From: an uncultured Gammaproteobacteria bacterium | GTDB lineage: Bacteria; Patescibacteriota; Microgenomatia; Levybacterales; UBA12049 | NCBI GenBank assembly: GCA_964408485.1 | Contig: CAYOZJ010000004.1 | Coordinates: 8,685-72,684, forward strand | Length of the DNA: 64,000 nucleotides | Reading direction: 5' to 3' | Shown: positions 1-64,000 of the stretch, piece after piece | How positions within the stretch are numbered: position 1 is the first letter of the stretch | How the letters are laid out: each line of letters opens with the position of its first letter | The notes under the pieces: generated by a model | Databases searched by the model: none | What the model saw: only the letters and a program-made list of their open reading frames with translations | What the model was told of the DNA's origin: nothing | Program-made: the position numbers and the translations under genes

Positions 1-1
1 C

Positions 2-571
2 ACTGAAATAAGACAATACTTATCTGATTTACCTTTGGAATTTGTTTCACTTAAAGATGTTGGGATAACACAAGAGGTGGAAGAAGACACTAATACGTAT
101 GAAGGAAATTCTCAGAAAAAAGCATGGGAGTATTCACGTCTTTCAGGACTACCTGCGATAGCAGACGATGGAGGATTGGAAATTGCCGCATTAGGAGGAA
201 TGCCTGGGGTAAATGCACGATACTTTGGTGATGAAAAAGGTACAGATGAAGCAATTATTGAAAAAATGAAGCAGGTCCTTAAGGATGCGCCTGATGATAA
301 TCGAAATGTAGTATTTATTGGCGTCAATACACTTGCCTTACCAACTGGTGAATTATGGAGTACGCGCGCCGAAGTGAATTTAGAATTGGCAAAAACTCCA
401 GATCTTAAGTTTGTTACGGGATTTCCTTTTCGATCATTTTTGGTTTTGCCGGGGACAAATAAGTACTTTCATGAGTCAGAATTTACCCAAAAAGAAAGAG
501 AAGACTATAACCATAGGTATAAATCGCTCATGAAACTGAAGAAGATTATTCAGGAAAAGCTTCTTGTTTGA
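2..571 (+). CDS. rdgB: RdgB/Ham1-family non-canonical purine NTP pyrophosphatase, 5' partial (reading frame open to window edge; the listed ORF start at 35 is an internal TTG)
   Basis: LPAIADDGGLEIAALGGMPGVNARY and KDAPDDNRNVVF motifs align with E. coli RdgB residues ~65-120. About 30 N-terminal residues are missing. Frame has no stop back to nt 2. Confidence 0.8.
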   Translation, partial: TEIRQYLSDLPLEFVSLKDVGITQEVEEDTNTYEGNSQKKAWEYSRLSGLPAIADDGGLEIAALGGMPGVNARYFGDEKGTDEAIIEKMKQVLKDAPDDNRNVVFIGVNTLALPTGELWSTRAEVNLELAKTPDLKFVTGFPFRSFLVLPGTNKYFHESEFTQKEREDYNHRYKSLMKLKKIIQEKLLV

Positions 572-596
572 CACAAAGTCTTATTGGACGTATAAT
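567..596 (+). promoter_or_regulatory. Candidate sigma70-type promoter TTGACA-18nt-TATAAT overlapping the rdgB stop codon
   Basis: TTGACA at 567-572 and TATAAT at 591-596, seen directly. Function not tested. Confidence 0.35.
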
Positions 597-688
597 TTCT
601 TTATGACAACATACAAAAGTTCTTCCTCTAGCACTAAGAAGAGTGTGGCTGGGGATGATTGCATATAAAAAGAAATAAAAGCAAAGTA

Positions 689-710
689 CCCCGCCAAGGC
701 GGGGTTTTTT
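689..710 (+). terminator. Intrinsic terminator-like hairpin CCCCGCC-AA-GGCGGGG followed by T6, 13 nt before the serS ORF
   Basis: Perfect 7-bp GC stem plus U-run, seen directly. Confidence 0.6.
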
Positions 711-722
711 AATGGCATTTCG

Positions 723-2021
723 TTGCAGAAAGAGAGAATAGATGATATTCTCAAAATAATTACTATGATTGATATAAAGTTATTACGAGAGGATCCAAAT
801 TATTTTAAAAAATCAGCAGAAGCAAAAGGCGTTACAGTTAACATTGATCACATATTAGAGATAGACGAAGAGTACAAGAAGCTTTCTCAAATCGTTCAGA
901 CAATTCGAGAAGAAAGGAACGTGCTTATTTCTGCAATGAAAGGTAAGCCGGAGCCTGCGCAAATTGAGAAAGGGAAAGAACTTAAGGAAAAGTTGGAAAA
1001 AGAAGATCATGCCCTCACAGCAGTGTATGAAGAGCTGCAGCGTGAGCTACGAAAAATTCCTAATCCAATCAAGCCGGATGTAAAAATCGGAAAAGATGAA
1101 TCAGAAAATGAAGTAGTGAAGAAAGTTGGGACACCAAGAGAATTTAGTTTTACTCCCAAAGATCATCTGCAGCTTGGTGAATCACTCGATATTATAGACG
1201 TTAGTATTGCTGCAGAGATAAGTGGAGCGCGATTTGGATATTTAAAAAATGATGGAGCACTTCTGGAATTTGCGCTCAAGCAATTAGCATTTGATGTACT
1301 TTTACAGGAAGGATTTGCACCAGTTATTCCCCCTGTCCTTATTCGCAAAGAAATTATGGACGATTTAGGGTATACCGCAATGGGAGAGGATGAAAATATT
1401 TATGAAATTGCGAAGGACAACTTATATCTCGTTGGTACATCAGAGCAATCAATTGTTCCAATGTATAAAGACAGAACATTGCAAAAATCGGAATTACCGA
1501 AGCGTTTTGTTGGATTTTCGACATGTTTTAGACGAGAAGCGGGAAGTTATGGAAAAGATACTAAAGGAATTTTTCGCGTGCATCAATTTGATAAGGTAGA
1601 AATGGTAAGTTTTGTTGAAGAAGGAAAAGACGACGAAGAACATAAGTACCTTTTGTCGCTTGAGGAAAAGTTTTTCCAATTACTGGAGATTCCTTATCAA
1701 GTAGTTGCTATTTGTAGTGGTGATTTAGGATTTAATGCAGCACGAAAATACGATATAGAAGCATGGATTCCCTCACAAAATACGTATCGAGAAGTTACAT
1801 CGACATCAACAGTTACAGATTTTCAATCCCGGGGACTTAATATGCGGTATCTTGATGGGAGTGAAAAGAAATATCTTCATGTGTTAAATGGTACTGCATT
1901 TTCTATGACGCGCCCAATTATTGCAATTTTAGAAAACTATCAACAAGAAGATGGTTCGATTATTGTTCCAAAAGTACTACAAAAGTATTTAGGAAAAGAA
2001 AAAATTGCTCCTCAAAAATAA
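723..2021 (+). CDS. serS: Seryl-tRNA synthetase (class II). ORF begins with TTG at 723. An in-frame ATG at 765 (MIDIKLLREDPNYF) is the more likely start.
   Basis: N-terminal coiled-coil arm, class II core motifs (FRREAGS, GSGDLGFNAARKYDIEAW) and typical SerRS length. Confidence 0.9.
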   Translation: MQKERIDDILKIITMIDIKLLREDPNYFKKSAEAKGVTVNIDHILEIDEEYKKLSQIVQTIREERNVLISAMKGKPEPAQIEKGKELKEKLEKEDHALTAVYEELQRELRKIPNPIKPDVKIGKDESENEVVKKVGTPREFSFTPKDHLQLGESLDIIDVSIAAEISGARFGYLKNDGALLEFALKQLAFDVLLQEGFAPVIPPVLIRKEIMDDLGYTAMGEDENIYEIAKDNLYLVGTSEQSIVPMYKDRTLQKSELPKRFVGFSTCFRREAGSYGKDTKGIFRVHQFDKVEMVSFVEEGKDDEEHKYLLSLEEKFFQLLEIPYQVVAICSGDLGFNAARKYDIEAWIPSQNTYREVTSTSTVTDFQSRGLNMRYLDGSEKKYLHVLNGTAFSMTRPIIAILENYQQEDGSIIVPKVLQKYLGKEKIAPQK

Positions 2022-2267
2022 ATTCCTCATTATATTGTTATTATTTTTCACAAAAATATACATCTAAATGTGTTATATGTTTTATTATTGTTGTTTTTAG
2101 TTATTATCATTTTGATGTGTTTAATTTTTCCTTCCGTACCAATCTAATCGAATTGTTTTGAAGCTAACAAAAACTATTGACAAAATAATAAAAATCTTTC
2201 ACGATGAATGTATCTTAATTCTGCCCAAATAAATTTTGTTGGGAGACAAAAAAAGGAGGTGAGTTAC

Positions 2268-2339
2268 ATGCCAGTAAAGAAAAGAAAAGTTGCAAAGAAA
2301 AAAGTTGCAGCAAAGCGAAAGACAAAGAAAAGAAAATAG
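2268..2339 (+). CDS. 23-aa Lys/Arg-rich micro-protein MPVKKRKVAKKKVAAKRKTKKRK with a strong SD (AAAGGAGGTGA, 7 nt spacer). Possibly a bS22/Thx-like ribosomal peptide or other basic micro-protein.
   Basis: Perfect SD plus ATG, seen directly. Composition resembles very small basic ribosomal peptides. No homology check possible. Confidence 0.35.
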   Translation: MPVKKRKVAKKKVAAKRKTKKRK

Positions 2340-2601
2340 TTTTTTGTTTTGATCTTTGTGAGATCAATACCAATTGATCGATTGGTACATCCCCCGTCAG
2401 CAATGATGGGGGATTACTTTTTATCTCCGTTGAAATATGTTAGAATAATAATGGTAGTAATTCGGGGGTCCTGCCAGGAATTCATTCCCGCAGATGCTCA
2501 CAAGGTGGTTCCAGTAGGTACCAATTGTTCCGCGTCAGCGGGATCCCTTTCTTCCTGTCACCCCTACATAATACTTACTACATACTACGTAATACATATT
2601 T

Positions 2602-5283
2602 ATGGTTTTTTCACTTCTCTCTAAATTATTTGACTCTAACGAAAAAGAAATTCAAAAACTTCAACCAATTGTTGATGAGATTACTAATCTGGAACCTAAA
2701 ATGCAAAAACTCAAAACAGAAGATTTTGCTAAGAAAACAGAAGAATTTAAAAAACGGATTGCAAAAGGGGAATCACTTGACGATTTGTTGCCCGAGGCGT
2801 TTGCGCTGACTAGAGAAGCTGCGAAAAGAAGTATTGGACAGCGCCACTTTGATGTGCAGCTTATGGCAGCAATTACACTTTCTCTTGGAAAGATTGCTGA
2901 GCAAAAAACAGGAGAAGGAAAAACATTATCTGCTGTGCCTGCGCTCTATCTTCATGCGCTAACAGGAAAGAATGTTCATTTAGTAACAGTCAATGATTAT
3001 TTGGCCAGGCGAGACGCAGGGTGGATGGGACCTGTCTTTCATCTTCTTGGAATTCGTGTGAGTGCAATTATTGGAGAAAAATCCTTTATCTACGATCCTA
3101 AGTTTACTAATAGTGCTGCAGGTGACTCTCGATTACTTCATTTAAAAGAAATTAGTCGTCAAGAGGCGTACAAAGCAGATATTGTGTATGGAATTAATTC
3201 TGAATTTGGTTTTGATTATCTTCGTGACAATATGGCGCAGGATGTAAATCAGTTAGTACAACGGGGATATTATTTTGCCATTGTTGATGAAGTTGATTCG
3301 GTTCTTATCGATGAAGCACGAACACCACATATTATTTCTGCTCCTGAGGCAGAGCCAACACAAAAATACTATGAATATGCAAAAATTGTTGAGAAATTAA
3401 ATTCCGAGACAGATTACAAAATAGACGAAAAGCTAAAAACAGTCCATCTTACCGAGCATGGCCTTGCAAAAATTGAAAAATTGTATGGTATTGCAAATAT
3501 TTATGAAAAAGATTTTGATACGGTATACCACTTAGAGGCAGCACTCAAAGCCAAAACACTTTTCCACCGCGAAAAAGATTACATTGTTAGGGACAACGAA
3601 GTTATTTTAGTGGATGAGTTTACCGGACGTCTTATGGTCGGAAGACGTCTTTCTGAAGGATTACATCAGGCAATAGAAGCAAAAGAAAATGTTCCAATTC
3701 AAAGGGAGTCCAAAACACTTGCAACTGTTTCTTTGCAGAATTATTTCAGAATGTATGAAAGACTAGCTGGTATGACTGGTACAGCAGTTACTGAGGCGGA
3801 AGAGTTTCATAAAATCTACAAATTAGATGTTATTGTTATTCCAACAAATAATCCAATTGCAAGAAAAGACTATGCAGACGCAGTATATAAAACAACTCCA
3901 GCAAAGATAACAGCAGTGGTAGAGGAAATTGCTCGTGTCCATGCAACAGGACAGCCAATTCTTGTAGGTACGACCTCCATTGATAAAAATGAAATTCTTT
4001 CACAGCTTTTAACTCGCAAAGGCATAAAACATGATGTGTTAAATGCAAAAAATCATCTGAAAGAAGCAGAGATTATTGCGAAAGCAGGAGAAAAGGGTGC
4101 TGTGACTGTTGCAACCAATATGGCAGGACGAGGAGTAGATATTGTTTTGGGCGGTTCTCCAGAGGAGAATGTGAAAGCCAAAAAAGAATGGGAAAAGAAG
4201 AATGCAGAAGTAAAGTCTCTTGGAGGACTTTATATTATTGGTACGGAAAGACACGAGTCACGCCGTATTGATAATCAGTTACGAGGACGAGCTGGGCGTC
4301 AGGGGGATCCCGGAACAAGTAAATTCTTTGTTGCTTTAGATGACGAAATAATGCGGCTTTTTGGTGGAGATACTATTGCAGGGCTTATGACGCGGTTTAA
4401 TATGCCCGATGATATGCCACTAGAGCATCCGTTGGTAAGTAGGGCAATAGAGCAAGCACAAGTAAAGGTAGAAGGGTTTAACTTTGATAGTCGTAAACAT
4501 TTAGTTGAGTATGACGATGTTTTGAATAAACAGCGAGAGATTATCTATGCACTTCGTAGAAAGGCCCTAGAGCAATCAGGAGATCCCTTAAAGGATGAAA
4601 TACTTGCAAAACTGGACAATGCACTTGCATCAATTGTTGCAATGTCTGAGACAAGTACTGTTGCGTCAGGAAAATCAGGAAATGAAATTATTCTTGAAGA
4701 ATTTACTGCAATAATTCCTTTCGACGAAGCGTCTCGCGAGCAGCTTCTTGCACAGTTGCAGCAGTTACAAAATCCTCAGGCAAAAACAGAATTTTTAAGT
4801 ACATTAGCTCACGATCTCTATACCAACAGAACAAAAGAGTTGGGAGAAGACCTGATGCGTCAAATTGAAAAATATGTAGTTCTTTCTGTTGTAGATGCGT
4901 TGTGGGTAGATCATTTAGATGCTGTTGACAATTTGAGACAGGGAATTGGTCTTCGGGGATATGGGCAAAGAGATCCACTCGTTGAATATAAGAATGAAGC
5001 ATTTCGTATGTTTGAGCAACTTGTTGCTGCGCTTGATAATGAAATAGTCCATAGGATATTCCGAGTTAATGTGCAGCCTGCGCCTGAGCACGAGCATGTA
5101 CACATAGATACTAATGTTGCTGCGGTAACCATGGGGCAAGAGAGTTCTAGCGTCATTGCGAAGAGTGAAACGACGCGGCAATCTAAATCTATAGATAAAA
5201 CTAAATTAGGACGCAATGATCCGTGTTGGTGTGGATCTGGGAAAAAATGGAAGAAATGTCACTATCCACAATTACCAAACTAA
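2602..5283 (+). CDS. secA: Preprotein translocase ATPase SecA (893 aa) with C-terminal zinc-binding CWCGSGKKWKKCH tail
   Basis: DEAD-like motor motifs (GEGKTL, DEVDSVLIDEARTP), wing/scaffold regions and the C-terminal metal-binding domain. Confidence 0.95.
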   Translation: MVFSLLSKLFDSNEKEIQKLQPIVDEITNLEPKMQKLKTEDFAKKTEEFKKRIAKGESLDDLLPEAFALTREAAKRSIGQRHFDVQLMAAITLSLGKIAEQKTGEGKTLSAVPALYLHALTGKNVHLVTVNDYLARRDAGWMGPVFHLLGIRVSAIIGEKSFIYDPKFTNSAAGDSRLLHLKEISRQEAYKADIVYGINSEFGFDYLRDNMAQDVNQLVQRGYYFAIVDEVDSVLIDEARTPHIISAPEAEPTQKYYEYAKIVEKLNSETDYKIDEKLKTVHLTEHGLAKIEKLYGIANIYEKDFDTVYHLEAALKAKTLFHREKDYIVRDNEVILVDEFTGRLMVGRRLSEGLHQAIEAKENVPIQRESKTLATVSLQNYFRMYERLAGMTGTAVTEAEEFHKIYKLDVIVIPTNNPIARKDYADAVYKTTPAKITAVVEEIARVHATGQPILVGTTSIDKNEILSQLLTRKGIKHDVLNAKNHLKEAEIIAKAGEKGAVTVATNMAGRGVDIVLGGSPEENVKAKKEWEKKNAEVKSLGGLYIIGTERHESRRIDNQLRGRAGRQGDPGTSKFFVALDDEIMRLFGGDTIAGLMTRFNMPDDMPLEHPLVSRAIEQAQVKVEGFNFDSRKHLVEYDDVLNKQREIIYALRRKALEQSGDPLKDEILAKLDNALASIVAMSETSTVASGKSGNEIILEEFTAIIPFDEASREQLLAQLQQLQNPQAKTEFLSTLAHDLYTNRTKELGEDLMRQIEKYVVLSVVDALWVDHLDAVDNLRQGIGLRGYGQRDPLVEYKNEAFRMFEQLVAALDNEIVHRIFRVNVQPAPEHEHVHIDTNVAAVTMGQESSSVIAKSETTRQSKSIDKTKLGRNDPCWCGSGKKWKKCHYPQLPN

Positions 5284-5284
5284 G

Positions 5285-7780
5285 CTATAAATCAAATCGT
5301 TTATAGAACCACAGTTTCTCCAGTTCGACGAAAAGCAAATATAACCCAACTTCTCCAAAGACAATGATAAGAAAAAGAATAGGAAGTTTGGTAAATTCAA
5401 ACACTGAGCGAATTGGTAGGAAAAGGAAAAGAAATCCTGCAACAATTGTTAGCAATGCGCTGATAACAAGTGGAATACCAGGTTTGCTCTTAAAAAATGG
5501 TACAACCTGAGTCCTGATGGCAAAAACAATAATTGTTTCCGTAACTATTGACTCAATAAACCATCCTGTTCTAAAAACTTCTGCTGTTGCATGAAATCCA
5601 AATAGAAGAATTGCAAAAGTGAGCAAGTCAAACAGCGAACTCATTGGAGCAAAAACAATCAAAAAGCGTTTCAGAAAATTCATATTCCATTCTCTTGGTT
5701 TGAGGATAAGATGTTTGTCTACATTGTCATTGGGAACAGTAATTTGTGACACATCATACAAAAAATTGATAAGAAGTATTTGGATGGGGAGAAGAGGGAG
5801 AAATGGTAAGAAAATAGACGCAACTGCAACAGTCATCATGTTGCCAAAGTTGCTCGACAAACTCATCATGATATATTTAAAGCTATTGGCATAGGTTTTT
5901 CTTCCCTCCACAATCCCATGTGTTATTGCAAGTAAGCTTTTTCGCATTAAGATAATATCTGCAACTTCCTTTGCAATGTCAGATCCATTATTTACGGATA
6001 TTCCAACATCAGCCGATTTTAGAGGAGGTGCATCATTAATGCCGTCTCCAAGATATCCTACAACATGCTTTCTCTTTCGAAGTGCTTTTATAATTTGTGA
6101 TTTTTGTTCAGGGGTAAGATGAGAAAAAATAGATATTTTCTCGACCTGGTTTTCCAATTCTTCTGTGGAGATGTTTGTAATTTGCTCGCCTGTTAATGAT
6201 GCATCAGCAGGAATACTTGCTTCCTCGCATACTTTTCTTGTTACGGCGTCGTTATCGCCTGTTAAGATTTTTATATCTACACCCAGTTTATAAAGTTCAG
6301 TAATCGTTTCCCGTACGCCAATTTTTACTGGATCGTGAAAAGTAATAAACCCAGCATAAATGAGGTCTTTTTCATCAGCAGGATCATAGGAGTTTTTCTT
6401 CTGTATTGTTTTGTATGCAACAGCAATAAGTCTATCTCCAGAATTATTTATTTTTTCTATTTTTTTAATGATTGCATCTTTATGTACCGTTGTCATTGTA
6501 TGAGTTTTATTTCCAATATAGTGACAATGATCTAAAATATTTTTTGCAGCACCTTTTGTGATAAGAAGCACTTGTTTATCTTTTTCAACAATTGCACTCA
6601 CTCTCTTTCTATCAAAATCGAAGGGGATCTCATCAATCTTTTTGTATGAAGCGATATCAATTGCCTTAGAAAAATCCAAAAGCGAAATATCAATAGGATT
6701 TTTAAAACCTGACTGGAAATGTGCATTTACTTTTGCGAGTGCCAAAATATTTTCATCCTTTTCTCCACTGCTGTTTTCAAAATTGTTTACTGTTATAACA
6801 CTTTCTGTTAATGTTCCTGTTTTGTCCGTACATAAAATATCCATGCTTCCTAAATTTTGGATGCTTGGTAAATACTTAACAATAACATCATGCTTGTCCA
6901 TCCGTATTGCGCCGTTAGAAAGTGTGACTGTTATGACAAGAGGCATAAGATCTGGGGTTAATCCTACAGCAAGTGCGACAGTAAACAGTAAGGAAAGTAA
7001 AAAATCATGATGGAGTAATACGTTGATTCCAAAGACAAAGAGACTTAAGGCTAAGACAAGCCACAAGATAAGAATACTAAATGATCGAATACCCCTGTCA
7101 AAGGAGGTTGCAGGTTTTTCGATAACGATTGTTTGGGAAAGAAGTCCTATTTTTGTTTTCTTGCCAATGGCAATAACTTTCCCTATGCCCTCTCCCGTTA
7201 CTACTTGCGTTCCTGCAAAAGCTTGCATTTGCGTCCCTTTATTTTTTGTATCTTTTTTCTCAGGATATGATTCACCGGTAAGCGTTGATTGATTAATAGA
7301 TAATTCTTTTGTTTCCAGAAGTTCAAGGTCTGCAGGAACAATATCGCCAACAGATAGAAAAACAATGTCACCAATTGTTACTTCAGAAAATGGAATTTCA
7401 CTATGTTTTCCGTCTCGAATAACTGATGCCTGAAGAAGTACCTTCTTTTTTAATGCCTCTGCTGCATGATCGGCTTTAAAGTGTTGGAAAAAAGTAATAC
7501 ATCCACTTGCAACAACAATAAAAAAAATAATTGCAAAATCAATGCGGTTACCAAGAAAAAGCGAAATAAAACTGGCGAAAAGCAAAATCGCTGTCAAAGG
7601 GCCAAAGAAACTGTTCCACAGTTGTTTGAGTATATAGAATCTGCTTCTCCCAGCAAGGGTATTAGTGCCATATTGCTTCAGTCGTTGAATTGCTTCTTTT
7701 TCCGATAGCCCTGTTATTTTTTCGTCCATACTAGTAGTATAGGTGGAGAATTGGGTATTGACCAGCGGTTTAGGAAGCAA
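5285..7780 (-). CDS. P-type cation-transporting ATPase, MgtA-like (type IIIB/II). Alternative start at 7729 (MDEKITGLSEKEA).
   Basis: DKTGTLT phosphorylation motif, TGDN, GDGINDAPPLKSADVGISV and TGES actuator motif. N-terminus TGLSEKEAxxRLxxYGxNxL is typical of MgtA-like pumps. Confidence 0.85.
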   Translation of the reverse strand: MLPKPLVNTQFSTYTTSMDEKITGLSEKEAIQRLKQYGTNTLAGRSRFYILKQLWNSFFGPLTAILLFASFISLFLGNRIDFAIIFFIVVASGCITFFQHFKADHAAEALKKKVLLQASVIRDGKHSEIPFSEVTIGDIVFLSVGDIVPADLELLETKELSINQSTLTGESYPEKKDTKNKGTQMQAFAGTQVVTGEGIGKVIAIGKKTKIGLLSQTIVIEKPATSFDRGIRSFSILILWLVLALSLFVFGINVLLHHDFLLSLLFTVALAVGLTPDLMPLVITVTLSNGAIRMDKHDVIVKYLPSIQNLGSMDILCTDKTGTLTESVITVNNFENSSGEKDENILALAKVNAHFQSGFKNPIDISLLDFSKAIDIASYKKIDEIPFDFDRKRVSAIVEKDKQVLLITKGAAKNILDHCHYIGNKTHTMTTVHKDAIIKKIEKINNSGDRLIAVAYKTIQKKNSYDPADEKDLIYAGFITFHDPVKIGVRETITELYKLGVDIKILTGDNDAVTRKVCEEASIPADASLTGEQITNISTEELENQVEKISIFSHLTPEQKSQIIKALRKRKHVVGYLGDGINDAPPLKSADVGISVNNGSDIAKEVADIILMRKSLLAITHGIVEGRKTYANSFKYIMMSLSSNFGNMMTVAVASIFLPFLPLLPIQILLINFLYDVSQITVPNDNVDKHLILKPREWNMNFLKRFLIVFAPMSSLFDLLTFAILLFGFHATAEVFRTGWFIESIVTETIIVFAIRTQVVPFFKSKPGIPLVISALLTIVAGFLFLFLPIRSVFEFTKLPILFLIIVFGEVGLYLLFVELEKLWFYKRFDL

Positions 7781-8759
7781 TCGTTGAGCGTACTTTCTTG
7801 AGTTTTGCTACAAAAAAACCTTCCATATTTTTACTTGGATAAATTCGAAGTGTCTTGGAAAGCCGGGGATCAAATAGTCTATTTTTGTATTTCGTTAACC
7901 CAGTATTGTGCTCCAAGCCTTCGATATGAATATCCTCAACTTCTAATGCGTCACCCTCTTTTTTAAGAATCCAATTAACTACTTCTTCATTTTCTTCAGG
8001 TGAAAGCGTACAAGTGGAATAGACAATTGTTCCGCCGACTCGTGTTGCACTTACTGCAGATCGAAGAAGCCATTTTTGCATTTCTGAGAGCATTTTCACT
8101 TTTCCTGGTGTCCAGTCTTTGTATGTTTTGGGATCTTCGGTATAAAATCTTCCTTCCATACTGCAGGGTACATCTACCAAGACTCTGTCAAAGTATTCTG
8201 GATATTTTTTCCATAAAAATTCTCCGGGCAAATTGAGAATCTGTGTATTAGTTACTCCTTGAAGTTGTATATTAGCTGACAGTCTAAAATTGCGTATTCT
8301 GGATTTATCATTGGCAATAAGAATTCCTTTATTGTGCATGAGGGCTGCAATTTGCGTTGTTTTGCTTCCTGGAGCTGCTGTTGCATCCAAAACAATGTCG
8401 TCCTCTTGTGGATCTAGTACAAGTGGGGGAATCATGCTGGAAAGACTTTGGATATACAGACACCCTTCTTTATAGAATGTGGTTTCTGCAAGTGTTTTTT
8501 GAGGTACGTTTTGCAGAATAAATGCGTCTTTGTACCAACTAACGCGTTTTGTCTCTATTCCAAGATCTAATAATTTCTTTTCCAGCTGGTCTGCCGAGAT
8601 TTTTATCGTGTTAGCGCGAAAGGTAGAGGGCTTGCGGGTAGTAAATGATTCTAAGACTTCCTGTTTTTCACTTGCCTTGCCGGCAGGCAGGTCTTCAGGT
8701 AAAAAACTATCTAGTTTTTCTAAGAATTTTTCAGGAAGCACGTCCCAAGGTTGATTCAT
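7770..8759 (-). CDS. rsmF: RsmF/RsmB-family rRNA (cytosine-C5)-methyltransferase. The listed ORF runs to 8942, but alignment to RsmF supports the ATG at 8759 (MNQPWDVLPEKF).
   Basis: RANTIKIS, LYIQSLSSMIPP, LDATAAPGSKTTQI, DVPCSMEG, IVYSTCTLSPEENE and EGFFVAKLKK match E. coli RsmF blocks in order. The upstream 180 nt is occupied by a repeat element. Confidence 0.85.
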   Translation of the reverse strand: MNQPWDVLPEKFLEKLDSFLPEDLPAGKASEKQEVLESFTTRKPSTFRANTIKISADQLEKKLLDLGIETKRVSWYKDAFILQNVPQKTLAETTFYKEGCLYIQSLSSMIPPLVLDPQEDDIVLDATAAPGSKTTQIAALMHNKGILIANDKSRIRNFRLSANIQLQGVTNTQILNLPGEFLWKKYPEYFDRVLVDVPCSMEGRFYTEDPKTYKDWTPGKVKMLSEMQKWLLRSAVSATRVGGTIVYSTCTLSPEENEEVVNWILKKEGDALEVEDIHIEGLEHNTGLTKYKNRLFDPRLSKTLRIYPSKNMEGFFVAKLKKVRSTIAS

Positions 8760-8788
8760 TTGATGATTATAGCACGAAGCAGTCAACA

Positions 8789-8914
8789 GTCTACCCAATT
8801 TCAGGTGACGCTCACAATCAAGTTCGCTAAGTGAAATTTGATTACCAGCTAAAAATAAACCGTATACACTTTCTGCAATCAAATTCCAATTCACCTGAGA
8901 ATTGGGAATAGCCT
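8789..8914. repeat. Copy 1 of a ~126-nt dispersed element (family E) with inverted termini CCCAATTTCAGGTGA ... TCACCTGAGAATTGGG. Second copy at 29662-29788.
   Basis: Blocks GTCTACCCAATTTCAGG(T/A)TGACGCTC, GTTCGCTAAGTGAAATTT and TTCAATTCACCTGAGAATTGGGA(A/G)TAGCCT are shared by both copies. The central part diverges. Confidence 0.6.
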
Positions 8915-8991
8915 GCTGCCTACTCACAAAACAGCAGAACAATGAGCATACATAACTTCACCCATTTCGATATTTGAATTTGGGGTTTGAT

Positions 8992-9068
8992 TAAAAATTT
9001 CAAATCGCCGCTTCGGGGAAGCTGACACCTCGGGGAGGATAATCCCGAGTCGGGAAGTACCCTTGGGG
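8992..9068 (+). repeat. GC-rich repeat family B (core CGCCGCTTCGG(G/C)GAAGCT..GTACCCTTGGGGT), long variant with an internal hairpin. An inverted long copy lies at 16778-16855.
   Basis: Near-identical 70-nt sequence found in reverse complement at 16778-16855. Shorter versions at 15727-15770, 41162-41200 and 35443-35480 (reverse). Confidence 0.55.
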
Positions 9069-9105
9069 TAAGAAATTTAAAATTCCACTATGATATAGTG
9101 GATAT

Positions 9106-9999
9106 ATGTTCCTCTTTGGTAAAAAGATAGCTCACAAACAAGTTAGCCACTTCGAGTCGCTTTCAGAAAAATGGACAGCGCGGCATAGGAGTTTACAGGA
9201 AAAGCTTTGGGAAAAGCATGCCAGGGCTCTTGAGCATCTAAAAAACAAAACAAAGCAATTTGCTGCAGGGTCTTTGGCAGCGGCTATGCTTATTGCGTCT
9301 CCTGGTGCAGCACTATCGACTGCTACTCCTCACACTGTAAAGGAAGTACATTTTAAAGATTTAGATACAGAGACAACCTTTCTTTTAACGCTTGGTTCTC
9401 TTGTTCCGAAAGAGGTACGCCCACTTACACAAGATGAGGAAAGTCATATTGGAAAGATTTTATCAGACCAACTAGGAGCAACGGTGAGTGCAGAGCTAGA
9501 AGGAATTCGTCTCAATCGTTCCTATGGATATATTGGTCAAGAGCAGCATTTAGCCCGTTACAAGGGAGACTCTATGGATACCCATTTCGCATCGGGAGAA
9601 GATGCGCAAAAATATTATGACTATGGCATGGCGCCTGGACTTGGTGCGTATGGATATTTTGCAAAGTCAGGTAATATGACAAAACTTGAAAGTGACCGTG
9701 AAAAATACTACATTGCAGTACAGACATTTTTAGCCCCAGGTTATTTGGAAAATACTAAAAAAATGAATGAGTTTTTTGCATTTCATAAAATGCTCGTTGT
9801 GAATCCGGAAAATGGAAAAGCAATTGTTGCAGATATTGGTGATAGTGGGCCTTCTGAATGGACAGGGAAATCTCTTGGTGGGTCTCCTGAGGTTATGCAC
9901 TACTTAGAGCGAGTTGATGGTGCACAAAAAGGGCCAGTTATTTATATGTTTATCGATGATCCACATGATAAAATTCCATTAGGGCCAGTACAGCTCTAA
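9106..9999 (+). CDS. Hypothetical membrane-anchored protein. The C-terminal region resembles an RlpA-like double-psi beta-barrel (DPBB/3D) domain.
   Basis: N-terminal hydrophobic segment AAGSLAAAMLIASPGAAL. C-terminal VVNPENGKAIVADIGDSGPS..SLGGSPEVMHYL fits the loose RlpA/3D pattern V.N..NG..v...i.D.GP....dlS. Confidence 0.45.
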   Translation: MFLFGKKIAHKQVSHFESLSEKWTARHRSLQEKLWEKHARALEHLKNKTKQFAAGSLAAAMLIASPGAALSTATPHTVKEVHFKDLDTETTFLLTLGSLVPKEVRPLTQDEESHIGKILSDQLGATVSAELEGIRLNRSYGYIGQEQHLARYKGDSMDTHFASGEDAQKYYDYGMAPGLGAYGYFAKSGNMTKLESDREKYYIAVQTFLAPGYLENTKKMNEFFAFHKMLVVNPENGKAIVADIGDSGPSEWTGKSLGGSPEVMHYLERVDGAQKGPVIYMFIDDPHDKIPLGPVQL

Positions 10000-10112
10000 G
10001 GGAATTCAATATTTTCCTTCTCCTTGTAGGAGAAGGTCAGGATGAGGTTTAATAAAGATATAACCTCACCACAATCCTCTCCTAAAAGGAGAGGAAGATC
10101 AGGGAGGAGTAT

Positions 10113-10445
10113 TTGCAGATGACAATATATTTTTATAGCAAACTTATTAATACCGATTCCATTGTCGCAGCGCTTAACGAATTGAATTTATCTGACGAAC
10201 AACGTGCGCATTTACTCGGTATTGTTGAGAGTAGTCTGCATCATGCTATTTTAGATGCCATTCTTTCTGAATTATCTGAAGAAGATAAGCAAGTTTTCTT
10301 AGAGCATGTTACTGAGGATGATCATAAAAAAATCTGGGACTTTTTAAATAAACATGTTGATAAGATTGAGGAAAAAATTATGGAGACAGCAGAGGGATTA
10401 AAAAAAGAGCTTCACCAAGATATTGTCGAGACAAAGGGAAATTAG
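10113..10445 (+). CDS. Hypothetical acidic 110-aa protein, preceded by GGGAGGAG SD
   Basis: ORF with strong SD. No recognisable motifs. Confidence 0.45.
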   Translation: MQMTIYFYSKLINTDSIVAALNELNLSDEQRAHLLGIVESSLHHAILDAILSELSEEDKQVFLEHVTEDDHKKIWDFLNKHVDKIEEKIMETAEGLKKELHQDIVETKGN

Positions 10446-10489
10446 CTTCACTTGTTTCATTTTTCATTGATTCTTACTATACTTATTCT

Positions 10490-11413
10490 ATGGCTATTTT
10501 AGATGTAAAAAATTTGACGAAAAAATTCGGTGAATTTACTGCTGTTAATGACGTTTCTTTTTCGTTGAAAGAGGGAGAGATATTGGGATTTCTCGGCCCA
10601 AATGGTGCTGGAAAAACAACGACACTGCAGATGTTGCTTGGTGTACTAACACCTACAAGCGGAGTGATTCGATATTTCGATAAAGAATTCCCAAAATACC
10701 GAACAGAGATTCTCGAACATGTTAATTTTTCTTCAACATATACAAATCTTCCGTGGTGGTTAACGGTGAAGGAAAATCTTCATTGGATTTCATATCTGTA
10801 TGACATAAAAAATAGAAAAAAAAGAATTGAGGAAATAGTTGAAGCATTTCGTTTAGAAGATATTTATAACCAGTCAATGACAGAATTGTCTGCTGGCCAA
10901 TTAACTCGCGTTAATCTTGCAAAAGCGTTCTTGAATTATCCTAGAATTCTTCTTCTTGATGAGCCAACGGCATCACTTGACGTTGAAATAGCGGAATATA
11001 TTCATGAGTTTTTACTGACACAACGGGAAAAATTTCAAGTTTCAATAATTATCACTTCCCATAATATGTCGGAGGTTGAAAAACTCTGTGATCGCGTTAT
11101 TGTTGTTAATGCAGGAAAAATTATTGCAGATGATACGCCACATGAATTGTCTCGACTCATTGAAAGTTCTAATATACAGCTTCTTATTGCAAAAGGAGAG
11201 GAAAATTTGTTGAAACTTCTAAAAAAAGAAAACATTGTGTATAAAAAGCGAAAAAATACATTTACTCTTGAAGTTGCGACAACAAAAATTGCACCTATAT
11301 TGCAGCAGTTGACACAGCATAATATCGTTTATGACGAGCTGACAATAGAAAAACCAAATCTTGAAACATATTTCTTGCATGCAATAAAAGGAGGTAAAAA
11401 TGAAGTGGCATAG
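10490..11413 (+). CDS. ABC transporter ATP-binding protein (ABC-2 exporter type)
   Basis: Walker A GPNGAGKTTTLQML, signature LSAGQLTRVNLAKAF, Walker B LLLDEPTASLD. Confidence 0.9.
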   Translation: MAILDVKNLTKKFGEFTAVNDVSFSLKEGEILGFLGPNGAGKTTTLQMLLGVLTPTSGVIRYFDKEFPKYRTEILEHVNFSSTYTNLPWWLTVKENLHWISYLYDIKNRKKRIEEIVEAFRLEDIYNQSMTELSAGQLTRVNLAKAFLNYPRILLLDEPTASLDVEIAEYIHEFLLTQREKFQVSIIITSHNMSEVEKLCDRVIVVNAGKIIADDTPHELSRLIESSNIQLLIAKGEENLLKLLKKENIVYKKRKNTFTLEVATTKIAPILQQLTQHNIVYDELTIEKPNLETYFLHAIKGGKNEVA

Positions 11414-12182
11414 GCTGTATGCAATGTTACTCAGGCATTTTTATATTTTTAAGCAAAGCCCAGATAGAATTAGTGAAGTCTTTTTTTGGCCGTTAGTAGA
11501 TATTCTTATTTGGGGAGTAACCGGACTGTATTTTGCCCAGGTGTCTCATTACCCAAACATAGTTGTTTTGCTTCTTTCAGGACTTATTCTATGGACGCTT
11601 GTTTTTCGTGGACAACAGGAAATACCAATGGCACTTCTTGAAGAATTATGGAATAAAAATCTTATTAACATTTTTACATCTCCCCTCACTTTCACTGAAT
11701 GGTTTGTTTCATCAATTCTTTTAGGAATTCTAAAGACAATAGTAAGCTTTATTTTTATTACGCTCCTTGCACTTTTTCTCTACAAACTCAATATACTTAT
11801 GTATGGATTCTATCTGATTCCTTTTACTCTGCTTCTTGTATGGTTTTCATGGACTGTGGGATTTTTTGTCACTGGACTTATTATGCGTTACAGCACAAGA
11901 GTTCAAACGTTAGCTTGGTCATTGATTGCGATATTGTCACCATTTTCGGGCATTTACTACTCGATAGCAATTCTTCCCCAGTGGGCACAGTTTATCGCTC
12001 GCTTTGTGCCAACAAGTTACATATTTGAAGGTATGAGAGAAGTGGTCGCCAAAGGGACAATCTCGCCAGATAAACTACTTATTGCATTTGCCTTAAATTT
12101 TGTCTACTTCATTTTTGCATTTTGGTATTTTAAGAAAAGTTTTCAGAAAGTTCTGCAAAAAGGATTGGTAAAAGTCTTCTAG
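11400..12182 (+). CDS. ABC-2 family transporter permease, overlaps the ATPase gene by 14 nt
   Basis: Six predicted TM helices, operonic overlap with the ABC ATPase. Confidence 0.8.
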   Translation: MKWHRLYAMLLRHFYIFKQSPDRISEVFFWPLVDILIWGVTGLYFAQVSHYPNIVVLLLSGLILWTLVFRGQQEIPMALLEELWNKNLINIFTSPLTFTEWFVSSILLGILKTIVSFIFITLLALFLYKLNILMYGFYLIPFTLLLVWFSWTVGFFVTGLIMRYSTRVQTLAWSLIAILSPFSGIYYSIAILPQWAQFIARFVPTSYIFEGMREVVAKGTISPDKLLIAFALNFVYFIFAFWYFKKSFQKVLQKGLVKVF

Positions 12183-12290
12183 CCGCTAAGTTAGCAGTCT
12201 TTTGACTATCCTGCTAAATACAGTATGACAATTTAGGAATGTGCAGAAAATGATAAAGTGATTCTCTAAACTGCTACACCTCTTTTGTAA

Positions 12291-13136
12291 ATGAATTTTC
12301 TTCCCATAACGATTGCTGCAATTCTATATGCAACATTTGGTATTTTCAATCGATTACTCGAGCCATACTTTGGACCGTTTTCTCAAGGAGTATTCAGGTT
12401 TATTATCCTTCTTCCTGTAGTAACTATTCTCTTTTTTGCAAAAAGTAAATTTAAGAAAATTGCAAAACCTCATATAAAAAACTTTATTTTCCTTGGACTT
12501 TTTAGTTTTTTATCGAGTGTTATCTTTTTTCTTTCATCAACAACGCTGACTTTAGGTATGGCGCTTTTTCTTTTCTATGCAGCATTTACATTAGTATCGT
12601 ATGCGTATGGATATATTTTGTTTCAAGAGAAACCAACACTGCTTAGAATTATTTCCTTACTCCTAGCATGCATAGGTCTTTTTATTATCTTCAATGTGTC
12701 TTTAGGAAAGGTAAGTATCCTTAATCTTCTTATTGGATTTGCAGCAGGTGCTTCATTTGCTCTTTATACTGCATCAACAAAAACACTCAGTAAAATCTAT
12801 CCAAAAGAGCAAATTACATTCCTGGAATATATACAAGTATTCCCTTTATTTCTCTTATTAACAATCTTTATTCCTCAAAAAACAATTGTAACTCCTTGGA
12901 GCGTAGGTGTCGCTGGAGTTTTTGGTTTGCTGCAGATAGCAACGTCACTTCTAACGGTTGTTGGATTTCGTAAACTTGATGCGCAAAGAGCCTCACTCAT
13001 TTTATTATTGGACCCTATTTTAGCAACAATACTTGGAATTTTTCTTTATGGAGAAAATATGTCTGCAGGTTTTATTGTGGGAGCAGTGTTTATTCTTGTT
13101 GCAATGATACTTTCAGAAATTAAGTTAAAAAAGTAA
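12291..13136 (+). CDS. Polytopic membrane protein, DMT/EamA-like (10 TM)
   Basis: Hydrophobicity pattern with two 5-TM halves. No specific motif. Confidence 0.5.
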   Translation: MNFLPITIAAILYATFGIFNRLLEPYFGPFSQGVFRFIILLPVVTILFFAKSKFKKIAKPHIKNFIFLGLFSFLSSVIFFLSSTTLTLGMALFLFYAAFTLVSYAYGYILFQEKPTLLRIISLLLACIGLFIIFNVSLGKVSILNLLIGFAAGASFALYTASTKTLSKIYPKEQITFLEYIQVFPLFLLLTIFIPQKTIVTPWSVGVAGVFGLLQIATSLLTVVGFRKLDAQRASLILLLDPILATILGIFLYGENMSAGFIVGAVFILVAMILSEIKLKK

Positions 13137-13140
13137 CTAT

Positions 13141-14004
13141 CTAATGCCAAACGGTTAAGAATAATCCTGCAATAACAATTAATGCCGCAATTAGTTTTCT
13201 CCATAGATCATTCGTTTCTTTGTGCACAAACATGGCTGTTAGGACATTAAATAGTACAGAAAGTGATGCAAGGGGGATAACGACAATAATGGGACCAAGT
13301 TGTGCTGCGCGTATAATGGAGAATGCTAAGATACTCCATGATGTGCCGGCAAGTATGTAATAAAGTCGCTGTTTTGGTACAAATTCTTTTTTTACATCGC
13401 TAAATTTTGTTTTGGTGATAAATTTTATTGTTATTGCTGAAAAAAGATAAGTAAAAGCAATATAAAAAGGGATGTTGAAGTTTTGAGAAAAACCAATATC
13501 CAGACTCAATGCGATAGCCAAGAATGTGCATGCGATAACCATAAGTGCTGTGTATTTGTTAACGACAAATTTGCCCTTTCGATACATCAAGAGAATATTA
13601 GCTCCAATAATACATAATGCTCCAATAACTTTTCCGATAACGAATGGTTGTTTAAAAACAAGAAATCCAATGATGATAATAAAGACACTCGTCATTTCAT
13701 TAAGAAGGGCTGCTTCGGATGCAGGAAGAAATTTTCGAGCAGTTGTTTTGAGTCTGTCTTGCATACCTGCGACAAAACAGCTTAATAAAAGAAAAATATA
13801 CAACACTGGATTTGTAGGGATAAGAAAAGGAAATAAAGGAATAAGGAAGAGAAGACCTATTGTGGCTATGATTTCCAAAAGCATTGTTGCGGCACTATCA
13901 TTTTTTGCATGCTGAACAGCAAGCTTATATGTCTGGGTAAAAATAACGTCACAAACAATGCTAAGGATTACATAAAATTGCCAGGAATTAAGCAGGTTGC
14001 CCAT
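13141..14004 (-). CDS. Polytopic membrane protein, DMT/EamA-like
   Basis: About 10 hydrophobic helices. Confidence 0.45.
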   Translation of the reverse strand: MGNLLNSWQFYVILSIVCDVIFTQTYKLAVQHAKNDSAATMLLEIIATIGLLFLIPLFPFLIPTNPVLYIFLLLSCFVAGMQDRLKTTARKFLPASEAALLNEMTSVFIIIIGFLVFKQPFVIGKVIGALCIIGANILLMYRKGKFVVNKYTALMVIACTFLAIALSLDIGFSQNFNIPFYIAFTYLFSAITIKFITKTKFSDVKKEFVPKQRLYYILAGTSWSILAFSIIRAAQLGPIIVVIPLASLSVLFNVLTAMFVHKETNDLWRKLIAALIVIAGLFLTVWH

Positions 14005-14056
14005 TTATAAAGCGTAGCATATTGTCAGAGGATTTTATATCTGGTACAGTTTTCCT

Positions 14057-14638
14057 ATGAATCTGCAAACTCTTCTGGTAATTCTCAGTTCTATTTTGGT
14101 TACAGTGGGACCCATTACCTATGCGGTAAGCATTATTAAAGGATCAACACGACCTCACCGTATGACGCGATTTATTCTCGCGTTTGTTTTGACATTGAAT
14201 TTTGTTAGCATCCTTGCAGCAAAGAGCAATCTCGGAGCAGAAGTATTCGCAGGAATTACTTGTATTCAGTCGCTCGCCATTTTTGCATTGAGTCTCTGGA
14301 AAGGTATGGGAGGAACAACTAAATTTGATTGGGTATGTTTAGGTATTGCGCTAATTGGATTAGTTGGTTGGAAAATAACAGGGGATCCCCTTTTAGGTGT
14401 TTGGTTTTCTGTTTTGGCAGATTTTGTTGCATATTTACCTGCATTTGTTAAGACATATTACCATCCTCATACAGAATCTCCTTGGTATTATTTGTTGAGT
14501 GGTTTGGCAGCGCTAATTAGTTTAGTGGCATATAAAATAGAATCAGCGTCAATATTTCAAATATATATACTTCTGTGTGTCATTATTATGACTATACTTA
14601 TCTATAGGAAGGATATTAAAAGAAAGTTTAGTTTATAA
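14057..14638 (+). CDS. Hypothetical 6-TM membrane protein
   Basis: Hydrophobic helices only. Confidence 0.4.
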   Translation: MNLQTLLVILSSILVTVGPITYAVSIIKGSTRPHRMTRFILAFVLTLNFVSILAAKSNLGAEVFAGITCIQSLAIFALSLWKGMGGTTKFDWVCLGIALIGLVGWKITGDPLLGVWFSVLADFVAYLPAFVKTYYHPHTESPWYYLLSGLAALISLVAYKIESASIFQIYILLCVIIMTILIYRKDIKRKFSL

Positions 14639-16762
14639 ATATTTTTTTACTTCCAGTTTATAGTCCTTTATTTTAAATTTTTTCCTCAGTTGGGCAATAG
14701 GAAGTGTAAGATACTGTTTTGCTAATTTTTGAGACTCTCTTTCATATTCTTTTGCGAGGGTTTTATATTTTCCAATACCTTTTTTTATAATTTTATCTTC
14801 CTGCTGTAATACGTCAACATAAAGAAGAAATTTTCCCAACCCTTTTTTCTGAAAATCTGACATGGATACGGGGTTGATGCGAATACTGGAGAATTTTTTT
14901 GAAAAAGTAAGACGATGCCTAAATGTTGCCACATTTTTTTCAAGAATTTCTTTGTCCTTTGCCAGAGATTGGTCGGGAAGTCCAAAGCTGTCAAACAGAA
15001 GAGAAAGAAAGAGTCGTTTTGTCCTGTCAATCATGCTTCCACCCATTTCGTCTTTTTCCGGAACAGCCACTCCCATAATTTCTGCTTGTTCACGAGCAAT
15101 ACTTGGCAATGCGCAGGAGATTGCTGCAATATATGTTTGGAGTGCTATCTTTTCATCTTCATGGACTCTTTTTTTGGCTCTTTGAAAAAGTTGCATAAAT
15201 TCCTTGGCACGGTCACTAAATCCATCAATCAAATGCCCAGCTGTATCTGGTATTACGTATTTAGTATTAAGTATATTTTGAGATTTTTCATCCATTCCAC
15301 TTTGTTCAGGATTCGAGATGACAGGATTTTCTTTACGCTTAACGCTTAACGCTTTACGCTGTCTTGCTCTAATCCCATCTAAGACATCGGTAAGATTGCC
15401 AAATGTATAGTGATACCAGCCTTTTGTTTTAGTAATAACGGATTTGTCATTAAGTTGTTTGAGTCCGAGAGAAAGTTTATTGAGTCCCAAAACAGAAATT
15501 TCATTTGGAGAAAGATTTTTATCAACGAGTCGATCTAAAGCCCATTCAAATTTACGAATAACATTTCGCGCTTTATTATTTTGTGCTGGTGTGAATTGCG
15601 ATTGTTTTATTGCTAAATTGTTAAATTGTTGAGATTGCTTCGCTTCAGTTCCTTCGCTCGCAATGACGGAAGTATTGTTGTTTGAGCTTGTCGAGAACCT
15701 TTGGCTTTCTTTTACGCTTGACGCTTGACGCGCCGCTTCGGCAAAGCTAGTACCCTTGGGGTGCTTTACCCTTAATTCCGGTCTGAGTGTCCATAAAATT
15801 TCCTTTGGTCCGTCTCCTTCGAGAATATGAATACTATTATTGTCTTTCATTTTTTCTTTGAGCATCTCGCGTGCAAGTGGTGTTGGATGGACGCCGTATT
15901 GAGAAAGAGTATAAGAGGTTGGGTCCTCCTTCATGGTAAGCATTGGAATATCAACAGTTGCATCGCCAAAAAGAAATGCATGGATACGCTTGTCATTGCG
16001 AGGAGTCGAAGGCGACGTGGCAATCTCATTAGATTGCTTCGCTTTGTTCGTAATGACATTTTCAGAACCAGAATGGCGATTGAGTTCGATCGCCAAATTT
16101 TTTAATACATACTGCACAGCTTTGTCTTTCCCTGCAGTACTTGGGGTAATAAGTAATTCTCCTGAGAATGTTTCTAGTGAGTTTTTCCATAACAACTTTT
16201 CTGTAAGAATAATGCGAATACCCTTTGGGAATAACTTGAGAACTTCCCTGCGAATAGCATCTACTTGTTTGAGTGGATACGTATTGAGTCTAATGCGTAT
16301 TAAATAGGTATTGCCTCTTCCCAAACGAAACATAAGACCATTGCTTTGTAAATACTGTGTGATGCCATCAGTTATTTCCGCTTTATTCCATGAACTAACA
16401 TTGCCTTGTGCATCAGTTACTTTTGTTGACTGCATAGTCCCTTGCCATGAAAAATCACTGATATATCCGTTTCGTGTCGCGAAGTAAATAATCGTCCCAT
16501 TTGCCGTGATAACAGCATCTGGCTTGGGTACGCCAAGAAGCTTTAAGTGATACTTATCAATCCGTCGCCAAAAAGATCGGCCAGTGACAATAATAAAAGG
16601 GATGCATTTTGCAGAAATATACGCTGCTGTTTGTAAATTAAAGAGAGGTGCAGTAAGAAGGTTAAGGTTGGGGCTAAAAAGCGTGCCATCAATATCGGTA
16701 AGCAACATCGTGGGTTTGTCTTGCTTTTCGAGTTTGGTTAAAATTATATCTGTATCAGACAT
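14633..16762 (-). CDS. 709-aa protein. N-terminal HAD-IIB sugar-phosphate phosphatase domain (SPP/MPGP-like), then a ~400-aa region of unknown function. The linker region passes through several GC-rich repeat elements in frame.
   Basis: HAD motif I LLTDIDGTLF, motif II IVTGRS, motif III lysine in AGKDKAVQYV and motif IV FGDATVDIPML. Repeat-derived segments RVKHPKGTSFAEAARQ, VIASEGTEAKQSQ and RKALSVKRK appear in the translation. Confidence 0.6.
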   Translation of the reverse strand: MSDTDIILTKLEKQDKPTMLLTDIDGTLFSPNLNLLTAPLFNLQTAAYISAKCIPFIIVTGRSFWRRIDKYHLKLLGVPKPDAVITANGTIIYFATRNGYISDFSWQGTMQSTKVTDAQGNVSSWNKAEITDGITQYLQSNGLMFRLGRGNTYLIRIRLNTYPLKQVDAIRREVLKLFPKGIRIILTEKLLWKNSLETFSGELLITPSTAGKDKAVQYVLKNLAIELNRHSGSENVITNKAKQSNEIATSPSTPRNDKRIHAFLFGDATVDIPMLTMKEDPTSYTLSQYGVHPTPLAREMLKEKMKDNNSIHILEGDGPKEILWTLRPELRVKHPKGTSFAEAARQASSVKESQRFSTSSNNNTSVIASEGTEAKQSQQFNNLAIKQSQFTPAQNNKARNVIRKFEWALDRLVDKNLSPNEISVLGLNKLSLGLKQLNDKSVITKTKGWYHYTFGNLTDVLDGIRARQRKALSVKRKENPVISNPEQSGMDEKSQNILNTKYVIPDTAGHLIDGFSDRAKEFMQLFQRAKKRVHEDEKIALQTYIAAISCALPSIAREQAEIMGVAVPEKDEMGGSMIDRTKRLFLSLLFDSFGLPDQSLAKDKEILEKNVATFRHRLTFSKKFSSIRINPVSMSDFQKKGLGKFLLYVDVLQQEDKIIKKGIGKYKTLAKEYERESQKLAKQYLTLPIAQLRKKFKIKDYKLEVKKYL
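15636..15770. repeat. Cluster of repeat fragments inside the same CDS: family A half-site 15636-15675, family D ACGCTTGACGCTTGACGC and family B 15727-15770
   Basis: Matches to copies at 18980-19012, 16853-16920 and 41162-41200, seen directly. Confidence 0.5.
16005..16070. repeat. 66-nt imperfect palindrome (family A: GTCATTGCGAG...GCAATCTC/ATTAGATTGC...CGTAATGAC) inserted in frame in the HAD domain. It encodes VITNKAKQSNEIATSPSTPRND between HAD motifs III and IV.
   Basis: The two halves are reverse complements. 66 nt equals 22 codons with no stop in the coding frame. Confidence 0.6.
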
Positions 16763-16777
16763 AGTGTAAGAAAGCGT

Positions 16778-16855
16778 TAAGGGGAAAGTACCCCAAGGGT
16801 ACTTCCCGACTCGGGATTATCCTCCCCGAGGTGTCAGCTTCCCCGAAGCGGCGCG
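16778..16855 (-). repeat. Inverted copy of the family B long repeat, followed by family D (CGTAAAGCGTTAAG...TTGACGCTTAACGCT) up to ~16920
   Basis: Reverse complement of 8992-9068 with only a few mismatches. Confidence 0.55.
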
Positions 16856-16957
16856 TAAAGCGTTAAGTTTATAAAGAACTTTTATCTTTACCCTTAACCT
16901 TTGACGCTTAACGCTATTCTCATTGTACCAAAAAATACAACGTGGTATTATATTTTT

Positions 16958-17788
16958 ATGGATAAATCCCCCCAGAAAATCCTCGCCGGTGCGTTAAAGG
17001 AAGCCTATTCATTTAGTATCCGTGGGATTGAAAAATTGCGAGATAAGTATATTTGGACAAAGGAAGAGATACAGGATGCTAGAGGCTATTTGATTTACTT
17101 TAGAGATCTTATGAAGACAGAGAATCCAAGTCTTTTCCAGGAGATTTTTGGTGAAGGAGAATTTTTTGATTTAGAGCCATTTGCGAGGGGCTATACATCC
17201 CATGTACTTGCTTTCCGTACTATTGTTGACAAGCGGATTAAGCGGTGGGTTATTAAAGTAGGATTTCGTTATACATTTGTGCCGGACAATGGTGACCCAT
17301 CCAATAGTGAATATCCAAAAGAATATCAAAAATATCTAGATATTTTGCGTGAATCTGTTAAAAAATATAGTCATTTAAATCAGTTGCTTCCAGAGCCACA
17401 GGCAGTTACCTGGGCATCACTTCTTGCAGAGGATGGAAAAAAACATGAAACAACACTTGCTATTCAACCTTGCATGAATGTGATTAAATCTTCCAAGCTT
17501 CGTCGCATCATTACAGGTCAGCAGAAAAAAGATTTACTTGTTGAATTAAGAGAATTTAAAGAATTGTCTGAGTATCTTATTAAAACTCACGAAGTACGGC
17601 CGGAATTAGTAGGGGAAGGGAATTTGGAGATTGTGAGAAAAGGAGACGAGTATCACATAATGCTTCTTGATATGGGGTGGATTGATTTAAAGAAAACACT
17701 TCCTATCACCCATGCAGTTGCACATTTTTCGGCTCAATATGCTGTTGCCAAGCTCGAGGATTGGTTAAAGAGTAGATCCTTTTTTTAA
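16958..17788 (+). CDS. Hypothetical 276-aa protein. The ORF opens at 16901, but the ATG at 16958 (MDKSPQKIL) is more plausible.
   Basis: No recognisable family. HIMLLDMGWIDL is weakly reminiscent of a kinase-like DxG segment. Confidence 0.45.
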   Translation: MDKSPQKILAGALKEAYSFSIRGIEKLRDKYIWTKEEIQDARGYLIYFRDLMKTENPSLFQEIFGEGEFFDLEPFARGYTSHVLAFRTIVDKRIKRWVIKVGFRYTFVPDNGDPSNSEYPKEYQKYLDILRESVKKYSHLNQLLPEPQAVTWASLLAEDGKKHETTLAIQPCMNVIKSSKLRRIITGQQKKDLLVELREFKELSEYLIKTHEVRPELVGEGNLEIVRKGDEYHIMLLDMGWIDLKKTLPITHAVAHFSAQYAVAKLEDWLKSRSFF

Positions 17789-17789
17789 A

Positions 17790-17910
17790 TTAACCTAATT
17801 CACCTAATTAACCTAATTTCTAAAGAAGCTCTAATAACACAATTAAGAAATTGATTTGCTCATTGGCGAATTTGGGATTTTTTAGGTTAATTAGGAATTA
17901 GAAATTTGTA
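17790..17910. promoter_or_regulatory. AT-rich inverted repeats (CTAATTCACCTAATTAACCTAA ... TTAGGTTAATTAGGAATTAG) between convergent genes. Possible bidirectional terminator or long hairpin.
   Basis: About 22-bp arms separated by ~50 nt. Related CCTAATTC(T)TAATT motifs occur at 22715-22745 and 29795-29830. Confidence 0.35.
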
Positions 17911-18208
17911 AAAGAGAACTCTTCAGGTCTACTTTATCCTTGTCAAACAATACTCCCTCTGCAATAAGCTTTGCCTTTTGTACGCTCTCTCCACCAAATG
18001 CATATCCAGGAGTTAGTTTGCCCGTTGCAAAAACAACTCTATGACACGGAATATTCTCTGGATCGGAATTTACATGCAGGGCAAAACCTACTACTCGAGG
18101 CGTTGCAACATTAGCAAGTATTGCAACTTGTCCATATGTCATTACTTTTCCTTTGGGAATTTTTTTGACAATATCATAAATTCGATCGTATGAATTATTC
18201 TGCTTCAT
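17891..18208 (-). CDS. MGMT-family methylated-DNA-protein-cysteine methyltransferase, single-domain (YbaZ/Ogt C-terminal domain-like)
   Basis: Active-site motif IPCHRVV is present and a catalytic Cys is retained. Confidence 0.8.
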   Translation of the reverse strand: MKQNNSYDRIYDIVKKIPKGKVMTYGQVAILANVATPRVVGFALHVNSDPENIPCHRVVFATGKLTPGYAFGGESVQKAKLIAEGVLFDKDKVDLKSSLLQISNS

Positions 18209-18209
18209 A

Positions 18210-18974
18210 TTAAGTAAGTTGTAAGTTTACAGAGCATAAGTAGTGATCACTGATACTCTTTTCCACTTCATAATCTACCACACCCCAGTGCTTGGAAACA
18301 AGAATATGGTCTTGTTGGCCACGCGTCGGTGTTGTGTCCTCATGAAAAATCTCAGTAAAGGTGGGAAAGAGCCCAGGAATTAGTTTTTCTAACCCATCGA
18401 TATTAAAATCAGCACCAATGATAGTTGGTCTATTACTCAATGGAACAAGAATATTCGTAATTGCTTCTCGAATAAAATCAAATGAACTTTCTGAAAAATT
18501 TCTTCCGTAATAATGAAATGGTACTAAATGTCCATTGACCACATAAATTGTTTGTCCTTTGTATTCAACTTCGGAAATAAGAAAACCACAATCGAGCGTT
18601 CTCCAAATTGCTCCATTCGGTCTGGTAACAGATAGGTTTGGATTAGGTGGTTTTTGGATTGTTGATTTTTTTATTGTCTGTTTGCTCAAGGTGACCATTG
18701 CCAAGTGTGAGCCTGGTTTTATATGCGAGTCATTATTATATGAATAGATTTGACTCGGTTTCATATGAAGGGCTTCGGATAATGTTGCAGCTTGTTGAGA
18801 TCCAGTGAGGCTTTCTGCATGTATTTCTTGAAGACAAATGACATCAGCATTATCTCTCTGAAGAGGTGGGATAAACGCTTCGATATTTTCTTGTGCATAA
18901 TCATTCCGCGACCATTCTTTGGTTCTACTAATAAGAGGAAAAGCGCCACCAATATTCCAAGAGATAAGTTTCAT
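18210..18974 (-). CDS. Endonuclease/exonuclease/phosphatase (EEP) family protein. ORF extends to 19007, but the extra N-terminal MLRFARNDEKY is translated repeat, so the start is probably MKLISWNIGG at 18974.
   Basis: WNIGG at the N-terminus, ICLQEI, and a C-terminal D..H pattern typical of the EEP fold. Confidence 0.7.
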   Translation of the reverse strand: MKLISWNIGGAFPLISRTKEWSRNDYAQENIEAFIPPLQRDNADVICLQEIHAESLTGSQQAATLSEALHMKPSQIYSYNNDSHIKPGSHLAMVTLSKQTIKKSTIQKPPNPNLSVTRPNGAIWRTLDCGFLISEVEYKGQTIYVVNGHLVPFHYYGRNFSESSFDFIREAITNILVPLSNRPTIIGADFNIDGLEKLIPGLFPTFTEIFHEDTTPTRGQQDHILVSKHWGVVDYEVEKSISDHYLCSVNLQLT

Positions 18975-19013
18975 ATATTTTTCGTCATTGCGAGCAAAGC
19001 GAAGCAATCTAAG

Positions 19014-19346
19014 TTATGGTTTTTTTTGATATTTCTCTTCAACTTTTTTTAATTTATCTTCTATAGCGCGTTCTATGTCTACATTTGCTGCATTGGCAAG
19101 TTGAATTGTTGTCATAATAACATCGGCAAATTCTTGATACACATTTCTCTTATCAAAATGATCAAGTTTTGCTTTTCGCTGAAGCTTAAGAATAGATAAA
19201 ATATCGTTACACAATTCTCCAACCTCTTCGTTGAGCTTTACTGTCCTGCTTAAAATCTCCTGCTCTTCTGGAGTACGGAGTTTGTACACAACAGCAGAAT
19301 TTTTTGCTAGTTCTTTGAGTCTTTCTTGAAGGTTCTTAACGTTCAT
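19014..19346 (-). CDS. MazG-like nucleotide pyrophosphohydrolase (small all-alpha NTP-PPase)
   Basis: EEVGELCNDI and EFADVIMTTIQLA helices with conserved acidic residues. Size 110 aa. Confidence 0.7.
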   Translation of the reverse strand: MNVKNLQERLKELAKNSAVVYKLRTPEEQEILSRTVKLNEEVGELCNDILSILKLQRKAKLDHFDKRNVYQEFADVIMTTIQLANAANVDIERAIEDKLKKVEEKYQKKP

Positions 19347-19490
19347 ATATCCATTTTAGCACATATCATTGTTCAAGCGAACCCTTCGATGCGATTTACT
19401 TACTCAGGGAAAATTTTGCCTGAGCGAAGTCGAAGGCTTAATAGTTACTCTCTCGAAGAATAATTAGGTATGTGCTACAATCATTTTGTT

Positions 19491-20267
19491 ATGAACTTTC
19501 TTCAGGCAATTATTGTGGGTATTGTCGAAGGCATAACAGAATTTCTTCCAATTTCTTCTACCTTTCATCAAATTTGGACAGCAAAGCTGTTAGGAATTCC
19601 TCAAACAGATTTTGTAAAACTTTTTGAAGTCTTTATTCAAGTTGGTGCAATTGCATCTATTGCAATTCTCTATTGGAAAATAATTAAGACTGACTTAGAT
19701 TTGGTTAAGAAAACTCTTGTTGCCTTTGTGCCCACAGCAATTATTGGCTTTGCAATGTATAAGGTGATTAAGAATGTTTTCTTTGAATCAGCACCTATTA
19801 TGCTCACTGTTTTTATTGGTATTGGAGCATTTTTTATTGTATATGAGTGGTATATAAAACGAAATAAAATAGACCTGCATAAGACACTTTCAGAATTTAC
19901 CTACAAGCAGGCACTGATTATTGGTGTTATTCAGGCGCTAGCAATTGTTCCAGGTGTGTCTCGCGCTGGAGCAGTACTTTTGGGTATGATGTTTTTTAGA
20001 TTTAAAAGAAGTGAGTCGGCAAAATTTTCATTCCTCTTAGCACTCCCAACTCTTGCTGCAGCATCTTTTTATGATTTATTTAAAATGAGAAGCTTACTCT
20101 CCGGGAATATTGACCACGTAGAACTTTTAGCGACTGGAACAATAGCGGCATTTATTAGCGCATATGTTGTGGTGAAATGGTTTGTGACCTATCTGCAACA
20201 GCATTCCCTCACAAACTTCGGTTGGTATAGGATAGTTGTTGGGATTCTCCTCATTTTTGTTAAGTGA
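19491..20267 (+). CDS. uppP: Undecaprenyl-diphosphatase UppP/BacA
   Basis: Signature GIVEGITEFLPISSTFH and second motif PGVSRAGA. Confidence 0.9.
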   Translation: MNFLQAIIVGIVEGITEFLPISSTFHQIWTAKLLGIPQTDFVKLFEVFIQVGAIASIAILYWKIIKTDLDLVKKTLVAFVPTAIIGFAMYKVIKNVFFESAPIMLTVFIGIGAFFIVYEWYIKRNKIDLHKTLSEFTYKQALIIGVIQALAIVPGVSRAGAVLLGMMFFRFKRSESAKFSFLLALPTLAAASFYDLFKMRSLLSGNIDHVELLATGTIAAFISAYVVVKWFVTYLQQHSLTNFGWYRIVVGILLIFVK

Positions 20268-20268
20268 T

Positions 20269-21189
20269 ATGTGGTATGGACTTCTTGCTATTATTCTTTC
20301 TGCTGCAATTGGAGGATCGATTAATTCCGCTGCCGTAAAAGTAGGGGGAAGAGAATTTACCCCACTTCTATTTACCTTTATTCGTTTTTTCTTTTCTACC
20401 CTTATCTTGTTGCCATTATTTCTTTCTCAAAAAGGACCAAAATTATATAAAGGAGATAGGAAAATACTTTTTCTTATGTCTATCCTTTTTGCAGCAAATA
20501 TTATTGTATTTAGTATCGGACTTCAATTTACTTCTGCACTCATGGGGCAACTTCTCTATGTAATATCACCAATTTTGGTAATTATTTTTGGCCATTTTCT
20601 TATTGGAGAAAAGTATACAAAAGAAAAAGGAATAGGACTCGTTATTACGTTAAGTGGTGTCGGATTTTTACTGTATCAATCAATTACCAAACAAGCAGTG
20701 CTGACCTTTGGTACACCACTAGGAAATTTTTTGGTTCTTCTTGGTGTTATTTTTACCGCACTTTATTTTGTTTTATCAAGAAGATTGTCTCATTCTTATT
20801 CATCGACAACGATTACATTCATGAATTTCTTTATTACATTTCTAAGTGTTATCTGTATCTTGCCACTGATTTTTTTATTTTCTCCACATACTTCTATTCA
20901 TATAGCAAAGACGGGAATTATTAGTGTTATTGCTATTGTTTTTTCATCAGTCTTTGCATATATGTTGCAGCAAATAACAGTTAAGCGAACAAGCGCATTT
21001 GTGGGATCACTGTCTTTATATATGTCACCATTTTTTGCTGGGCTTACTGCAGTATTCCTGCTAGGAGAAAAGATAACTGTTCCATTTATTGCGGGAGGGA
21101 TTCTTCTTGCTATAGGGGTTTTCTATGCAACGGCATATCATCATATAAAGAAATTGCTTACAAGCAGGGAGGAGTTAGCTGAAAATTAA
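20269..21189 (+). CDS. DMT superfamily (EamA-like) transporter, 10 TM
   Basis: Two EamA-like halves. Start taken at MWYGLLAII directly after the uppP stop. Confidence 0.6.
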   Translation: MWYGLLAIILSAAIGGSINSAAVKVGGREFTPLLFTFIRFFFSTLILLPLFLSQKGPKLYKGDRKILFLMSILFAANIIVFSIGLQFTSALMGQLLYVISPILVIIFGHFLIGEKYTKEKGIGLVITLSGVGFLLYQSITKQAVLTFGTPLGNFLVLLGVIFTALYFVLSRRLSHSYSSTTITFMNFFITFLSVICILPLIFLFSPHTSIHIAKTGIISVIAIVFSSVFAYMLQQITVKRTSAFVGSLSLYMSPFFAGLTAVFLLGEKITVPFIAGGILLAIGVFYATAYHHIKKLLTSREELAEN

Positions 21190-21190
21190 T

Positions 21191-21880
21191 ATGAAAATTC
21201 CACTTTTTGATGTTGATGGTACTCTGGTAAAAGGTTTTGTAGGGGTACATGGAGATGCATTAGATGAAGCACTAAAGACTGTTTTTGACATAGGTGCCCA
21301 TTTTGATGAAATAAATGTTCAGGGTAAAATAGATCCACAAATTTTAGTAGAAGTCGGAAAGCGACATGGTGTCGTGGAAGAAAAGGGAAAAACACTTCTC
21401 CCCAAATCTTTTGCTGTTATGAGGGAGTATATTGCTACACATAAGGATGAGGCACGATACGAAATATTGCCTGGAGCAAATGATTTATTTGAAGAGCTTC
21501 ATGCAAATGGCGTCCCCATAGGGCTTCTTACAGGCAATATTGAAGAAGCTCCAGAAATGAAATTAGGCCCATCAGGGTTGTGGGATTTTGTAAATTTTGG
21601 AGCATATGGCCCCGAAGCAACAAGCCTTAAGAGGGCTGAGTTAGTCAGCATTGCTCAGAGAAAAGCATCAGAGTTACTTAAGCGTCTAGTAGGTCTTAAT
21701 GAGCTTGTTATTATTGGTGATACCCCAAAAGATATAGAGTGCGCAAAAGACGGAGGAATTCTTTCCATTGGGGTTGCAACAGGCATGTATACCGAAGATG
21801 ATTTAAGAAATGCAGGCGCTAATCTTGTTGTATCCTCTTTGGAAGAGAGAGGAAAAATAATAGAATTTTTAGAAAAGTAG
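21191..21880 (+). CDS. HAD-superfamily hydrolase (phosphoglycolate phosphatase-like subfamily IA)
   Basis: Motif I FDVDGTLV and C-terminal IIGDTPKDIECAKDGG. Confidence 0.75.
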   Translation: MKIPLFDVDGTLVKGFVGVHGDALDEALKTVFDIGAHFDEINVQGKIDPQILVEVGKRHGVVEEKGKTLLPKSFAVMREYIATHKDEARYEILPGANDLFEELHANGVPIGLLTGNIEEAPEMKLGPSGLWDFVNFGAYGPEATSLKRAELVSIAQRKASELLKRLVGLNELVIIGDTPKDIECAKDGGILSIGVATGMYTEDDLRNAGANLVVSSLEERGKIIEFLEK

Positions 21881-21903
21881 CTCTCCTATGCTACAATAAT
21901 TTT

Positions 21904-22335
21904 ATGCCCAGAAAGAAACCAGAATTTGCAGAGGAGGTAGAAGAAAAATTTGAAGAGGTTTGGGATAAGAGAAAGATAATTGCAGGGATTTTTGTTTTAC
22001 TTCTTTTTATTGCTGGTGGTGTGATTGGGAAGCGAATACTTTTTCATGAATCTCTTGCTCCTGAGTCTTTCATTCCTACCTTCCCAAGCGTTAAGGGGAT
22101 AAGTACATTCAATGCGCCGGATGCAGCATCTCATGTAAAAATCTCACTTCCTTCTCAAGAAGACGTTACAAATCAACTTCATACTATTCAGACACAAGTA
22201 ACAAATTTAAATGTATCGGATATTGCTTCATCTAGTCCACAGGTGCAGCAAATCTTAAAGCAAATTGAAAATCTTCCATCAGGACCAGAAGGACAAGTAA
22301 AAGCAGCATGTATGAGGTTATGCAATAATCTTTGA
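21904..22335 (+). CDS. Hypothetical single-TM protein
   Basis: Charged N-terminus, one TM helix, Ser/Gln-rich tail. Confidence 0.4.
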   Translation: MPRKKPEFAEEVEEKFEEVWDKRKIIAGIFVLLLFIAGGVIGKRILFHESLAPESFIPTFPSVKGISTFNAPDAASHVKISLPSQEDVTNQLHTIQTQVTNLNVSDIASSSPQVQQILKQIENLPSGPEGQVKAACMRLCNNL

Positions 22336-22349
22336 TAGAATTAAGAAGT

Positions 22350-22739
22350 ATGAGTCAAGAATCAAGGAAGATAAAATCTTTTACTGACTTAACGGTTTGG
22401 CAACAAGGTCATACTTTTGTTTTGCAAATATATAAAATAACCCGAGAATTTCCTAAGGAAGAATTGTTTGGGTTAACAAATCAGATTCGTAGAGCATCAG
22501 TTTCTTTTACATCTAATATTGCTGAAGGTTTTAGCAGGAATTCATATAAAGAAAAGGTTCAATTTTATTCAATATCATTGGGTTCACTTACCGAAGTTCA
22601 GAATCAACTATTGATTGCAAAAGACTTGGGTTATGTATCCAAAGATATTTTTTCTTCTTTAGCGAATTTGACAGTAGATTTAAGTAAAATGATAAATGGC
22701 TTAATTAAGAAATCAAAAACCTTAATTCCTAATTCTTAA
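22350..22739 (+). CDS. Four-helix-bundle protein (TIGR02436-type, 23S rRNA intervening-sequence protein family)
   Basis: FTDLTVWQQGH..., LTNQIRRASVSFTSNIAEGFSR and SLGSLTEVQNQLLIAKDLGYV match the family consensus. Confidence 0.75.
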   Translation: MSQESRKIKSFTDLTVWQQGHTFVLQIYKITREFPKEELFGLTNQIRRASVSFTSNIAEGFSRNSYKEKVQFYSISLGSLTEVQNQLLIAKDLGYVSKDIFSSLANLTVDLSKMINGLIKKSKTLIPNS

Positions 22740-22767
22740 TTCATGACTCTTCATATACAATTAAATT

Positions 22768-24054
22768 ATGTTTAAAAATAAAGATAAACTATTACAAAAA
22801 GTAAGACGCTTGTTTAGCGTCTTGGGTCCTGGATTTATAACAGGCGCATCTGACGATGATCCATCCGGTATCGCAACCTATGCCCAGACAGGCGCGCAAT
22901 TTGGATATTCACAGTTATGGACTGCCCTCTTTGCATTTCCTTTTATGACCGTTATCCAAGAAATATGTGGGCGAATTGGTGTGGTAACAGGAGATGGACT
23001 CGCAGGGGTTGTCAGAAAAAATTATTCAAAACCTATTTTGTATGGAGCAGTGCTTGTGTTAATAGTCGCTAATACAATTAATGTCGGTGCAGATTTGGGA
23101 GCAATGGCAAGTAGTGCGCAGCTTATTTTAGGATTACCATTTTTTGTCTGGCTTGTTGTTATTACAGGTGGGTCAATTGTTTTGCAAATTGTCGTGCCGT
23201 ATCCGTTGTACGCAAAATTCTTAAAGTATCTTACCCTTGCTCTTTTTGCCTATATTATTGCTGCATTTATTATTAAGCAGGACTGGACAAAAATTTTTAC
23301 TGCAACGGTATTACCAACTTTTTCTTTTAACAAAGAGTACTTAATGAATATTGTGGCAATACTCGGGACAACAATTAGCCCGTATCTTTTCTTCTGGGAA
23401 GCAGACGAAGAGGTAGAGGAAGAAATAGAAAAAGGTGAGATGCAAGCAATTGGGCGAGGTAAGCCGAGAGTCCATGGTCATGATATTCGTGAGATGCGGC
23501 TGGATACCATAATTGGTATGTTTTTTTCCCAACTTGTTATGTTTTTTATTATCGTGACAACTGCTAGTACTCTTTTCCCACACGGAATGCATACTGTGCA
23601 GACAGCAGACCAGGCAGCTATTGCTCTTAAGCCACTTGCTGGAGAGTTTGCTTATCTTTTATTTGCAGCAGGGGTTATTGGGACAGGACTTTTGGCAGTG
23701 CCAATCCTTGCAGGTAGCGCAGGGTATGCATTGGCAGAAACCTTTAAGTGGAAAGCAGGATTAAGTAAAAAATTCCATCAAGCACGGCCATTTTATATAA
23801 CTATTGCGATTATTACAGTTGTAGGTTTACTCGTTAATTTCTCACCAATAAAACCATTCACGCTTTTGTATTACACAGCAATTTTAAATGGGATCTGCTC
23901 GCCAATACTTATGGTGTTAATTTTGCTTGTTGGAAATAATAAAAAAATTATGGGTACTCATACAAATCCATTATTTTCGAATGTCTTAGGATGGATTATT
24001 ACTGGGGTAATGGGTGTTGCTGCAATTGGACTTCTATATTCGTTGGTAAAGTAA
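22768..24054 (+). CDS. mntH: NRAMP-family divalent metal (Mn2+/Fe2+) transporter
   Basis: GPGFITGASDDDPSGIATYAQTGAQFGY N-terminal signature and 11 TM segments. Confidence 0.9.
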   Translation: MFKNKDKLLQKVRRLFSVLGPGFITGASDDDPSGIATYAQTGAQFGYSQLWTALFAFPFMTVIQEICGRIGVVTGDGLAGVVRKNYSKPILYGAVLVLIVANTINVGADLGAMASSAQLILGLPFFVWLVVITGGSIVLQIVVPYPLYAKFLKYLTLALFAYIIAAFIIKQDWTKIFTATVLPTFSFNKEYLMNIVAILGTTISPYLFFWEADEEVEEEIEKGEMQAIGRGKPRVHGHDIREMRLDTIIGMFFSQLVMFFIIVTTASTLFPHGMHTVQTADQAAIALKPLAGEFAYLLFAAGVIGTGLLAVPILAGSAGYALAETFKWKAGLSKKFHQARPFYITIAIITVVGLLVNFSPIKPFTLLYYTAILNGICSPILMVLILLVGNNKKIMGTHTNPLFSNVLGWIITGVMGVAAIGLLYSLVK

Positions 24055-24631
24055 GCCTTTGAACATCAATCGCTGAAGTAGACTTATTGGTATTAGACCA
24101 TAGTGAAAACGGTTTAGTAAATATCATTGTTATAAAGTAAAATACTAAAAATATCCAGATAAAGAGAACAGTATTATTACTTGTTCCCAGCGTTCTTGCT
24201 GACCAATCTTGTTGATATACTCTCCCATTAAATACCACACCATGTCCGTCTGAGAAATCTTTACTAATACCGCTTAACAATGTCCAGCCTTCACCAGATC
24301 TCCTTTTAAGAACTTCTTCTTTTGAACTTGCTTGTGCCATGCGTAATTCATACCATTTCCACCTCCGCCTAAAAGCAAAAAGCCATATGAGACTTGTTAA
24401 AAATCCCATTACCGCAAGCATAAACAAAGTAGAATTCCCCTTAAAAGAGAAGAAACTGAAGCCCCTATCTATTTGTTGAGACATGAAACCAATAATAAAT
24501 GTGTTTGCGAGTAAGAAGATTGTTGAAGAATTCCAAACTAGGTTTCCTTCATTTAGTACTTGATTAAAAGCAAATTCATATTGCTTTATTTCTCTTTTTT
24601 CTTTCTCTTGTTCTTCCGTAGTTATTGCCAT
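23999..24631 (-). CDS. Hypothetical membrane protein, convergent with the mntH 3' end and overlapping it
   Basis: Two or three TM segments. No motif. Confidence 0.35.
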   Translation of the reverse strand: MAITTEEQEKEKREIKQYEFAFNQVLNEGNLVWNSSTIFLLANTFIIGFMSQQIDRGFSFFSFKGNSTLFMLAVMGFLTSLIWLFAFRRRWKWYELRMAQASSKEEVLKRRSGEGWTLLSGISKDFSDGHGVVFNGRVYQQDWSARTLGTSNNTVLFIWIFLVFYFITMIFTKPFSLWSNTNKSTSAIDVQRLTLPTNIEVQLQQHPLPQ

Positions 24632-24742
24632 GATTTGGAGAATTATTAATCAAAGGTAATAAAATGTCAAGAAATAGCAAATTGCTCTTTTGTGAGTCCT
24701 TCGATTTCGCTCAGAATAAAAAAATAGGCTATAATACAACTT

Positions 24743-25753
24743 ATGGATGATTTAAAACACCGAGTTGAGAAAGTAATTGCCGCATTACGCGTGGAGGAGA
24801 AAAAACAGCAAATTAGAGAGCTAGAACTTGAGAGTTCAAAAAGTGGTTTTTGGAATGATCCAAAAGCAGCAAGTGAAAAAATGAAGCAAATGTCGTCTCT
24901 TCTTAAAGAAGTAGAAGAAGCGGATATGCTGCAACTTATGGTTGATGAGGAGCAGTGGAGAGACGCAGAAGAAAATGTTGGACGATTGGAAATGCTTTTA
25001 TATTTTTCCGGAGCACATGATGAATCCGGTGCAATTCTGGCAATTCATTCAGGCCAAGGCGGGACAGAGGCAATGGACTGGACAGAAATGCTTTTTAGAA
25101 TGTACACCCGATATGTAGAAAGAAAAGGATGGAAGTACGAAATTATTGACCAGACCCCAGGAGAAGAAGCAGGATTTAAAAGCATTACAATTCAAATAGA
25201 TGGCAAATATGCGTATGGCCACTTAAAATTTGAAGCAGGGACACATAGGTTGGTAAGGCAGTCACCGTTCAACGCCGATAAATTAAGACAAACATCGTTT
25301 GCTTTAGTTGAAGTGTTGCCAATTGTAGAAAATGATAGTGAAGTCCATATTGCAGATGATGAATTGGAATGGGATTTCTTTAGAGCTGGTGGACATGGTG
25401 GACAAAATGTAAATAAAGTATCTACTGCTGTTAGACTTACCCATAAACCATCAGGAATTGTTGTTACGGCATCCTCCGAGAGGTTTCAGGGAGCAAATAG
25501 AGAAATTGCGTTAAATTTACTTAAATCTAAGTTGTGGGTTATCCAAGAAGAAGAAAGAAAACAGGCAGAATCAGCATTAAAGGGAGGGTACAAAACCCCT
25601 GGGTGGAGTAATCAAATCCGCTCATATGTATTGCACCCATACCATATGGTAAAAGATCTTCGTACAGATGTAGAAACAGGGAATACAGGTGCAGTACTTG
25701 ATGGGGATTTGAATAAATTTATAGAAGAGGAATTAAGAAAGTTAAGCCAATGA
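24743..25753 (+). CDS. prfB: Peptide chain release factor 2, encoded in a single frame with no programmed +1 frameshift site
   Basis: SPF motif (RQSPFNAD) and GGQ motif (GGHGGQNVNKVSTAVRLTHKPSGIVV). Confidence 0.9.
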   Translation: MDDLKHRVEKVIAALRVEEKKQQIRELELESSKSGFWNDPKAASEKMKQMSSLLKEVEEADMLQLMVDEEQWRDAEENVGRLEMLLYFSGAHDESGAILAIHSGQGGTEAMDWTEMLFRMYTRYVERKGWKYEIIDQTPGEEAGFKSITIQIDGKYAYGHLKFEAGTHRLVRQSPFNADKLRQTSFALVEVLPIVENDSEVHIADDELEWDFFRAGGHGGQNVNKVSTAVRLTHKPSGIVVTASSERFQGANREIALNLLKSKLWVIQEEERKQAESALKGGYKTPGWSNQIRSYVLHPYHMVKDLRTDVETGNTGAVLDGDLNKFIEEELRKLSQ

Positions 25754-26319
25754 TTCGACCTGCAATACTGCAAGACTACGAGCAAGTAAAACATATTAAG
25801 AAGCAGTTGGGACTAAACAGAGAAAAACTCTCAGACAATTTGTATAAAGAAAAAATTGAGAAAGAAGGATTCCTACTGTATCCTGATTTGTCTTTAGAAA
25901 AATATACTTCCTATCTTTCAGATATTTTTCTTGTGTATGAAGAAAATAGAAAAATTTTAGGATTTATTCAAATAAGTAGTGAGCATGAAGTAAAAAAGGA
26001 TAGTCCTGTTGAATGGTACAAACCAGAAATGAAAGAAATCTATTTTTCCCAACCTCATGCAGGACTGCACCGTATCGCGCTCGATCTACGTGCAAAAGGA
26101 AAAGGGATTGCAACACAACTTTTGGAAGAAGCATTACAGAAAATCCCCCACGAAACAAAATATTTATTTTCTATCGTTGTTATTTCGCCTGCAAAGAATA
26201 ATGCATCTATTGTTTGGCACGAAAAACATGGATTTGAAAAAGTTGCGAGGATACGCTACACAGAACACGCGGAGCTAGAGGATTATCAGAGTATTTTATA
26301 TGCGAAGAAATTGAATTAA
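25750..26319 (+). CDS. GNAT-family N-acetyltransferase, 4-nt overlap with prfB
   Basis: RAKGKGIATQLLEEAL acetyl-CoA binding-like segment. Confidence 0.55.
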   Translation: MIRPAILQDYEQVKHIKKQLGLNREKLSDNLYKEKIEKEGFLLYPDLSLEKYTSYLSDIFLVYEENRKILGFIQISSEHEVKKDSPVEWYKPEMKEIYFSQPHAGLHRIALDLRAKGKGIATQLLEEALQKIPHETKYLFSIVVISPAKNNASIVWHEKHGFEKVARIRYTEHAELEDYQSILYAKKLN

Positions 26320-26337
26320 ATTTAAGAGTATTTGTAT

Positions 26338-27195
26338 CTACAATAAAAGCAATAGTAATCCCAAAGTTACACCAATTACCCCAAGTAATTTTCTTTTAGA
26401 AAATTCATCTTTAAACAATAGGATTGCAAAGACTGTTACTGCAGAAATTGAGGATGCATTGATTGCATTTACATATCCAACATTGGGTGCAGTACTGATT
26501 GCCAAAAATTGAAAAAGATTAAATCCTGTTGAAAAGATACCGATAAGAAATAAGATTCCAAGATTTTTTTGCATTCCTCCAAAAGAGACTCTTTTCTTAA
26601 TCATTTCCAATACAATACAGACATTCACGACAATATACATATAGGTAAGAAAAACATACACGCCTACGCCTTGATTAAAAAAATATTTTGAAGATAAAGA
26701 GAGAAGTCCCCAACAAAAAAATGAACCAAAAGCAAGTAGTACCCATTTTGTACTGGTTGTTTTTCTCACTGCTTTTTGAGAGAGCATGATAAGGCTGGAG
26801 AAACCAACAATAAGAAGAATTGCGATTATTTTTTGCAATGTAAGTTGTGCTTGGAAAAAAATAACTGCGATAACACTGGTGAAGACAACATAACTTTTTG
26901 ATATCACAAGACTATAACCAGGATTGGGAGCTTCTTCAATACTCATAAGCGAAAAAACATTTCCTAAATAACTAAACAATATTCCAACAAGTGCGATCAG
27001 AAGAAGAAAAAGAGGTGAGATAAGAAAATTCTGATGAGTAACAAATGCCATGATTACGAAAAGCATTAATGGAATAAAAAACATGGCAAAGTTATTGTAC
27101 TGTGTAGATATTTTGAGAAGACTAGCTTTTCTAACAAATAAATATAATGCAACCGAAGAGATAAACATGAGTAAACTTGCAGTAACCCAATTCAT
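26338..27195 (-). CDS. Polytopic membrane protein (DMT-like). Start probably MNWVTASLL at 27195.
   Basis: About 9-10 TM helices. Confidence 0.45.
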   Translation of the reverse strand: MNWVTASLLMFISSVALYLFVRKASLLKISTQYNNFAMFFIPLMLFVIMAFVTHQNFLISPLFLLLIALVGILFSYLGNVFSLMSIEEAPNPGYSLVISKSYVVFTSVIAVIFFQAQLTLQKIIAILLIVGFSSLIMLSQKAVRKTTSTKWVLLAFGSFFCWGLLSLSSKYFFNQGVGVYVFLTYMYIVVNVCIVLEMIKKRVSFGGMQKNLGILFLIGIFSTGFNLFQFLAISTAPNVGYVNAINASSISAVTVFAILLFKDEFSKRKLLGVIGVTLGLLLLLL

Positions 27196-27196
27196 A

Positions 27197-28726
27197 TTAT
27201 TTCTTCTTTGCAGGTCTGATGAAGATAAAAGAAACAATTGCTGCTAAAAATGCGAGTCCTGCATTAATTCCCATAGCCCAGCGGAATGAGTAAACAAAAG
27301 AATTATCTACTACTGCTTGTGCAACCTGTCTTGCATTTTCAGAAAAAGTATTTGGAATAGTAATGCCACCCAAGTCACCCTTCTGGACCATAATCTGTTG
27401 CTGTTCGACATTGCTCAAACTTGATGTTCGCACGGTTTGTTCCAATCTTCCTCCAAAAAGCGCTAGGACAATTGCACCAAGGAGTGCTACTGCCATAAGT
27501 CCTGCAACGCGCGCAACAGCATTATTGACTCCACTTGCGCTTCCTGAATATTTTGTATCTACAGAGAGTGCTGATTTAGTAAGTGGTGCAATGACAAGAC
27601 TCATTCCAAGACCAAATAATACAAGTCCGGGAAGAAACGTCGTAAAGTAATTTGCATGAGTCCCAGGAAGAGCAAGTATTGTCATGCCAATGCCAACAAT
27701 TGCTGGACCAACAATCATAGGGACGCGCGGACCAATCTTATCTGCCAATTGTCCGCCAGGTCCTGAGAGAAATGTGATGAGTAAGATTGTTGGGAGCATA
27801 CCTAGTCCCGCCATAAGTGGGGACCAATGTTGCGCTTGCTGAAGATTGAGTACTAAGAAAAATATGACTCCACTTAAAGCAAAATAGAGAAAAAGCGTTG
27901 CCAAATTTGCGCCAGTTACTAAATTGGATTTAAAAATTTCTATTGGGACAAGTGGATGTTTCACTTTAAGTTCAATAATGGCAAATGTTATGAGCAAGAT
28001 GATTCCTGCAACAAAGGTAGCCCAGACAAGTGGGTTGGTCCATCCAAGGGATGGTTGTTCTATAAGTGCATAGGTAAGTCCTAAAAGTCCCAAGAAAATA
28101 GTAATCGTCCCGCCATAATCAATTGCGCGAAATTCGTGATTTTTTGTTTCGGGGACAAATTTTAGTGTAATAAAAAGTGCCAAAATACCAAGCGGCACAT
28201 TAATAAAAAATATTGATGACCAGCCGAAAAGCTGTACAAGAAATCCTCCAAGAAATGGTCCTAATGCTGCAACTCCTCCGGCAAATCCAGACCAAAGACC
28301 AATTACGCTTCCCCTAACCTTTTCTTCGAATGATGCATTGATAATGCTCAAGGATCCGGGGACCATCATGGCAGCTCCCAATCCCTGCAACGCGCGGAAA
28401 AGAATAAGCTGGAATGTGTTTTGAGAAATTCCGCAAAGTAAAGAAAAAAGCGTAAAAACGCCTATGCCGTAAAGAAAAATTCGTTTGCGGCCAAATTTAT
28501 CGCCCAATGCGCCGCTAATCATAATGAGTGCAGACAAAATAAGAGCGTACGAATTAACAATCCATTGGATATCTCCGAGCGTTGCATGCAATTTTGCCTG
28601 GATTGCAGGGATGGCAATATTTACAACACTTCCATCCAAAAATGCCATGCCCGATGCAAGAATTGTGGCAAAAAGAATAAGCTTCCCTTCCCAGGATTTT
28701 AGACTATATTGATCCATCAATTTCAC
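27197..28726 (-). CDS. MFS transporter, DHA2 (EmrB/QacA-like, 14 TM) drug:H+ antiporter family
   Basis: N-terminal LDGSVVNIAIP and GALGDKFGRKRIF motifs. 14 hydrophobic segments. Confidence 0.85.
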   Translation of the reverse strand: MKLMDQYSLKSWEGKLILFATILASGMAFLDGSVVNIAIPAIQAKLHATLGDIQWIVNSYALILSALIMISGALGDKFGRKRIFLYGIGVFTLFSLLCGISQNTFQLILFRALQGLGAAMMVPGSLSIINASFEEKVRGSVIGLWSGFAGGVAALGPFLGGFLVQLFGWSSIFFINVPLGILALFITLKFVPETKNHEFRAIDYGGTITIFLGLLGLTYALIEQPSLGWTNPLVWATFVAGIILLITFAIIELKVKHPLVPIEIFKSNLVTGANLATLFLYFALSGVIFFLVLNLQQAQHWSPLMAGLGMLPTILLITFLSGPGGQLADKIGPRVPMIVGPAIVGIGMTILALPGTHANYFTTFLPGLVLFGLGMSLVIAPLTKSALSVDTKYSGSASGVNNAVARVAGLMAVALLGAIVLALFGGRLEQTVRTSSLSNVEQQQIMVQKGDLGGITIPNTFSENARQVAQAVVDNSFVYSFRWAMGINAGLAFLAAIVSFIFIRPAKKK

Positions 28727-28791
28727 TGTACAGGAAATTATATACGGCGTCTAGAAGAAAGTTGGCCTGGAAATGATACAATAGAGGCATT

Positions 28792-29631
28792 ATGTTGCAC
28801 ATTCGGCCAGTCACAGAAAAAGATGCTTCAGAGCAAACTCGCGTTGCTTACGAGGATATTAAAAAAACATTCAATATTCATTTTGTCCCGCTTCTTTTCC
28901 AATATATAGCGGGATTTGAAGAGTACTTTCTGTATGTTTGGGAGAAAATAAAAACCAATTTAGAGAGTGAATACTATATAAAGAGTACTGCTGAGCTTAT
29001 CCAACTTTCTCAAAAAAGTATTCACACCATCTATAAAGAGTCTCGGGAGATGTCTCAATCTATTCATGGAATGCATAGTGCAGAAAGGCAGCATATTATG
29101 CAGACAGCGCAGGAGTTGCAAATTCTTAATGCGAAATTACTTTTACTAACGATTGGACTGCGGGAAGGGGTAAAAGGGGTTATTGTTGGAGAGCAAGTAT
29201 TGCCTGATGTAGCACATGAAGAAACAGTTTTTGATCCGTTTATTAATGAAAAAATTATGCATGCAAATGTGAAGCAACAAGAAAAAGACATTGCTCCGGC
29301 AAGCAAAATGCTTGCTCCACTTTTTGGTGCTCAGTCACTTGTTGTGAGTAAATATCCTGAATTTTTTTCACGAGTTGCCGCGGAAATGGACGAGCTGACA
29401 AAATCCGAAAAATATTTACATGAGCGGGTTGTTATGGAGCAGCATACACTCGAAAAGTCGCTTCATTTAACACATCCCTTGGGGTGTACCTATGCGGAAA
29501 TTGCCAGATTTGCAGGGAAGAGGCCCTACTTTAGCGAACTTTTGTATATTTTGGCAGAAACATTTCCAACCCAATTCCCCAGACTTCTCCTTACCTCGAG
29601 TGTCATGGAAAAAGTTTTAAGCAGTAATTAA
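28792..29631 (+). CDS. Hypothetical 279-aa soluble protein
   Basis: No motif recognised. A TACAATAG box lies 8 nt upstream of the ATG. Confidence 0.45.
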   Translation: MLHIRPVTEKDASEQTRVAYEDIKKTFNIHFVPLLFQYIAGFEEYFLYVWEKIKTNLESEYYIKSTAELIQLSQKSIHTIYKESREMSQSIHGMHSAERQHIMQTAQELQILNAKLLLLTIGLREGVKGVIVGEQVLPDVAHEETVFDPFINEKIMHANVKQQEKDIAPASKMLAPLFGAQSLVVSKYPEFFSRVAAEMDELTKSEKYLHERVVMEQHTLEKSLHLTHPLGCTYAEIARFAGKRPYFSELLYILAETFPTQFPRLLLTSSVMEKVLSSN

Positions 29632-29661
29632 GGTGCGGTTATTTAATAGTGCTTGTTAGTA

Positions 29662-29788
29662 GTCTACCCAATTTCAGGATGACGCTCGCTACGGGTTCGC
29701 TAAGTGAAATTTAACACCATATCGCATTCATATAATCTCATGGTTTTCTGCATTAAATTTCAATTCACCTGAGAATTGGGAGTAGCCT
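29662..29788. repeat. Copy 2 of the ~126-nt family E element
   Basis: Shares both terminal blocks and the GTTCGCTAAGTGAAATTT block with 8789-8914. Confidence 0.6.
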
Positions 29789-29885
29789 ACTAATTTCTTT
29801 CTTAATTCTTACTTCTTGATTCATAATTCTCCCCGTAGGGTTGCGTAGCAACATAAAATATGCTTTACTAAATTGAGTATTCATT

Positions 29886-30335
29886 ATGGAAGAAAAAGGC
29901 ACCACATCGGTATTTCACTCACTCACTAATAGGAAATCTGTTAATGGAAGATTTCTACTCGTTAGTCTTGTTGTTGTTATTGCAGGATTTGTTGGTGGAT
30001 ACTTTTTAGTAAGCCTGCAAAGTGCGGCAAGTGTTGCGACCCAATCTGGCACAGCCGTTAACAAATCAAACCTGCAAAAAGGTGCTGCATATGGATCTGA
30101 TGACACAAAGACTTTTAAAGATACCGTAGAAGGACAAGTTGCAACAGGTGGAGTAAATGGGGAAGGACAATTTCATTTAGTCCGTCCTGGTGGAGATAGT
30201 CAGAATGTTTATATGACATCTAGCTTAGTTGATTTATCTCTTTTTGTTGGAAAAAAAGTAAAAGTGTGGGGACAAACCCAAAAAGCCCAAACTGCTGGTT
30301 GGCTTATGGATGTAGGACGGGTTGAAGTTGAATAA
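29886..30335 (+). CDS. Hypothetical signal-anchored protein immediately upstream of ftsE
   Basis: Single N-terminal TM, Gly/Thr-rich extracellular region. Confidence 0.4.
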   Translation: MEEKGTTSVFHSLTNRKSVNGRFLLVSLVVVIAGFVGGYFLVSLQSAASVATQSGTAVNKSNLQKGAAYGSDDTKTFKDTVEGQVATGGVNGEGQFHLVRPGGDSQNVYMTSSLVDLSLFVGKKVKVWGQTQKAQTAGWLMDVGRVEVE

Positions 30336-30337
30336 TC

Positions 30338-31111
30338 ATGATACATCTTCGTAATGTTTCAAAGGTTTTTGGAACCGGTGTTTCCGGTTTATCAGCTATT
30401 ACTCTTGATATCGATAAAGGAGAGTTTGTCTTTTTAGTGGGCAAAACAGGAAGTGGTAAGACAACGCTTCTTAAGCTTCTTATTCGGGAAATTCTTCCAA
30501 CAGAAGGAGAAATAACAATTGGCGAATGGGATATTGTGAATCTTCCTGAAAAACATATCCCACTTCTTCGAAAAAAAGTGGGAGTTATTTTCCAAGATTT
30601 AAAGCTTCTTATGGATAGGACTATTGGCGAGAATATTTTACTCCCTCTTCAGGTTGCCGGACGAAGTCTGCAAGAAGCAAATAATCGAGTCGATGAGTTA
30701 TTGGCAGAAGTTGGTATGACCGAACATAAAGAGAAATTTCCTGTCCAGTTGTCAGGTGGAGAATTGCAGCGTATTGCCATTGCCCGGGCATTAGCGCTAT
30801 CTCCAGAAATTTTACTTGCCGACGAACCAACAGGTAACTTAGATGAAGCAACTGCATTTGATATTGTTGACTTGCTCTCTCGTATTAATGAGCACGGGAC
30901 AACGATTGTTATGGCAACACACAATATGGATATTGTCAAAAAGCTTAAGCAGCGCGTTGTCGGACTTGAAAAAGGAGCGCTCATGGGAGACACCAAGAAA
31001 AGTTCCAAATCCCAAGAAACAAATCCTAAAGAAGAAGATAAAAAAAAGGAAGTTGGAGAAAAGAAAACAGACGAGAAAAAAGAAAAAGAAGAAGCGAAGG
31101 AGGATAAGTAA
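30338..31111 (+). CDS. ftsE: Cell-division ABC ATPase FtsE with Lys/Glu-rich C-terminal tail
   Basis: GKTGSGKTTLLK, LSGGELQRIAIARAL and LLADEPTGNLD. Followed by ftsX. Confidence 0.9.
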   Translation: MIHLRNVSKVFGTGVSGLSAITLDIDKGEFVFLVGKTGSGKTTLLKLLIREILPTEGEITIGEWDIVNLPEKHIPLLRKKVGVIFQDLKLLMDRTIGENILLPLQVAGRSLQEANNRVDELLAEVGMTEHKEKFPVQLSGGELQRIAIARALALSPEILLADEPTGNLDEATAFDIVDLLSRINEHGTTIVMATHNMDIVKKLKQRVVGLEKGALMGDTKKSSKSQETNPKEEDKKKEVGEKKTDEKKEKEEAKEDK

Positions 31112-31185
31112 TTATTGATGATTTATGATTGACCATTGAGTAGAAAATTAGGTTCAATAGTAAATTATCAATAATAAATAACGTT

Positions 31186-32049
31186 ATGCACTGGGATACA
31201 ATGTGGAATCATATTCGAAGATCGCCGTATCAGGCGCTTGCGGCAATTCTTATTATGATGCTGACTTTTTTGGCAGTATCTGTTTTTACCATTCTTATTA
31301 TTGGATCAAGCAGAGTTATTTCCTATTTTGAATCAAAGCCTCAGGTAACGGCATTTTTTAAAGACGATGCAAAGCAAGCAGATATAGATAGTCTCAGGGG
31401 TTCGCTCCAAGCAACAGGAAAAGTATCAGGTATTAAATTTGTGTCAAAGCAAGATGCGCTTAAAATTTATCGCGAACAAAATAAAAATGATCCACTTCTT
31501 TTAGAGCTTGTTACTGCAGATGTATTGCCTGCATCACTTGAAATTTCAGCAAATAACCTTACTGATTTACCTGATTTGTCAACGTATATTAAAGATAATT
31601 CGTCGGTCCAAGAAGTTGTCTATCAAAAGGATGTTGTGAAAGCGCTTACCGCATGGACGAATGCAGTAAAAATTATCGGCATTTTACTTATTGGTCTTTT
31701 GTCTCTTGTCTCTGTATTTATTATGAGCATTATTGTGGGACTCAAAATTTCCCATAAAAAGGATGAAATAGAAATAATGCAACTTATCGGCGCGACAAAA
31801 TGGTATATTAGCAACCCTTTTGTTATGGAAGGAATTTTTTACGGCGTTGTTGGTGCATTTTTTGGATGGTTTGTCAGCTCAGCTGTTCTTTTTGCAACTA
31901 CACCGCTTCTTGAATCATTCCTTCGTGGTATTCCAGTTGTTCCTGTTCCATGGTGGTTTTATGCAGGACTTCTCGGCGGGGAGTTAGTACTCGCAGTACT
32001 TCTTGGAATCTTTTCATCACTGTTGGCAGTCATGAGATACATCAAGTAG
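31186..32049 (+). CDS. ftsX: Cell-division permease-like protein FtsX
   Basis: TM1, large extracytoplasmic loop, then three C-terminal TM helices. Synteny with ftsE. Confidence 0.9.
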   Translation: MHWDTMWNHIRRSPYQALAAILIMMLTFLAVSVFTILIIGSSRVISYFESKPQVTAFFKDDAKQADIDSLRGSLQATGKVSGIKFVSKQDALKIYREQNKNDPLLLELVTADVLPASLEISANNLTDLPDLSTYIKDNSSVQEVVYQKDVVKALTAWTNAVKIIGILLIGLLSLVSVFIMSIIVGLKISHKKDEIEIMQLIGATKWYISNPFVMEGIFYGVVGAFFGWFVSSAVLFATTPLLESFLRGIPVVPVPWWFYAGLLGGELVLAVLLGIFSSLLAVMRYIK

Positions 32050-32094
32050 CATAGAGCGCAGCGCTTAGGGCATAGAGTTTGAAAAGTATGATAT

Positions 32095-33345
32095 ATGGTA
32101 AAAAAATTATGTTTATTGCTGTTTGTACTGATAACATTCGCTTCAGGTAGTTTTACTCAGACTGTTTTTGCACAGGAAACCCCAACGCCAACCACGGATC
32201 CAAATCAACAAACAAGTTCTATTTCGGACTGCTCAGCAAACCATATTAGCGTTGCGGATTGCCCTGGGTATCTGCAAAAGAAATTAAATGATCTTGCTGG
32301 ACAAGAGCAGACGCTTAACTCTCAAATTGCAGTTATGGATGGACAAGTTAAGTTAACCCAAGCGCGCATTTATGCAACAGAAAAACAAATAAGTGATCTA
32401 ACATTGGATATTGATACGGCAAATCAAAAAATTACAACAATTCAATCATCGCTCGATAGTCTCACTAATATTCTCCTTAATCGCGTTGTCGCAACATATG
32501 AAGTTGGAACAATTCAGCCGTTGCAGATGCTTCTTACATCAACTGATGTTGGAGATTTTTTAAAACGATTAAATTATCTTCGTATTGCACAGGCACATGA
32601 TAAGCGTGTTGTTTTTGATGCTGTGCAAGCAAAAAATGATTATCAAAATCAGAAGAATATTTTTGAAGACAAGAAAAAACAAATAGAAGCACTCAAATCC
32701 CAGCTTGATGCATACACAGCGCAGCTCAATCAAGAAAAAGCACAAAAGCAACAACTTCTTGTCCAAACACAAGGATCTGAAGCAACGTACGAAAAGCTTC
32801 TTTCTCAGGCAAGAGCGCAGCTTGCGGGATTTAAGAGTTTTGTTAGCGCGCAGGGAGGTGCATCAATTTTGACCAACCAAACAGTGTGTGATGGTTGGGG
32901 ATGTTACTACAATCAACGAGATGCGCAGTGGGGGAATATTGGTATTAATGGGACTTCAACTTCCATTGCCGAAGCAGGATGTCTCATGACATCTATGGCA
33001 ATGGTTATTTCTCATTATGGACATACAGTTACTCCTTTAGATGTTAACGCACCGGGTAATTTCTTCTCCTCAACTGCATATATGTTGTTTACTATTCATG
33101 TTGCTGGGACAACAGCAACACGGGTCAGCAGTGCGATTGATTCTACGCTTTCCGGTGGCAATCCAGTTATCGTTGGCATATCGTATGATGGCGGTCCTAT
33201 TGCAGATCATTTCGTTGTACTTATTAGTGGAAGTGGTGGAAGCTACATGATGAATGATCCATTTACTCCTAATGGACACAATATTCCATTCACCAGTCAC
33301 TATTCATTAGGTAGTATTGTAGAAATAGAACGAGTAAGTATATAA
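32095..33345 (+). CDS. Secreted coiled-coil protein with C-terminal papain-like (peptidase C39-like/CHAP-like) domain. PcsB/EnvC-type FtsEX partner by position.
   Basis: Signal peptide, ~200-aa coiled coil, C-terminal AEAGCLMTSMAMVISHYGH. A catalytic Cys is likely. Confidence 0.6.
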   Translation: MVKKLCLLLFVLITFASGSFTQTVFAQETPTPTTDPNQQTSSISDCSANHISVADCPGYLQKKLNDLAGQEQTLNSQIAVMDGQVKLTQARIYATEKQISDLTLDIDTANQKITTIQSSLDSLTNILLNRVVATYEVGTIQPLQMLLTSTDVGDFLKRLNYLRIAQAHDKRVVFDAVQAKNDYQNQKNIFEDKKKQIEALKSQLDAYTAQLNQEKAQKQQLLVQTQGSEATYEKLLSQARAQLAGFKSFVSAQGGASILTNQTVCDGWGCYYNQRDAQWGNIGINGTSTSIAEAGCLMTSMAMVISHYGHTVTPLDVNAPGNFFSSTAYMLFTIHVAGTTATRVSSAIDSTLSGGNPVIVGISYDGGPIADHFVVLISGSGGSYMMNDPFTPNGHNIPFTSHYSLGSIVEIERVSI

Positions 33346-33395
33346 ACTTCTTCTGGACAAATAAAAATCTCCACAGATACAATCAAGATACATAT

Positions 33396-34256
33396 ATGAA
33401 GGGTAAAATACTCCAAAGATTTTCTGTCGTGATTTTTTGTGCAGTTGTTTTCTTTACAATACACGCACTTGTACTCGCTGCATCTTTCTCTCTACAAAGT
33501 AATCAATCAGCAATTGGTACAGGTGATGAATATACTGTGAATGCAACACTTTCTATTAGTGCATCAGATGGGACACAGTATTTTCTTCGCGGAGTATTTT
33601 ATCAACCAGGAACATCTAACTACTGCGGCTATACATACAATGGATCATCCTACTACAACGGGCCATATACAACAAATAATGGGTGGCAAAATGTTTTGCC
33701 AATAACAGTCCAAAATAGTAGTTGGAGTGGTACATTAAAAGCAAAAATTGACTCGTCAGATAGTGGGTGTCAGTCGTCCGGTACGTATAATTTTAAAATT
33801 CAACGGTTTACGACATCGGGAAGCGGAACATTTGATAATCAGAATGAGCAAACAATTTCTGTAATAATTCCAACACCAACGCCAACGAATAGTCCAACAT
33901 CAATTCCTGCTGCAACGAGTACCCCTGTTCCAACGACCAAAATTACCTCTTCACCAACCCCGATTAAATCGGGGCCAACACCAAAGCCAACACTAACCCC
34001 CTTCCCGACAGTTCTTTCTGCAAGCACTTCGAGTCAGACAGATGATTCAGGCTTGTCCACAGAAAATACGCCTACAGGAGAGGGACTTGTTGCTGGAATA
34101 AGTGATGAGAGAAAGCCACTTGGTGGCTTTAATCCATTTGCTATTGCGCTTATTGTTATAGGAGTTGGAATCATTCTTACCTGTGGTATACTATTTTTTC
34201 GAGAATGGAAAAAGTCTCGGTTAAGAAAGGACACAGATGAAGTTACACACGAATAG
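33396..34256 (+). CDS. Cell-surface protein: signal peptide, ~150-aa globular domain, Pro/Thr-rich linker, C-terminal TM anchor with basic tail
   Basis: PTPTPTNSPTSIPAATSTPVPTTKITSSPTPIKSGPTPKPTLTP linker, then IALIVIGVGIILTCGILFF and KKSRLRK. Confidence 0.5.
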   Translation: MKGKILQRFSVVIFCAVVFFTIHALVLAASFSLQSNQSAIGTGDEYTVNATLSISASDGTQYFLRGVFYQPGTSNYCGYTYNGSSYYNGPYTTNNGWQNVLPITVQNSSWSGTLKAKIDSSDSGCQSSGTYNFKIQRFTTSGSGTFDNQNEQTISVIIPTPTPTNSPTSIPAATSTPVPTTKITSSPTPIKSGPTPKPTLTPFPTVLSASTSSQTDDSGLSTENTPTGEGLVAGISDERKPLGGFNPFAIALIVIGVGIILTCGILFFREWKKSRLRKDTDEVTHE

Positions 34257-34725
34257 TGCGTTGGAAACGCAAAAAACAGGTGCGGAATTTGCAAAACAAC
34301 TCCGTGGTGGAGATGTTGTTTTATTATATGGGGAATTAGGTGCGGGGAAAACAACATTTACCCAAGGAGTGGCATATGGACTTGGCATTGAAAGGCGAAT
34401 TATTTCTCCAACGTTTATTATTGTGAGAAAGTATGAAGTACCCAGTGTCATTCTGGGGAACGTAGTGACTCCAGAATCTGGTTCAAGAATAGATTCTGGA
34501 CAAGCCAGAATGACGGTTAAAACCCTCTACCACATAGATCTTTATAGAACTCAAACAGATGATGATTTAAAGGGATTAGGGTTACAAGAAATATTAGAAG
34601 AAAAAGATGCAATTGTTGTTATTGAGTGGCCAGAAAAATTGGGTTCTCTTTTCCCAAAGAAAGCATGGGAAGTAAAGTTTGTTGATGACCAGCACGATGA
34701 AAGGGATGTTACAATAGAGAAATAA
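34237..34725 (+). CDS. tsaE: tRNA t6A37 biosynthesis ATPase TsaE (YjeE) carrying an in-frame ~23-aa insertion encoded by a palindromic repeat
   Basis: P-loop YGELGAGKTTF, SPTF and YHIDLYR motifs. The insertion is SVILGNVVTPESGSRIDSGQARM, between SPTF...Y and YHIDLYR. Confidence 0.85.
   Translation: MKLHTNSALETQKTGAEFAKQLRGGDVVLLYGELGAGKTTFTQGVAYGLGIERRIISPTFIIVRKYEVPSVILGNVVTPESGSRIDSGQARMTVKTLYHIDLYRTQTDDDLKGLGLQEILEEKDAIVVIEWPEKLGSLFPKKAWEVKFVDDQHDERDVTIEK
34447..34515. repeat. 69-nt palindrome (family C: GTCATTCTGG...CCAGAATCTGG/..TCTGGACAAGCCAGAATGAC) inside tsaE
   Basis: Arms are reverse complements. Related copies at 38283-38342, 54608-54640 and 54917-54960. Confidence 0.6.
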
Positions 34726-34828
34726 AATTTACCCGTTCGACACTCGATTCAGTGTTTGCTTCGCCGAAGCGGCACAGCTCAGGGATAAATTTTTCCTGAG
34801 CGAATAGAATGAGTCGAAGGATAATCTA

Positions 34829-35407
34829 ATGAACAAAAATATACATAAAGCAATAAGCATTCTTAAATCTGGAGGAATAGTTCTTCTTCCAACAGATACC
34901 GTTTTTGGGATTTGCTGCAGGATAGATAATAAGGAAAGTTTGCAGCGTTTATTTGCAATTAAAAAACGCGATGAGCATCAAGCAGTACCAATACTTGTAA
35001 GTAGTACAGATATGGTAAAGCAGTATGTTGAAGAGTTGGATAATAATGTAGAGCGCCTTATGGAAGACTATTGGCCAGGAGGGTTAACAATTATTTTGAA
35101 AGCAAAAAAAGAAAAAGTTTTATCTCTGGTTAGAGGGGATGGAGATACTATTGGTGTACGAATTCCGGATTTATTATCACCATTTCAAATAATTGAAAAA
35201 TTGGGTGTACCCATTGTTGGCACATCTGCCAATTTTCATGGATTACCATCAGTAACCAAATTTAAAGATTTAGATCCTGAATTGGTTAATCTCGTTGATT
35301 ATGTTTTGGAAGAGGATACTCTTGGTGGAGTTGCGTCAACTGTTGTAGATTGTACTGTTAGTCCATGGAAAATCTTACGCCCAGGAGCTGTTAGCTTAAC
35401 TATTTAA
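34829..35407 (+). CDS. tsaC: L-threonylcarbamoyladenylate synthase TsaC/YrdC-domain protein
   Basis: YrdC fold motifs: LPTDTVFGI, KKRDEHQAVPILV and GTSANFHG. Confidence 0.85.
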   Translation: MNKNIHKAISILKSGGIVLLPTDTVFGICCRIDNKESLQRLFAIKKRDEHQAVPILVSSTDMVKQYVEELDNNVERLMEDYWPGGLTIILKAKKEKVLSLVRGDGDTIGVRIPDLLSPFQIIEKLGVPIVGTSANFHGLPSVTKFKDLDPELVNLVDYVLEEDTLGGVASTVVDCTVSPWKILRPGAVSLTI

Positions 35408-35490
35408 TATTCTTCGAGCAGAGCGAGAAGTTATTCCCCCAAGGGGACTAGCTTCACCGAAACGGCGTACTCCGTTCGAACAATAAATCT

Positions 35491-35787
35491 ATGAACACAC
35501 TTTTTATCGATACAACAAATAATAAAGAAATTATTATCAGATTAGCAATAGATCAAAAATCTTTTGAAGAAAAAGTTGCAATAGAAAATAATAGGACTCA
35601 AGTTGTTTTGCCAACAATCCAAAAGTTATTAAAACAACATGATCTTACGGTTAAGGACATTGAAAAAGTAGAAGTAAATCCTGGACCGGGAAGTTTTACT
35701 GGAGTGAGAGTTGGTGCAGCAATTGCTAATAGTATTATTTTTGCGCTAGGACTTTCGCAAGATCTCATTGAGCCGGTGTATACCTGA
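35491..35787 (+). CDS. tsaB: TsaB (YeaZ)-like protein, unusually short (98 aa, N-terminal subdomain only)
   Basis: EVNPGPGSFTGVRVGAAIANSIIFALG is typical of TsaB/TsaD N-lobe. The rest of the ASKHA fold is absent. Confidence 0.6.
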   Translation: MNTLFIDTTNNKEIIIRLAIDQKSFEEKVAIENNRTQVVLPTIQKLLKQHDLTVKDIEKVEVNPGPGSFTGVRVGAAIANSIIFALGLSQDLIEPVYT

Positions 35788-35811
35788 TGCTATACTAAAA
35801 AAGTACTGTCC

Positions 35812-36735
35812 ATGAATTTATTTAAGCACTTATTTCTTCCGGCATTTTCCAACAATCAACGTGCCAAACTTATCCATAGCCAGGTTATTTTCTTTGTTGT
35901 TTTGCTTCTCGGCGTAGCGTCTTTTGCTATTAGTATTGGAAAGACGCAGTATAAAAGTGTCTTAGGAGTTAGTGTTAATGTCTCTTCGTCAGATTTACTT
36001 GCTCAAACCAATCAAGATAGAATTAATGCAGGTCTTAAGCCACTTGCCTTAAATACACAGCTTTCCGGCGCAGCAGAGGCAAAGGCGCAAGATATGTTTG
36101 CCAAAAACTATTGGGCGCATTTTGGCCCAAATGGAGAAAGTCCGTGGGATTTTATTCATTCGGCAGGGTATAACTATATTTACGCAGGGGAAAATTTAGC
36201 GCGTGGATTTACCTCAAGCACAGATGTAGTGAATGCATGGATGGCAAGTCCTGAACATAGGGCAAATATGCTATCTAATAACTATACCGATGTCGGATTT
36301 GCTATAGAGGAGGGTCGACTTCCAGGTGACAGCAATACTGTTTTGGTTGTTGAGATGTTTGGGAGCACGAATGTCGTTGCAAAGTCAAATGTCCCACCAG
36401 TTGTTGTGCCGCAGGTAACAGAAGCGCCTGTAGCGGTAAGTTCTCCAGCAGGTAAAATTGCTGCTATACCATCCTCAGTTCCTGCTCAGCTAAAGCCAAG
36501 TATTGCACCAGTCTTGTCTGCAGTAAAAAATCAACCAATTTTTGACAGCGCATTTTATTCAAAAGTGCTTAGTCTTTCGCTTTTGTCACTTTTTGTTGTC
36601 ATCTTTGGTATGGATGTTGTGCTTACTGAAAGCAAAAAAACAATTCGTCTTGCCGGACATAGTTTTGACCATTTGCTTTTCCTTATCGCAATTCTTCTTA
36701 TTGCAGTAACATTGGGATTGGGGGTTGTTGGTTAG
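35812..36735 (+). CDS. CAP/SCP-domain (YkwD-like) secreted protein with Pro/Val-rich linker and C-terminal TM
   Basis: NQDRINAGLKPLALNTQLSGAAEAKAQDM, YWAHFGP and YAGENLARGF CAP motifs. Confidence 0.75.
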   Translation: MNLFKHLFLPAFSNNQRAKLIHSQVIFFVVLLLGVASFAISIGKTQYKSVLGVSVNVSSSDLLAQTNQDRINAGLKPLALNTQLSGAAEAKAQDMFAKNYWAHFGPNGESPWDFIHSAGYNYIYAGENLARGFTSSTDVVNAWMASPEHRANMLSNNYTDVGFAIEEGRLPGDSNTVLVVEMFGSTNVVAKSNVPPVVVPQVTEAPVAVSSPAGKIAAIPSSVPAQLKPSIAPVLSAVKNQPIFDSAFYSKVLSLSLLSLFVVIFGMDVVLTESKKTIRLAGHSFDHLLFLIAILLIAVTLGLGVVG

Positions 36736-36991
36736 TATGAAAAAACATTTAGGATACTATGTTTCATTTCTTGTAATTTGTTTTGCTGGAATCTTTCTTG
36801 TTTTTCAGAATAATGGGGACAAAAATCTTATTATTGAATTTGTTAGTCTTTTTGCGCTGTCATATATTGTGTGGGGATTGTTGCATCATTTGGTACATCA
36901 CAGCGTGACTTTACGGATTGTGATAGAATACATTGTCGTAGCGCTTCTTGGCGTTGCAGTTATTTTCTTTATCCTTAACGGAGGAGTATAA
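36725..36991 (+). CDS. Small 3-TM membrane protein (88 aa)
   Basis: Hydrophobic profile only. Confidence 0.35.
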   Translation: MLVSMKKHLGYYVSFLVICFAGIFLVFQNNGDKNLIIEFVSLFALSYIVWGLLHHLVHHSVTLRIVIEYIVVALLGVAVIFFILNGGV

Positions 36992-36998
36992 TTACTAT

Positions 36999-37733
36999 AT
37001 GAAAGGCGTTATTTTAGCTGGTGGACTTGGAACAAGACTATATCCTTTAACCTACGTTACCAACAAACATCTTCTTCCCGTGTATGACAAGCCAATGATT
37101 TTTTATCCAATTCAGACTCTGGTAAATGCAGGAGTAAAGGAAGTCCTTATTGTTACCAGTGGTCCTCATGTTGGTCACTTTTTAAGTGTATTAAAAAACG
37201 GAAAAGAGTTAGGACTTGATCACTTGGAATATGCATATCAAGAAAAGCCAGATGGAGGAATTGCTGATGCGCTTTCTTTGGCAAGAGATTTTGCAGATGG
37301 AGATAGTGTTGCGGTTATTTTGGGAGACAATACAACAGATGCAGATATTGCACCAGCTGTAAAAGGTTTTACAGAAGGCGCAATGGTTTTCTTGAAAGAC
37401 GTACCAGATGCACATCGCTTTGGCGTTGCTGTTTTTGATGAAAAAGATCCATCTCAGGTTATTGCAATCGAAGAAAAACCTAAGCAACCGAAGAGTAGTA
37501 TGGCAGTGACAGGGGTATATCTATATGACCATCATGTTTTTGAAATGATTAAAAATCTTAAGCCATCAGACAGAGGAGAACTGGAGATTACTGATGTAAA
37601 TAATGAATATATTAGTAAAAAGCAACTCCACTGGGCAGAGCTTAAGGGTTTTTGGTCGGATGCAGGCACATTTAAAAGTCTATATAGATCAAATAGATAT
37701 TGGGCTCAAAAAATGGAAAAAGACCTCATGTAA
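36999..37733 (+). CDS. rmlA: Glucose-1-phosphate thymidylyltransferase-like sugar nucleotidyltransferase (RmlA family, short form). Start at 36999 with GGAGG SD.
   Basis: ILAGGLGTRLYPLT signature. The ORF opens at 36948, but an SD-ATG pair is at 36999. Confidence 0.8.
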   Translation: MKGVILAGGLGTRLYPLTYVTNKHLLPVYDKPMIFYPIQTLVNAGVKEVLIVTSGPHVGHFLSVLKNGKELGLDHLEYAYQEKPDGGIADALSLARDFADGDSVAVILGDNTTDADIAPAVKGFTEGAMVFLKDVPDAHRFGVAVFDEKDPSQVIAIEEKPKQPKSSMAVTGVYLYDHHVFEMIKNLKPSDRGELEITDVNNEYISKKQLHWAELKGFWSDAGTFKSLYRSNRYWAQKMEKDLM

Positions 37734-37738
37734 TTTTC

Positions 37739-38281
37739 ATGGATACGCAAAAAATACTTTCCTCACAGGTTGTTTTTAAAGCAAAATTGTTTGATGTCAA
37801 AGAAGAAGTCTTAGAAGATCACAATAAAAAAATCCACACATTCCATACCGCGTATGAAAAACCGGCAGCAGGTGTTATTCCGCTTACTCCAAAAGGTGAG
37901 GTAATTCTTATTGATCAGTATCGATATGTTTTTGGAAAAAGAATATTGGGAATGATTGCAGGATTTATAGAAGATGGAGAGACTTCTCTGCAAGCTGCCA
38001 AAAGGGAGCTTAAAGAAGAAACAGGTATTGTTGCAGGACAGTTTGAGTTATTGGCAAAAGCAGAGCTTGCGAGAAGCGTTGCGACACAAACCTATTACAT
38101 ATTTTTAGCAAAAGACCTAGAAATTGGAGAGGCTCATCCTGACAGTGATGAGGATATTCGAGTTGTCCGAATGCCGCTTGCGGATGCAGTAGCAAAAGTT
38201 ATGAATGGAGAAATCTACCATTCTCCAAGTATGACTGCTATACTAATGCTTGATAAGTTAAAAAAGGAGAAAAAAATATAG
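37739..38281 (+). CDS. NUDIX hydrolase (ADP-ribose or nucleotide-sugar pyrophosphatase-like)
   Basis: Nudix box GFIEDGETSLQAAKRELKEETGI. Confidence 0.75.
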   Translation: MDTQKILSSQVVFKAKLFDVKEEVLEDHNKKIHTFHTAYEKPAAGVIPLTPKGEVILIDQYRYVFGKRILGMIAGFIEDGETSLQAAKRELKEETGIVAGQFELLAKAELARSVATQTYYIFLAKDLEIGEAHPDSDEDIRVVRMPLADAVAKVMNGEIYHSPSMTAILMLDKLKKEKKI

Positions 38282-38350
38282 TGTCATTCTGGCTTGTCCA
38301 GAATCTAGATCCTGGATGCACTACGCTTACCAGGATGACTGTTTAAAATT

Positions 38351-39373
38351 ATGAAATTACTTGTAACAGGTGGAGCAGGGTTTATTGGCAGCAATTTTAT
38401 TTTGTATTGGATGAAAAATCATCCGGAAGACGAAGTAGTCAATTTTGATAAATTAACCTACGCTGGGAATCTAGAAAATTTAAAAGCAGTTGAACATCTT
38501 CCAAATTATTCATTTATACGGGGTGATATTTGTGATGCTATTGCCGTTGAAAATGCAATGCAAGGCATAGACTTTGTTGTCCATTTTGCTGCAGAGTCTC
38601 ATGTGGATAGAAGCATTATGAATCCTTCAGATTTTGTTGAGACAAATGTCGGAGGAACACAAGTGTTGCTGGATGCAGCTCTTAAAGCGAATATAAAACG
38701 ATTTCATCATGTATCAACAGATGAAGTATTTGGTGCGCTAGAGGTAGGTTCGTCTGATCGATTTAACGAATCAACTTCATACAATCCTCATAGTCCGTAT
38801 TCTGCAAGTAAGGCTGGATCTGATCATTTAGTGAGAGCATACGCAGATACATACGGACTTCCAATAACCATTACGAATTGCTCAAATAATTTTGGTCCAT
38901 ACCATTTCCCCGAAAAAATAATACCTCTTGCGATTACTAATGTGTTGGAAGAAAAAAAAGTACCAATCTATGGAGACGGGTTATATGTGCGGGATTGGTT
39001 GCATGTAGAGGATCATGCGCGCGCAATAGAAGCAGTACTTCTTAAGGGAAAAGAGGGGGAAACGTATTGTGTAGGAGGGCTTAAAAAGGGTGCCGCAGAA
39101 ATAAATAATTTAGAAGTTGTAAAAGAAATTTTACGCATCTTAGATAAAGATGAAAGTTATATTGAACTTGTCAAAGATAGACCAGGACATGACAGGCGGT
39201 ATGCGATTGATTGGAGTAAAATTCATACCGAATTAGGATGGGAGCCATTGCATGATTTCTCAGAATGGTTAGAGCGGACAGTCCAGTGGTACAAAAATAA
39301 TGAGTCGTGGTGGAAAAATGTAAAGAATGGAAGTTATGAAGAATACTATAAAAAGCAATATGAACAAAGGTAA
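38351..39373 (+). CDS. rmlB: dTDP-glucose 4,6-dehydratase
   Basis: TGGAGFIGSNF, YSASK catalytic motif and NCSNNFGPYHFPEKIIP. Confidence 0.9.
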   Translation: MKLLVTGGAGFIGSNFILYWMKNHPEDEVVNFDKLTYAGNLENLKAVEHLPNYSFIRGDICDAIAVENAMQGIDFVVHFAAESHVDRSIMNPSDFVETNVGGTQVLLDAALKANIKRFHHVSTDEVFGALEVGSSDRFNESTSYNPHSPYSASKAGSDHLVRAYADTYGLPITITNCSNNFGPYHFPEKIIPLAITNVLEEKKVPIYGDGLYVRDWLHVEDHARAIEAVLLKGKEGETYCVGGLKKGAAEINNLEVVKEILRILDKDESYIELVKDRPGHDRRYAIDWSKIHTELGWEPLHDFSEWLERTVQWYKNNESWWKNVKNGSYEEYYKKQYEQR

Positions 39374-39734
39374 TAATGGAAAATACTTCTTTGGAAATAT
39401 AAAAGACAACCTTAAAGAAAACGGTTGGTTTTTTGGTCACTTCATGGATAATCCGCTCCTTAATTCAAAAGATGTAGAAGTTGCATGGCAGGATATTTCC
39501 AATAAACAAATCGAAGTAAAAGATAAGCACACTCATAAAGTTGCTGTTGAAATAAATATTATTCTCTCGGGTGCAATTCATTTAACAATGGATGGAAAAG
39601 AATTTACCGTTAAAGGCGGAGAGTTTTATGTTGTCTATCCCAATGTTGTTGTTGACAAGGTTTGGGCAGAAGACAATACGGTTGATCTTTGCATAAAAGC
39701 GCCAAGTATTCCGGGAGATAAATATTATTTATGA
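39327..39734 (+). CDS. Small cupin-like protein (candidate sugar 3,5-epimerase or isomerase replacing RmlC, speculative). Start may be the ATG at 39360.
   Basis: Beta-rich sequence with H..H..E pattern (KHTHKVAVEINIILSG..H). Located between rmlB and rmlD. Confidence 0.4.
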   Translation: MEVMKNTIKSNMNKGNNGKYFFGNIKDNLKENGWFFGHFMDNPLLNSKDVEVAWQDISNKQIEVKDKHTHKVAVEINIILSGAIHLTMDGKEFTVKGGEFYVVYPNVVVDKVWAEDNTVDLCIKAPSIPGDKYYL

Positions 39735-40216
39735 TTAATTGTACTTTTGAAGATGGTGGGAAAGCCAACCCTGGACTTCGGCACGTTACAGTTGGAGTCA
39801 TTGCATATAATGACAAAAACCAAGTTTTACTCGTGAGACGTTCTGCAAAATATAGTAGACCCAATACATGGACTGTTCCCGGTGGCTTTTTAGATAGAGA
39901 CAGAACAATAAAAGAAGCTATTCTAAAGGAATTACGTGAAGAAACAGGTATGTCGGGTGAGATTCAGCAATTATTTCATGTTAATGATTATCCCGATAGA
40001 CCAAATGAAGATAGACAGAATGTGGATTTTATTTTTCTGGTAAAAGTTGATGGGGGTAGTTTTTCTCATGATGATGAAATTACAAATATACAATGGTTTG
40101 ATAAAAATACGTTGCCAAATGAAAAAGAGTTTGCTTTCGATCATCACGCAACTATTCTAAAGTTTTTTGAATACATGGGGCATCCATTCACATTGCCACT
40201 TATTGGAAAAATATGA
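39731..40216 (+). CDS. NUDIX hydrolase
   Basis: Nudix box GGFLDRDRTIKEAILKELREETGM. Confidence 0.75.
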   Translation: MINCTFEDGGKANPGLRHVTVGVIAYNDKNQVLLVRRSAKYSRPNTWTVPGGFLDRDRTIKEAILKELREETGMSGEIQQLFHVNDYPDRPNEDRQNVDFIFLVKVDGGSFSHDDEITNIQWFDKNTLPNEKEFAFDHHATILKFFEYMGHPFTLPLIGKI

Positions 40217-41085
40217 AGATTATTGGAACAGGACTTTCAGGACTTGTTGGTTCGAGAATTGTTGAGCTGTTAAGTCCAGAATTTGAATTTGAAGATATTT
40301 CTCGCAAAACAGGAACAGATATTACAGACAAAGAAGCTGTATTAACGCGTCTGCAAAAATCAGATGCAAAATTTGTTGTGCATATGGCAGCATATACACA
40401 AGTTGATGAAGCAGAGAAAGATAAAGATCTCAAAGAAAATAGTGCTGCATGGAAAATAAATGTTGCTGGGACTAGGAATGTTGTGGAGGCTGCGGAAAAG
40501 ACGGGTAAACATATTGTGTATGTCTCAACTGACATGGTTTTCCCAGGTACTAAAAATCGACCAGAAAGATATAGCGAAGAAGACGAGACAAATCCTGTTG
40601 GATGGTATGCAATAACAAAAGCTGAGGCAGAAAAAGTAGTTGAGCAATCTTCAGTTCCCTGGACCATTCTTCGTATTGCGTACCCTTACCGTGCAAATTT
40701 TGAAAAAAAGGAATATGTACGGATTTTTAAATGGCTTCTTGAAGAAAAACGGGAAATAAAAGCAGTTGCAGATCATTTCTTTACACCAACATTTATCGAT
40801 GACCTGAGCCAAGTTTTCTCACTGATTTTTAAGCAAAATCTTACCGGAATCTATCACGCGGGAGGGCATACTAGTATTAGTCCGTATGAGGCAGCACTTG
40901 CTGTTGCAAAGGAATTTGGTCTTGATGCATCTCTTGTTAGTAAAACAACGAGAGAGGAGTATTTTGCAGGAAAAGCACCAAGAGCCTTTAATTTAGCGCT
41001 TAATAGTGATAAAATAGAGTCCTTAGGAGTCAAAATGCGTGGATTTGAAGAAGGGTTAAGAGAAATCAAAAAGCAGATTGGCTAA
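40213..41085 (+). CDS. rmlD: dTDP-4-dehydrorhamnose reductase-like (RmlD family SDR)
   Basis: N-terminal GTGLSGLVGSRI, YVSTDMVFPG and YAITK catalytic motif. Confidence 0.7.
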   Translation: MKIIGTGLSGLVGSRIVELLSPEFEFEDISRKTGTDITDKEAVLTRLQKSDAKFVVHMAAYTQVDEAEKDKDLKENSAAWKINVAGTRNVVEAAEKTGKHIVYVSTDMVFPGTKNRPERYSEEDETNPVGWYAITKAEAEKVVEQSSVPWTILRIAYPYRANFEKKEYVRIFKWLLEEKREIKAVADHFFTPTFIDDLSQVFSLIFKQNLTGIYHAGGHTSISPYEAALAVAKEFGLDASLVSKTTREEYFAGKAPRAFNLALNSDKIESLGVKMRGFEEGLREIKKQIG

Positions 41086-41161
41086 GAATAATTTCTCAGT
41101 TGTCAGTTCTCAATTTTCATTGAATTGAATAATGATCATTGAATCATTTATTGAAAACTGG

Positions 41162-41200
41162 AAATCGCCGCTTCGGCGAAGCTAGTACCCTTGGGGTAGT
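41162..41200 (+). repeat. Family B short repeat (AATCGCCGCTTCGGCGAAGCTAGTACCCTTGGGGTAG), 18 nt upstream of the ugd ATG
   Basis: Matches 15727-15770 and the core of 8992-9068. Confidence 0.5.
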
Positions 41201-41217
41201 AAATTGAAAACATCATT

Positions 41218-42528
41218 ATGACTATAACATTTCTTGGACATGGTTATGTAGGGTTAGTAACAGCAGCAGTTTTTGCCGATCTTGGCAATAAAGTGTGGGT
41301 TATTGGTCACACAAAAGAAAAAATTGAAAACCTTAAAAATGGTATTCTCCCAATCTATGAACCAGGACTTGAAGAATTGGTTGTTCGTAACGTAAAAGCA
41401 GGACGTCTCTTATTTACTCTTGATTACAAACCAGCAATTCCAGAATCAGACGTTGTCTTTATTGCGGTAGGTACACCACCGAAGCCAACAGGAGAAGCAG
41501 ATTTATCTGTTGTTTTTGAGGTTGCAGAAAAAATTGGTCAAAATTTAGATGGATATACAGTTGTTATAACAAAAAGCACTGTGCCAGTTGGGACAAATAA
41601 AAAGGTTGGGGAGATTTTGGCAAAAGTAAAACCTGCTAAGGCTGAATTTGATATTGCATCCTGTCCGGAATTTTTGCGGGAAGGTCAGGCAATTGGAGAC
41701 ACCCAGCATCCCGATAGAGTTGTTATTGGAGCAGATAGTAAGCGAGCAGAAGAGAAATTAGTTGAGCTCCATAAGCCAATTTTAGAGGGAAATGGAAAAT
41801 CAAAATTAGTTTTAACAAATATTTCTACAGCAGAAATGATTAAGTATGCATCGAATGCATTTTTAGCAACAAAGATTAGTTTTGCTAATGCAATTGCCCA
41901 ACTCTCTGAAAAAGTCGGTGCAGATGGTCCAGACGTCCTTACGGCAATTGGGCTTGATAAACGAATTGGAACATACTTCTTAAATGCAGGAGCAGGATAT
42001 GGTGGAAGCTGCTTTCCAAAAGATGTAAAAGCACTTATTGCAATAGCCGGAGAAAATGGATATGACTTTAAGCTCTTAAAAGATGTTGAGGAAGTAAATA
42101 AAGAAGCAATGCATGCTGTTGCAAAAAAAGTTAAAAAACTTCTTGGAGATGTAAAAGGAAAGCGAGTCGGCGTATTGGGTCTTACCTTTAAGCCGGATAC
42201 CGATGACATGCGCGATGCGCCAAGCAGGACAGTCTTGCCGGAGCTCTTAAAAGATGGGGCAAGTGTGGTCGCATTTGATCCTATTGCAACGAATGCAAAT
42301 AAGAAATTTCCAGAATTAGCAGGACTGGAAATGGCAAAAGATGCATACGATGTTGCAAAAAACGCGGATATTTTAGTTGTTATGACAGAATGGAACGAAT
42401 TTAAGCAAATGGATGTTGAGAAAATAAAATCGCTCATGAAATCCCCAGTAGTTGTTGATGGACGAAATATGTTTGACGCAAAGCAAATGCGTTCTCTTGG
42501 ATTTACCTATGTTGGTGTTGGAAGATAA
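41218..42528 (+). CDS. ugd: UDP-glucose 6-dehydrogenase
   Basis: GHGYVGL NAD-binding, catalytic GGSCFPKD and the C-terminal UDP-binding domain. Confidence 0.9.
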   Translation: MTITFLGHGYVGLVTAAVFADLGNKVWVIGHTKEKIENLKNGILPIYEPGLEELVVRNVKAGRLLFTLDYKPAIPESDVVFIAVGTPPKPTGEADLSVVFEVAEKIGQNLDGYTVVITKSTVPVGTNKKVGEILAKVKPAKAEFDIASCPEFLREGQAIGDTQHPDRVVIGADSKRAEEKLVELHKPILEGNGKSKLVLTNISTAEMIKYASNAFLATKISFANAIAQLSEKVGADGPDVLTAIGLDKRIGTYFLNAGAGYGGSCFPKDVKALIAIAGENGYDFKLLKDVEEVNKEAMHAVAKKVKKLLGDVKGKRVGVLGLTFKPDTDDMRDAPSRTVLPELLKDGASVVAFDPIATNANKKFPELAGLEMAKDAYDVAKNADILVVMTEWNEFKQMDVEKIKSLMKSPVVVDGRNMFDAKQMRSLGFTYVGVGR

Positions 42529-42780
42529 TTACTTTTTAGCATTTGCAAGCCAAGTCCGATAATCTCTTTCCGCATCCATTGCTCTTCGTACCTCATAATC
42601 TGCTCTTAATTGAGATCCTCCTCTTCTGACTAACGTTTGTATCGCACTTGCATGCTTATGACTCATCCGCGCCTCATCATTTCTTGAAACATATGCCATA
42701 ATGCTAAGAGCATAAATCTTTAAAGTAAAAGATGCAATAGTTTATTGTTCAATTTTCTCAAACCTGCTAGAATCGAAGTA

Positions 42781-43737
42781 ATGAAAAAAGTTCTCATAAC
42801 TGGCGCATCGGGATTTGTTGGAACCCATTTAGCACAACATCTTCTTAGCATAGGTGGAGCAGAAATTCATGGAACCTATTTGACCGATGAGAGTATGCAG
42901 CGCTCTTTGGTAAAAGATCAAATAACCTTCCATAAGGTAAATCTTCAAGATAAAAATCAAACAGACCAACTTATTAAAGACGTCATGCCTGACGAGGTGT
43001 ATCATTTGGCAGCGAATGCGCTGGTTACAGTGAGTTTTTCAGATCCATTGGGGACATTTCATAATAATGTTGATCCACAAGTTAACTTATTTGAAAGTTT
43101 GCGAGCTAATAATCTCTTGCAGACAAAGATTTTGATTACGTGTTCTTCAGAAGAATATGGATTTATTGATCCGAAAGATTTGCCAATGAATGAGAATACA
43201 TCTCTTCGTCCAGCAAATCCGTACGCTGTATCAAAAGTAGCACAGGATTTTTTTGGACTTCAATATTTTATTGCCTACAAAATGCCAATTATTCGAGTAC
43301 GATCGTTTACTCATGTAGGGCCAGGACAAGCACCTGGGTTTGTTGTTGCTGATTTTGCCAAACAAATAGCAGAAATAGAAAATGGTAAAAAAGAACCATT
43401 GATAAAAGTTGGGAATATGGAGACAAAAAGAGATTTTACCGATGTCCGTGATATGGTGCGCTTATACTATTTACTCATGGAAAAAGGAGTTGCAGGTGAC
43501 GTATATAATGCAGGATCTGGTGTATCACACGTTATTAGTAGTGTCATGGACCAGCTCATTCACTTGTCCAATACTTCAATAACACTTGAGAAAGATCCAT
43601 CTAAATTCAGGCCGGCAGATGTACCAGAAATCCGTGCAGATATTTCAAAAACGCAAGAAATTACCGGATGGAAGCCGGAAATTCCTTTTGAGAAAACTCT
43701 AAAAGATACTCTAGACTATTGGCGAAAAATTGTTTAG
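42781..43737 (+). CDS. rmd: GDP-4-keto-6-deoxy-D-mannose reductase-like (Rmd) SDR epimerase/dehydratase family
   Basis: ITGASGFVGTHL and PYAVSKVAQD...RVRSFTHVGPGQ resemble Rmd. The adjacent gmd supports GDP-D-rhamnose synthesis. Confidence 0.65.
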   Translation: MKKVLITGASGFVGTHLAQHLLSIGGAEIHGTYLTDESMQRSLVKDQITFHKVNLQDKNQTDQLIKDVMPDEVYHLAANALVTVSFSDPLGTFHNNVDPQVNLFESLRANNLLQTKILITCSSEEYGFIDPKDLPMNENTSLRPANPYAVSKVAQDFFGLQYFIAYKMPIIRVRSFTHVGPGQAPGFVVADFAKQIAEIENGKKEPLIKVGNMETKRDFTDVRDMVRLYYLLMEKGVAGDVYNAGSGVSHVISSVMDQLIHLSNTSITLEKDPSKFRPADVPEIRADISKTQEITGWKPEIPFEKTLKDTLDYWRKIV

Positions 43738-43754
43738 AATTTAATAATTGAATT

Positions 43755-44723
43755 ATGGCAAAACAAGCATTGATTACTGGTATTACTGGACAGGACGGAC
43801 CATATTTAGCAGAGCTTCTTCTTAAAAAAGGCTACAAGGTATACGGATTGACTCGAAGACTCAGTATCCCCAATACAGAAAATATTAAAGATCTTATTGA
43901 TAAGATAGAACTTATTTCTGGAGATTTACTTGACCAAGGGTCACTTCAAGATGCAATAGAAGAGTCCGAACCAGATGAAGTATACAATCTAGCAGCACAA
44001 TCTTTTGTTAAAGCCTCCTGGAATCAACCAGTGTTAACTGGTGAATTTACTGCACTTGGTGCAACAAGAATGCTTGAGGCAATCAGAACAGTTAATAAAA
44101 AAATAAAATTCTACCAAGCATCTTCTTCGGAAATGTTTGGAAAAGTAGTAGAAGTTCCGCAAAAAGAAACAACAAGATTTTATCCACGAAGTCCATACGG
44201 TGTTGCAAAAGCATATGCACACTACATGACAGTAAATTATCGGGAGAGTTATGACATGTTTGCCTGCTCAGGAATTCTTTTTAATCATGAGTCTCCACGA
44301 CGAGGCATAGAATTTGTTACCAGAAAAATTTCTAATGCTGTTGCAAGAATTCATTTGGGTAAACAAGAAATTCTTGAGTTGGGAGATCTTCGTCCAAAGC
44401 GGGATTGGGGATTTGCAGGTGACTATGTTGAGGCAATGTGGCTTATGCTCAATTACAAGCAGCCTGATGATTATGTTGTTGCAACGGGTGAGACACATAG
44501 TGTAGAAGAATTTGTTGAGCTCGCATTTAAGGTTGTTGGGATTACAGATTGGAAAAAATATGTTAAGGCAAATCACCCCAAACACATGAGACCAGCAGAG
44601 GTGGATCATTTGATTGGTGATCCAACCAAAGCACAAAAGGTATTAGGATGGAAAAGAAGTGTAAGTTTTCCTCAACTTGTAGAAATGATGGTAAAGGCAG
44701 ATTTGGAAAGAGAAAGTAAATAA
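43755..44723 (+). CDS. gmd: GDP-mannose 4,6-dehydratase
   Basis: ITGITGQDGPYLAELLL, SSSEMFG, YGVAKAYAHY and FNHESPRRG. Confidence 0.9.
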   Translation: MAKQALITGITGQDGPYLAELLLKKGYKVYGLTRRLSIPNTENIKDLIDKIELISGDLLDQGSLQDAIEESEPDEVYNLAAQSFVKASWNQPVLTGEFTALGATRMLEAIRTVNKKIKFYQASSSEMFGKVVEVPQKETTRFYPRSPYGVAKAYAHYMTVNYRESYDMFACSGILFNHESPRRGIEFVTRKISNAVARIHLGKQEILELGDLRPKRDWGFAGDYVEAMWLMLNYKQPDDYVVATGETHSVEEFVELAFKVVGITDWKKYVKANHPKHMRPAEVDHLIGDPTKAQKVLGWKRSVSFPQLVEMMVKADLERESK

Positions 44724-44726
44724 TGT

Positions 44727-45689
44727 ATGCAGACAGTATACGTTGCTGGGGGAGCAGGATTTATCGGCTCCAATCTCTGCAAAAGACTTCTTGATGACGG
44801 CTACGCAGTTATTTGTATAGATAATCTTGTTACCAGCTCAGAAAGTAATATTACAAAGCTAGAAAAAAATCCCAATTTTCATTTTATTAATGCTGATGTT
44901 ACGAATTTTACTGAGTCAACATTTGCAACGTTTTCAAAGCCTGATTTTATTTTTCACTTAGCATCTCCTGCCAGCCCAAATAAGAATGGGAAACGGTCTT
45001 TTATTGCGCTCCCTATCCAAACGCTTTTAGCAAATACACTCGGAACATATAAATTGCTTGAACTTGCCAAAGCTGCAAATGCACGACTTCTTTTTGCTTC
45101 AACCTCCGAAGTATATGGTGATCCAGAGGTAAGTCCACAACCTGAAACATACTGGGGGAATGTCAATCCTAATGGAGTTAGGTCTGTGTATGATGAAGGA
45201 AAGCGAGCAGGAGAAGCATTTGTCATGGGGTATGTGAGAAAATATGGTTTGGACGGGCGAATTGTGAGAATTTTTAATACATATGGTCCAAATATGCAGG
45301 AAGATGATGGTCGCGTTGTCTCTAATCTTATCTTACAAGCGCTCAAGAGCGAACCATTAACAATTTATGGCGATGGGAGTCAGACACGAAGCTTTTGTTA
45401 TATAGACGATTTGGTAGAAGGATTAGTGCGATACATGTTTGCAGACGGGCTACAGGGCGAGGTAATTAACATTGGAAATCCGGGCGAGAAATCTATTGCA
45501 GATTTTGCTACGATAATAAAAGAGATCACTGGTACCGCGTCTGAGATTGTTTATGAAGACCTACCAGAAGACGATCCAAAAAAGCGTAAACCAGATATTA
45601 CAAAGGCAAGAAAACTTTTAGACTGGGAGCCAAAAGTTGGTCTTGACGAAGGAATTAAGAGAACAATAGAGTATTTTAAAGCACGATGA
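44727..45689 (+). CDS. uxs: UDP-glucuronate decarboxylase (UDP-xylose synthase)
   Basis: YDEGKRAGEAF, RIFNTYGPNM and DGRVVSNLILQA closely match UXS family blocks. Confidence 0.85.
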   Translation: MQTVYVAGGAGFIGSNLCKRLLDDGYAVICIDNLVTSSESNITKLEKNPNFHFINADVTNFTESTFATFSKPDFIFHLASPASPNKNGKRSFIALPIQTLLANTLGTYKLLELAKAANARLLFASTSEVYGDPEVSPQPETYWGNVNPNGVRSVYDEGKRAGEAFVMGYVRKYGLDGRIVRIFNTYGPNMQEDDGRVVSNLILQALKSEPLTIYGDGSQTRSFCYIDDLVEGLVRYMFADGLQGEVINIGNPGEKSIADFATIIKEITGTASEIVYEDLPEDDPKKRKPDITKARKLLDWEPKVGLDEGIKRTIEYFKAR

Positions 45690-46810
45690 AAATAGTTGTT
45701 GTACCAGCTACCTATAACGAAAAAGAGAATATTGAAAAATTTATTCCCCTTGTGATGGATGAAGTTTTCCCCAAAATAAAGGGTCACGATATGGAGATTT
45801 TAGTTGCAGATGACGAATCTCCGGATGGTACAGGTGATGCGGTCAAGGCTCTCATGAAAAAGTATAAAAATCTGGGACTCAATTCTGGCCCAAAAAAGGG
45901 ATTAGGAGCTGCCTATATTCGTGCCATGACCTATGCAATAGAGCATCTTCATGCAGATGCGGTCATGAGTATAGATGCAGATTTACAGCACGATCCTCGT
46001 GAAATTCCTCATTTTGTAAAAAAGTTAGAAGAGGGATATGACATTGTGGTTGCAACTCGATATAGTCAGGGTGGGTCTATTCCGCAAAATTGGCCACCTC
46101 AACGAAAACTATTTTCCATAATGGGCAATATTATCGTTAGATGCATTACTGGTAGATTTGGTATTCATGATTGGACAGGTGGATTTCGTGCAGTAAAGAG
46201 CGAGGTTTTTATGAAAGAGAGAAGTAAAGTAATGCCTTTCCAAGGGTACACATTTCAGGTTGCCTTTTTGTATAAATCTGTTTTGGATGGGTACAAGATA
46301 GGGGAAGTACCAATTCACTTTATGGACAGGACGCTCGGAAGGTCTAAAATTGCACCGTTAGAATATATTATTAATCTTTTAAAATATGTTATTGGTGAAA
46401 GAATTCATGAACTTGTTACCGGATCCTTTGGAAAGTTTTTAGTTGTTGGAGGGTTGGGATTTGTGATTAATGCAGTGGTGCTTCGCCTTTTAGTAAATCT
46501 TGCTCATTGGGATCCTACATTTGCCAATTTAGGAGGTGCAGCTCTTGCTATTTTTTCTAATTATAATTTTAACAATTTGTGGACATTTAAGGAGCATAAG
46601 ATTAATGGGTTTGGGCAATATCTATGGAAAATGCTGCAATTTTACGCAACATCTGCATTCGGTGTTATTTTTATCCAGACCGGAACAATCTTTCTCCTCG
46701 ATCATCTATTTGGAACAAAATACTATTTCTACTATTTCCTTCTTGGAACTTTCTTTATTCTCATTTGGAATTATACAATTTATAATAAATTTATCTGGAA
46801 GAAAAAATAA
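45686..46810 (+). CDS. GT2 polyprenol-phosphate sugar synthase (Dpm1/Ppm1/ArnC-like) fused to a C-terminal GtrA-like 4-TM domain
   Basis: ATYNEKENI, DDESPDGTGD, DADLQHDP GT2 motifs. C-terminal hydrophobic GtrA-like region. Confidence 0.8.
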   Translation: MKIVVVPATYNEKENIEKFIPLVMDEVFPKIKGHDMEILVADDESPDGTGDAVKALMKKYKNLGLNSGPKKGLGAAYIRAMTYAIEHLHADAVMSIDADLQHDPREIPHFVKKLEEGYDIVVATRYSQGGSIPQNWPPQRKLFSIMGNIIVRCITGRFGIHDWTGGFRAVKSEVFMKERSKVMPFQGYTFQVAFLYKSVLDGYKIGEVPIHFMDRTLGRSKIAPLEYIINLLKYVIGERIHELVTGSFGKFLVVGGLGFVINAVVLRLLVNLAHWDPTFANLGGAALAIFSNYNFNNLWTFKEHKINGFGQYLWKMLQFYATSAFGVIFIQTGTIFLLDHLFGTKYYFYYFLLGTFFILIWNYTIYNKFIWKKK

Positions 46811-46880
46811 TTTCACTTTATTCTTCGAACGAAGTGAGAAGTTCTCCCTTTAGTTCTCGCCTTGCTCGAACAATAATCAT

Positions 46881-48452
46881 ATGTTCAAAAAATTATTTAC
46901 CAAAACAAACCTTTTGCTCATAGGCATTATACTTCTCGCTTCATTTCTCAGGCTTTATAAAATCCAAGATTATTTGACATTTTTGGGGGATGAGGGACGG
47001 GACATGTTGGTTGTGTACAACATTTTGCACGGACATCCAACACTCCTTGGGCCAACAGCAAGCGTTGGAGGGTTTTTCTTAGGACCAATTTATTACTACT
47101 TCATGGTGCCATTTGTGTGGGTTGCTGGAGGTAACCCTGTTGGGTCGGCAATAATGGTCGCGCTTTTTGGCATTGCTACCGTGTGGCTGACGTACTTTGT
47201 TGGATCTAAATTTTTTAATACGCCTTCAGGACTTGTGGCTGCACTTCTCTACGCTGTGAGTCCTCTCATTATTACCTATTCAAGGTCTTCTTGGAATCCC
47301 AACCCAATGCCATTTTTTGTGTTGTCTCTTTTATACTTTTTGTACCTGGGATTAGAAAAGAAAAATTGGAAATATATTCTTTTCTCTGGAATATTTTTGG
47401 GGATCGCAATGCAACTTCATTATTTAGCAACGTTTGTTGGGGTTATTGTTTTTCTGTACATTCTTTTTGATTCGCTTTATGATTTGATTACGAAATCGAT
47501 TAGAGGTTTGGGCTTTATATATAACCTAACTATACGCTATACGCTATACGCTATTGGCTTTATTCTAGGGTGGTCGCCATTTCTCGCATTTGAAGCGCGT
47601 CATGGATTTAATAACATTCGGGCAATTGTTGATTTTATTTTTCACTCCAAAGAAACAGGAGGAGGAGATATGTATAACGAAATTATCGGCAATGTTTTCT
47701 TTAGAGTATTTGGGAGAATAGTTACCGCTTTCCCTCCACCGGAAAATGTTAATATTCATACTCATCCAGAACTTTCTGTATGGTTTTATGGGACTCTTGT
47801 CGTTGCCATTTTGTCACTTCTTCTCTTAGCATACCTTTTGGTAAAAAACCTTAAAAATAGAAATAAATTTTTGCAGTACAGTCTCCTTGGCTTATGGCTT
47901 GCAGGCGGAGTTTTTCTTTTTGGATTTTATAAAAAACAAATTTATGATTATTATTTTTCATTTTTATTTCCGTTGCCAATTCTTATAGTGGGTGCTGCGA
48001 TAGGATGGACATTTACTAAGAAAATTTGGGTGAAAAGCATTGGTGCTATATTGCTCTTAACGTTACTTATCCTAAATCTTATTAACGAGCCAATACTTCT
48101 TCCTGCAAATCATCAAATGCAACAGGTTGCAGGAATTGCAAGAAAAGTTTTTGATGAGGCGCATGGTAAGCCGTTTAACTTCGCATTAATAACAGGAGGT
48201 AATTCAGATCACGCATATAGATATTTCCTAACAATTTGGGGCAATCCACCAGTTACTATTTTAAATCCAGATGTAGATCCGAAGAGAAAGTCAGTGACAG
48301 ATCAATTGCTTGTTGTCTGCGAAGAGTTGCCATGTCATCCAGAAGGCGCATCACTGTGGGAGGTTGCGGGATTTGGTAGAGCGCAAATTGTAGGAGAGTG
48401 GAATGTGAGTGTTGTACAAGTCTATAAGCTGCAGCACTATACAGGGAAATAA
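46881..48452 (+). CDS. GT-C fold glycosyltransferase of the PMT/ArnT type (GT39/GT83-like), ~12 TM
   Basis: First-loop acidic motif LGDEGRD. Multi-TM N-terminal region with a periplasmic C-terminal domain. Follows the polyprenol-P-sugar synthase. Confidence 0.7.
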   Translation: MFKKLFTKTNLLLIGIILLASFLRLYKIQDYLTFLGDEGRDMLVVYNILHGHPTLLGPTASVGGFFLGPIYYYFMVPFVWVAGGNPVGSAIMVALFGIATVWLTYFVGSKFFNTPSGLVAALLYAVSPLIITYSRSSWNPNPMPFFVLSLLYFLYLGLEKKNWKYILFSGIFLGIAMQLHYLATFVGVIVFLYILFDSLYDLITKSIRGLGFIYNLTIRYTLYAIGFILGWSPFLAFEARHGFNNIRAIVDFIFHSKETGGGDMYNEIIGNVFFRVFGRIVTAFPPPENVNIHTHPELSVWFYGTLVVAILSLLLLAYLLVKNLKNRNKFLQYSLLGLWLAGGVFLFGFYKKQIYDYYFSFLFPLPILIVGAAIGWTFTKKIWVKSIGAILLLTLLILNLINEPILLPANHQMQQVAGIARKVFDEAHGKPFNFALITGGNSDHAYRYFLTIWGNPPVTILNPDVDPKRKSVTDQLLVVCEELPCHPEGASLWEVAGFGRAQIVGEWNVSVVQVYKLQHYTGK

Positions 48453-48526
48453 AATATTTAACCCATTCGATAAGCTCAGGGATAAAATATTTTTTCCTGA
48501 GCGAGCAAAGCGAGTCGAAGGATAAT

Positions 48527-48667
48527 ATGAACCCACAAGATTATAGTTTGAGAAAAGATTTACGAACTCAACTGTGTCCTGTCTGTACGTCTCCAATGGG
48601 TGATATGCCAGGAAGTAGAGATGCTTATTGTTCTAACTGCGGCTACAAAGATCCGTGTTGTGAATAA
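48527..48667 (+). CDS. 46-aa zinc-ribbon micro-protein (CPVC...CSNC)
   Basis: Two CxxC pairs. ATG sits directly after a family A-type repeat that supplies an AAGGA SD-like sequence. Confidence 0.4.
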   Translation: MNPQDYSLRKDLRTQLCPVCTSPMGDMPGSRDAYCSNCGYKDPCCE

Positions 48668-48672
48668 TTGAC

Positions 48673-48942
48673 TTAAAATCGTGGAGGAACTTTAGGTTTT
48701 CTTCTTAAGTTTGCCAATAATTCTCTTGCCGCTTTTACTTCTCGAGCAGTAAATCTTCCCAGTTCATCAGGGTGTTCATTGAGAGCATTAGCAATTTCCT
48801 GAGCTGATAATCGTTTCCTTTTTTCTTCGATATGGCGAGATCCAGAATTTTTATCAAATCGACCTACTGCCTTTATTTTCGTTATATAGAGCTCATTTCT
48901 TTCACTGGCAGATAATGGAGCTAAGGTATCACCTTTGCGCAT
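48673..48942 (-). CDS. Hypothetical 89-aa basic/helical protein
   Basis: ORF only. Confidence 0.35.
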   Translation of the reverse strand: MRKGDTLAPLSASERNELYITKIKAVGRFDKNSGSRHIEEKRKRLSAQEIANALNEHPDELGRFTAREVKAARELLANLRRKPKVPPRF

Positions 48943-48993
48943 ATATGCATTTTACCACAAAGGCAATCTATCTGAGTTTTTCCCATACAAAAA

Positions 48994-49030
48994 CCCCCGC
49001 CTTCAAATGAGAATTAGCGAGGGGGTTTTT
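48994..49030. terminator. GC-rich hairpin flanked by A5 and T5 (AAAAACCCCCGC...GCGAGGGGGTTTTT), bidirectional-terminator-like
   Basis: Seen directly. Located downstream of the minus-strand micro-ORF 49047-49190. Confidence 0.45.
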
Positions 49031-49046
49031 GATATGCAATTGGCGC

Positions 49047-49190
49047 TTATGCACCAATTTTAAACATGCCTGTGCCACAAACTGGACACTTAGCTTTCTT
49101 TGCATGTTTGCCGTTTTTCATAACGACATCTTCTGCATCTTCAACATCTCTCTTAGCTCGGCATTTTACGCAATACATTGTTACTGTCAT
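49047..49190 (-). CDS. 47-aa zinc-ribbon micro-protein MTVTMYCVKCRAKRDVEDAEDVVMKNGKHAKKAKCPVCGTGMFKIGA (DUF5679-like pattern) with a strong SD
   Basis: CxxC...CxxC, SD GAAGGGGGGTGAAATACC then ATG. Not in the ORF track because it is under 60 aa. Confidence 0.45.
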   Translation of the reverse strand: MTVTMYCVKCRAKRDVEDAEDVVMKNGKHAKKAKCPVCGTGMFKIGA

Positions 49191-49313
49191 GGTATTTCAC
49201 CCCCCTTCGCCATCCGTAACTTTAGTGTAGGATGGTTTCACTCCTTAATTTTTACTACTGTGTTGTCTGTTTAAGGTTCAGGCTTCGGGGGGCACGCCCC
49301 CTATTTCCCCATA

Positions 49314-49598
49314 TTAATATCTTACAAATCCTATTGCAAGCATATGGTGACTAAGTAAAAAATAAAAAAGGAGTTCTAATCCAACAATGATTATAGAAAT
49401 AAGTGCAGTTTTGCGTAAATCATTTTGCGCAATAGATATCGTATTTCCTGATTCTTGGGCTTGTCCAATAGATGGAGAAATGTTTTTTGCAGAAAAAACA
49501 TACGTTGGGGATGTATGGACGTGTTGGGCAGCAAGAGTTGCAGAATTCCTAACATCCGAAACCTTTTTCTGCGCCCTTGTCTTTTTGTGCTTAGGCAT
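49314..49598 (-). CDS. Small membrane protein (94 aa), basic N-terminus and one C-terminal TM
   Basis: ORF plus hydrophobic segment ALISIIIVGLELLFYFLL. Confidence 0.35.
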   Translation of the reverse strand: MPKHKKTRAQKKVSDVRNSATLAAQHVHTSPTYVFSAKNISPSIGQAQESGNTISIAQNDLRKTALISIIIVGLELLFYFLLSHHMLAIGFVRY

Positions 49599-49657
49599 GA
49601 TCTTCAGGCAGATTACACCATTGACAGCGAGCCTGTCAAGAGGCTACCATAACTAGT

Positions 49658-50140
49658 ATGCTCGTCGTTGCATTTGTTCTTATTGGTCTTTTAACTGTTT
49701 GGGTTGCTGTATTAACCTATTTCTTTTGGTCTCTCTCTGCTCACTACAATAATTTGGTCAAGACAACAAATAAAAAAACAATGCAGCAAGTCCTTGACTC
49801 ACTTCTTGCTGACATCGCTTTCGCAAAAAAGGATATTGCCAATCTTTCCAAAACGTGTGATACAATCATTGAAGAGGGTAAGTTTCATATTCAGAAAGTT
49901 GGTCTTCTTCGATTTAACCCATTTAAGGAAACAGGAGGAGATCAAAGTTTTATTCTGTCTCTCTTAGATAAGCAAGATAATGGTATTGTATTATCTGGAT
50001 TGTATTCCAGAACAGGAATGCGATGGTATGCAAAGAAGATAAAAGAGGGAAAGGGACTCGAGCATACACTCTCTGAAGAAGAAAAAGAAGCAATTAGACA
50101 AGCCCGTCTGCCAGACGGTCACGAAGTTGTTTCAAAATAA
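49658..50140 (+). CDS. Hypothetical N-terminally anchored protein, possibly DUF4446-like
   Basis: N-terminal TM then a conserved-looking LLRFNPFKETGGDQSFILSLLD block. Confidence 0.4.
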   Translation: MLVVAFVLIGLLTVWVAVLTYFFWSLSAHYNNLVKTTNKKTMQQVLDSLLADIAFAKKDIANLSKTCDTIIEEGKFHIQKVGLLRFNPFKETGGDQSFILSLLDKQDNGIVLSGLYSRTGMRWYAKKIKEGKGLEHTLSEEEKEAIRQARLPDGHEVVSK

Positions 50141-50141
50141 T

Positions 50142-51293
50142 ATGAATAAACGCATTGTACTTCTTATTGTCCTTTTTGTTGCATCTCTTGGATTGTCCTA
50201 CGTATTCTTCACCTATGTCTACCCAATCAAAAAGGCAATTGTTATTACTCCTCCGCAAAAGCTAGCATCAGGAGAATTGGGATTTGATGACTCTCTTCCC
50301 AAGACGCAGGCATGTCCTCTTAACGGCGCATTATATTCAACACAACAAGAAGCATGGTGGCAAAAACATGCTCCTTTGGGTGTTATGGTAGAAAATAGTA
50401 CTGATGCACGGCCACAATCAGGCTTATCCAGTGCAGATATTGTTTATGAAGCGGTTGCAGAAGGCGGAATAACACGATTTTTATCAATATTTTACTGCCA
50501 GGACGCAAAAATGGTTGCACCAGTACGGTCAGCACGAGTATATTATGTTAATTGGGTTTCGGAATACGGTCCATCGCCACTCTACGCGCACGTAGGAGGA
50601 GCAAATACACCAGGACCAGCAGATGCACTAGGACTTATTAGTAGTCTTGGATGGGATGGATACAACGATCTCAATCAATTTGCCATAGGATTCCCAACAT
50701 ATTGGCGTGATTACGACAGATTAGGTCACGAAGTAGCAACAGAGCATACGATGGTAAGTACCACAACGAAGTTATGGGATTTTGCTAAAACGCGTGGGCT
50801 CACTAACGTGAATAAGGACGGTGACAGCTGGGATACTAAATTTGTTAAATATAGCTTTAAAGATGACGCGCCTGTTTCTTCGCGTCCTGCAAGTCAACAA
50901 GTGCATGTCGATTTTTCTTTTGACTCAAGTTATTCAGTTGATTGGTCCTATGATAAAGCAAGTAATACCTATTTGAGAAAAAATGGTGGGTCTGCGCAAA
51001 TTGATTTGAATAATAAAAAACAACTTGCGCCAAAAAATATAGTTGTACTATTCATGCCACTTTCTCAAGTGAATGATGGGTATACGGATAATGAGCATAT
51101 GGAGTATGGAAATAAAGGGAGCGGAAAAGCGCTTATCTTTATGGATGGAAAAGAAGTAAAAGGTACATGGAGTAAAGCATCTCGAACAGCACGAACGCTT
51201 ATCTATGATAATGCAGGGAGTCCAATTGCATTTGATAGAGGACAAATTTGGTTTGAAGCACAACCATTGGATGGTGTTGTAACAGTTAAGTGA
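50142..51293 (+). CDS. DUF3048-domain protein (YerB-like extracytoplasmic protein)
   Basis: GVMVENSTDARPQSGLSSADIVYEAVAEGGITRFLSIFY resembles the DUF3048 N-terminal signature. Confidence 0.55.
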   Translation: MNKRIVLLIVLFVASLGLSYVFFTYVYPIKKAIVITPPQKLASGELGFDDSLPKTQACPLNGALYSTQQEAWWQKHAPLGVMVENSTDARPQSGLSSADIVYEAVAEGGITRFLSIFYCQDAKMVAPVRSARVYYVNWVSEYGPSPLYAHVGGANTPGPADALGLISSLGWDGYNDLNQFAIGFPTYWRDYDRLGHEVATEHTMVSTTTKLWDFAKTRGLTNVNKDGDSWDTKFVKYSFKDDAPVSSRPASQQVHVDFSFDSSYSVDWSYDKASNTYLRKNGGSAQIDLNNKKQLAPKNIVVLFMPLSQVNDGYTDNEHMEYGNKGSGKALIFMDGKEVKGTWSKASRTARTLIYDNAGSPIAFDRGQIWFEAQPLDGVVTVK

Positions 51294-51360
51294 TTACTCC
51301 TGCTCGTATCAAACATAATACTTGTTCAATTGTGCTATAATTATTTCGTAATCAATACCT

Positions 51361-51936
51361 ATGTTGGCAGACTTCATTACATCAAAATCTCGCGTTAAAT
51401 TACTCAACGTTTTACTTGCATCTCCTTATGACATGTTTCATGTAAGAGAGCTCGTGAGAAGAACGAATGATGAAATTAATGCAGTCAGACGCGAGCTTGC
51501 ATTTCTAGAGGGTAAAGGAATATTGAATAAGGAAAAGCGTGCCAACCGTGTCTATTATTATCTTTCAAAAAATTATCCTTTCTATTATGATTTACTTCGC
51601 TTGGCAGCCAAAACCACAGGATTGGGATCAGAAGTTATTAAAAACCGCGCAAAATTAGGTAAAGTAAAATATGCATTTATTTCCGGACGCTTTGTCAGGC
51701 GTCTTGAAAAACTTCCCGAAATGGTCGATTTCCTTATGGTAGGGACAATAGTTTTGCCTGAAGTAGCGCTTCTTGTGAGAAATGAAGAGGCTCGCTTAGC
51801 AACGGAAATCAATTATACTGTTATGACAGAAGAAGAATTCAATTTTAGACGCGAAAGAAATGATCCCTTTATAGCAAAGGTATTGGCAGGATCCCGAATT
51901 ATGCTCCTGGGGGATGAAGAGGCAATGCTTGCATGA
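51361..51936 (+). CDS. Hypothetical 191-aa protein with N-terminal winged-helix-like region
   Basis: MFHVRELVRRTNDEINAVRRELAFLEGKGIL looks like a wHTH recognition-helix context. The remainder is unknown. Confidence 0.35.
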   Translation: MLADFITSKSRVKLLNVLLASPYDMFHVRELVRRTNDEINAVRRELAFLEGKGILNKEKRANRVYYYLSKNYPFYYDLLRLAAKTTGLGSEVIKNRAKLGKVKYAFISGRFVRRLEKLPEMVDFLMVGTIVLPEVALLVRNEEARLATEINYTVMTEEEFNFRRERNDPFIAKVLAGSRIMLLGDEEAMLA

Positions 51937-53282
51937 AATCACTGCGATTGTTTTTTCTATTTGTCCTATGTTTAACACTTCTCGCAGTGTATATTGTTGT
52001 ACTTCCTATTACGTTTCCTAAGACTCCTCTTTTTAAGAATCTTCCATCAATTCCCGGAGGAATTCATATTCATGCAGGACCTTTGCAAATTGATCGTGAT
52101 TTTCCATTTCAGCGTGGACTTGATTTACAAGGTGGGACAAGCATAACGCTTAAAGCAGATATGGCAAAAATAAAATCAGCTGACCGCGATAATGCCCTTC
52201 AAACAGCACAATCTGTTATTGAAAGGCGTATTAATTTATTTGGTGTCAAAGAGCCTGTTGTCCAGACAAGTCATGTGAATGGAGATTACCGTATTATTGT
52301 TGAGTTGCCTGGAGTAAATGTCCAACAAGCAGTACAGCTAGTTGGTACAACAGCGCAGCTAACGTTTTGGGAACCTGTTGCTAGCAGCTCGGCACTGGCA
52401 GTAGATCCTAATTTGTTACCCATTGGAATTCCTCAAACCATTGGCCCTTTTGCTCATGCAACAGATTTAACAGGGTCAGATTTACAAAATGCAGTCGTTG
52501 TTTTTGACAATAAGTCAGGGAGTCCTCAGGTACAACTTACCTTTACGAGCAGTGGGACAAAGAAATTTGGTGATATTACGCAAAGAAATGTTGGTAAACC
52601 TATTGCAATGGTTTTGGATAACGTTGTTTTGGAAGCGCCAACAGTAAATGAAGTTATCTTAACAGGAGATGCTCTGATAAGTGGTGGATTTACCACGTCT
52701 ACAGCTAACCAACTTTCTATTCAGCTTCGCGCGGGGAGTCTTCCTGTCCCACTATCCGTACTCCAACAGCAATCGATTGGTGCAACTCTTGGAGAAGGGT
52801 CTTTGGAGAAATCACTTTTTGCAGGATTTGTCGGATTTGCAGTTATTGTTGTTTTTATGACATTTTTATATGGAAGATTGGGTGTTATTGCAAGTGTTGC
52901 ACTTGCTGTTTATACACTCATAACGCTTGCTGTCTTTAAAATGATTCCTGTCACGCTGACACTTGCTGGTATTGCAGGATTTATTCTTTCTATTGGTATG
53001 GCAGTGGACGCAAATATTCTTATTTTTGAAAGAATGAAAGAAGAACTCAGGTCTGGAAAATCCAGTAAAAGTGCAATAGAGCTAGGATTCTCTAGGGCAT
53101 GGACTTCCATTCGGGATAGTAATATTGCAACAATTATAACAAGTGCAGTTTTGTATTATTTTGGGACAGGTGTTGTACGAGGATTTGCATTTACCCTTGC
53201 AATTGGCGTTATTATTTCGCTTTTCAGTGCGATTAGTGTAACACGCACCTTGCTTAGACAATTTTATAACAAGGAAGCGTAG
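51933..53282 (+). CDS. secD: Protein-export membrane protein SecD
   Basis: LDLQGGTSITLKAD periplasmic domain motif and C-terminal 6-TM SSD-like domain. Confidence 0.9.
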   Translation: MKSLRLFFLFVLCLTLLAVYIVVLPITFPKTPLFKNLPSIPGGIHIHAGPLQIDRDFPFQRGLDLQGGTSITLKADMAKIKSADRDNALQTAQSVIERRINLFGVKEPVVQTSHVNGDYRIIVELPGVNVQQAVQLVGTTAQLTFWEPVASSSALAVDPNLLPIGIPQTIGPFAHATDLTGSDLQNAVVVFDNKSGSPQVQLTFTSSGTKKFGDITQRNVGKPIAMVLDNVVLEAPTVNEVILTGDALISGGFTTSTANQLSIQLRAGSLPVPLSVLQQQSIGATLGEGSLEKSLFAGFVGFAVIVVFMTFLYGRLGVIASVALAVYTLITLAVFKMIPVTLTLAGIAGFILSIGMAVDANILIFERMKEELRSGKSSKSAIELGFSRAWTSIRDSNIATIITSAVLYYFGTGVVRGFAFTLAIGVIISLFSAISVTRTLLRQFYNKEA

Positions 53283-53370
53283 ACCACGACTAATAAGTCG
53301 TGGATGAAGCGCTATAATAGCTAAACAGTGCGTTGAAAACTTTTGCCTTAAGCGAAATGTTTTTATTATC

Positions 53371-53715
53371 ATGAATAAAACAACAGTTCAAAAACTTATC
53401 GATGCGGTTGCTCTATTTCGAGATGAAAGGGGTTGGGGAAAAACAGCTAACCCAAAAAACATTGCAATTGCAACGAGTATTGAAGCTGCAGAACTTTTAG
53501 AACATTTTAAATGGAAAACAGATAAAGAAATAAAAGAATATGTTACTAAGTATAAAAAAGAAATAGAAGAAGAGGTTGCGGATGTGTTATTCAATACAGT
53601 ACTTATGATTGATAATTTGGGAATTGATATGGATACAGTTTTCTTTGAGAAAATCGAAAAGAATAAGAAAAAATACCCAATTGAAAAAGTGAAAGGAAAG
53701 AATCCATATCTATGA
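53371..53715 (+). CDS. MazG-like nucleotide pyrophosphohydrolase (YpjD-like) inserted between secD and secF
   Basis: EAAELLEHFKW and EEVADVLFNTVLMIDNLGID helices with EExxD/E pattern. Confidence 0.7.
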   Translation: MNKTTVQKLIDAVALFRDERGWGKTANPKNIAIATSIEAAELLEHFKWKTDKEIKEYVTKYKKEIEEEVADVLFNTVLMIDNLGIDMDTVFFEKIEKNKKKYPIEKVKGKNPYL

Positions 53716-54596
53716 ATATAATTTCTAAAAAAAATTGGTATTTTGCTTTGTCACTTATTGTGATTATTCCTGGTGTTATTTCTCTTCTTTTGTTTGGTCT
53801 TAGACTGTCAATTGATTTTAGTGGAGGGACGCGCATTACTTTCTCTCATGTTAGTAAGTCCAACGCAGTGGTGAATGCATTTAAGGCAAGTAACATAGAA
53901 GTTGCATCTGTTGGGATTAATGGTACAACAGTGACACTTCGGACAAAGCCATTAGATAGTAAGCAAAATAGCGTAGTACTTGCCGAAATTCAAAAAAATG
54001 ATTCTTCAGTAAAAGAAGACGAATTTGCAACCGTTGGTCCAACAATCGGATCGGAGACAACGCGTAACGCACTCCTGGGAGTACTCATTGCATCGCTTCT
54101 TATTGTTGGATATATTACGCTTTCTTTTAGGCATGTCAGAAAGCCAGCAAATTCTCTTCAATTTGGTATTACAGCAATTGTTGCCTTACTTCATGATGCA
54201 CTTGTCTTATTAGGAGTATTCTCTATTTTAGGTCATTTCTACGGCGTAGAGGTAGATAGTTTGTTTGTAACAGCAGTGCTCACAGTTATTGGGTTTTCTG
54301 TTCATGACACAATTGTTGTTTTTGACAGAGTACGTGAGAATTTACAAAAAATGCCATTTGCAAGCTTTGGAGAAGTGGTCAATGCATCAATTATCCAGAC
54401 GCTTGGAAGGTCTTTAAATACATCTCTTACGGTCATTCTTGTTTTGTTTGCGCTTTTATTATTTGGAGGGGATAGTACAAAATGGTTTGTTGTAGCACTT
54501 CTTATTGGTATTATTTCCGGGACCTATTCATCGATATTTAATGCTGCACCGCTTCTTGTGTTATGGAATGAGTGGAGTCAAAGACGTAAAGTGTAA
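53712..54596 (+). CDS. secF: Protein-export membrane protein SecF
   Basis: IDFSGGT motif and 6-TM domain. 4-nt overlap with the preceding gene. Confidence 0.9.
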   Translation: MNIISKKNWYFALSLIVIIPGVISLLLFGLRLSIDFSGGTRITFSHVSKSNAVVNAFKASNIEVASVGINGTTVTLRTKPLDSKQNSVVLAEIQKNDSSVKEDEFATVGPTIGSETTRNALLGVLIASLLIVGYITLSFRHVRKPANSLQFGITAIVALLHDALVLLGVFSILGHFYGVEVDSLFVTAVLTVIGFSVHDTIVVFDRVRENLQKMPFASFGEVVNASIIQTLGRSLNTSLTVILVLFALLLFGGDSTKWFVVALLIGIISGTYSSIFNAAPLLVLWNEWSQRRKV

Positions 54597-54640
54597 AAGT
54601 AATATTGTCACTCTGGTAAGCGATAGCGCATCCAGAATCT

Positions 54641-54937
54641 ATGAAACAAGGTTTTGTTTACATAATGGCTAACGATAAACCAGTTATATACACTGGGGTA
54701 ACAAGTAATTTGATTCAAAGGGTTCATCAGCATAAAAATCATTTGGTTCAAGGATTCACTTCAAAATATAATCTTCATAAACTTGTTTACTACGAAACTT
54801 TAAATACTATAGAGAGCGCTATTACTAGAGAGAAACAAATTAAGGATATGGATAGAAAGGATAAATTACTTATGATTGAAAAATTGAACCCTGATTTTAA
54901 AGACTTGTATGGAGAGATTCTGGACAAGCCAGAATGA
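54641..54937 (+). CDS. GIY-YIG nuclease superfamily protein (98 aa), flanked on both sides by family C palindromic repeats
   Basis: FVYIMANDKPVIYTGVTSNLIQRVHQH GIY-YIG core. Repeats at 54608-54640 and 54917-54960. Confidence 0.75.
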   Translation: MKQGFVYIMANDKPVIYTGVTSNLIQRVHQHKNHLVQGFTSKYNLHKLVYYETLNTIESAITREKQIKDMDRKDKLLMIEKLNPDFKDLYGEILDKPE

Positions 54938-54975
54938 CAGAACGCTCAGGCAAGATTTGTTTACGCTTTTCGCTT

Positions 54976-55434
54976 TTAATTTTTTGCTTGTAAGGCTTCT
55001 TTAACGAGTTTGCTTACCAAAGATCCATCTGCTTTTCCTTTTACTTTTGGCATAAGAAGTGCCATAACTTTTCCCATATCTGCTGGTGTACTTGCGCCAG
55101 ATGCGGCAACTGCTTCATCAACATATTTCTTTACTTCTGTCTCACTCATCTGCTCGGGTAGGTAGGTTTCTAAAATAGTAAGTTCTGCTTTTTCTTTATC
55201 TACTAAATCCTGTCTTCCGGCATTTTGAAATTGTTCTATGGAATCTTTTCGTTGTTTAATTTCCTTATTTATTACAGTCATGACATCTTCTTCTGTTGCT
55301 TCATATCCTGCGCCACCTTTTTGAATTTCATAGTAGGTTATACCAGAGAGGATAAAACGAATAACAGCAGTCCTTAGCTCGTCTTTGGCAAGCATAGACT
55401 GCTTGAGTTGGTCTTTCAGTTGTTGCTTTTGCAT
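54976..55434 (-). CDS. GatB/YqeY-domain protein. The ORF extends to 55515 through repeat-derived sequence, and the start is likely MQKQQLKDQ at 55434.
   Basis: C-terminal block [31 protein letters not shown] is typical of YqeY. Confidence 0.75.
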
Positions 55435-55552
55435 AAAACAAGTATAGTCTTCTTGTTCGAGCTTGTCGAGAACTTCTCGGCTTCCCAGATTCGGGACTAG
55501 TGCTCGATTCAGCATTTTCCTCGCCGAGGTGGCGTTCGCCGAACCGCCGCAC

Positions 55553-56974
55553 TTACTCGCTCGAAGAATAAAGTTCGTGAACTCTTTTTAATAAGTGTTC
55601 TTTATTATTCAATTCTAAATTCTCATCAACTTCTTCAAATAATTTTTGTAAAAGCTCTCCCACTTGTCGTCCTGGTTTCATGTTCAGCTCTTTCATAATG
55701 TCATTACCATCGATTACAAGGTCATTAATAGAAAATGGACCTGGTGCTAATTCTTTCTCAATTCGCTCTCTAAATAACTTTAATCTCCAAGATTCTGCTG
55801 TTTGGGTACCACTTCCTAATCTATCACCAATACGAAGATCTATCATATCTTTTACATTTTCAACACCAATACGTCGTATAAATCTTCTTACTGCACTATC
55901 TGTAATATGCTCGTCAACGGTAAACATATGCCAGCGAATAAGGGTAATAATTTTTTTCTTGTCCTTTTTAGAGAAATGAAGCCTATTTGCAATATCGTAT
56001 GCAATTTGCGCCCCTGCTATTTCGTGATTGTAAAAAATAACTAGTCCACTTTTGTCCTCACTTCTCACGCGAGGCTTACCAATGTCATGAATAAGTGTTG
56101 CAAAGCGGACAATGGAATCTGTTGCAGGAGTAAGTTTGAGACTAAGCACATTGTGAGTAAATACATCCTCTGTGTGATGTCTTCCGGGACGTTCCTGGGA
56201 CATGCCCACTCCTTCTAAGAGTTCAGGCAAAATATATTGGAGTAAATTAGCATTTTTTAAAAGCATAATTCCCTCATACGGATAATCACTTGCAAGAATC
56301 TTCATAAGTTCATCCCGAATGCGCTCGTTAGAAATGAGAGGAAGGAGTTGAGAGTCTTCTAAAATTGCTTTCCATGTATTCTCTTCAATGGTAAAGCTCA
56401 ATTGTGTTGCAAAACGAATTGCGCGCATAAGGCGTAGTGTATCTTCTTTAAATCGTTCGTTTGGATTTCCAACTGCTCGAATAAGATGGTTTTCTAAATC
56501 CTTTTGTCCGTGGTATGGATCCACAATGTTTTCTCCATTAGTCAGGCTAAGTGCCATGGCATTAATAGTAAAGTCGCGTCGTTGCAAATCTTCCTCGATT
56601 GTTTTTCCCCAAGCGACAATTTCTGGATGCCTACTGTCTGTGTAATTTCGCTCTGTACGGTATGTTGTTATTTCAACGATCTGGTTATTAGTTATTGGTT
56701 CGTGGTTCGTGGTTTCTTTTTCTTGTTCCGAACCATCAGCTATTAGCTCTAAACTAATCGGTACTCCCACTGTTCCAAACTGATTATCGTAAAAACCATT
56801 TGGGAAAACTTTTAAAATTTCCTCAGGTGTTGCATTGGTTGTCATGTCCCAATCTTTAACACTCTTTTTAAGAAACATGTCTCTTACGCAACCGCCAACG
56901 AAGTACACTTCAAAACCTGCGCGAGAAAGAGTATGGTATACTGACAAGACTGACTCTGGAATAGAATTCTCCAT
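55553..56974 (-). CDS. cca: tRNA nucleotidyltransferase (CCA-adding enzyme) with C-terminal HD domain. Start likely MENSIPESV at 56974.
   Basis: [22 protein letters not shown] and HD motif IHDIGKP. Confidence 0.85.
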
Positions 56975-56991
56975 ATCGCTAAAATTATACC

Positions 56992-58674
56992 ATGAAAAAA
57001 GATACACAATGGGAAGTCCTTACAAAATCTCAAATACCAAATCTCAACCCTGAAAAGCTTCTTGAAATTCTTCTTCAGAATAGAGGATTAACAACAAAAA
57101 AAGACCAAGATGCATTTCTCCATCCAGATTTAGGATCTGTTACGACAGAGTCCGTTGGCATAAATAAAAAAAATCTCACGAAAGCTCTCTCTCGAATTCA
57201 TGGAGCTATAGAAAAGAAACAGGAGATTATTGTATTTGGTGATTATGATGTCGACGGAATTGCCGGGACAGCAATCCTTTGGGAAACACTTAATGCAATG
57301 GGAGCAAAGGTTATTCCCTATATTCCATCTCGGACAGAAGAAGGATATGGTTTGTCCATTGTTGGCATTAACAATATTCTAGAGAAAAATCCAAAGATAA
57401 AATTAATTATTACCGTTGATAATGGTATTGTTGCTAATGATGCTGTGGATTTTGCAGCCACAAAAGGAATAGAGGTAATTCTTACCGATCATCATGTACC
57501 AAGTGATAATTTGCCAAAGGCATACACTATTGTACATACAACTTCGCTTTGTGGGACAAGCGTAGCGTATATGCTTTCTATTGCATTAGGATCAACGAAT
57601 ACAGATCATTTAGCACTTGTTGCATTAGCAACAGTTGCAGATTTGGTCCCTCTGACAAATGGAAATAGAATTTTATTAACTGAAGGACTAAAGGTGCTTC
57701 GTACTACTAAGCGTCCTGGTATTCTGGCACTTTGTGAAGATGCACAAATTCGACAAGGTGATATCGATGTGTATGCAATAGGACATATTCTTGCTCCTCG
57801 TCTTAATGCAATGGGAAGAATTGCATCTGCGATGGATTCACTTCGCCTTCTTTGTACAAAAGATAGAATGCGGGCAAAGGCACTTGCAGAAAAATTGGGA
57901 ATAACCAATAGAGAAAGACAAGAGATGACAAAAAGTCTATCGCTGCATGCAATAGAAGAAGTAAAAAACGGCAAAGCGAAGCTTTCTGATTTACTTGTTG
58001 TGTACGACGAAATATACGATGAGGGAGTAATTGGACTTGTTGCAGGGAGGTTGGTTGAGCAGTTTTACCGTCCATCAATTGTTTTATCTGTTGGCAAATC
58101 TATAAGTAAAGCGTCAGCAAGAAGTGTCAGTGGATTTAATATTGTTGAGTTTATTCGTTCGGCTTCCCACCTACTTATTAATGCAGGGGGCCATCCTATG
58201 GCAGCAGGATTCACTATCTATACAGAAAAGATTGCCGAATTAGAAAGCCATTTTGCAGAGAAGTTAAAAGAATATATTACTGAGGAGTTATTTATTAGAA
58301 CAATAAAGATTGATTGTGAGTTACCCTTGCAGTTTGTCACTCAAGAACTCTACGAGAGTATTCAAGCTTTGGCGCCTTTTGGTATGGGAAATTCTGAGCC
58401 AACGTTTGTTGGAGAAGCAAAAATAGTTTCAATACGGCAGGTTGGGAAAGATAAAAATCATTTGTCTATGCAGTTTGCACCTCTTCCTTCAAGCAAAGAG
58501 AAAAGTTCTCGTGATGTTCGAACAATAAATTCCATTGCTTTTGGAATGGGGGATAGAATGAGTGAATTTAAGACAGGAGATAGTGTGGGAATTGTCTATA
58601 TCATAGATGAGAATGAATGGAATAATAGGAAAAGTTTACAATTGAAGATAAGAGATATAAAACTTATTGTCTAA
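56992..58674 (+). CDS. recJ: Single-stranded-DNA-specific exonuclease RecJ
   Basis: DHH motifs DYDVDGIAG, DHH and GGHPMAAG (DHHA1). Confidence 0.9.
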   Translation: MKKDTQWEVLTKSQIPNLNPEKLLEILLQNRGLTTKKDQDAFLHPDLGSVTTESVGINKKNLTKALSRIHGAIEKKQEIIVFGDYDVDGIAGTAILWETLNAMGAKVIPYIPSRTEEGYGLSIVGINNILEKNPKIKLIITVDNGIVANDAVDFAATKGIEVILTDHHVPSDNLPKAYTIVHTTSLCGTSVAYMLSIALGSTNTDHLALVALATVADLVPLTNGNRILLTEGLKVLRTTKRPGILALCEDAQIRQGDIDVYAIGHILAPRLNAMGRIASAMDSLRLLCTKDRMRAKALAEKLGITNRERQEMTKSLSLHAIEEVKNGKAKLSDLLVVYDEIYDEGVIGLVAGRLVEQFYRPSIVLSVGKSISKASARSVSGFNIVEFIRSASHLLINAGGHPMAAGFTIYTEKIAELESHFAEKLKEYITEELFIRTIKIDCELPLQFVTQELYESIQALAPFGMGNSEPTFVGEAKIVSIRQVGKDKNHLSMQFAPLPSSKEKSSRDVRTINSIAFGMGDRMSEFKTGDSVGIVYIIDENEWNNRKSLQLKIRDIKLIV

Positions 58675-58900
58675 AACCTTCTCTTCGAGATGGTATTCCG
58701 TGAAATCGTTTCATTGCCCTACTCATTTCTGCTTGTTGTACATTTTGTCTTTGATGTTTTGGTTTACGAGAAGGATTTTGTTTTGAAGATGATCCATTTG
58801 TAACCTTTCTTTCAGTTTTTCCCTGACGACTAGTATTCTTAAAAAGAATTACATCAGAAATGTTTGGAAGATATTTTTGTAAAACATTTCTTTCTAGCAT
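58664..58900 (-). CDS. Hypothetical 78-aa basic protein
   Basis: ORF only. Rich in K/R/Q. Confidence 0.3.
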   Translation of the reverse strand: MLERNVLQKYLPNISDVILFKNTSRQGKTERKVTNGSSSKQNPSRKPKHQRQNVQQAEMSRAMKRFHGIPSRREGFRQ

Positions 58901-58993
58901 AGTAGCAGCATTATAATAAATTCTTTTTAAGAAATCAAAAAATTAAGCGGTAAGATAATCTCCTACCGCCTATTTAGTCCTTAGCAATAAATA

Positions 58994-59152
58994 CTAATTG
59001 CCACTACCGTTACGGCTTCGTTGGCCTTTTTGTTGCAGACGTGCCCATCTTGTTCTTGGATCAGGTGCTGCATCTGTTCTATATTTCTTTTTAAGTTCAA
59101 CCTGTTGAGCTGTTCTTGGATCAACTGATTGATCTGCTTCACTTGTTTGCAT
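58994..59152 (-). CDS. 52-aa micro-protein MQTSEADQSVDPRTAQQ...DPRTRWARLQQKGQRSRNGSGN with a strong SD (AAAGGGGGTGAAAAAAT then ATG)
   Basis: The SD context is nearly identical to that of micro-ORF 49047-49190. Internal DPRT repeat. Not in the ORF track. Confidence 0.35.
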   Translation of the reverse strand: MQTSEADQSVDPRTAQQVELKKKYRTDAAPDPRTRWARLQQKGQRSRNGSGN

Positions 59153-59236
59153 ATTTTTTCACCCCCTTTCTTTTAGTATTTTCTTTCATAGTTTTGTTTA
59201 CTTGACTTCTTTTAGACATATTTCAACCATAAAAAA

Positions 59237-59275
59237 TCTCCCTATATCTAAAGGGAGATTGTACGCACTTTTTAC
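59237..59275. promoter_or_regulatory. 8-bp hairpin (ATCTCCCT/AGGGAGAT) followed by a T-run on both strands. Bidirectional terminator-like, between the micro-ORF and aspS.
   Basis: Seen directly. Plus strand gives ...GGGAGATTGTACGCACTTTTT. Minus strand gives ...GGGAGATTTTTTAT. Confidence 0.35.
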
Positions 59276-59412
59276 GCCAGATCTCCCCCTATTGAATAGG
59301 AAGATTACAAATGTAAATAAAGTGTCGGACGGAATTTGTCATATGACTACTTTATCATACCAAAGTTAGAAAACCCTTGTCAACAGGGTATTTAACCAGG
59401 TACAATAGCCAC

Positions 59413-60768
59413 ATGGCCCGAACACTTATTTTAAATACAACAAAAGAAGTTGGAAAAGATGTAACCGTTGTCGGTTGGATTCAAACAGTCAGAAAGCACG
59501 GCAAAATCGCATTTTTTGATTTGTATGATCGATCAGCCCTTTTGCAAGTTGTTGCAGTAGATTCTGGTGTTTTGGAAACAGTCAATAAGCTCGAGCAGCG
59601 AGCAGCAGTAAAGGTGAAGGGACATGTAAAAGAACGAGGAGAAAAATATATTAATCCTGATTTGCCAACTGGGAAGGTAGAGCTAGAGGCAACGGATGTG
59701 GAAATTCTTTCTTTGCCTGAAGCATTACCATTTGATATGGGGGGAAAAGAGCTAAATCTTGAGCTCCCAACACTTCTTGATTATCGTTCGCTTACTCTCA
59801 AACATGAAACACAGCGAGATATCTTTATTATCCAAGCAGCAATTGCTGAGGAATTTAGAAAAGCGGCAGAAAGCCTTGGCTGTATAGAAATTTTTGTTCC
59901 AACAATTGTTGCTGGTGCAACAGAAGGCGGAGCAGAGGTTTTCTCTTTGGATTATTTTGACAGAAAAGCATACATGTCTCAAAGTCCACAATTGTATAAG
60001 CAGATGATGGTTGGGGTATTCGAACGTGTTTTTACAATTGCTAAAGCATACCGAGCAGAGCCATCTGTAACAACACGCCATTTAACAGAAGCAACGCAAA
60101 TGGATGTTGAAATTGCATTTATAGAAAGTTTTGACGAGCTGTTGGATGCATTAGAATCTGTTGGCACCAGTGTTATCGCAAAAGTTGCAGAGAGATTTCC
60201 AAAAATTCTCCAAGCATTTGGTGTAGAAAACCCTCTCACCGGCAACGTGCCGCGGCTCACTCTTCGAGAGGCTCAAGAAATAGTTACAAAACGGACAGGA
60301 CGGGATTTGTCAAAAGAAAAAGATCTTAATCCGGAAGATGAGAAAGAGATTTGTCAGTGGGCAAAAGAAGAAAGAAAGTCTGATTTTGTTACCATTACCC
60401 ATTTTCCTATGGAGAAAAAACCATTTTATACCCATCCAGATCCAGAAAATCCGGAATACAGTTTGTCCTACGATCTTCTATTTAGAGGGCTGGAAGTGCT
60501 TAGCGGTAGTAGGCGTGTCGATAACTATGACTTATTGGTTAAGCAAATGAAGGATAAAAAGGTAAATCCGGAAAGTTTTCGTATGTATTTAATGGCATTT
60601 AAATACGGTATGCCCCCGGAAGGCGGATTTTCTTTTGGGCTCGAAAGACTTACAATGAAATTACTCGAATTATCCAATGTGCGAGAAGCATCACTTTTCC
60701 CACGAGATATGGAGCGAATTGATGAAAGACTTTCTGTTCTTTATAAAAACTCAGACGGTAAAAAATAA
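59413..60768 (+). CDS. aspS: Aspartyl-tRNA synthetase, archaeal/type-2 form (probably non-discriminating). Start at MARTLILNT (59413). The ATG lies 7 nt after a TTGTCA-18-TACAAT promoter-like pair.
   Basis: OB-fold N-terminus and class II motifs (FRGLEVLSGSRR, GGFSFGLERLTMKLLELSNVREASLFPRD). Confidence 0.9.
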   Translation: MARTLILNTTKEVGKDVTVVGWIQTVRKHGKIAFFDLYDRSALLQVVAVDSGVLETVNKLEQRAAVKVKGHVKERGEKYINPDLPTGKVELEATDVEILSLPEALPFDMGGKELNLELPTLLDYRSLTLKHETQRDIFIIQAAIAEEFRKAAESLGCIEIFVPTIVAGATEGGAEVFSLDYFDRKAYMSQSPQLYKQMMVGVFERVFTIAKAYRAEPSVTTRHLTEATQMDVEIAFIESFDELLDALESVGTSVIAKVAERFPKILQAFGVENPLTGNVPRLTLREAQEIVTKRTGRDLSKEKDLNPEDEKEICQWAKEERKSDFVTITHFPMEKKPFYTHPDPENPEYSLSYDLLFRGLEVLSGSRRVDNYDLLVKQMKDKKVNPESFRMYLMAFKYGMPPEGGFSFGLERLTMKLLELSNVREASLFPRDMERIDERLSVLYKNSDGKK

Positions 60769-61678
60769 AGTCCTTTTCCTTAGGTCTCATACAATCCTTT
60801 TTTATTTGTCTCTTTGTCTTATTCCCGTTATTCTTTTTTTGCTGTCATACGTAACAGGTGTATTTGCCAACAATCTTGCCCCGAAATCAGATCCACAATC
60901 TATTGTAAAAGCAGCAGATTATCCATTGCTTGAGCGCGCATTTTCTCCAATTGTTACGGCAAATGCTGCGTACATTTTAGACAATACGTCAAAGGTTGTT
61001 TTATTTGCTAAAAATGACCAATTACGATTCTCTCCTGCATCAACAACAAAAATCATGACTGCGCTTGTTGCTTTGGATTATTATAAACTGGATGACACGA
61101 TTTCTATAAAACGGTCAGGGGTCGAGCCTGTTGTTGTAGGATTTCCTTTGGGAGATAAAGCGTCATTTCAGGATATGCTGTATGCAATGCTTGTCCCATC
61201 AGGCAATGACGTTGCCTTTGCCATTGCAGATAATTATCCTGGAGGTGAAAAAGCATTTGTCGAGCAAATGAATAAAAAAGCAAAGCTTCTCCATTTAGAT
61301 AATACCCATTTTGGCGACCCTGTAGGACTTGATGATACCAATGACTATACAACAGTACGAGATATGGCACTTCTTGCGTCCTTTGCAATGAATCATCCAC
61401 TACTGTCTAAAATTGTTGGGACAAAAGAAAAAATAATTACTGATGCACTAGGTCAAAAATACGATTTGAAAACAACAAATAAATTACTTGGTTTGTACGG
61501 TGTAAATGGTGTAAAGACAGGATATACAGGAGAAGCAGGAGAAGTGCTCGTAACATCTGCTGTTATTCATGACCACACATTTATTACGGTTGTTATGAAG
61601 TCAGATGATCGATTTGCAGATACAGAAAAATTATTACAGCTTTTACAAAACGTTACTTTCGTACCCATTCGTCCGTGA
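60677..61678 (+). CDS. dacA: D-alanyl-D-alanine carboxypeptidase (peptidase S11, PBP5-like). Start uncertain, possibly an in-frame TTG near 60810.
   Basis: SxxK (SPASTTKIMTAL), SGN (VPSGNDVAFA) and KTG (VKTGYTGEAG) motifs. Confidence 0.8.
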   Translation: MCEKHHFSHEIWSELMKDFLFFIKTQTVKNKVLFLRSHTILFYLSLCLIPVILFLLSYVTGVFANNLAPKSDPQSIVKAADYPLLERAFSPIVTANAAYILDNTSKVVLFAKNDQLRFSPASTTKIMTALVALDYYKLDDTISIKRSGVEPVVVGFPLGDKASFQDMLYAMLVPSGNDVAFAIADNYPGGEKAFVEQMNKKAKLLHLDNTHFGDPVGLDDTNDYTTVRDMALLASFAMNHPLLSKIVGTKEKIITDALGQKYDLKTTNKLLGLYGVNGVKTGYTGEAGEVLVTSAVIHDHTFITVVMKSDDRFADTEKLLQLLQNVTFVPIRP

Positions 61679-62702
61679 GAGCAGCAATATACGCATAAAA
61701 TCCTTTATTTCCTTGAAATACAATAATTGGCCAAAGATACTGCTGAGATGTTGGATCTATAAAATATCCTAATGTAACATCGGTAATAGTAATATTTGTT
61801 TCTCCTGTTGGATTAGCGGCAATATACCCTTTTCCATCTTTTAATTCCGCAAAAGCCTGAGACGCACTTTTAATAGGATATGTTGCTTTATCGCTTGTAG
61901 TACTTCTGTGATAATATTGTGCTTCAATCAGTTGCGGGAAATCAGTTACCCCGGATGCAATAAGTGAATAAATAAGTGACTCAGCGGGGTTAACTCCAAA
62001 CACTGGAATTTTATCTATGTCTTTGGGGAAATAATCTACTCGAATCACTTGTGCATTGGATAGACTTGATGCGGGCTGTAGTCCACCTGGTCCAATAGAA
62101 AGAAGTGTTGTTTTAGTTTTGTTATCGTCAATAGAATTAGGAAGCGGCATAAATTTATCAAAGAATGTTTTACTAAATGTCCGTGCTGTTGCTTCGTCTG
62201 GCATATTTGCTGCATCTGTAACTGTTGTGTCATTTCTATATTGACTGGTTAGAGTAAAGTCAAATGACTGAATGTCCATATCAAGCGTTGAGGGTAATGG
62301 ATCAGTTTTGGTCCAGCGGTATGCAGTATCTGAAAGAGCAATGGGAGTGTTAGCAAATCCACCTGCTGCGGCGATATCCTTTGCTTTATCAAGTCCGAGT
62401 AAATTCGGTGTTGGCTGTTGCAACTTATATACATTCATACGGTCAGGTAGTGTAGGGAGACTTCCTGAAAGAGTATTAACTGTATACGAGTAATTTTTAT
62501 TATCTAAATTTTGAGGAAAGCTTACTAATGCAATTTTTCCAAATGCTACTGTTGGTGCTGGAAGAGGTGTTGGAGCAATAAGTTCTTTAACAAATGCGCC
62601 GACCTTAAAAAGGACAAAAAGTAACACAATTGCCGCGATACCAATTCCACCGATTTCAGCAATTTTTCTTGTAAGATCACTTACCTTGGACAGGGTAGCC
62701 AT
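61653..62702 (-). CDS. Hypothetical N-terminally anchored extracytoplasmic protein (349 aa). The ORF extends to 62912, but the start is likely MATLSKVSDL at 62702.
   Basis: TM helix IGGIGIAAIVLLFVLF follows the MATLSK start. No family recognised. Confidence 0.45.
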   Translation of the reverse strand: MATLSKVSDLTRKIAEIGGIGIAAIVLLFVLFKVGAFVKELIAPTPLPAPTVAFGKIALVSFPQNLDNKNYSYTVNTLSGSLPTLPDRMNVYKLQQPTPNLLGLDKAKDIAAAGGFANTPIALSDTAYRWTKTDPLPSTLDMDIQSFDFTLTSQYRNDTTVTDAANMPDEATARTFSKTFFDKFMPLPNSIDDNKTKTTLLSIGPGGLQPASSLSNAQVIRVDYFPKDIDKIPVFGVNPAESLIYSLIASGVTDFPQLIEAQYYHRSTTSDKATYPIKSASQAFAELKDGKGYIAANPTGETNITITDVTLGYFIDPTSQQYLWPIIVFQGNKGFYAYIAALTDEWVRK

Positions 62703-62810
62703 ATATTGAGTATAGCCAGGATTTGGACTACAATGCAAGACAGGTACCAGACGGTACCTGTCGCAGGTAGGTATAGAATTGTACCTACCAAGAAAGGATT
62801 TAACAAAATT

Positions 62811-64000
62811 ATGAAACAAGTCAGAGTCCGTATGGCGCCAAGTCCCACAGGGGAATATCACATTGGGCATATTAGGACCGTTTTGTATAACTGGGCATTT
62901 GCTAAGCAACAAAAAGGTGTCTTTATTATGCGTATTGAAGACACTGACAGAACGCGATATATAGAGGGAGCAATTGATAGGATTCTTGATGTTGTTGTAG
63001 ATTATGGATTCGACTGGAATGAAGGTCCACGTGTTGGTGGAGATTACGGGCCATATATTCAGTCAGAGCGATTAGATTTATATAAAAAATATGCACGTGA
63101 GTTAGTAGAAAAAAAAGCTGCATATTATTGCTTCTGTACAGCCGAACGGTTGGAGAAAATGCGTGAAGAGCAAAAAGCAAAAAAACTTATTCCAAAATAT
63201 GACAAATTATGCCTTTCACTTACACCAGAAGAGGTACAGAAAAATCTTGATGAGGCTACGCCATATGTTATCCGACTTAATGTACTACCAGGAAAGATAA
63301 TACATTTTCACGATGTAGTCTTTGGTGATGTAGCAGTTAACTCCGATGATATAGATGATCAGGTTCTTTTAAAATCAGATGGATTTCCTACATATCACTT
63401 GGGTGTTGTTGTCGATGACCACTTAATGGGAATAACGCATGTCATGCGAGGAAATGATTGGATTCCATCTACTCCAAAGCATGTTATTCTTTACGACGCA
63501 TTTGGCTGGGAGTTGCCTGTCTATGCACATTTGCCAAATTTAAAAGAATTAGGTGCTTTAAAAAAATTATCCAAACGATTTGGACCCGTGTCTGCGAGGG
63601 AGTTTTTAGACGCAGGATATTTGCCTGAAGCGCTTGTTAATTTTCTTATGTTTTTGGGGTGGAATCCGGGTACAGAAAAGGAAATCTATTCTCTAGATGA
63701 ATTTATTCGTGACTTTGATATTAAGAAAATTCACAAAACAGACTTAGTCTCTTTTGATAGGCAAAAATTGGATTGGATCAATGGATATTATATCCAACAC
63801 ATGGAGGATAGTGTTCTTTTAGAAAAATTAAAAACATATTATAAAAACGATACAGAAGTAATAAAAATTCTTGGTGACTCAGAAAAATTGCCACTTATTT
63901 CTCTTGCCAAAACAAGAATGAAAATTCTCTCTGAATTTAAAGATTTAGTATTATGGACAAAAGCAGATTTAACAACAGACGAAAAAGAAGTAGCTCAGAT
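62811..64000 (+). CDS. gltX: Glutamyl-tRNA synthetase, 3' partial (runs off the window end). Absent from the ORF track because no stop is reached.
   Basis: MKQVRVRMAPSPTGEYHIGHIRT (HIGH motif). Later KISKR-like region (KLSKRFG). Confidence 0.85.
   Translation, partial: MKQVRVRMAPSPTGEYHIGHIRTVLYNWAFAKQQKGVFIMRIEDTDRTRYIEGAIDRILDVVVDYGFDWNEGPRVGGDYGPYIQSERLDLYKKYARELVEKKAAYYCFCTAERLEKMREEQKAKKLIPKYDKLCLSLTPEEVQKNLDEATPYVIRLNVLPGKIIHFHDVVFGDVAVNSDDIDDQVLLKSDGFPTYHLGVVVDDHLMGITHVMRGNDWIPSTPKHVILYDAFGWELPVYAHLPNLKELGALKKLSKRFGPVSAREFLDAGYLPEALVNFLMFLGWNPGTEKEIYSLDEFIRDFDIKKIHKTDLVSFDRQKLDWINGYYIQHMEDSVLLEKLKTYYKNDTEVIKILGDSEKLPLISLAKTRMKILSEFKDLVLWTKADLTTDEKEVAQ

Follow-up and report, generated by a model that had tools for sequence, protein, structure and literature searches.

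The 709-aa reading frame on the minus strand of the window (the whole 64,000-nt stretch of DNA analysed here) is very probably one functional, conserved bifunctional gene, into which short interspersed repeats, palindromic or mosaic, have spread at three sites, as judged from sequence comparisons and structure prediction. The host is an ultra-small bacterium (Patescibacteria), and the two-domain enzyme gene is conserved. The frame is intact, starts with ATG and, as originally predicted, is crossed by in-frame repeats, in the form of three blocks matching other repeats of the window. The gene and its parts are as follows.

14633..16762, minus strand: whole gene, 709-aa HAD-IIB phosphatase plus CDP-alcohol phosphotransferase-like domain, stop codon included (ORF list, 18 orthologues, alignment A1)
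15788..16714, minus strand: HAD-IIB phosphatase domain, ~aa 17-325, motifs I-IV intact (Pfam, TIGR01484, pLDDT, Foldseek)
15992..16078, minus strand: insertion 1 (RHSGSENVITNKAKQSNEIATSPSTPRND; 87 nt, 29 aa), located after HAD motif III (K212) and before motif IV (G266-D267)
15596..15769, minus strand: interdomain linker, aa 332-389, a mosaic of modules (blastn matches, pLDDT < 50)
14636..15586, minus strand: CDP-alcohol phosphotransferase (CDP-AP)-fold domain, aa 393-709, without predicted transmembrane helix
15362..15388, minus strand: CDP-AP signature, first half, D459-V-L-D462-G463-I-R-A466-R467 (invariant A1 columns)
15239..15361, minus strand: insertion 3, 123 nt / 41 aa (QRKALSVKRKENPVISNPEQSGMDEKSQNILNTKYVIPDTA), replacing the usual 8-residue signature spacer
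15212..15238, minus strand: CDP-AP signature, second half, G509-H-L-I-D513-G-F-S-D517 (invariant A1 columns)

Two histories had been proposed for this gene: either a single gene tolerates several selfish insertions, or repeat-mediated events fused two ancestral genes. If the fusion were repeat-made, the HAD and C-terminal parts could be separate genes at orthologous loci. We found 18 orthologues in MAGs of Patescibacteria (43-58% identity; query coverage 100% in all 18), and in 18/18 the same two-domain architecture forms a single fused gene. No relative above 58% identity to the 709-aa protein was found in the databases, and the comparison of insertions refers to relatives within this limit. 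Among the strong representatives of the wider family, 28 of 40 are fused (500-843 aa, the C-domain starting at approximately residue 260-400). The orthologue linkers range from ~10 to ~80 aa, and in P0003, P0004, P0009 and P0013 a short repeat-free linker (...LRPELRKQDNKLSPAQNN...) joins the domains. Thus, the architecture shared by all orthologues, together with several repeat-free linkers, indicates that the fusion is old and was not made by repeats. Recombination between repeats that joined a HAD phosphatase gene to a gene for a ~400-aa protein in this genome, with the linker as its scar, would agree with the almost entirely repeat-derived linker and with the HAD-less stand-alone C-domain genes (P0028, P0041) of some other metagenomes. 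However, it is refuted by the fused state of 18/18 orthologues and most family representatives, by the ~10-residue linkers of P0003, P0004 and P0009, and by domain order, length and synteny, which are equal across independent assemblies; we give it a practically negligible probability. The stand-alone P0028 shows that the domains are separable, yet not here and not through repeats. One stand-alone C-domain homologue sits in a polysaccharide gene cluster.

The synteny common to the orthologous loci comprises a divergent partner gene of 275-281 aa, an MGMT-like gene, a MazG-like gene and BacA. In the window, the partner and the spacer that separates it from the fused gene are:

16958..17788, plus strand: divergent partner gene, 276 aa, of no known family (orthologues on the same contigs as those of the HAD-CDP-AP gene)
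16774..16874, no strand: intergenic mosaic repeat, separating the gene from its divergent neighbour (plus-strand RNA fold z = -4.3)

The partner orthologues are 73-80% identical, and the partner also adjoins a HAD-less stand-alone C-domain gene. The orthologous intergenic spacers have only ~36-58 nt, as opposed to the mosaic-bearing spacer here, whose 65-nt core (16789-16853) recurs with 100% identity, inverted, at 9006-9070. The TTG start at 16901, giving the partner gene 295 aa, is probably a repeat-derived over-extension. The N-terminal extensions by repeat translation that had been noted in the EEP nuclease and YqeY frames were confirmed, the Pfam matches starting at aa 15 and aa 30.

The N-terminal part carries a complete HAD-IIB domain, and the motifs first named for it (DIDGTL, TGRS, K, GDxxxD) are all present. 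With HAD-IIB motifs defined as DxDx(T/V) (I), T/S (II), K (III) and (G/S)Dx3-4D (IV), the window protein has D23-I-D25-G-T27, T60, K212 and G266-D267-ATV-D271, and D23-x-D25-G-T27, T60-G-R, K212 and G266-D267-xxx-D271 are invariant across the 19 aligned sequences of A1. It is matched by Pfam S6PP and Hydrolase_3 (PF05116, 37.2 bits; PF08282, 30.7 bits; both above the cut-offs), and scores 40.3 with TIGR01484 against a cut-off of 41.8 (P0004, 43.6). In the AF2 model the domain has pLDDT ~85-96 outside insertion 1 and shows a Rossmannoid core with a C2B cap between motifs II and III, the beta/alpha cap occupying aa 83-207. The best Foldseek matches are the HAD-IIB structures 1s2o, 3pgv, 1ymq and 2rb5, with TM(target) of 0.69 to sucrose-phosphatase 1s2o. 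By these comparisons, sucrose-phosphatase and HAD-IIB enzymes of the MPGP type are the nearest counterparts of the N-domain, a predicted phosphatase.

The three in-frame blocks (87 nt, ~145-174 nt and 123 nt) are absent from the orthologues at the respective sites. Each is a multiple of 3 in length, stop-free, and bordered on either side by colinear orthologous coding sequence; the pLDDT, 85-96 in both domains, drops below 65 precisely where the three blocks lie. The local GC content is 0.45-0.55 in insertion 1 and the linker versus 0.376 in the window; insertion 3, at 0.35, is not GC-rich.

Insertion 1 consists of a degenerate family-C unit and an inverted dimer of family-A units; it is missing in 18/18 orthologues and has pLDDT 50-63. 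An earlier description of a palindrome at 16005-16070 adding 22 residues placed it correctly between motifs III and IV; the palindrome itself, formed by the dimer, spans 15991-16058 (inverted arms 15991-16001 and 16048-16058), and the block adds 29 aa (15992-16078). The linker is built of the following modules:

15731-15775: module B
15710-15732: module D
15671-15709: module E
15631-15667: family-A unit
15604-15630: AT-rich periodic tail

In the window, the linker matches 41166-41198, 35437-35467, 16777-16874 and 55446-55484. Insertion 3 is composed of a D module (15331-15358, matching 15711-15731 and 16854-16867), a degenerate GTCAT hairpin and an AT-rich tail with 8-nt periodicity (15243-15277), with pLDDT < 50. 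The peptides VIASEGTEAKQSQ, RVKHPKGTSFAEAARQ and RKALSVKRK are all present in the translation, and the original prediction held in that the repeats giving rise to them are translated in frame; RKALSVKRK, which it had assigned to the linker, lies in insertion 3 within the C-domain.

In a blastn search against the 64-kb window, the gene region gave matches beyond chance: 15731-15762 to 41166-41197 (97%, E 2e-11), 16029-16057 to 18984-19012 (93%, E 2.5e-7), 15710-15748 to 16836-16874 (E 7e-5) and 15678-15698 to 55453-55473 (E 9e-5). The match between the D modules at 15711-15731 and 15331-15358 is marginal (E 0.014), and some of the D and H assignments are likewise based on marginal matches (E 0.004-0.05). 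The intragenic copies are degenerate (79-97% identity to other copies) and fold weakly (z -0.7 to -1.5). Elsewhere in the window the copies lie between genes, the exception being a double hairpin in frame in TsaE (34446-34514). Hence the reading of one gene tolerating selfish insertions is supported: the blocks are missing in the orthologues, match otherwise intergenic repeats and coincide with low-confidence segments of the model, while the catalytic residues are kept.

An alternative is an assembly or sequencing artefact, in which reads bearing repeats were wrongly joined or collapsed within the gene. In its favour, the sequence comes from a MAG contig (P0001, 129 kb), short interspersed repeats are well known for causing mis-assembly, and the 100% identical 65-nt copy lies just upstream. 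Still, such an artefact would have to produce three separate stop-free blocks, all multiples of 3, between colinear coding flanks and from diverged rather than identical copies, and independent assemblies of orthologues show similar insertions at the same loops; we therefore regard it as highly improbable.

Indeed, five permissive sites recur in the family, and orthologues hold different GTCAT-hairpin units there, in frame; the loop of insertion 3 carries other insertions in P0017, P0018, P0019, P0025 and P0037. Some peptide stretches of the linker (KQSQQFNN...) and of the loop (LSVK...ILNT...IP) are found again in the distant P0011, P0017, P0019 and P0037, and hence the blocks could be of old, shared ancestry and not newly acquired. 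Might they be lineage-specific functional loops or linkers (tethers, interaction sites), perhaps exapted, with intergenic repeats recruited or selected? This would fit the repeated expansion of the same five sites, the recurrence of LSVK(R/P)K..., ...ILNT..IP and KQSQQ(F/Y)NN in distant members, and a linker that is always present but variable in length. On the other hand, the sequences at each site differ among orthologues and derive from different repeat families, the segments are absent from the closest orthologues and are predicted to be disordered, and the units are intergenic elsewhere and occur in unrelated genes of other organisms. A functional origin of the segments thus appears very unlikely, and tolerated insertion is preferred.

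The C-terminal region, initially described as ~400 aa with no recognisable domain, turned out to be a CDP-AP-fold domain of ~317 aa with its signature split by an insertion. The CDP-AP signature consists of eight conserved residues, D1xxD2G1xxAR...G2xxxD3xxxD4 (PMC4634129). The corresponding D459, D462, G463, A466, R467, G509, D513 and D517 are invariant or nearly so in A1, and the orthologues show a perfect D..DG..AR-x8-G...D...D. The spacer between AR and G2 mostly has 7-9 residues in the fused family (mode 8); the 41 residues of the window protein make it the longest, and this non-canonical length is due to the repeat insertion 15239-15361. In the first core helix of CDP-APs, the nucleotide-binding motif is P(D/N)xx(T/S) (PMC4634129); S-P-N420-E421-I-S423 of the window protein fits P-N-x-x-S, with N, E and S invariant in A1. 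The model shows the six-helix CDP-AP core fold, with the helices flanking insertion 3 well packed (pLDDT 85-95).

PF01066 (gathering threshold 22 bits) matches 11/14 orthologue C-domains, whereas the window protein gave no match to it at any threshold. Five full-length orthologues score 17.3-23.0 bits (P0011, 23.0; P0002, P0004, P0009 and P0014, below 22) and P0020 scores 29.7 bits; these matches span the motif region alone, approximately profile positions 31-76 of 152. The NF040950 match of the C-domain covers profile positions 10-184 of 191 (E 2e-8), and the distant tail of the profile search consists of bona fide PF01066 proteins.

If the repeats had inactivated the C-domain, the gene would be decaying, as a young pseudogene or a phosphatase-only remnant. 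Consistent with this are the x41 signature spacer instead of x8, the loss in the window protein of the Pfam/NCBIfam matches seen in orthologues, and the much lower conservation of the gene (53-58%) than of its partner (73-80%). Yet the frame of 709 codons is intact at 37.6% GC, every A1-invariant residue is kept in both domains up to the far C-terminus, and the helices beside the insertion remain packed (see above). Long loops also occur in P0017 (x33), P0019 (x25), P0037 (x29) and distant PF01066 relatives (x23-41). Decay is therefore a quite unlikely explanation, although a 41-residue loop adjoining the active site might impair catalysis in a gene that we otherwise take to be functional.

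Known CDP-APs are integral membrane proteins with 6-10 transmembrane helices (PMC4634129); for the C-domain none is predicted. It is polar (GRAVY -0.52; 31% D/E/K/R; 2-10 charged residues per predicted helix), and most members have no 19-residue Kyte-Doolittle window above 1.6, the maximum being 1.29 in the window protein and <=1.74 over all members. The C-domain is thus an unusual and, by its sequence, apparently non-membrane CDP-AP, which probably acts on soluble or surface-polymer substrates and not from within the membrane. Its closest relatives use inositol-1-phosphate. Compared with such CDP-APs (PIP synthases PgsA1 and RsPIPS, archaetidylinositol-phosphate synthase, IPCT/DIPP synthase), it is polar, and has an additional C-terminal helical region of ~110 aa and the HAD-IIB fusion; its score of 34 bits falls well short of the equivalog cut-offs (180 bits).

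The A and C repeat units and the mosaic modules B, D and E are similar to interspersed repeats of the REP/BIME type. The general form of the unit is (C/T)GTC-AT-stem-loop-stem-AT-CT(A/C), often in inverted dimers. Among nine clear units in the window, three carry a terminal CGTC tag, five TGTC and one AGTC. The stems start with two A-T pairs (ATTGC...GCAAT, ATTCTGG...CCAGAAT, ATCCTGG...CCAGGAT). In family C the stem has 7 bp, the loop 5 nt (CTTGT) and the tail is CTA; in family A the stem has 5 bp, the loop 12 nt of the (GCGAA)2GC type and the tail is CT(A/C). Inverted dimers are located at 15992-16057, 34447-34514 and 38283-38339; single units, at 15631, 18984 and 54915. MITEs are marked by terminal inverted repeats, target-site duplications and a cognate transposase. 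No clear target-site duplication flanks the repeats of the window, as the flanking direct repeats AAATTTNAAAT, ATTGAAAAC and AAAGCGTTAAG lie partly within the repeat itself and are ambiguous in this respect.

By its published outline, the CGTC-tagged REP superfamily (Di Nocera et al. 2013, PMC3733652) includes RPE-4, RPE-6 and Neisseria dRS3, and is characterised by a terminal CGTC tag with TGTC/CCTC variants, a stem of 8-9 bp (to which family C comes close), a 4-5-nt loop and a CCA tail. The A and C units fit this superfamily when compared by description rather than by consensus sequence: the CGTC tag is often TGTC, the stem starts with A-T/A-T, the unpaired tail has 3 nt, inverted dimers prevail, intragenic dimers encode 20-30 aa, and, as far as that outline goes, no dedicated transposase is known. 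The differences are the 5-bp outer stem and 12-nt loop of family A, the tail CT(A/C) instead of CCA, and the host, since Patescibacteria are outside the five phyla listed there. Rickettsia palindromic elements (RPE), whose in-frame presence within protein-coding genes was reported by Ogata et al. (2000; summarised in PMC10969869 and PMC3733652), are similar in the features so summarised: these short palindromic repeats occupy intergenic DNA as well as in-frame positions in seemingly functional genes, add ~20-50 residues in loops, possibly several times per gene, and cause spurious N-terminal extensions near start codons. In contrast, the present host belongs to Patescibacteria and the Rickettsia host to Alphaproteobacteria; here the units have only 25-37 nt, shorter than RPE, and form mosaics with other modules, and one insertion splits a catalytic signature motif. 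REP/BIME/REPIN elements of Proteobacteria share imperfect GC-rich palindromes, inverted doublets and intergenic mosaics with short motifs, but they bear a GTAG tag, which is absent here, are linked to RAYT transposases and lie almost exclusively outside genes. In-frame repeats are thus a known kind of feature in a new setting, while the enzyme family is unexpected.

One unit of 27 nt is found without mismatch in at least 120 metagenome contigs and at least 60 viral contigs; in 62/124 metagenome copies a partner arm lies <=150 nt away. Elsewhere it occurs in frame in genes for HypF, SMC, TilS, DUF1015 and an Eco57I-type methylase, among others. The family-A hairpin with its (GCGAA)2GC loop is base-identical across organisms of 30-69% GC and viral contigs, and repeatedly in frame in essential genes; if it is a single cosmopolitan element, a tentative reading, this would imply active horizontal spread or a conserved protein recognising the unit.

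Putting these observations together, the repeats would insert or spread anywhere in the genome, and in a needed gene only copies that are multiples of 3, stop-free in frame and located in surface loops or linkers would survive, to be translated as disordered loops and then to decay, presumably neutrally. The C-domain may bind a CDP-activated alcohol and transfer the phospho-alcohol to a phosphorylated acceptor, after which the fused HAD domain would strip the terminal phosphate, making a synthase-phosphatase couple. Comparable pairs are sucrose-phosphate synthase/phosphatase and mannosyl-3-phosphoglycerate synthase/phosphatase, where a transferase makes a phosphorylated intermediate that a fused or adjacent HAD-IIB enzyme dephosphorylates; there the partner is a glycosyltransferase, while here it is a CDP-AP.

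To our knowledge, all characterised CDP-APs are membrane-embedded. It is a tentative possibility, somewhat less than even, that the C-domain is the first water-soluble member of the superfamily and, likewise, that the family-A unit is a single cosmopolitan element. If so, a soluble C-domain with its own product phosphatase would be genetically paired with the highly conserved 276-aa partner in a Patescibacteria-specific pathway leading to a phosphodiester-linked product, such as an inositol-phosphate-type or polyol-phosphate solute or a surface-polymer decoration.

For repeat-rich genomes of candidate phyla, these data mean that in-frame insertions lengthen genes and can hide domains from profile searches, as they masked a complete catalytic signature here, and that repeats create false N-termini (in the partner gene, YqeY and the EEP nuclease). 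In the enzyme family, insertions recur at five permissive sites, including the loop within a catalytic motif, and so offer a natural test of how insertions are tolerated, as do the RPE of Rickettsia in a different phylum. The exact 27-mer common to very different genomes and viral contigs is a lead on the spread of REP-like hairpins. The phosphatase downstream of bacterial PIP synthase was still called unidentified in 2015 (PMC4634129), and the HAD-CDP-AP fusion is a concrete candidate for organising a synthase and a phosphatase step. As a polar CDP-AP homologue that keeps all catalytic residues and is fused to a HAD phosphatase, the protein would make the family accessible to study in soluble form.

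The predicted 709-aa minus-strand ORF at 14633..16762 is present, with 709 codons and an ATG start. Its N-terminal 325 residues form a complete HAD-IIB phosphatase domain, as proposed, which is confirmed by Pfam and by motifs I-IV. Two Pfam families score above their cut-offs (S6PP, 37.2 bits; Hydrolase_3, 30.7 bits), TIGR01484, at 40.3 bits, falls short of its cut-off of 41.8, and the nearest structure is sucrose-phosphatase 1s2o. The motifs, D23-x-D25-G-T27, T60, K212 and G266-D267-xxx-D271, show no variation across an alignment with 18 orthologues (A1). All repeat-derived peptides quoted in the original prediction were also found in the translation. The feature is real and is not a gene-calling artefact.

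Two alternatives had been suggested for this ORF: one gene tolerating several insertions, or two ancestral genes fused by repeat-mediated events. Relative to the alignment, we observed three extra blocks, each in frame and free of stops (the first is open in four of the six frames).

Blocks in the gene 14633..16762 (-)
15992-16078 (-), first block: 87 nt, 29 residues (aa 229-257), between HAD motifs III and IV; in the alignment, found only in this protein
15596..15769 (-), linker block: 58 residues (aa 332-389); orthologues have about 10 to 80 residues there
15239-15361 (-), loop block: 123 nt, 41 residues (aa 468-508); nearly all relatives have 8 residues there

Some details of the original prediction had to be corrected. 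The palindrome assigned to 16005-16070 is located at 15991-16058, inside the 87-nt, 29-residue block that is missing from the orthologues, and the peptide RKALSVKRK belongs not to the linker but to the third, separate block at 15239-15361, inside the C-terminal domain; this block is not GC-rich (the GC content of the window is 37.6%). An AlphaFold2 model built on the alignment has a mean pLDDT of 78.6, with both domains at 85-96, and its only internal low-confidence stretches (230-258, 334-402 and 472-507) are the three blocks. Peptides crossing the block junctions would include ELNRHSGSENVITNK, GTSFAEAAR and ALSVK.

At the DNA level, the first block consists of a degenerate unit of the family-C hairpin repeat followed by an inverted dimer of the family-A hairpin. 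The linker is a mosaic of module B (two mini-hairpins), module D (8-nt periodic), module E, a family-A unit and an AT-rich periodic tail, while the loop block comprises D, a decayed GTCAT hairpin and an AT-rich periodic tail, in this order. In the loop block (minus strand), the 5' periodic module AAGCGTTAAGCG pairs with the 3' module ATACTTAATACTAAATAC, mostly through G-U pairs in an RNA fold that is not significant (z = -0.67); the 3' arm looks like a copy of the complement that has decayed by C-to-T/G-to-A changes.

At the nucleotide level, the ORF matches other parts of the window far more closely than chance would allow. The strongest matches are 15731-15762 with 41166-41197 (97%, E 2e-11) and 16029-16057 with 18984-19012 (93%, E 2.5e-7), followed by 15710-15775 with the immediately upstream intergenic element, 16777-16874 (E 7e-5 and 6e-4), and 15671-15709 with 55446-55484 (E 6e-4; core, E 9e-5); matches of the D module (CTTTACGCTTAACGCT...) are weaker (E 0.004-0.05).

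Repeats elsewhere in the 64 kb
8996-9073, intergenic
16774-16874, intergenic
18984-19012, intergenic; at the 5' end of the EEP nuclease ORF 18210..19007, giving the false extension LLRFARNDEKY...
34446-34514 (+), insertion in the TsaE gene 34237..34725
34732-34825, intergenic
35433-35483, intergenic
38283-38339, intergenic
41147-41221, intergenic
48491-48526, intergenic
54915-54938, intergenic
55446-55580, intergenic; at the 5' end of the N-terminally over-extended YqeY ORF 54976..55515

The TsaE insertion is the only non-intergenic case outside the studied gene. It is an inverted dimer of family-C hairpins, translated in frame as VILGNVVTPESGSRIDSGQARMT, and divides the Pfam TsaE match in two. 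The repeat-derived N-terminal extensions of the EEP nuclease and YqeY ORFs are indeed spurious, the Pfam matches beginning at aa 15 and aa 30, respectively. The long form of B occurs as two inverted 65-nt copies (9006-9070 and 16789-16853), 7.7 kb apart; as these are 100% identical, recent copying or gene conversion is suggested. A shorter version without the central 32 nt lies at 41166-41198 and, within the ORF, at 15731-15762. Target-site duplications were considered, as flanking direct repeats are present; however, the two AT-rich-flanked B copies have their flanks in common, so that these may belong to the element itself. No Rfam family was detected (E-value mode for 14000-19500, gathering mode for the whole window), and no tRNA or tmRNA was found.

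The choice between insertion and fusion depends on the orthologues. A search of 5.8 billion protein sequences yielded 18 of them (542-760 aa, 43-58% identity), covering 100% of the query in 16 cases and 99% in one, with 85% for P0010, which is labelled partial; P0019 is more remote (33% identity, 98% coverage). Their sources, where named, are Patescibacteria MAGs, and through these relatives the source organism of the window is assigned to Patescibacteria. Among 1.84 billion cluster representatives, a profile search found 40 strong relatives, 28 of which are 500-843 aa long with a C-terminal domain beginning near residue 260-400. We considered loci of seven orthologues from independent assemblies (ENA soil metagenomes, Logan assemblies and NCBI MAGs). 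Those with the flanks covered have a common neighbourhood: a divergent 275-281-aa gene directly upstream, then MGMT-like, MazG-like and BacA genes. In four proteins (P0003, P0004, P0009, P0013) the domains are joined by about 10 ordinary residues, and the linker DNA contains no repeat-like sequence (in P0004, CTCAGACCAGAATTAAGAAAACAAGATAACAAA). Thus, the fusion is older than the genome studied here and owes nothing to the repeats: fusion by repeats is wrong, and insertion into one tolerant gene is right.

The two domains are evolutionarily separable, though not at this locus, since C-domain genes without HAD exist: P0028 adjoins the same divergent partner (hmmsearch E 1.6e-122), and P0041 lies within a polysaccharide-synthesis cluster. 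In P0020 (843 aa), the HAD domain is followed by two tandem CDP-alcohol phosphotransferase-like domains.

The C-terminal region had been described as having no recognisable domain, but the orthologues carry there the signature of CDP-alcohol phosphotransferases (CDP-APs), D1xxD2G1xxAR...G2xxxD3xxxD4 (Clarke et al. 2015, PMC4634129). In those without the loop insertion it reads D-v-L-D-G-i-R-A-R-x8-G-q-L-v-D-G-F-s-D and is preceded by S-P-N-E-v-S, an instance of the P(D/N)xx(T/S) nucleotide-binding motif (PMC4634129). PF01066 was matched in 11 of 14 orthologue C-domains (best E 3.6e-5), with 23.0 bits for P0011, against a threshold of 22, and 29.7 for P0020. The archaetidylinositol-phosphate synthase model NF040950 aligns to P0011 over positions 10-184 of 191 (E 2e-8) and the PIP synthase model NF045883 more weakly, and both score far under the equivalog cut-offs. 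The proteins in the weak tail of the profile search, 250-300 aa long, belong to PF01066 themselves. The protein studied has no Pfam match for this domain, because the 41-residue repeat block parts the halves of the signature. A sequence profile of the domain retrieved from the PDB only an insignificant match to a designed protein, and the identification required a fold search.

Characterised CDP-APs are described as membrane-embedded, with 6-10 TM segments (PMC4634129), whereas the domain described here is polar: its Kyte-Doolittle mean over 19 residues peaks at 1.29, the GRAVY value is -0.52, 31% of the residues are D/E/K/R, and each predicted helix carries 2-10 charges. As it is not hydrophobic, we treat it as a domain with the CDP-AP fold and motifs but without the membrane character of the family. 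The gene product is an uncharacterised, apparently soluble CDP-alcohol phosphotransferase joined to a HAD phosphatase. PF01066 proteins of 250-300 aa in about 100 clusters (P0066-P0158) have the same polar helices, but their C-terminus is formed by one hydrophobic helix; in this they resemble tail-anchored forms. A literature search found no paper linking CDP-alcohol with the Candidate Phyla Radiation.

The divergent 276-aa partner gene, 16958..17788 (+), is far better conserved (73-80% identity) than the HAD-CDP-AP gene (53-58%) and accompanies the CDP-AP-like gene in HAD-less loci as well (L014/L015); it had no match in Pfam, NCBIfam or the PDB, even with an 18-sequence profile. Its true start is probably 16958 rather than 16901: the database version P0159 (295 aa, TTG start, 16901-17788 (+)) seems to be over-extended into repeat sequence. 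In two other loci (L016 and L017, 2153-3837), P0041 and a 283-aa protein overlap by 4 nt; the latter has a GG..G...DIDF motif like that of nucleotidyltransferases, and the pair sits amid Polysacc_synt flippases, GT2 glycosyltransferases and RmlC- and RmlD-like genes, a possible clue to function. On the other side of the gene, a hydrophobic ORF of 193 aa that matches no family, 14057-14638 (+), overlaps the stop of the gene by 6 nt and separates it from the EamA transporter gene 13141..14004; this ORF is an extra in the genome studied, since EamA directly follows the orthologue in L001 and L013. Three orthologue-bearing MAG records (L011, DASQJJ010000019.1; L010 and L012, CAZRBN010000005.1 and CAYYSJ010000002.1) are titled "Candidatus Eisenbacteria" or "uncultured Gammaproteobacteria", and these contigs have probably been mis-binned or wrongly labelled.

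The same five permissive sites in orthologues from other genomes hold different units of like design, again in frame, with the peptides GTCATTCTGGCAAACGAAGTGCGCCCAGAATC in P0007, GTCATTGCGAGCGCGCCGCC in P0019, GTCATTCTGAACGAAGTGAAGAATCTC in P0006, and SSLREVVDDEAISS and VVASEAKQSL in P0025. The simplest explanation is that tolerant loops were colonised repeatedly and independently. Since some peptide motifs turn up again in distant members (KQSQQ(F/Y)NN in P0011, LSVK(R/P)K in P0017, the related RSVKGK in P0037, ...ILNT..IP in P0019), part of the linker and loop blocks may be old; alternatively, a single composite element may have inserted more than once.

RNA structure was considered as a reason for the intragenic copies and rejected, their folds being no better than shuffles (z -0.7 to -1.5); strong folds were observed for the upstream intergenic copy (z -4.3) and the TsaE copy (z -4.5). 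Nor is there any hint in the sequence of inteins, introns or programmed bypass removing the blocks, which are 87-174 nt long and lack matching motifs.

Nine clear family-A and family-C units in the window follow the pattern (C/T)GTC-AT-stem-loop-stem-AT-CT(A/C), with inverted dimers at three of six loci. In CGTC-tagged REPs, the CGTC end is often TGTC, two A-T pairs open a stem of 8-9 bp, loops are 4-5 nt and tails 3 nt; dimers predominate, intragenic dimers encode 20-30 aa, and there is no dedicated transposase (Di Nocera et al. 2013, PMC3733652). Family C, with a 7-bp stem and a 5-nt loop, is close to these; family A resembles them in its tag, the A-T start, the tail and the preference for dimers, although its own stem is 5 bp and its own loop 12 nt. 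CGTC-1 and CGTC-4 were equated with Rickettsia RPE-6 and RPE-4, and the phyla listed do not include Patescibacteria (PMC3733652). In-frame insertion of Rickettsia RPEs is the textbook precedent for the blocks described here.

This is probably one functional two-domain gene colonised at three sites by in-frame repeats. We infer both the mobility of the repeats and the enzymology. Repeat units would spread through the genome by some route, and copies in a needed gene would last only if they kept the frame, lacked stops and occupied a loop; the survivors would be translated as disordered segments and later decay. The C-domain would take a phospho-alcohol from a donor activated by CDP and pass it to a phosphorylated acceptor, by analogy with PIP, AIP and DIPP synthases, where the acceptor is inositol-1-phosphate, and the HAD-IIB domain would take off the terminal phosphate. 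The pairing with a highly conserved partner gene and the position of one homologue in a polysaccharide cluster hint at a soluble or cell-surface product.

The family-A 27-mer GTCATTGCGAGCRAAGCGAAGCAATCT is found exactly in at least 120 metagenome contigs (L018-L137) and in 60 IMG/VR viral contigs (L138-L197). Among the matches listed, the GC content of the metagenome contigs is 0.30 to 0.69, and in half of the copies the partner arm ...CTCGCAATGAC lies at most 150 nt away, the full element having a median length of 84 nt; this two-arm element with a variable middle has the same design as the palindrome of the first block. The loop, (GCGAA)2GC, comprises two overlapping heptamers GCGAAGC, the sequence of an unusually stable DNA mini-hairpin. 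In several contigs the 27-mer is read in frame as VIASEAKQS, in host genes confirmed by Pfam: HypF (L038), DUF1015 (L070, twice), SMC (L076), TilS (L077) and an Eco57I-type methylase (L087). Neither the unit sequence nor its translations turned up in any paper in a literature search.

Events of this kind are already known from RPE and CGTC-REP insertions. What is new is the phylum, the mosaic make-up and density, with about 120 extra residues at three sites, and the insertion within a catalytic signature. As the 27-mer is widespread and in frame in unrelated genes, and absent from the literature search results, the ORF is one instance of a broad phenomenon that seems to have been little described.

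Follow-up and report, generated by a model that had tools for sequence, protein, structure and literature searches.

The REPIN–RAYT system combines doublets of GTAG-tagged REP sequences with a Y1 HUH transposase. A second group of hairpin repeats, the CGTC-tagged REP superfamily, includes Neisseria dRS3 as well as RPE-6 (CGTC-1) and RPE-4 (CGTC-4) of Rickettsia conorii; its published traits are a GTCAT/ATGAC tag, inverted dimers, in-frame inserts of 20–30 aa and orthologues with different repeat types at one site, and no dedicated transposase was found for these repeats (Di Nocera et al. 2013, PMC3733652). The ATGAC motif is common to RPE types 4, 6 and 7 and almost absent from types 1, 2, 3 and 5 (Matsutani et al. 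2013, PMC3767692), and both RPE and CGTC inserts have been interpreted in print as translated surface loops (PMC3733652, PMC3767692). A third hairpin, the NTS/SRM, is the motif recognized by Ssn, a single-stranded DNA (ssDNA) nuclease, with a GTC before the stem and a C after it being critical for both cleavage and binding (Chenal et al. 2025, PMC11893778). One or more SRM sequences occur in 71% of the regions surrounding genes for SsnA homologues in RefSeq genomes, and in N. meningitidis transformation is modulated in an NTS-dependent manner (PMC11893778).

Tagged hairpins that can be compared with all three systems are present in the window, that is, the whole 64,000-nucleotide stretch of DNA analysed here, where two of them interrupt the gene tsaE:

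34237–34725, plus strand: tsaE, encoding TsaE (162 aa), identified from the open reading frame (ORF) list, Pfam, TIGR00150 and fold matches; hosts the insertion
34447–34479, plus strand: left long-loop GTC-tagged hairpin (SRM-like), with a GTC tag, the stem ATTCTGG/CCAGAAT and a 14-nt loop
34480–34490, strand not applicable: 11-nt spacer GGTTCAAGAAT separating the two hairpins
34491–34514, minus strand: right short-loop GTC-tagged hairpin, identified from its arms, folding and exact copies elsewhere

The product of 34237–34725 is TsaE. The 162-aa ORF matches the Pfam TsaE family PF02367 (E = 2e-34), the match being split after residue 68, and also TIGR00150 in NCBIfam, and it contains the TsaE blocks GELGAGKT (the P-loop, GxxGxGKT), SPTF and YHIDLYR (YHxDLYR). 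An AlphaFold2 model of the protein (pLDDT 85, pTM 0.81) has the YjeE fold according to Foldseek, which matched it to 5np9, 6s84 and 1htw (E = 5e-12), the solved structures being those of B. subtilis YdiB, T. maritima TsaE and H. influenzae YjeE.

The original prediction placed a GC-rich, 69-nt palindrome inside tsaE, adding 23 residues in frame, and both its location and its reading frame were borne out. The nested palindrome spans 68 nt (34447–34514), with outer arms GTCATTCTGG and CCAGAATGAC (34447–34456 and 34505–34514) and inner arms TCCAGAATCT and AGATTCTGGA (34470–34479 and 34491–34500), each pair being 100% complementary. Folded as ssDNA it reaches −15.7 kcal/mol (z = −3.9 and −4.3 on the two strands), which none of 200 shuffles matched. 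Position 34447 is the first position of a codon, and base 34515 extends the 68 nt to 69, giving 23 stop-free codons, the encoded peptides including VILGNVVTPESGSR and IDSGQAR. The GC enrichment is only moderate (46%, compared with 38% for the window), and the insert consists of a pair of GTC-tagged hairpin repeats, inverted relative to each other and with their tags facing outward, rather than one palindrome; its counterpart at 38283–38339 folds into two independent hairpins. In the long-loop hairpin a C and a tail lie 3′ of the stem. The short hairpin reads GTCATTCTGG CTTGT CCAGAATCT on the minus strand and, on the plus strand, is the 24-mer AGATTCTGGACAAGCCAGAATGAC, translated as DSGQARMT; it folds at −5.2 kcal/mol (z = −5.9).

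Three further copies had been proposed in the window. All are related repeats, but those at 54608–54640 and 54917–54960 are the two ends of one ssn-carrying unit, and the copy at 38283 lies in the opposite orientation:

38283–38339, minus strand: second doublet, non-autonomous and reversed, with a short hairpin at 38283–38306, a long hairpin at 38307–38339 and no spacer
54607–54640, plus strand: long-loop hairpin, left end of the ssn-carrying unit, directly upstream of the ssn start codon
54641–54937, plus strand: ssn homologue, a gene for a 98-aa single-domain GIY-YIG nuclease (Pfam PF01541, E = 4e-12)
54915–54938, minus strand: short-loop hairpin, right end of the ssn-carrying unit, identical to 34491–34514

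With at most one mismatch, GTCATTCTGG has nine matches in the window against 3.2 expected, a number reached by none of 100 shuffles, and the exact 24-mer AGATTCTGGACAAGCCAGAATGAC occurs three times, at 34491, at 54915 and, reversed, at 38283. The window contains six tagged hairpins arranged as three pairs, each composed of one long-loop and one short-loop unit with outward tags. All six follow the pattern GTC-A[TC][TC]CTGG...CCAG[AG]AT-C, the tag occurring as TGTC, CGTC or AGTC and the stem beginning with AT, and every doublet terminates at both ends in GTCAT/ATGAC. The hairpins of a pair are separated by 11 nt in the tsaE copy, by 0 nt in copy 2 and by approximately 274 nt, containing the ssn gene, in copy 3. 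Copy 2 occupies a 69-nt gap between the ORFs at 37700–38281 and 38351–39373. None of the three window copies shows a target-site duplication. A general richness of coding regions in hairpins was also considered, and was unsupported by a window-wide inverted-repeat scan.

The ssn-carrying unit, located 20 kb downstream of tsaE, is complete, comprising a long hairpin, ssn and a short hairpin. The ATG of the gene directly follows the left hairpin, and its stop codon lies within the right hairpin, which encodes the last codons, ILDKPE, together with the stop. The ends of this unit recur in the tsaE doublet and in that at 38283, both of which lack the gene. The GIY-YIG (Ssn-like) gene inside the third copy, overlooked in the original prediction, is the key to the identity of the element.

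The window nuclease is 49% identical (E = 4e-33) to the product of a 94-aa N. gonorrhoeae ORF, SsnA, which is flanked by canonical NTS repeats, and its residues Y7, Y17 and E64 align with the gonococcal catalytic residues Y6, Y17 and E64. The ILDKPE C terminus is found in 75 of 120 homologues, and the hairpin–ssn–hairpin layout recurs at four loci in other phyla (L023, L072, L085 and L098). A PDB sequence search with the nuclease gave only a marginal UPF0213 match (E = 0.23) and no solved Ssn structure. Like the NTS/SRM (PMC11893778), the window hairpins are inverted repeats of approximately 20–50 nt, here with perfect arms of 7–10 bp; they have ATTC...GAAT stem ends, a GTC tag directly 5′ of the palindrome and a C directly 3′ of it, and lie on either side of a gene, homologous to ssnA, for a single-domain GIY-YIG protein of about 95 aa. 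They differ in the central stem, which is TGG/CCA here and CCGCG/CGCGG in the canonical motif, and in the 13–14-nt loop of the left unit. The tags face outward, whereas in N. gonorrhoeae and Neisseria they face inward toward the gene; unlike in the NTS/SRM–SsnA arrangement, the stop codon of the window gene sits inside a hairpin, and the hosts are Patescibacteria, Nitrospirota and Ignavibacteria metagenome-assembled genomes (MAGs). The published SRM string, HGTCWYN(0-2)YYVSBRHN(0-5)WNVSBRGN(0-2)RNCYNB, has zero matches on either strand of the window because the central stem bases of these hairpins differ from the canonical CCCGCG. By analogy with the described nucleases, the window hairpins would be motifs of the kind targeted by small GIY-YIG Ssn enzymes, which bind them solely as ssDNA and cut just 5′ of the tag, a few nucleotides upstream.

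The elements share a second set of traits with the CGTC-REPs. The short unit has a (C/T)GTC tag, an AT-initial stem, a 5-nt loop and a short tail, and the doublets contain the ATGAC motif of RPE types 4, 6 and 7. Inverted dimers predominate: they account for all three window sites, and of 111 copies of the 24-mer in other genomes 69 have a tagged hairpin upstream as partner, the stem of which is the canonical NTS ATTCCCG in 39 cases. The intragenic dimer encodes 23 aa in frame, within the 20–30 aa of CGTC-REPs, the inserts appear solvent-exposed, and tsaE orthologues carry differing repeat groups at one locus. Measured against the CGTC-REP definition of an unpaired (C/T)GTC tag at one end, an 8–9-bp stem beginning with AT, a 4–5-nt loop and a short 3′ tail, the window units begin their stems with AT and carry TGTC, CGTC or AGTC tags, but the perfect stem is 7 bp, the short loop is 5 nt and the long-loop unit, at 13–14 nt, falls outside the rule; the tail is CTN instead of CCA. 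The Candidate Phyla Radiation (CPR) lies outside the five phyla reported for CGTC-REPs in 2013, and, unlike in that survey, a candidate dedicated enzyme (ssn) is found here inside a full-length copy (PMC3733652). The CPR/Microgenomates affiliation of the window is drawn solely from the names given to related MAGs.

The Rickettsia-like behaviour proposed for the insertion holds in part. The segment is repeat-derived, lies in frame, is missing in some orthologues and has the tag and dimer traits described above; like RPE types 1, 2 and 3 it occupies an essential gene, where it would be tolerated as a surface segment, being modelled as a low-confidence loop with function predicted to be compatible. 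No curated, peptide-level RPE model was matched, an NCBIfam search with six insert-bearing TsaE proteins (E up to 10) returning only TsaE and generic ATPase families, and RPE-bearing inserts in R. japonica (68–192 nt) are generally longer than the 68-nt doublet (PMC3767692). The likeness to REPIN–RAYT is one of organization: the non-autonomous unit is an inverted doublet of tagged hairpins, a single-copy nuclease gene lies between matching hairpins and the copies are mostly intergenic. The tag here is GTC, not GTAG, and the associated gene encodes a GIY-YIG nuclease, with no known strand-joining chemistry, in place of a Y1 HUH transposase. The 68-nt palindrome is probably a non-autonomous, REPIN- or MITE-like dimer of GTC-tagged hairpins of the NTS/SRM or CGTC-REP superfamily, inserted in an ancestor and tolerated as a loop. 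A literature search returned no description of the element in CPR genomes; the novelty claimed for it was too strong, because the element type itself is well described elsewhere.

At the protein level, residues 74–90 of the AlphaFold2 model, located between strands 63–67 and 96–101, score below 50. The 23-residue insert is accordingly modelled as a disordered loop between two strands at the protein surface. A different outcome, in which the mRNA loses the 69 nt or translation skips them to give a mature TsaE without the 23 residues, could be read from the strong hairpin and the interrupted conserved domain. We consider this very improbable: all tsaE insert variants retrieved are in frame and stop-free, with only three of the six frames of the doublet open; intron and intein features are absent; and the published RPE and CGTC inserts are read as translated surface loops (PMC3733652, PMC3767692). 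Rfam gave no family at gathering thresholds across the whole window, and an E-value search of 34200–34900 gave chance-level matches only; a known structured RNA was therefore rejected.

Among the 120 closest TsaE homologues, the segment from SPTF to YHxDLYR ranges from 9 to 64 aa, with insert-free proteins having approximately 12–17 aa; 41 of the 120 are enlarged at the insertion site, and many of their loop peptides look repeat-derived. At the DNA level, the orthologous site holds a doublet in the window and in L117, L118 and L119, a single hairpin in L120 and L121, and a multi-hairpin cluster in L123. It is empty in L122, and P0011 lacks the element at the DNA level, as expected if the sequence is extra relative to orthologues; P0010 and P0013, like L122, are close relatives without any hairpin. 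Close relatives that carry the segment stripped of its palindromic signature would have spoken against an insertion, but in P0002–P0004 the shared segment is no such refutation, because the signature is intact. The comparison of L118 with L123 shows flanks 95% identical over 201 nt around inserts of 57 and 150 nt, and compensated stems (ATCCTGG/CCAGGAT) are present in L118, L120 and the long hairpin of window copy 2 (38307–38339). Because even the nearest database relative of this tsaE shares only 75% identity with it, the comparison captured no gain or loss of recent date.

The hairpin in tsaE orthologues is 21–24 of 24 nt identical, compared with 43–55% identity at flanking third codon positions. 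Such conservation of the short hairpin where surrounding synonymous sites are saturated, together with the enlargement of the same loop in 41 of the 120 closest TsaE proteins, often by repeat-like peptides, and the effect of NTS on meningococcal transformation (PMC11893778), would suit a domesticated hairpin kept for the host, either as an Ssn-guarded site limiting recombination or replacement of the t6A cluster, in the manner of NTS repeats around Neisseria genes, or as an internal DNA or RNA hairpin tuning tsaE expression. This seems improbable to us, since L122, P0010 and P0013 manage without a hairpin, an identical hairpin lies in many unrelated genes, and the content of the tsaE site switches between unrelated hairpin families. 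Given this turnover, a permissive hotspot fits better than a conserved function.

Beyond the window, the exact 24-mer was found at more than 116 genome loci in several phyla, none of the 116 being from the genome of the window, and the short hairpin also lies in frame in genes for ArgRS, TatD, TGT, GT2, an Eco57I-like methylase, prepilin peptidase and PMT_2. These loci, the identical 24-mers elsewhere in the window, the recovery of the tsaE insert in independent assemblies from different samples and the empty-site orthologue together refute the view that the palindrome has no mobile origin and is either a TsaE loop native to the lineage or an artefact of assembly, an explanation that has in its favour the presence of the segment in the closest relatives and nothing else. 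A phage vector for the spread across phyla was rejected, the 24-mer being on only 1 of 2.9 million viral contigs.

In other genomes, an ssn gene adjoins just 3 of 120 copies of the 24-mer. This distance of most copies from any ssn gene, together with the absence of a dedicated transposase for CGTC repeats (PMC3733652) and the fact that GIY-YIG nucleases cut and do not ligate, would be expected if the repeats are genuinely mobile or recombining but are moved by another enzyme (for example, an IS200/RAYT-type transposase) or solely by replication slippage and gene conversion, with ssn carried along as a passenger between sites that its own product binds. We regard this as rather unlikely in view of the matching asymmetric long and short ends of the gene-carrying unit and the gene-less doublets, the ssn stop codon that the hairpin supplies in 75 of 120 homologues and the frequency of SRM in SsnA-homologue regions (PMC11893778).

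For the ancestral insertion of a mobile dimer, which we favour, the following course can be proposed. A hairpin would have entered the loop between two TsaE β-strands in an ancestor of the lineage, at a place where an open frame allowed it to be read, and would still be translated as a tolerated, disordered surface loop of about 23 residues. Ssn may cut ssDNA beside the hairpins, with repair copying other copies by homing-like gene conversion or transposition, and such cutting and copy-repair would spread, homogenize and reshuffle the hairpins, which would explain the changing hairpin content of one loop. To our knowledge, GIY-YIG enzymes cut DNA and are not known to join it, so a transposition chemistry is not established. 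More tentatively, the doublets may be non-autonomous versions of a mobile element that carries ssn as its sole gene, a GIY-YIG-driven counterpart of REPIN/RAYT that crosses phyla with an identical 24-nt end and time and again remodels the same permissive loops of essential genes by cutting and copy-repair, RPE-4, RPE-6, RPE-7 and dRS3/NTS belonging to the same class; we hold this broader proposal to be possible but doubtful.

The window places the unit that carries the nuclease gene beside two doublets lacking a gene, all three having the same asymmetric ends; REPINs were recognized as derivatives of RAYT units through comparable evidence. It also links two literatures, that on RPE-type in-frame inserts and CGTC repeats ‘without a transposase’ and that on the recently discovered Ssn nuclease, and widens the host range of Ssn and its hairpins to CPR-like bacteria (Patescibacteria), Nitrospirota, Ignavibacteria and other MAGs. 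The published SRM search motif would overlook the TGG/CCA stem variant, and the window Ssn, with the hairpins cognate to it, may offer a new specificity for ssDNA-cutting tools. Annotators should note that CPR housekeeping proteins such as TsaE, ArgRS, TatD and TGT can have enlarged loops that derive from repeats and are not lineage-specific adaptations. If the broader proposal is true, it would supply the missing enzyme for CGTC-tagged repeats together with a mechanism for the in-frame insertion of palindromes.

The tsaE open reading frame encodes a 162-aa TsaE whose P-loop reads GELGAGKT and which also has SPTF and YHIDLYR blocks; the protein matches PF02367 (Pfam, E 2e-34; match interrupted after residue 68) and, as a second family, TIGR00150. 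Inside it lies a nested perfect palindrome with outer arms GTCATTCTGG / CCAGAATGAC and inner arms TCCAGAATCT / AGATTCTGGA. The palindrome begins at codon position 1 and, with base 34515, forms 69 nt or 23 stop-free codons, translated as VILGNVVTPESGSRIDSGQARM and running two bases into the following Thr codon; three of the six frames of the doublet are open. Folded as single-stranded DNA, it reaches -15.7 kcal/mol (z about -4), a value equalled by no shuffled sequence, and its arms are enriched in the window (9 matches versus 3.2 expected). The original prediction of an in-frame palindromic insert is thus borne out, although its description as GC-rich applies only mildly (46% G+C versus 38% in the window).

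Features of tsaE and the hairpin pairs
34237-34725, + strand, tsaE open reading frame
34447-34514, inside tsaE, nested perfect palindrome; hairpin pair 1, spacer of 11 nt
38283-38339, hairpin pair 2, reversed, no spacer
54607-54938, hairpin pair 3, about 274 nt with the ssn gene between the hairpins

What had been taken for one palindrome is in fact two GTC-tagged hairpins. Six such hairpins occur in the window as three pairs, each consisting of one long-loop unit (GTCAYYCTGG, a 13-14-nt loop, CCAGRATCT) and one short-loop unit (GTCATTCTGG CTTGT CCAGAATCT), inverted with their GTC tags outward. Pair 2 occupies almost the whole of a 69-nt intergenic gap. The compensated stem of its long unit (ATCCTGG/CCAGGAT) makes this pair fold into two adjacent hairpins instead of a single extended one, which identifies the individual hairpin as the unit that is repeated.

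The segments 54608-54640 and 54917-54960, previously listed as separate intergenic copies, are the two ends of one unit, pair 3, enclosing a 98-aa GIY-YIG gene that had been missed. The ATG of this gene, ssn, directly follows the left hairpin, and the right hairpin encodes its final six codons (ILDKPE) and TGA. The same layout, with the stop inside or adjoining a hairpin, is found at four other ssn loci (L023, L072, L085 and L098), and ILDKPE is the C-terminal end in 75 of the 120 closest ssn homologues. The tsaE element is a gene-less dimer whose asymmetric ends match this gene-carrying unit of the same genome. At L098 (about 3380-3440), L072 and L023, an extra hairpin with a loop of 20-30 nt (for example, AGATTCTGGACAAGACGGGTACCAGTCGGTAACCCACCAAGCCAGAATGAC) follows the stop-codon hairpin, as if the loop of a short unit had received an insertion.

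The SsnA enzyme of Neisseria meningitidis, a GIY-YIG protein of 94 aa with one domain, binds the hairpin repeat NTS (CGTCATTCCCGCGMAVGCGGGAATCYRG, core dRS3) exclusively in single-stranded DNA and cleaves a few nucleotides upstream of it; for cutting, the most important positions are the three nucleotides preceding the palindrome, and for binding, the C directly after it (Chenal et al. 2025, PMC11893778). The same study mutated Tyr6, Tyr17 and Glu64, described homologues across bacteria with related flanking motifs (SRM), and likened NTS-ssnA-NTS to an insertion sequence (PMC11893778). The window Ssn protein matched a Neisseria gonorrhoeae chromosome with 49.5% identity, at a 94-aa open reading frame that has Tyr6, Tyr17 and Glu64 and is flanked by canonical NTS repeats; pairwise BLASTP (E 4e-33) aligned these residues to window Tyr7, Tyr17 and Glu64. 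Sequence comparison identifies the gene of pair 3 as an Ssn homologue. The orthologue came from the plasmid collection, where NZ_CP119140.1 and NZ_CP119142.1, two complete N. gonorrhoeae chromosomes of 2.17 Mb, are entered as plasmids.

Like NTS and SRM, the window hairpins retain a stem with ATTC...GAAT ends, preceded by GTC and followed by C, and by these motifs they possess the predicted requirements of Ssn. The published degenerate SRM string has no match in the window because the central stem is TGG/CCA, not CCGCG/CGCGG; a screen with that string would overlook this variant of the stem. Tag orientation also differs, being inward in Neisseria and outward in the window: the tags face ssnA in NZ_CP119140.1 (L124:250-800) and point away from ssn in the window (54607-54938) and at L023, L072, L085 and L098, so that the predicted cut positions relative to the gene differ.

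Window TsaE was compared with its best 120 relatives, and the DNA of seven was inspected. Among these 120 proteins the segment between SPTF and YHxDLYR spans 9-64 aa (about 12-17 aa without an insert) and reaches at least 22 aa in 41; many of the enlarged loops look repeat-derived. The proposed alignment with orthologues did reveal an empty site, and all hairpin states share position, orientation and frame.

States of the tsaE loop (locus; protein; state)
L122; P0011; empty
L120, L121; P0007, P0012; short hairpin alone
window, L117, L118, L119; P0001-P0004; doublet
L123; P0005; cluster of at least four tagged hairpins, including a GTCATTGCG...GCAATC type
L126; P0006; other hairpin family

The 5' flanks of L118 and L123 are 95% identical over 201 nt; near-identical flanks beside such unlike inserts (57 versus 150 nt) imply rapid turnover at the site. 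In three closely related tsaE genes with 85-95% nucleotide identity in the 5' flank, the same codon bears the 57-nt doublet (L118:52-516), the 150-nt cluster (L123:1174-1746) or an unrelated hairpin family (L126:1501-1959), making the site a fast-evolving hotspot similar to the one reported at RPE-4/6/7 loci of Rickettsia. The short hairpin in six carrier tsaE genes is identical at 21-24 of 24 nt, versus 43-55% at flanking third codon positions, and L118 and L120 carry the compensated stem ATCCTGG/CCAGGAT; the hairpin is therefore maintained or refreshed as DNA, not merely carried as codons. The loop has been repeatedly hit, kept in frame and remodelled. A host function for the tsaE-internal hairpin is improbable, since a permissive hotspot accounts better for the empty site of some relatives and for the exchange of one hairpin family for another. 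Many loops of about 20 aa in P0023-P0120 resemble AT-rich palindromes in translation (RIMNHELRIMNM and IKNQESRIKNL, for example), and some of the 'short' loops may themselves derive from hairpins.

Between tsaE and the following gene (Sua5/YrdC-type, 34829-35407), the spacer (34726-34828) is filled by other palindromic repeat families. Its segment 34790-34825 (TTTTTCCTGAGCGAATAGAATGAGTCGAAGGATAAT) has an 86% identical copy at 48491-48526, and its GAGCGAA...GAGTCGA motif looks like the source of SERSES...SRQART in relatives' TsaE loops such as P0006. The third gene of the cluster (35491-35787) encodes only 98 aa where a TsaB-like partner is expected; its counterparts in relatives (105-107 aa) match PF00814 (TsaD). 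A separate family around CGCCGCTTCGGCGAAGCTAGTACCCTTGGGGT has three copies (8987-9093, 15731-15786 and 41147-41221; up to 97% identity), and a 40-nt direct repeat, ATCAAATTCCAATTCACCTGAGAATTGGGAATAGCCTGCT, lies at 8878-8917 and 29752-29791 (90% identical, 21 kb between).

An AlphaFold2 model of window TsaE, built from a 30-sequence alignment (pLDDT 85, pTM 0.81), matched solved structures of TsaE, YjeE and YdiB (E about 1e-11). Its pLDDT falls below 50 only at residues 74-90, which lie between strands 63-67 and 96-101, and a disordered loop on a β-hairpin is the best interpretation of the insert. Removal of the insert at the RNA or protein level is highly unlikely, since all variants are in frame and RNA family and intein features are absent.

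The genome collection contains exact copies of the short hairpin AGATTCTGGACAAGCCAGAATGAC, a 24-mer, at more than 116 loci. Hosts among the matches listed are Nitrospirota/Thermodesulfovibrionia, many Patescibacteria lineages, Ignavibacteria, Bacteroidetes, Gammaproteobacteria and Nitrospinota. Among viral contigs, just one has the 24-mer. Of 120 listed copies, only 3 adjoin an ssn gene. Outward-tagged dimers account for 69 of 111 listed copies (median spacer 18 nt), most commonly with the canonical NTS stem ATTCCCG as partner (39 cases). Of 103 listed copies, 17 are bordered on either side by 40 or more codons free of stops, versus 68% of random positions: the family is chiefly intergenic, and a minority of copies is coding. 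By Pfam, genuine host genes interrupted by the hairpin include ArgRS (DALR domain), TatD, TGT, a family-2 glycosyltransferase, an Eco57I-like methylase, a prepilin peptidase and PMT_2, and DSGQARMT is the most frequent reading frame. A native TsaE loop or an assembly artefact was excluded by these external copies, the insert in relatives' DNA and the empty orthologous site.

The 'CGTC-tagged' REP superfamily includes Neisseria dRS3 and Rickettsia conorii RPE-6 and RPE-4; inverted dimers predominate, intragenic dimers encode 20-30 aa, and no dedicated transposase was known in 2013 (Di Nocera et al. 2013, PMC3733652). RPE-4/6/7 share an ATGAC motif, lie in exposed regions, and include differing groups occupying one locus of orthologous genes (Matsutani et al. 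2013, PMC3767692). ATGAC is the complement of the GTCAT tag. The RPE-like behaviour originally predicted probably reflects membership in this superfamily, on the basis of shared features rather than alignment to RPE-4/6 sequences; the Rickettsia link is to RPE-4/6/7, not RPE-1/2/3, and the RPE peptide models gave no match.

With outward tags, the cuts made by Ssn in single-stranded DNA would fall immediately to the left of a unit on the top strand and immediately to its right on the bottom strand; other copies would then serve as repair templates, by which hairpins would be spread, homogenized and swapped, and selection would retain only in-frame copies in tolerant loops. Such cutting and repair would explain nucleotide conservation, heterodimers with other stem types and hotspot persistence. 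Spread as a simple transposon fits less well: target-site duplications are not visible at the window's three copies, tags are inward in Neisseria, the nearest tsaE relative, at only 75% identity, is too distant to capture a recent event, and no joining activity is known for GIY-YIG enzymes. Mobilization by something other than Ssn is a less likely alternative.

Already published are this type of element, the dimeric arrangement, the in-frame behaviour and the connection with a GIY-YIG nuclease. New are the host, a genome judged CPR-like from the names of related MAGs, a stem variant outside the published motif, autonomous and non-autonomous forms side by side with matching asymmetric ends, an ssn stop codon fused with a hairpin, a 24-mer identical across phyla, and turnover documented at a single loop of an essential gene. 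Tentatively, Ssn-hairpin units might be a GIY-YIG counterpart of REPIN/RAYT, which would also explain RPE-4/6/7.

What the first reader, a model, noticed from the sequence alone, without database searches (positions are those of the whole stretch)
36999..48452. Twelve-gene nucleotide-sugar island ending in a Ppm1-like GT2 plus PMT/ArnT-like GT-C pair: candidate protein O-glycosylation (or lipid-linked pentose/deoxyhexose transfer) system
A contiguous same-strand run: rmlA-like, NUDIX, rmlB, a cupin (candidate epimerase in the position where rmlC would be expected), NUDIX, rmlD, ugd, rmd, gmd and uxs. Two glycosyltransferases follow directly. The first is a GT2 polyprenol-phosphate-sugar synthase fused to a GtrA-like flippase-associated domain. 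The second is a 12-TM GT-C enzyme with the first-loop DE motif of PMT/ArnT enzymes. In Actinobacteria the Ppm1 plus Pmt pair O-mannosylates Pro/Thr-rich secreted proteins. This window also encodes a signal-peptide protein with a long PT-rich linker and C-terminal anchor (33396-34256), and a CAP-domain protein with a Pro-rich linker (35812-36735). These are plausible acceptors. The precursor set (dTDP-L-Rha, GDP-D-Rha, UDP-GlcA/UDP-Xyl) and the two NUDIX pool-control enzymes suggest a more elaborate glycan than simple mannosylation. The gmd-rmd-NUDIX arrangement recalls the gmd-fcl-gmm trio of colanic acid clusters.
Basis: inference. Interest (0 to 1): 0.6.

Follow-up and report, generated by a model that had tools for sequence, protein, structure and literature searches.

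The report
Conserved CPR surface-sugar transfer gene cluster
This is a real, strongly conserved gene cluster of uncultured Levybacteria-type (candidate phyla radiation) bacteria that makes several activated sugars and ends in a lipid-linked sugar transfer pair, a known kind of machinery whose sugar and target here remain unknown.

Summary
Twelve same-strand genes at 36999-48452 encode an rmlA-like enzyme, two NUDIX proteins, RmlB, a small cupin, an RmlD-like reductase, Ugd, Rmd, Gmd, Uxs, a GT2 fused to a GtrA-type membrane domain, and a GT-C enzyme.

The window comes from a Levybacteria-like Patescibacterium. In 64 species-level relatives the GT2-GtrA gene lies directly upstream of the GT-C gene in 64 of 64. 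rmlB, ugd, rmd, gmd and rmlD are present in 60-63, and uxs in 55.

The cupin occurs in 1 of 64 clusters and gives no RmlC family match. No rmlC is in the window. Neither NUDIX matches GDP-mannose hydrolase.

The GT2 is closest to Pyrococcus dolichyl-phosphate-mannose synthase. The mannose-contacting lysine is replaced.

[quoted passage not shown] Protein O-glycosylation of Pro/Thr-rich proteins is possible but untested. Sister lineages carry arrays of GT-C paralogues with a Wzx flippase, which leans towards envelope glycan assembly.

Verdict: a new member of a known kind, of moderate interest.

The parts
35812..36735 (+). CAP/YkwD-like membrane protein with a Pro-rich linker. It is a conserved upstream neighbour whose role is unknown; it could be a partner or an acceptor.
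   Evidence: PF00188 at 1e-20 and YkwD/DalA-like. Present in 49 of 64 related loci, a count limited by the 10-kb flank. Also present upstream of the GT genes in Amesbacteria and other Microgenomates loci.
36725..36991 (+). 88-aa small membrane protein with about 3 hydrophobic segments. Its relatives carry a weak DUF5656 hit. Conserved between the CAP gene and rmlA.
   Evidence: No Pfam hit in the window copy. Hydropathy. Homologue present in 45 of 64 loci and in L089-L091. Weak DUF5656 hit in relatives.
36999..37733 (+). Short-form sugar-1-phosphate nucleotidylyltransferase, RmlA-like.
   Evidence: PF00483 at 1e-55. TIGR01207 scores 236 bits, below the cut-off of 361. 70% identical to the Amesbacteria copy.
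37700..38281 (+). NUDIX hydrolase 1, NudE/ADP-sugar-pyrophosphatase-like.
   Evidence: PF00293. NudE scores 92 bits, below 169. A NUDIX1-type gene is present in 29 of 64 loci.
38351..39373 (+). dTDP-glucose 4,6-dehydratase RmlB.
   Evidence: TIGR01181 scores 474 bits, above 365. Present in 63 of 64 loci.
39327..39734 (+). Small cupin of unresolved function and a lineage-specific insertion. Candidate roles are sugar-phosphate isomerase or nucleotide-sugar isomerase.
39731..40216 (+). NUDIX hydrolase 2, MutT-like. Variable accessory gene.
   Evidence: PF00293 at 7e-23. Below all curated cut-offs. A NUDIX2-type gene is present in 12 of 64 loci.
40213..41085 (+). RmlD-like nucleotide-sugar 4-ketoreductase.
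   Evidence: PF04321 at 6e-59. TIGR01214 scores 173.5, below 224. PDB 3sc6 at 8e-32. Present in 60 of 64 loci.
41218..42528 (+). UDP-glucose 6-dehydrogenase (Ugd).
   Evidence: Three UDPG_MGDP_dh domains. TIGR03026 scores 470, above 190, and TuaD-like scores 535. Present in 63 of 64 loci.
42745..43737 (+). GDP-6-deoxy-D-lyxo-4-hexulose reductase (Rmd), which makes GDP-D-rhamnose.
   Evidence: PDB 2pk3 at 2.9e-77 and 6x3b at 4e-48. Present in 62 of 64 loci.
43755..44723 (+). GDP-mannose 4,6-dehydratase (Gmd).
   Evidence: TIGR01472 scores 429, above 415. Present in 61 of 64 loci. In 9 of the 80 genome loci fetched, a minus-strand copy stands in its place; it is 49% identical in the two loci where identity was measured.
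44727..45689 (+). UDP-glucuronate decarboxylase (Uxs), which makes UDP-xylose.
   Evidence: Human UXS1 (4gll, 2b69) at 2e-95. Present in 55 of 64 loci. Its stop codon overlaps the GT2 start by 4 nt.
45686..46810 (+). Polyprenyl-phosphate glycosyltransferase (GT2) fused to a GtrA-type 4-TM domain. This is the type-III-DPMS-like architecture.
   Evidence: PF00535 and PF04138. PDB 5mlz at 3.6e-35, against ArnC at 4e-15. D97, D99, R125, R140 and S144 are invariant in 80 orthologues; PfDPMS K178 aligns to Thr or Ile. Lies upstream of the GT-C in 64 of 64 loci.
46881..48452 (+). GT-C fold glycosyltransferase (PMT_2) with an invariant D37-E38 in the first outside loop and a family-specific C-terminal alpha/beta domain with an invariant Cys pair.

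Best explanation
The locus is the core envelope-glycosylation cluster of a Levybacteria-like (Microgenomates, CPR) bacterium.

Ten enzymes supply three activated-sugar branches:
- dTDP-glucose to dTDP-4-keto-6-deoxyglucose to a dTDP-6-deoxyhexose, through RmlA-like, RmlB and RmlD-like enzymes.
- UDP-glucose to UDP-glucuronate to UDP-xylose, through Ugd and Uxs.
- GDP-mannose to GDP-D-rhamnose, through Gmd and Rmd.

- The GT2 domain loads one monosaccharide from a nucleotide sugar onto polyprenyl phosphate at the cytoplasmic face.
- Its fused GtrA-type four-helix domain is the likely route for the lipid-linked sugar to the outer face.
- The GT-C enzyme then transfers the sugar to an extracytoplasmic acceptor, using the loop-1 Asp-Glu.

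Shown here: the family and fold assignments, conservation of the catalytic and phosphate-binding residues, and strict gene linkage.

Inferred: the donor sugar and the acceptor.
- My leading donor guess is GDP-D-rhamnose, ahead of UDP-xylose or UDP-glucuronate.
- I think the acceptor is more likely a wall- or membrane-anchored glycan, built by Leloir transferases encoded elsewhere, than a bare protein.
- Protein O-glycosylation is not excluded.
For: GT2 evidence:
- It aligns to Pyrococcus furiosus DPMS over residues 1-329 at E 3.6e-35.
- The DxD pair (D97, D99) and the dolichyl-phosphate-binding R125, R140 and S144 are invariant in 80 orthologues.
- The GtrA-pocket Asn248 equivalent is N or Q.
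- PMC12992685 reports crystallographic evidence that this type of TM domain may flip the product.

GT-C evidence:
- D37 and E38 are invariant.

Linkage evidence:
- GT2-GtrA lies directly upstream of the GT-C in 64 of 64 species-level loci. rmlB, ugd, rmd, gmd and rmlD are present in 60-63 of 64.
- In 9 loci the plus-strand gmd is replaced by an inverted copy, 49% identical where measured. So a GDP-4-keto-6-deoxymannose supply is kept at the locus.
- In Amesbacteria and other Microgenomates, the closest GT-C relative is fused to a GT2 domain. It sits beside a GT2-GtrA gene, further GT-C paralogues, GT2s and a Wzx-type flippase.

Other support:
- An undecaprenyl-diphosphatase (BacA) gene is in the window.
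- The general scheme matches the systems reviewed in PMC8035078.
Against: - No biochemical data exist for any family member, so donor sugar and acceptor are unassigned.
- No Leloir glycosyltransferase, polymerase, ligase or Wzx flippase lies in the 64-kb window. The link between the ten sugar genes and the GT pair therefore rests on conserved adjacency alone.
- CPR genomes have long co-directional gene runs in a syntenic housekeeping region. Adjacency could partly reflect frozen gene order rather than a shared pathway.
- uxs is missing in 9 of 64 loci and rmlD in 4, without any correlated change in GT2 residues.
- The GT2 fused to the GT-C in sister lineages is a different paralogue (29% identity) from the window's GT2-GtrA. 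The fusion supports GT2-to-GT-C coupling in general, not this exact pair.
Confidence: 0.7

Rival explanations
1. Protein O-glycosylation in the manner of Ppm1/Pmt or the streptococcal Pgf system. The GT-C would attach the lipid-linked sugar to Ser/Thr in Pro/Thr-rich linkers of secreted or anchored proteins. Candidates are the 33396-34256 protein, the CAP protein, pilins or S-layer proteins.
For: - There is an invariant Asp-Glu in loop 1, as in PMTs.
- The GT2 matches PgfS as well as it matches ArnC, at 58 versus 59 bits.
- Pro/Thr-rich and Pro-rich membrane-anchored proteins lie within 3-13 kb.
- The CAP gene is a conserved neighbour across Microgenomates.
Against: - The GT-C gives no PF02366 or PMT_4TMC match.
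- ALG12, AglB and ArnT match its fold as well as or better than PMTs do.
- Loop-1 acidic motifs are general to GT-C enzymes (PMC8035078).
- The Pro/Thr-rich gene is separated from the cluster by tsaE, sua5 and a tsaB-like gene. A homologue was seen in only one related locus, although the 10-kb flank limits that view.
- Sister lineages show multi-GT-C arrays with a Wzx flippase, which is more typical of glycan assembly.
- A rich deoxyhexose, pentose and uronate supply is not needed for simple mannosylation.
Confidence: 0.3
2. The sugar genes and the GT pair are only neighbours. The GT2 would use a common donor not made by the cluster, such as GDP-mannose, UDP-glucose or UDP-GlcNAc. The ten sugar genes would feed cytoplasmic Leloir transferases encoded elsewhere.
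For: - The GT2 is most similar to a GDP-mannose-using DPMS.
- Most characterised GT2/GtrA/GT-C systems transfer Glc, Gal or GlcNAc (PMC8035078).
- Loss of uxs or rmlD in some loci leaves the GT pair unchanged.
- The whole region is a frozen housekeeping synteny block.
Against: - The linkage is strict, at 64 of 64.
- uxs and the GT2 overlap by 4 nt.
- gmd is retained at the locus even when replaced by an inverted paralogue.
- The mannose-contacting Lys178 of PfDPMS is Thr or Ile in 76 of 80 orthologues, Ala or Leu in three, Arg in one, and never Lys.
Confidence: 0.25
3. An Arn-like lipid modification. Ugd, a UXS/ArnA-like decarboxylase, an ArnC-like GT2 and an ArnT-like GT-C would add a pentose to a membrane lipid, by analogy to lipid A modification with Ara4N.
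For: - The order ugd, uxs, GT2, GT-C resembles ugd-arnA-arnC-arnT.
- ArnC and ArnT appear among the sequence and structure matches.
- Some sources name the family 'Ara4N transferase-like'.
Against: - ArnC scores 59 bits against a cut-off of 529, and there is no ArnT model hit.
- No ArnB aminotransferase, formyltransferase or ArnD is present.
- Uxs matches true UDP-xylose synthases at 2e-95, against ArnA at 5e-27.
- uxs is dispensable in 9 of 64 loci.
- From general knowledge, CPR bacteria lack lipid A. No lpx genes were found in the window.
Confidence: 0.05

Closest known systems
Multi-component (three-component) transmembrane glycosylation systems of Gram-positive bacteria: CsbB/GtcA/YfhO, GtlA/GtcA/GtlB, GacI/J/K/L, CsdAB (review PMC8035078)
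   Same: It has a GT-A/GT2 polyprenyl-phosphate sugar synthase, a GtrA-type membrane module and a PMT_2-type GT-C with an acidic outside-loop motif. The genes are adjacent.
   Different: - The synthase and the GtrA module are one polypeptide here.
- The GT-C belongs to a CPR-specific family with its own C-terminal domain.
- The pair is embedded in a ten-gene nucleotide-sugar operon.
- Sugar and acceptor are unknown.
Type-III dolichyl-phosphate mannose synthase of Pyrococcus furiosus (PDB 5mlz; PMC12992685)
   Same: It has the same GT2 plus GtrA-like 4-TM architecture, and this is the best sequence match to a solved structure (E 3.6e-35). The DxD pair, the phosphate-binding Arg/Arg/Ser and the TM-pocket Asn are conserved.
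   Different: - The host is bacterial and mesophilic (CPR). The paper's strict motif definition finds type III only in archaea, and reports those that fit as hyperthermophiles.
- The mannose-contacting Lys178 is Thr or Ile.
- Gln93 varies within the family.
- The donor is unknown.
Actinobacterial Ppm1/Pmt and fungal PMT (GT39) protein O-mannosylation
   Different: - It has no PMT (PF02366) or PMT_4TMC domains.
- It has no MIR domain.
- The GT2 is not fused to an Lnt-like domain as in mycobacterial Ppm1 (general knowledge).
- Sequence identity is 12-15%.
ArnC/ArnT (GT83) lipid A Ara4N pathway
   Different: - There are no amino-sugar tailoring genes.
- It scores far below the Arn equivalog cut-offs.
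- The host presumably lacks lipid A.
Streptococcus mutans Pgf system (PgfS GT2, PgfM1/PgfM2 GT-C, PgfE epimerase)
   Same: It combines a GT2 and GT-C with a nucleotide-sugar-modifying enzyme, and that system modifies surface adhesins. The GT2 N-terminus matches the PgfS model at 9e-16.
   Different: - The match covers only residues 1-132 and scores 58 bits against a cut-off of 500.
- There are no collagen-binding adhesin acceptors here.
- The sugar set is much larger.

Membership tests
Multi-component transmembrane glycosylation system | Membrane-associated GT-A/GT2 enzyme with a DxD motif and polyprenyl-phosphate-binding residues | tested here: met
   PF00535 scores 78.7 bits. D97, D99, R125, R140 and S144 align to PfDPMS D89, D91, R117, R131 and S135, and are invariant in 80 orthologues.
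Multi-component transmembrane glycosylation system | GtrA-type small multi-helix membrane module | tested here: met
   PF04138 scores 55.2 bits, above 26.1, over residues 250-371 and is fused to the GT2.
Multi-component transmembrane glycosylation system | GT-C fold transferase with an acidic motif in an extracytoplasmic loop, genetically linked to the GT2 | tested here: met
Multi-component transmembrane glycosylation system | Demonstrated polyprenyl-phosphate sugar intermediate and modified acceptor | not testable with these tools
   This needs biochemistry or glycan analysis.
GT39 protein O-mannosyltransferase (PMT/Pmt) | PMT N-terminal domain (PF02366) and C-terminal PMT_4TMC (PF16192) | tested here: not met
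   Only PMT_2 (PF13231) and a weak, sub-threshold PspC transmembrane-region (PF22571) hit were reported at E<=0.01. A few homologues carry weak precomputed PF02366 hits.
GT39 protein O-mannosyltransferase (PMT/Pmt) | Asp-Glu motif in loop 1 | tested here: met
   D37 and E38 are invariant in 37 sequences. The feature is not specific to GT39.
GT39 protein O-mannosyltransferase (PMT/Pmt) | Closer in structure to PMTs than to other GT-C families | tested here: not met
GT83 ArnT / ArnC pathway | Scores above the ArnC and ArnT equivalog cut-offs, with arnA/B/D tailoring genes present | tested here: not met
   ArnC scores 59 bits against 529, and there is no ArnT hit. No aminotransferase, formyltransferase or deformylase is in the cluster.
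Type-III DPMS (PfDPMS) | Single chain with a GT2 catalytic domain plus a GtrA-like TM domain, with conserved metal and phosphate site | tested here: met
Type-III DPMS (PfDPMS) | Mannose-contacting Lys178 and metal-site Gln93 | tested here: not met
   Lys178 aligns to Thr in the window. Across 80 orthologues the position is T 53, I 23, A 2, L 1, R 1, never K. Gln93 is Q in only 42 of 80.
dTDP-L-rhamnose pathway (RmlABCD) | RmlB above the equivalog cut-off | tested here: met
   TIGR01181 scores 474, above 365.
dTDP-L-rhamnose pathway (RmlABCD) | RmlC 3,5-epimerase (PF00908) present | tested here: not met
   No PF00908 hit in the 64-kb window: all non-shadow ORFs of 120 aa or more were scanned. 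None is in the called genes of three Levybacteria loci. It is present in a Microgenomates sister locus, L090. The rest of the genome could not be searched.
dTDP-L-rhamnose pathway (RmlABCD) | RmlA and RmlD above the equivalog cut-offs | tested here: inconclusive
   RmlA scores 236 against 361 and RmlD 173.5 against 224. Both are clear family members but fall below the equivalog thresholds.
GDP-D-rhamnose pathway (Gmd + Rmd) | Gmd equivalog plus a reductase closest to characterised Rmd | tested here: met
   Gmd scores 429, above 415. Rmd matches 2pk3 at 2.9e-77 and 6x3b at 4e-48, ahead of all dehydratases.
UDP-xylose pathway (Ugd + Uxs) | UDP-glucose dehydrogenase plus a decarboxylase closest to UXS rather than ArnA | tested here: met
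   Ugd: TIGR03026 scores 470, above 190. Uxs matches human UXS1 at 2e-95, against ArnA at 5e-27.
GDP-mannose mannosyl hydrolase (Gmm/NudD) | A NUDIX protein matching the NudD/Gmm model and adjacent to gmd | tested here: not met
   No such family appears among the hits at E<=1e-5. NUDIX1 is NudE-like and NUDIX2 is MutT-like. Neither gene is adjacent to gmd or rmd.

The most novel reading that the evidence does not exclude
Levybacteria may use a bacterial, self-flipping type-III-DPMS-like enzyme to make a lipid-linked rare sugar, polyprenyl-phosphate D-rhamnose or xylose. To my knowledge neither donor has been established in bacteria. A CPR-specific GT-C would then place that sugar on surface proteins or an envelope glycan that shapes episymbiont-host contact. 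In the same reading, the cluster makes its dTDP-6-deoxyhexose without RmlC. That would mean either a bifunctional RmlD-like epimerase/reductase or a D-configured product such as dTDP-D-fucose or dTDP-quinovose.
Probability: 0.15. Interest if true: 0.6.

Novelty: new member of a known kind. Interest (0 to 1): 0.35.

Why it matters
Almost nothing is known experimentally about surface glycans of CPR/Patescibacteria. Their tiny genomes nevertheless keep this roughly 12-kb cluster intact across at least 64 Levybacteria species. Related, expanded versions occur in other Microgenomates. This marks the locus as a core determinant of the cell surface, and hence of attachment, phage recognition and host interaction.

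It gives concrete and cheap targets for heterologous biochemistry: one GT2-GtrA enzyme, one GT-C enzyme and defined candidate donors. It also extends the type-III DPMS architecture, recently described as archaeal, to bacteria. It does not reveal a new mechanism.

Tried and rejected
1. Sequence search of the GT-C against solved structures gave no hit at E<=10, so fold comparison was needed.
3. The AFDB50 Foldseek library was unavailable.
4. The cupin could not be resolved. Sequence gave only Cupin_2 and a weak match to a mannose-6-phosphate isomerase entry at E 0.0075. Fold matches were generic: FdtA 9.8, a phosphomannose isomerase 9.2, a 'dTDP sugar isomerase' 9.1. Genomic contexts were mixed.
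5. I tried to infer the donor sugar from covariation between uxs presence and GT2 residues 101, 189 and 262. There was no correlation.
6. Promoter and terminator scans gave no usable operon boundaries. Promoter-like sites were at the chance level.
7. Rfam and tRNA scans of the window found nothing.
8. Exact look-up of the window's GT-C gene returned no contig record.
9. Literature searches found no description of this cluster in Microgenomates or Levybacteria. The Saccharibacteria pili preprint concerns host rhamnose, not CPR glycosylation.
10. The lipid A (Arn) reading was rejected for lack of Arn-specific genes and scores.

Full report
**Observation**

The region 36999-48452 carries twelve tightly packed + strand ORFs. 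Most junctions overlap or are under 70 nt. The larger gaps are 41085-41218 and 42528-42745.

- The rmlA-like nucleotidylyltransferase is clear but sits below the RmlA equivalog cut-off (236 against 361 bits).
- RmlB (474 against 365) and Gmd (429 against 415) are above their cut-offs.
- The RmlD-like reductase is below its cut-off (173.5 against 224).
- There is a UDP-glucose dehydrogenase, two NUDIX proteins and a 135-aa Cupin_2 protein.

Searches against solved structures support the 'rmd' and 'uxs' assignments by close similarity.
- The first matches Aneurinibacillus GDP-6-deoxy-D-lyxo-4-hexulose reductase 2pk3 at 2.9e-77.
- The second matches human UDP-glucuronate decarboxylase at 2e-95, far ahead of ArnA at about 5e-27.

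The last two genes are a GT2 fused to a GtrA/DPMS transmembrane domain and a PMT_2 membrane protein.

The Pro/Thr-rich anchored protein and the CAP protein read as described.

**Origin and context**

GC content is about 38%. The GT-C has more than 3000 close homologues, named, where named at all, from Patescibacteria and Levybacteria.

A scan of one genome per species returned 494 relatives. The best 80 are Levybacteria, Microgenomates or unclassified Patescibacteria assemblies wherever the record titles are credible. Many titles read 'uncultured Gammaproteobacteria' and are evidently mislabelled.

The rest of the window is housekeeping: SecA, SerRS, FtsEX, a PcsB-like protein, TsaE, Sua5, a TsaB-like fragment, RF2, SecDF, RecJ, AspRS and a D-Ala-D-Ala carboxypeptidase. 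It also holds BacA (undecaprenyl-diphosphatase) and four EamA transporters. It contains no other glycosyltransferase, no Wzx/Wzy and no RmlC.

**Conservation**

I assigned each window protein to its best non-overlapping tblastn match in every fetched locus. Sixty-four species-level loci have at least 9.9 kb of sequence upstream of the GT-C. Among them:

| Gene | Loci with the gene (of 64) |
|---|---|
| GT2-GtrA, directly upstream of the GT-C | 64 |
| rmlB | 63 |
| ugd | 63 |
| rmd | 62 |
| gmd | 61 |
| rmlD | 60 |
| uxs | 55 |
| rmlA (limited by the flank) | 54 |
| CAP (limited by the flank) | 49 |
| NUDIX1-type | 29 |
| NUDIX2-type | 12 |
| cupin | 1 |

In nine of the 80 loci the plus-strand gmd is replaced by a minus-strand copy. 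That copy is 49% identical in the two loci where identity was measured. So the function is retained at this position even when the gene is exchanged.

The core is therefore a ten-gene unit, and it is certainly not a chance arrangement. It is preceded by the CAP gene and an 88-aa membrane protein.

**The cupin and the rhamnose branch**

The cupin is a lineage-specific insertion. Only 18 homologues exist in 5.8 billion proteins. At about 50% identity they lie after PGK and GAPDH, or beside RecR.

It has an invariant H-x-H-x4-E motif. It gives no RmlC or FdtA family hit.

The idea that it replaces RmlC is therefore unsupported, and its function stays open.

No RmlC is found in the window or in three inspected Levybacteria clusters. 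A Microgenomates sister locus does carry one. So the product of the dTDP branch cannot be called L-rhamnose with confidence.

Neither NUDIX matches GDP-mannose mannosyl hydrolase, and neither is next to gmd.

**The GT2-GtrA protein**

Its best solved relative is Pyrococcus furiosus dolichyl-phosphate mannose synthase. The match is 3.6e-35 over residues 1-329. ArnC follows at about 4e-15 and Synechocystis GtrB at 3e-10.

I mapped the residues that PMC12992685 lists and checked them in 80 orthologues.
- The DxD aspartates (D97, D99) are invariant.
- The three dolichyl-phosphate ligands (R125, R140, S144) are invariant.
- The TM-pocket Asn248 equivalent is N or Q.
- The mannose-contacting Lys178 is Thr or Ile, never Lys.
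- Gln93 is variable.

The same paper argues that the GtrA-like domain may flip the product. It also states that strictly defined type-III DPMS occurs only in archaea. The Levybacteria enzyme shares that architecture but fails the strict residue definition.

**The GT-C**

No solved structure matches it by sequence. An AlphaFold model built from 37 homologues is confident, with pLDDT 85.8 and pTM 0.86.

The model shows TM1, then a first outside loop whose helix begins at the invariant G36-D-E-G-R-D41. About 12-13 membrane helices follow, with a long conserved loop at 242-295. The protein ends in a C-terminal alpha/beta domain with invariant C480 and C485.

It lacks the PMT (PF02366) and PMT_4TMC domains and gives no ArnT model hit. 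It is neither a demonstrable GT39 nor a GT83 member.

**Sister lineages**

An exhaustive representative search found 427 cluster representatives at E<=1e-30. Several are 710-740-aa proteins. Seven of the eight examined are GT2-GT-C fusions. These belong to Amesbacteria, Woesebacteria and other Microgenomates.

Their loci keep the CAP gene, the small ORF and a separate GT2-GtrA gene that is 36-39% identical to the window's. They then add the fusion, whose GT-C part is 35-36% identical over its full length. Two to three further PMT_2/PMT proteins follow, with extra GT2s, a PTPS_related membrane protein and a Wzx-type flippase.

The fused GT2 is a different paralogue, at 29% identity. The fusion therefore shows that this GT-C family works with a polyprenyl-phosphate sugar synthase, without proving the exact pairing here. 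Multi-GT-C arrays with a Wzx flippase resemble extracytoplasmic glycan assembly more than single-step protein mannosylation.

**Mechanism**

[quoted passage not shown] Its synthase and GtrA module are fused, and three nucleotide-sugar branches supply it.

Shown:
- Folds and families.
- Conserved catalytic residues.
- Strict gene linkage.

Inferred:
- That the donor is one of the cluster's own sugars. My order of preference is GDP-D-rhamnose, then UDP-xylose or UDP-glucuronate, then a dTDP-6-deoxyhexose. This rests on the DPMS-like GT2, the replaced mannose-contact lysine, the retention of gmd and rmd, and the dispensability of uxs.
- That the acceptor is an envelope glycan or glycoprotein.

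An attempt to read the donor from covariation of GT2 residues with uxs presence failed.

**Comparison and novelty**

The system works like the CsbB/GtcA/YfhO, GacI-L, Ppm1/Pmt, Pgf and ArnC/ArnT systems. It is not a demonstrable member of the GT39 or GT83 families.

No paper in the searchable library describes it. It is an uncharacterised family-level member of a known kind of machinery. Its main interest is as a core, experimentally tractable surface-glycan locus of a large uncultured lineage.

Noticed in passing
L089 10001-12184; L090 10001-12196; L091 10001-12202 (proteins P0295, P0398, P0312): In Amesbacteria, Woesebacteria and other Microgenomates, the closest relatives of the window's GT-C are single polypeptides of about 730 aa. 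They fuse an N-terminal GT2 domain to the GT-C. They are followed by two to three more PMT_2/PMT proteins, extra GT2s, a PTPS_related protein and a Wzx-type flippase.
   Followed up: partly
window 33396-34256: A protein with a signal-anchor, a roughly 70-residue Pro/Thr/Ser-rich linker and a C-terminal TM anchor. It has no Pfam or NCBIfam hit. A 36%-identical homologue sits in the same position, upstream of tsaE, in L018. It is a candidate glycoprotein, but nothing links it to the cluster beyond proximity.
   Followed up: partly
L020, L021, L027, L034, L052, L056, L061, L064, L077 (gmd position): In nine of the 80 Levybacteria loci, the plus-strand gmd (about 75% identical to the window's) is replaced by a minus-strand gmd. 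That copy is 49% identical in the two loci where identity was measured (L020, L061). This is an apparent in-place replacement by a paralogue.
   Followed up: no
window 12291-13136, 13141-14004 (-), 20236-21189, 26338-27237 (-): Four EamA-family (drug/metabolite or nucleotide-sugar-type) transporter genes lie within 15 kb. That is notable for a reduced genome.
   Followed up: no
window 19470-20267: A BacA/UppP undecaprenyl-diphosphatase gene (PF02673, 7e-64). It is consistent with a polyprenyl-phosphate carrier pool.
   Followed up: no
window 22332-22739: A 135-aa '23S rRNA intervening sequence protein' with a bAvd-like hit. This family serves as an accessory protein in diversity-generating retroelements. 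No reverse transcriptase was seen nearby.
   Followed up: no
window 35491-35787: A 98-aa ORF matches only part of the TsaD/TsaB fold (PF00814, profile positions 30-82). Relatives conserve it as a protein of about 100-117 aa. It looks like a miniaturised TsaB-like protein next to tsaE and sua5.
   Followed up: no
L009-L088 record titles: Many assemblies with Levybacteria-type gene order are titled 'uncultured Gammaproteobacteria bacterium', and one 'Candidatus Eisenbacteria'. The taxonomic labels in those records appear unreliable.
   Followed up: no
window 14633-16762 (-): A 709-aa protein in which only the N-terminal ~100 residues match a family, an HAD/sucrose-6-phosphate-phosphatase-like domain. 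The remaining ~600 residues have no family match.
   Followed up: no
window 48453-49657: A 1.2-kb stretch after the GT-C holds only small ORFs of 81-94 aa on both strands. Relatives carry variable genes here, including isochorismatase, a phosphoribosyltransferase, a NUDIX protein and a squalene/phytoene synthase-like gene. This marks the downstream end of the conserved cluster.
   Followed up: partly
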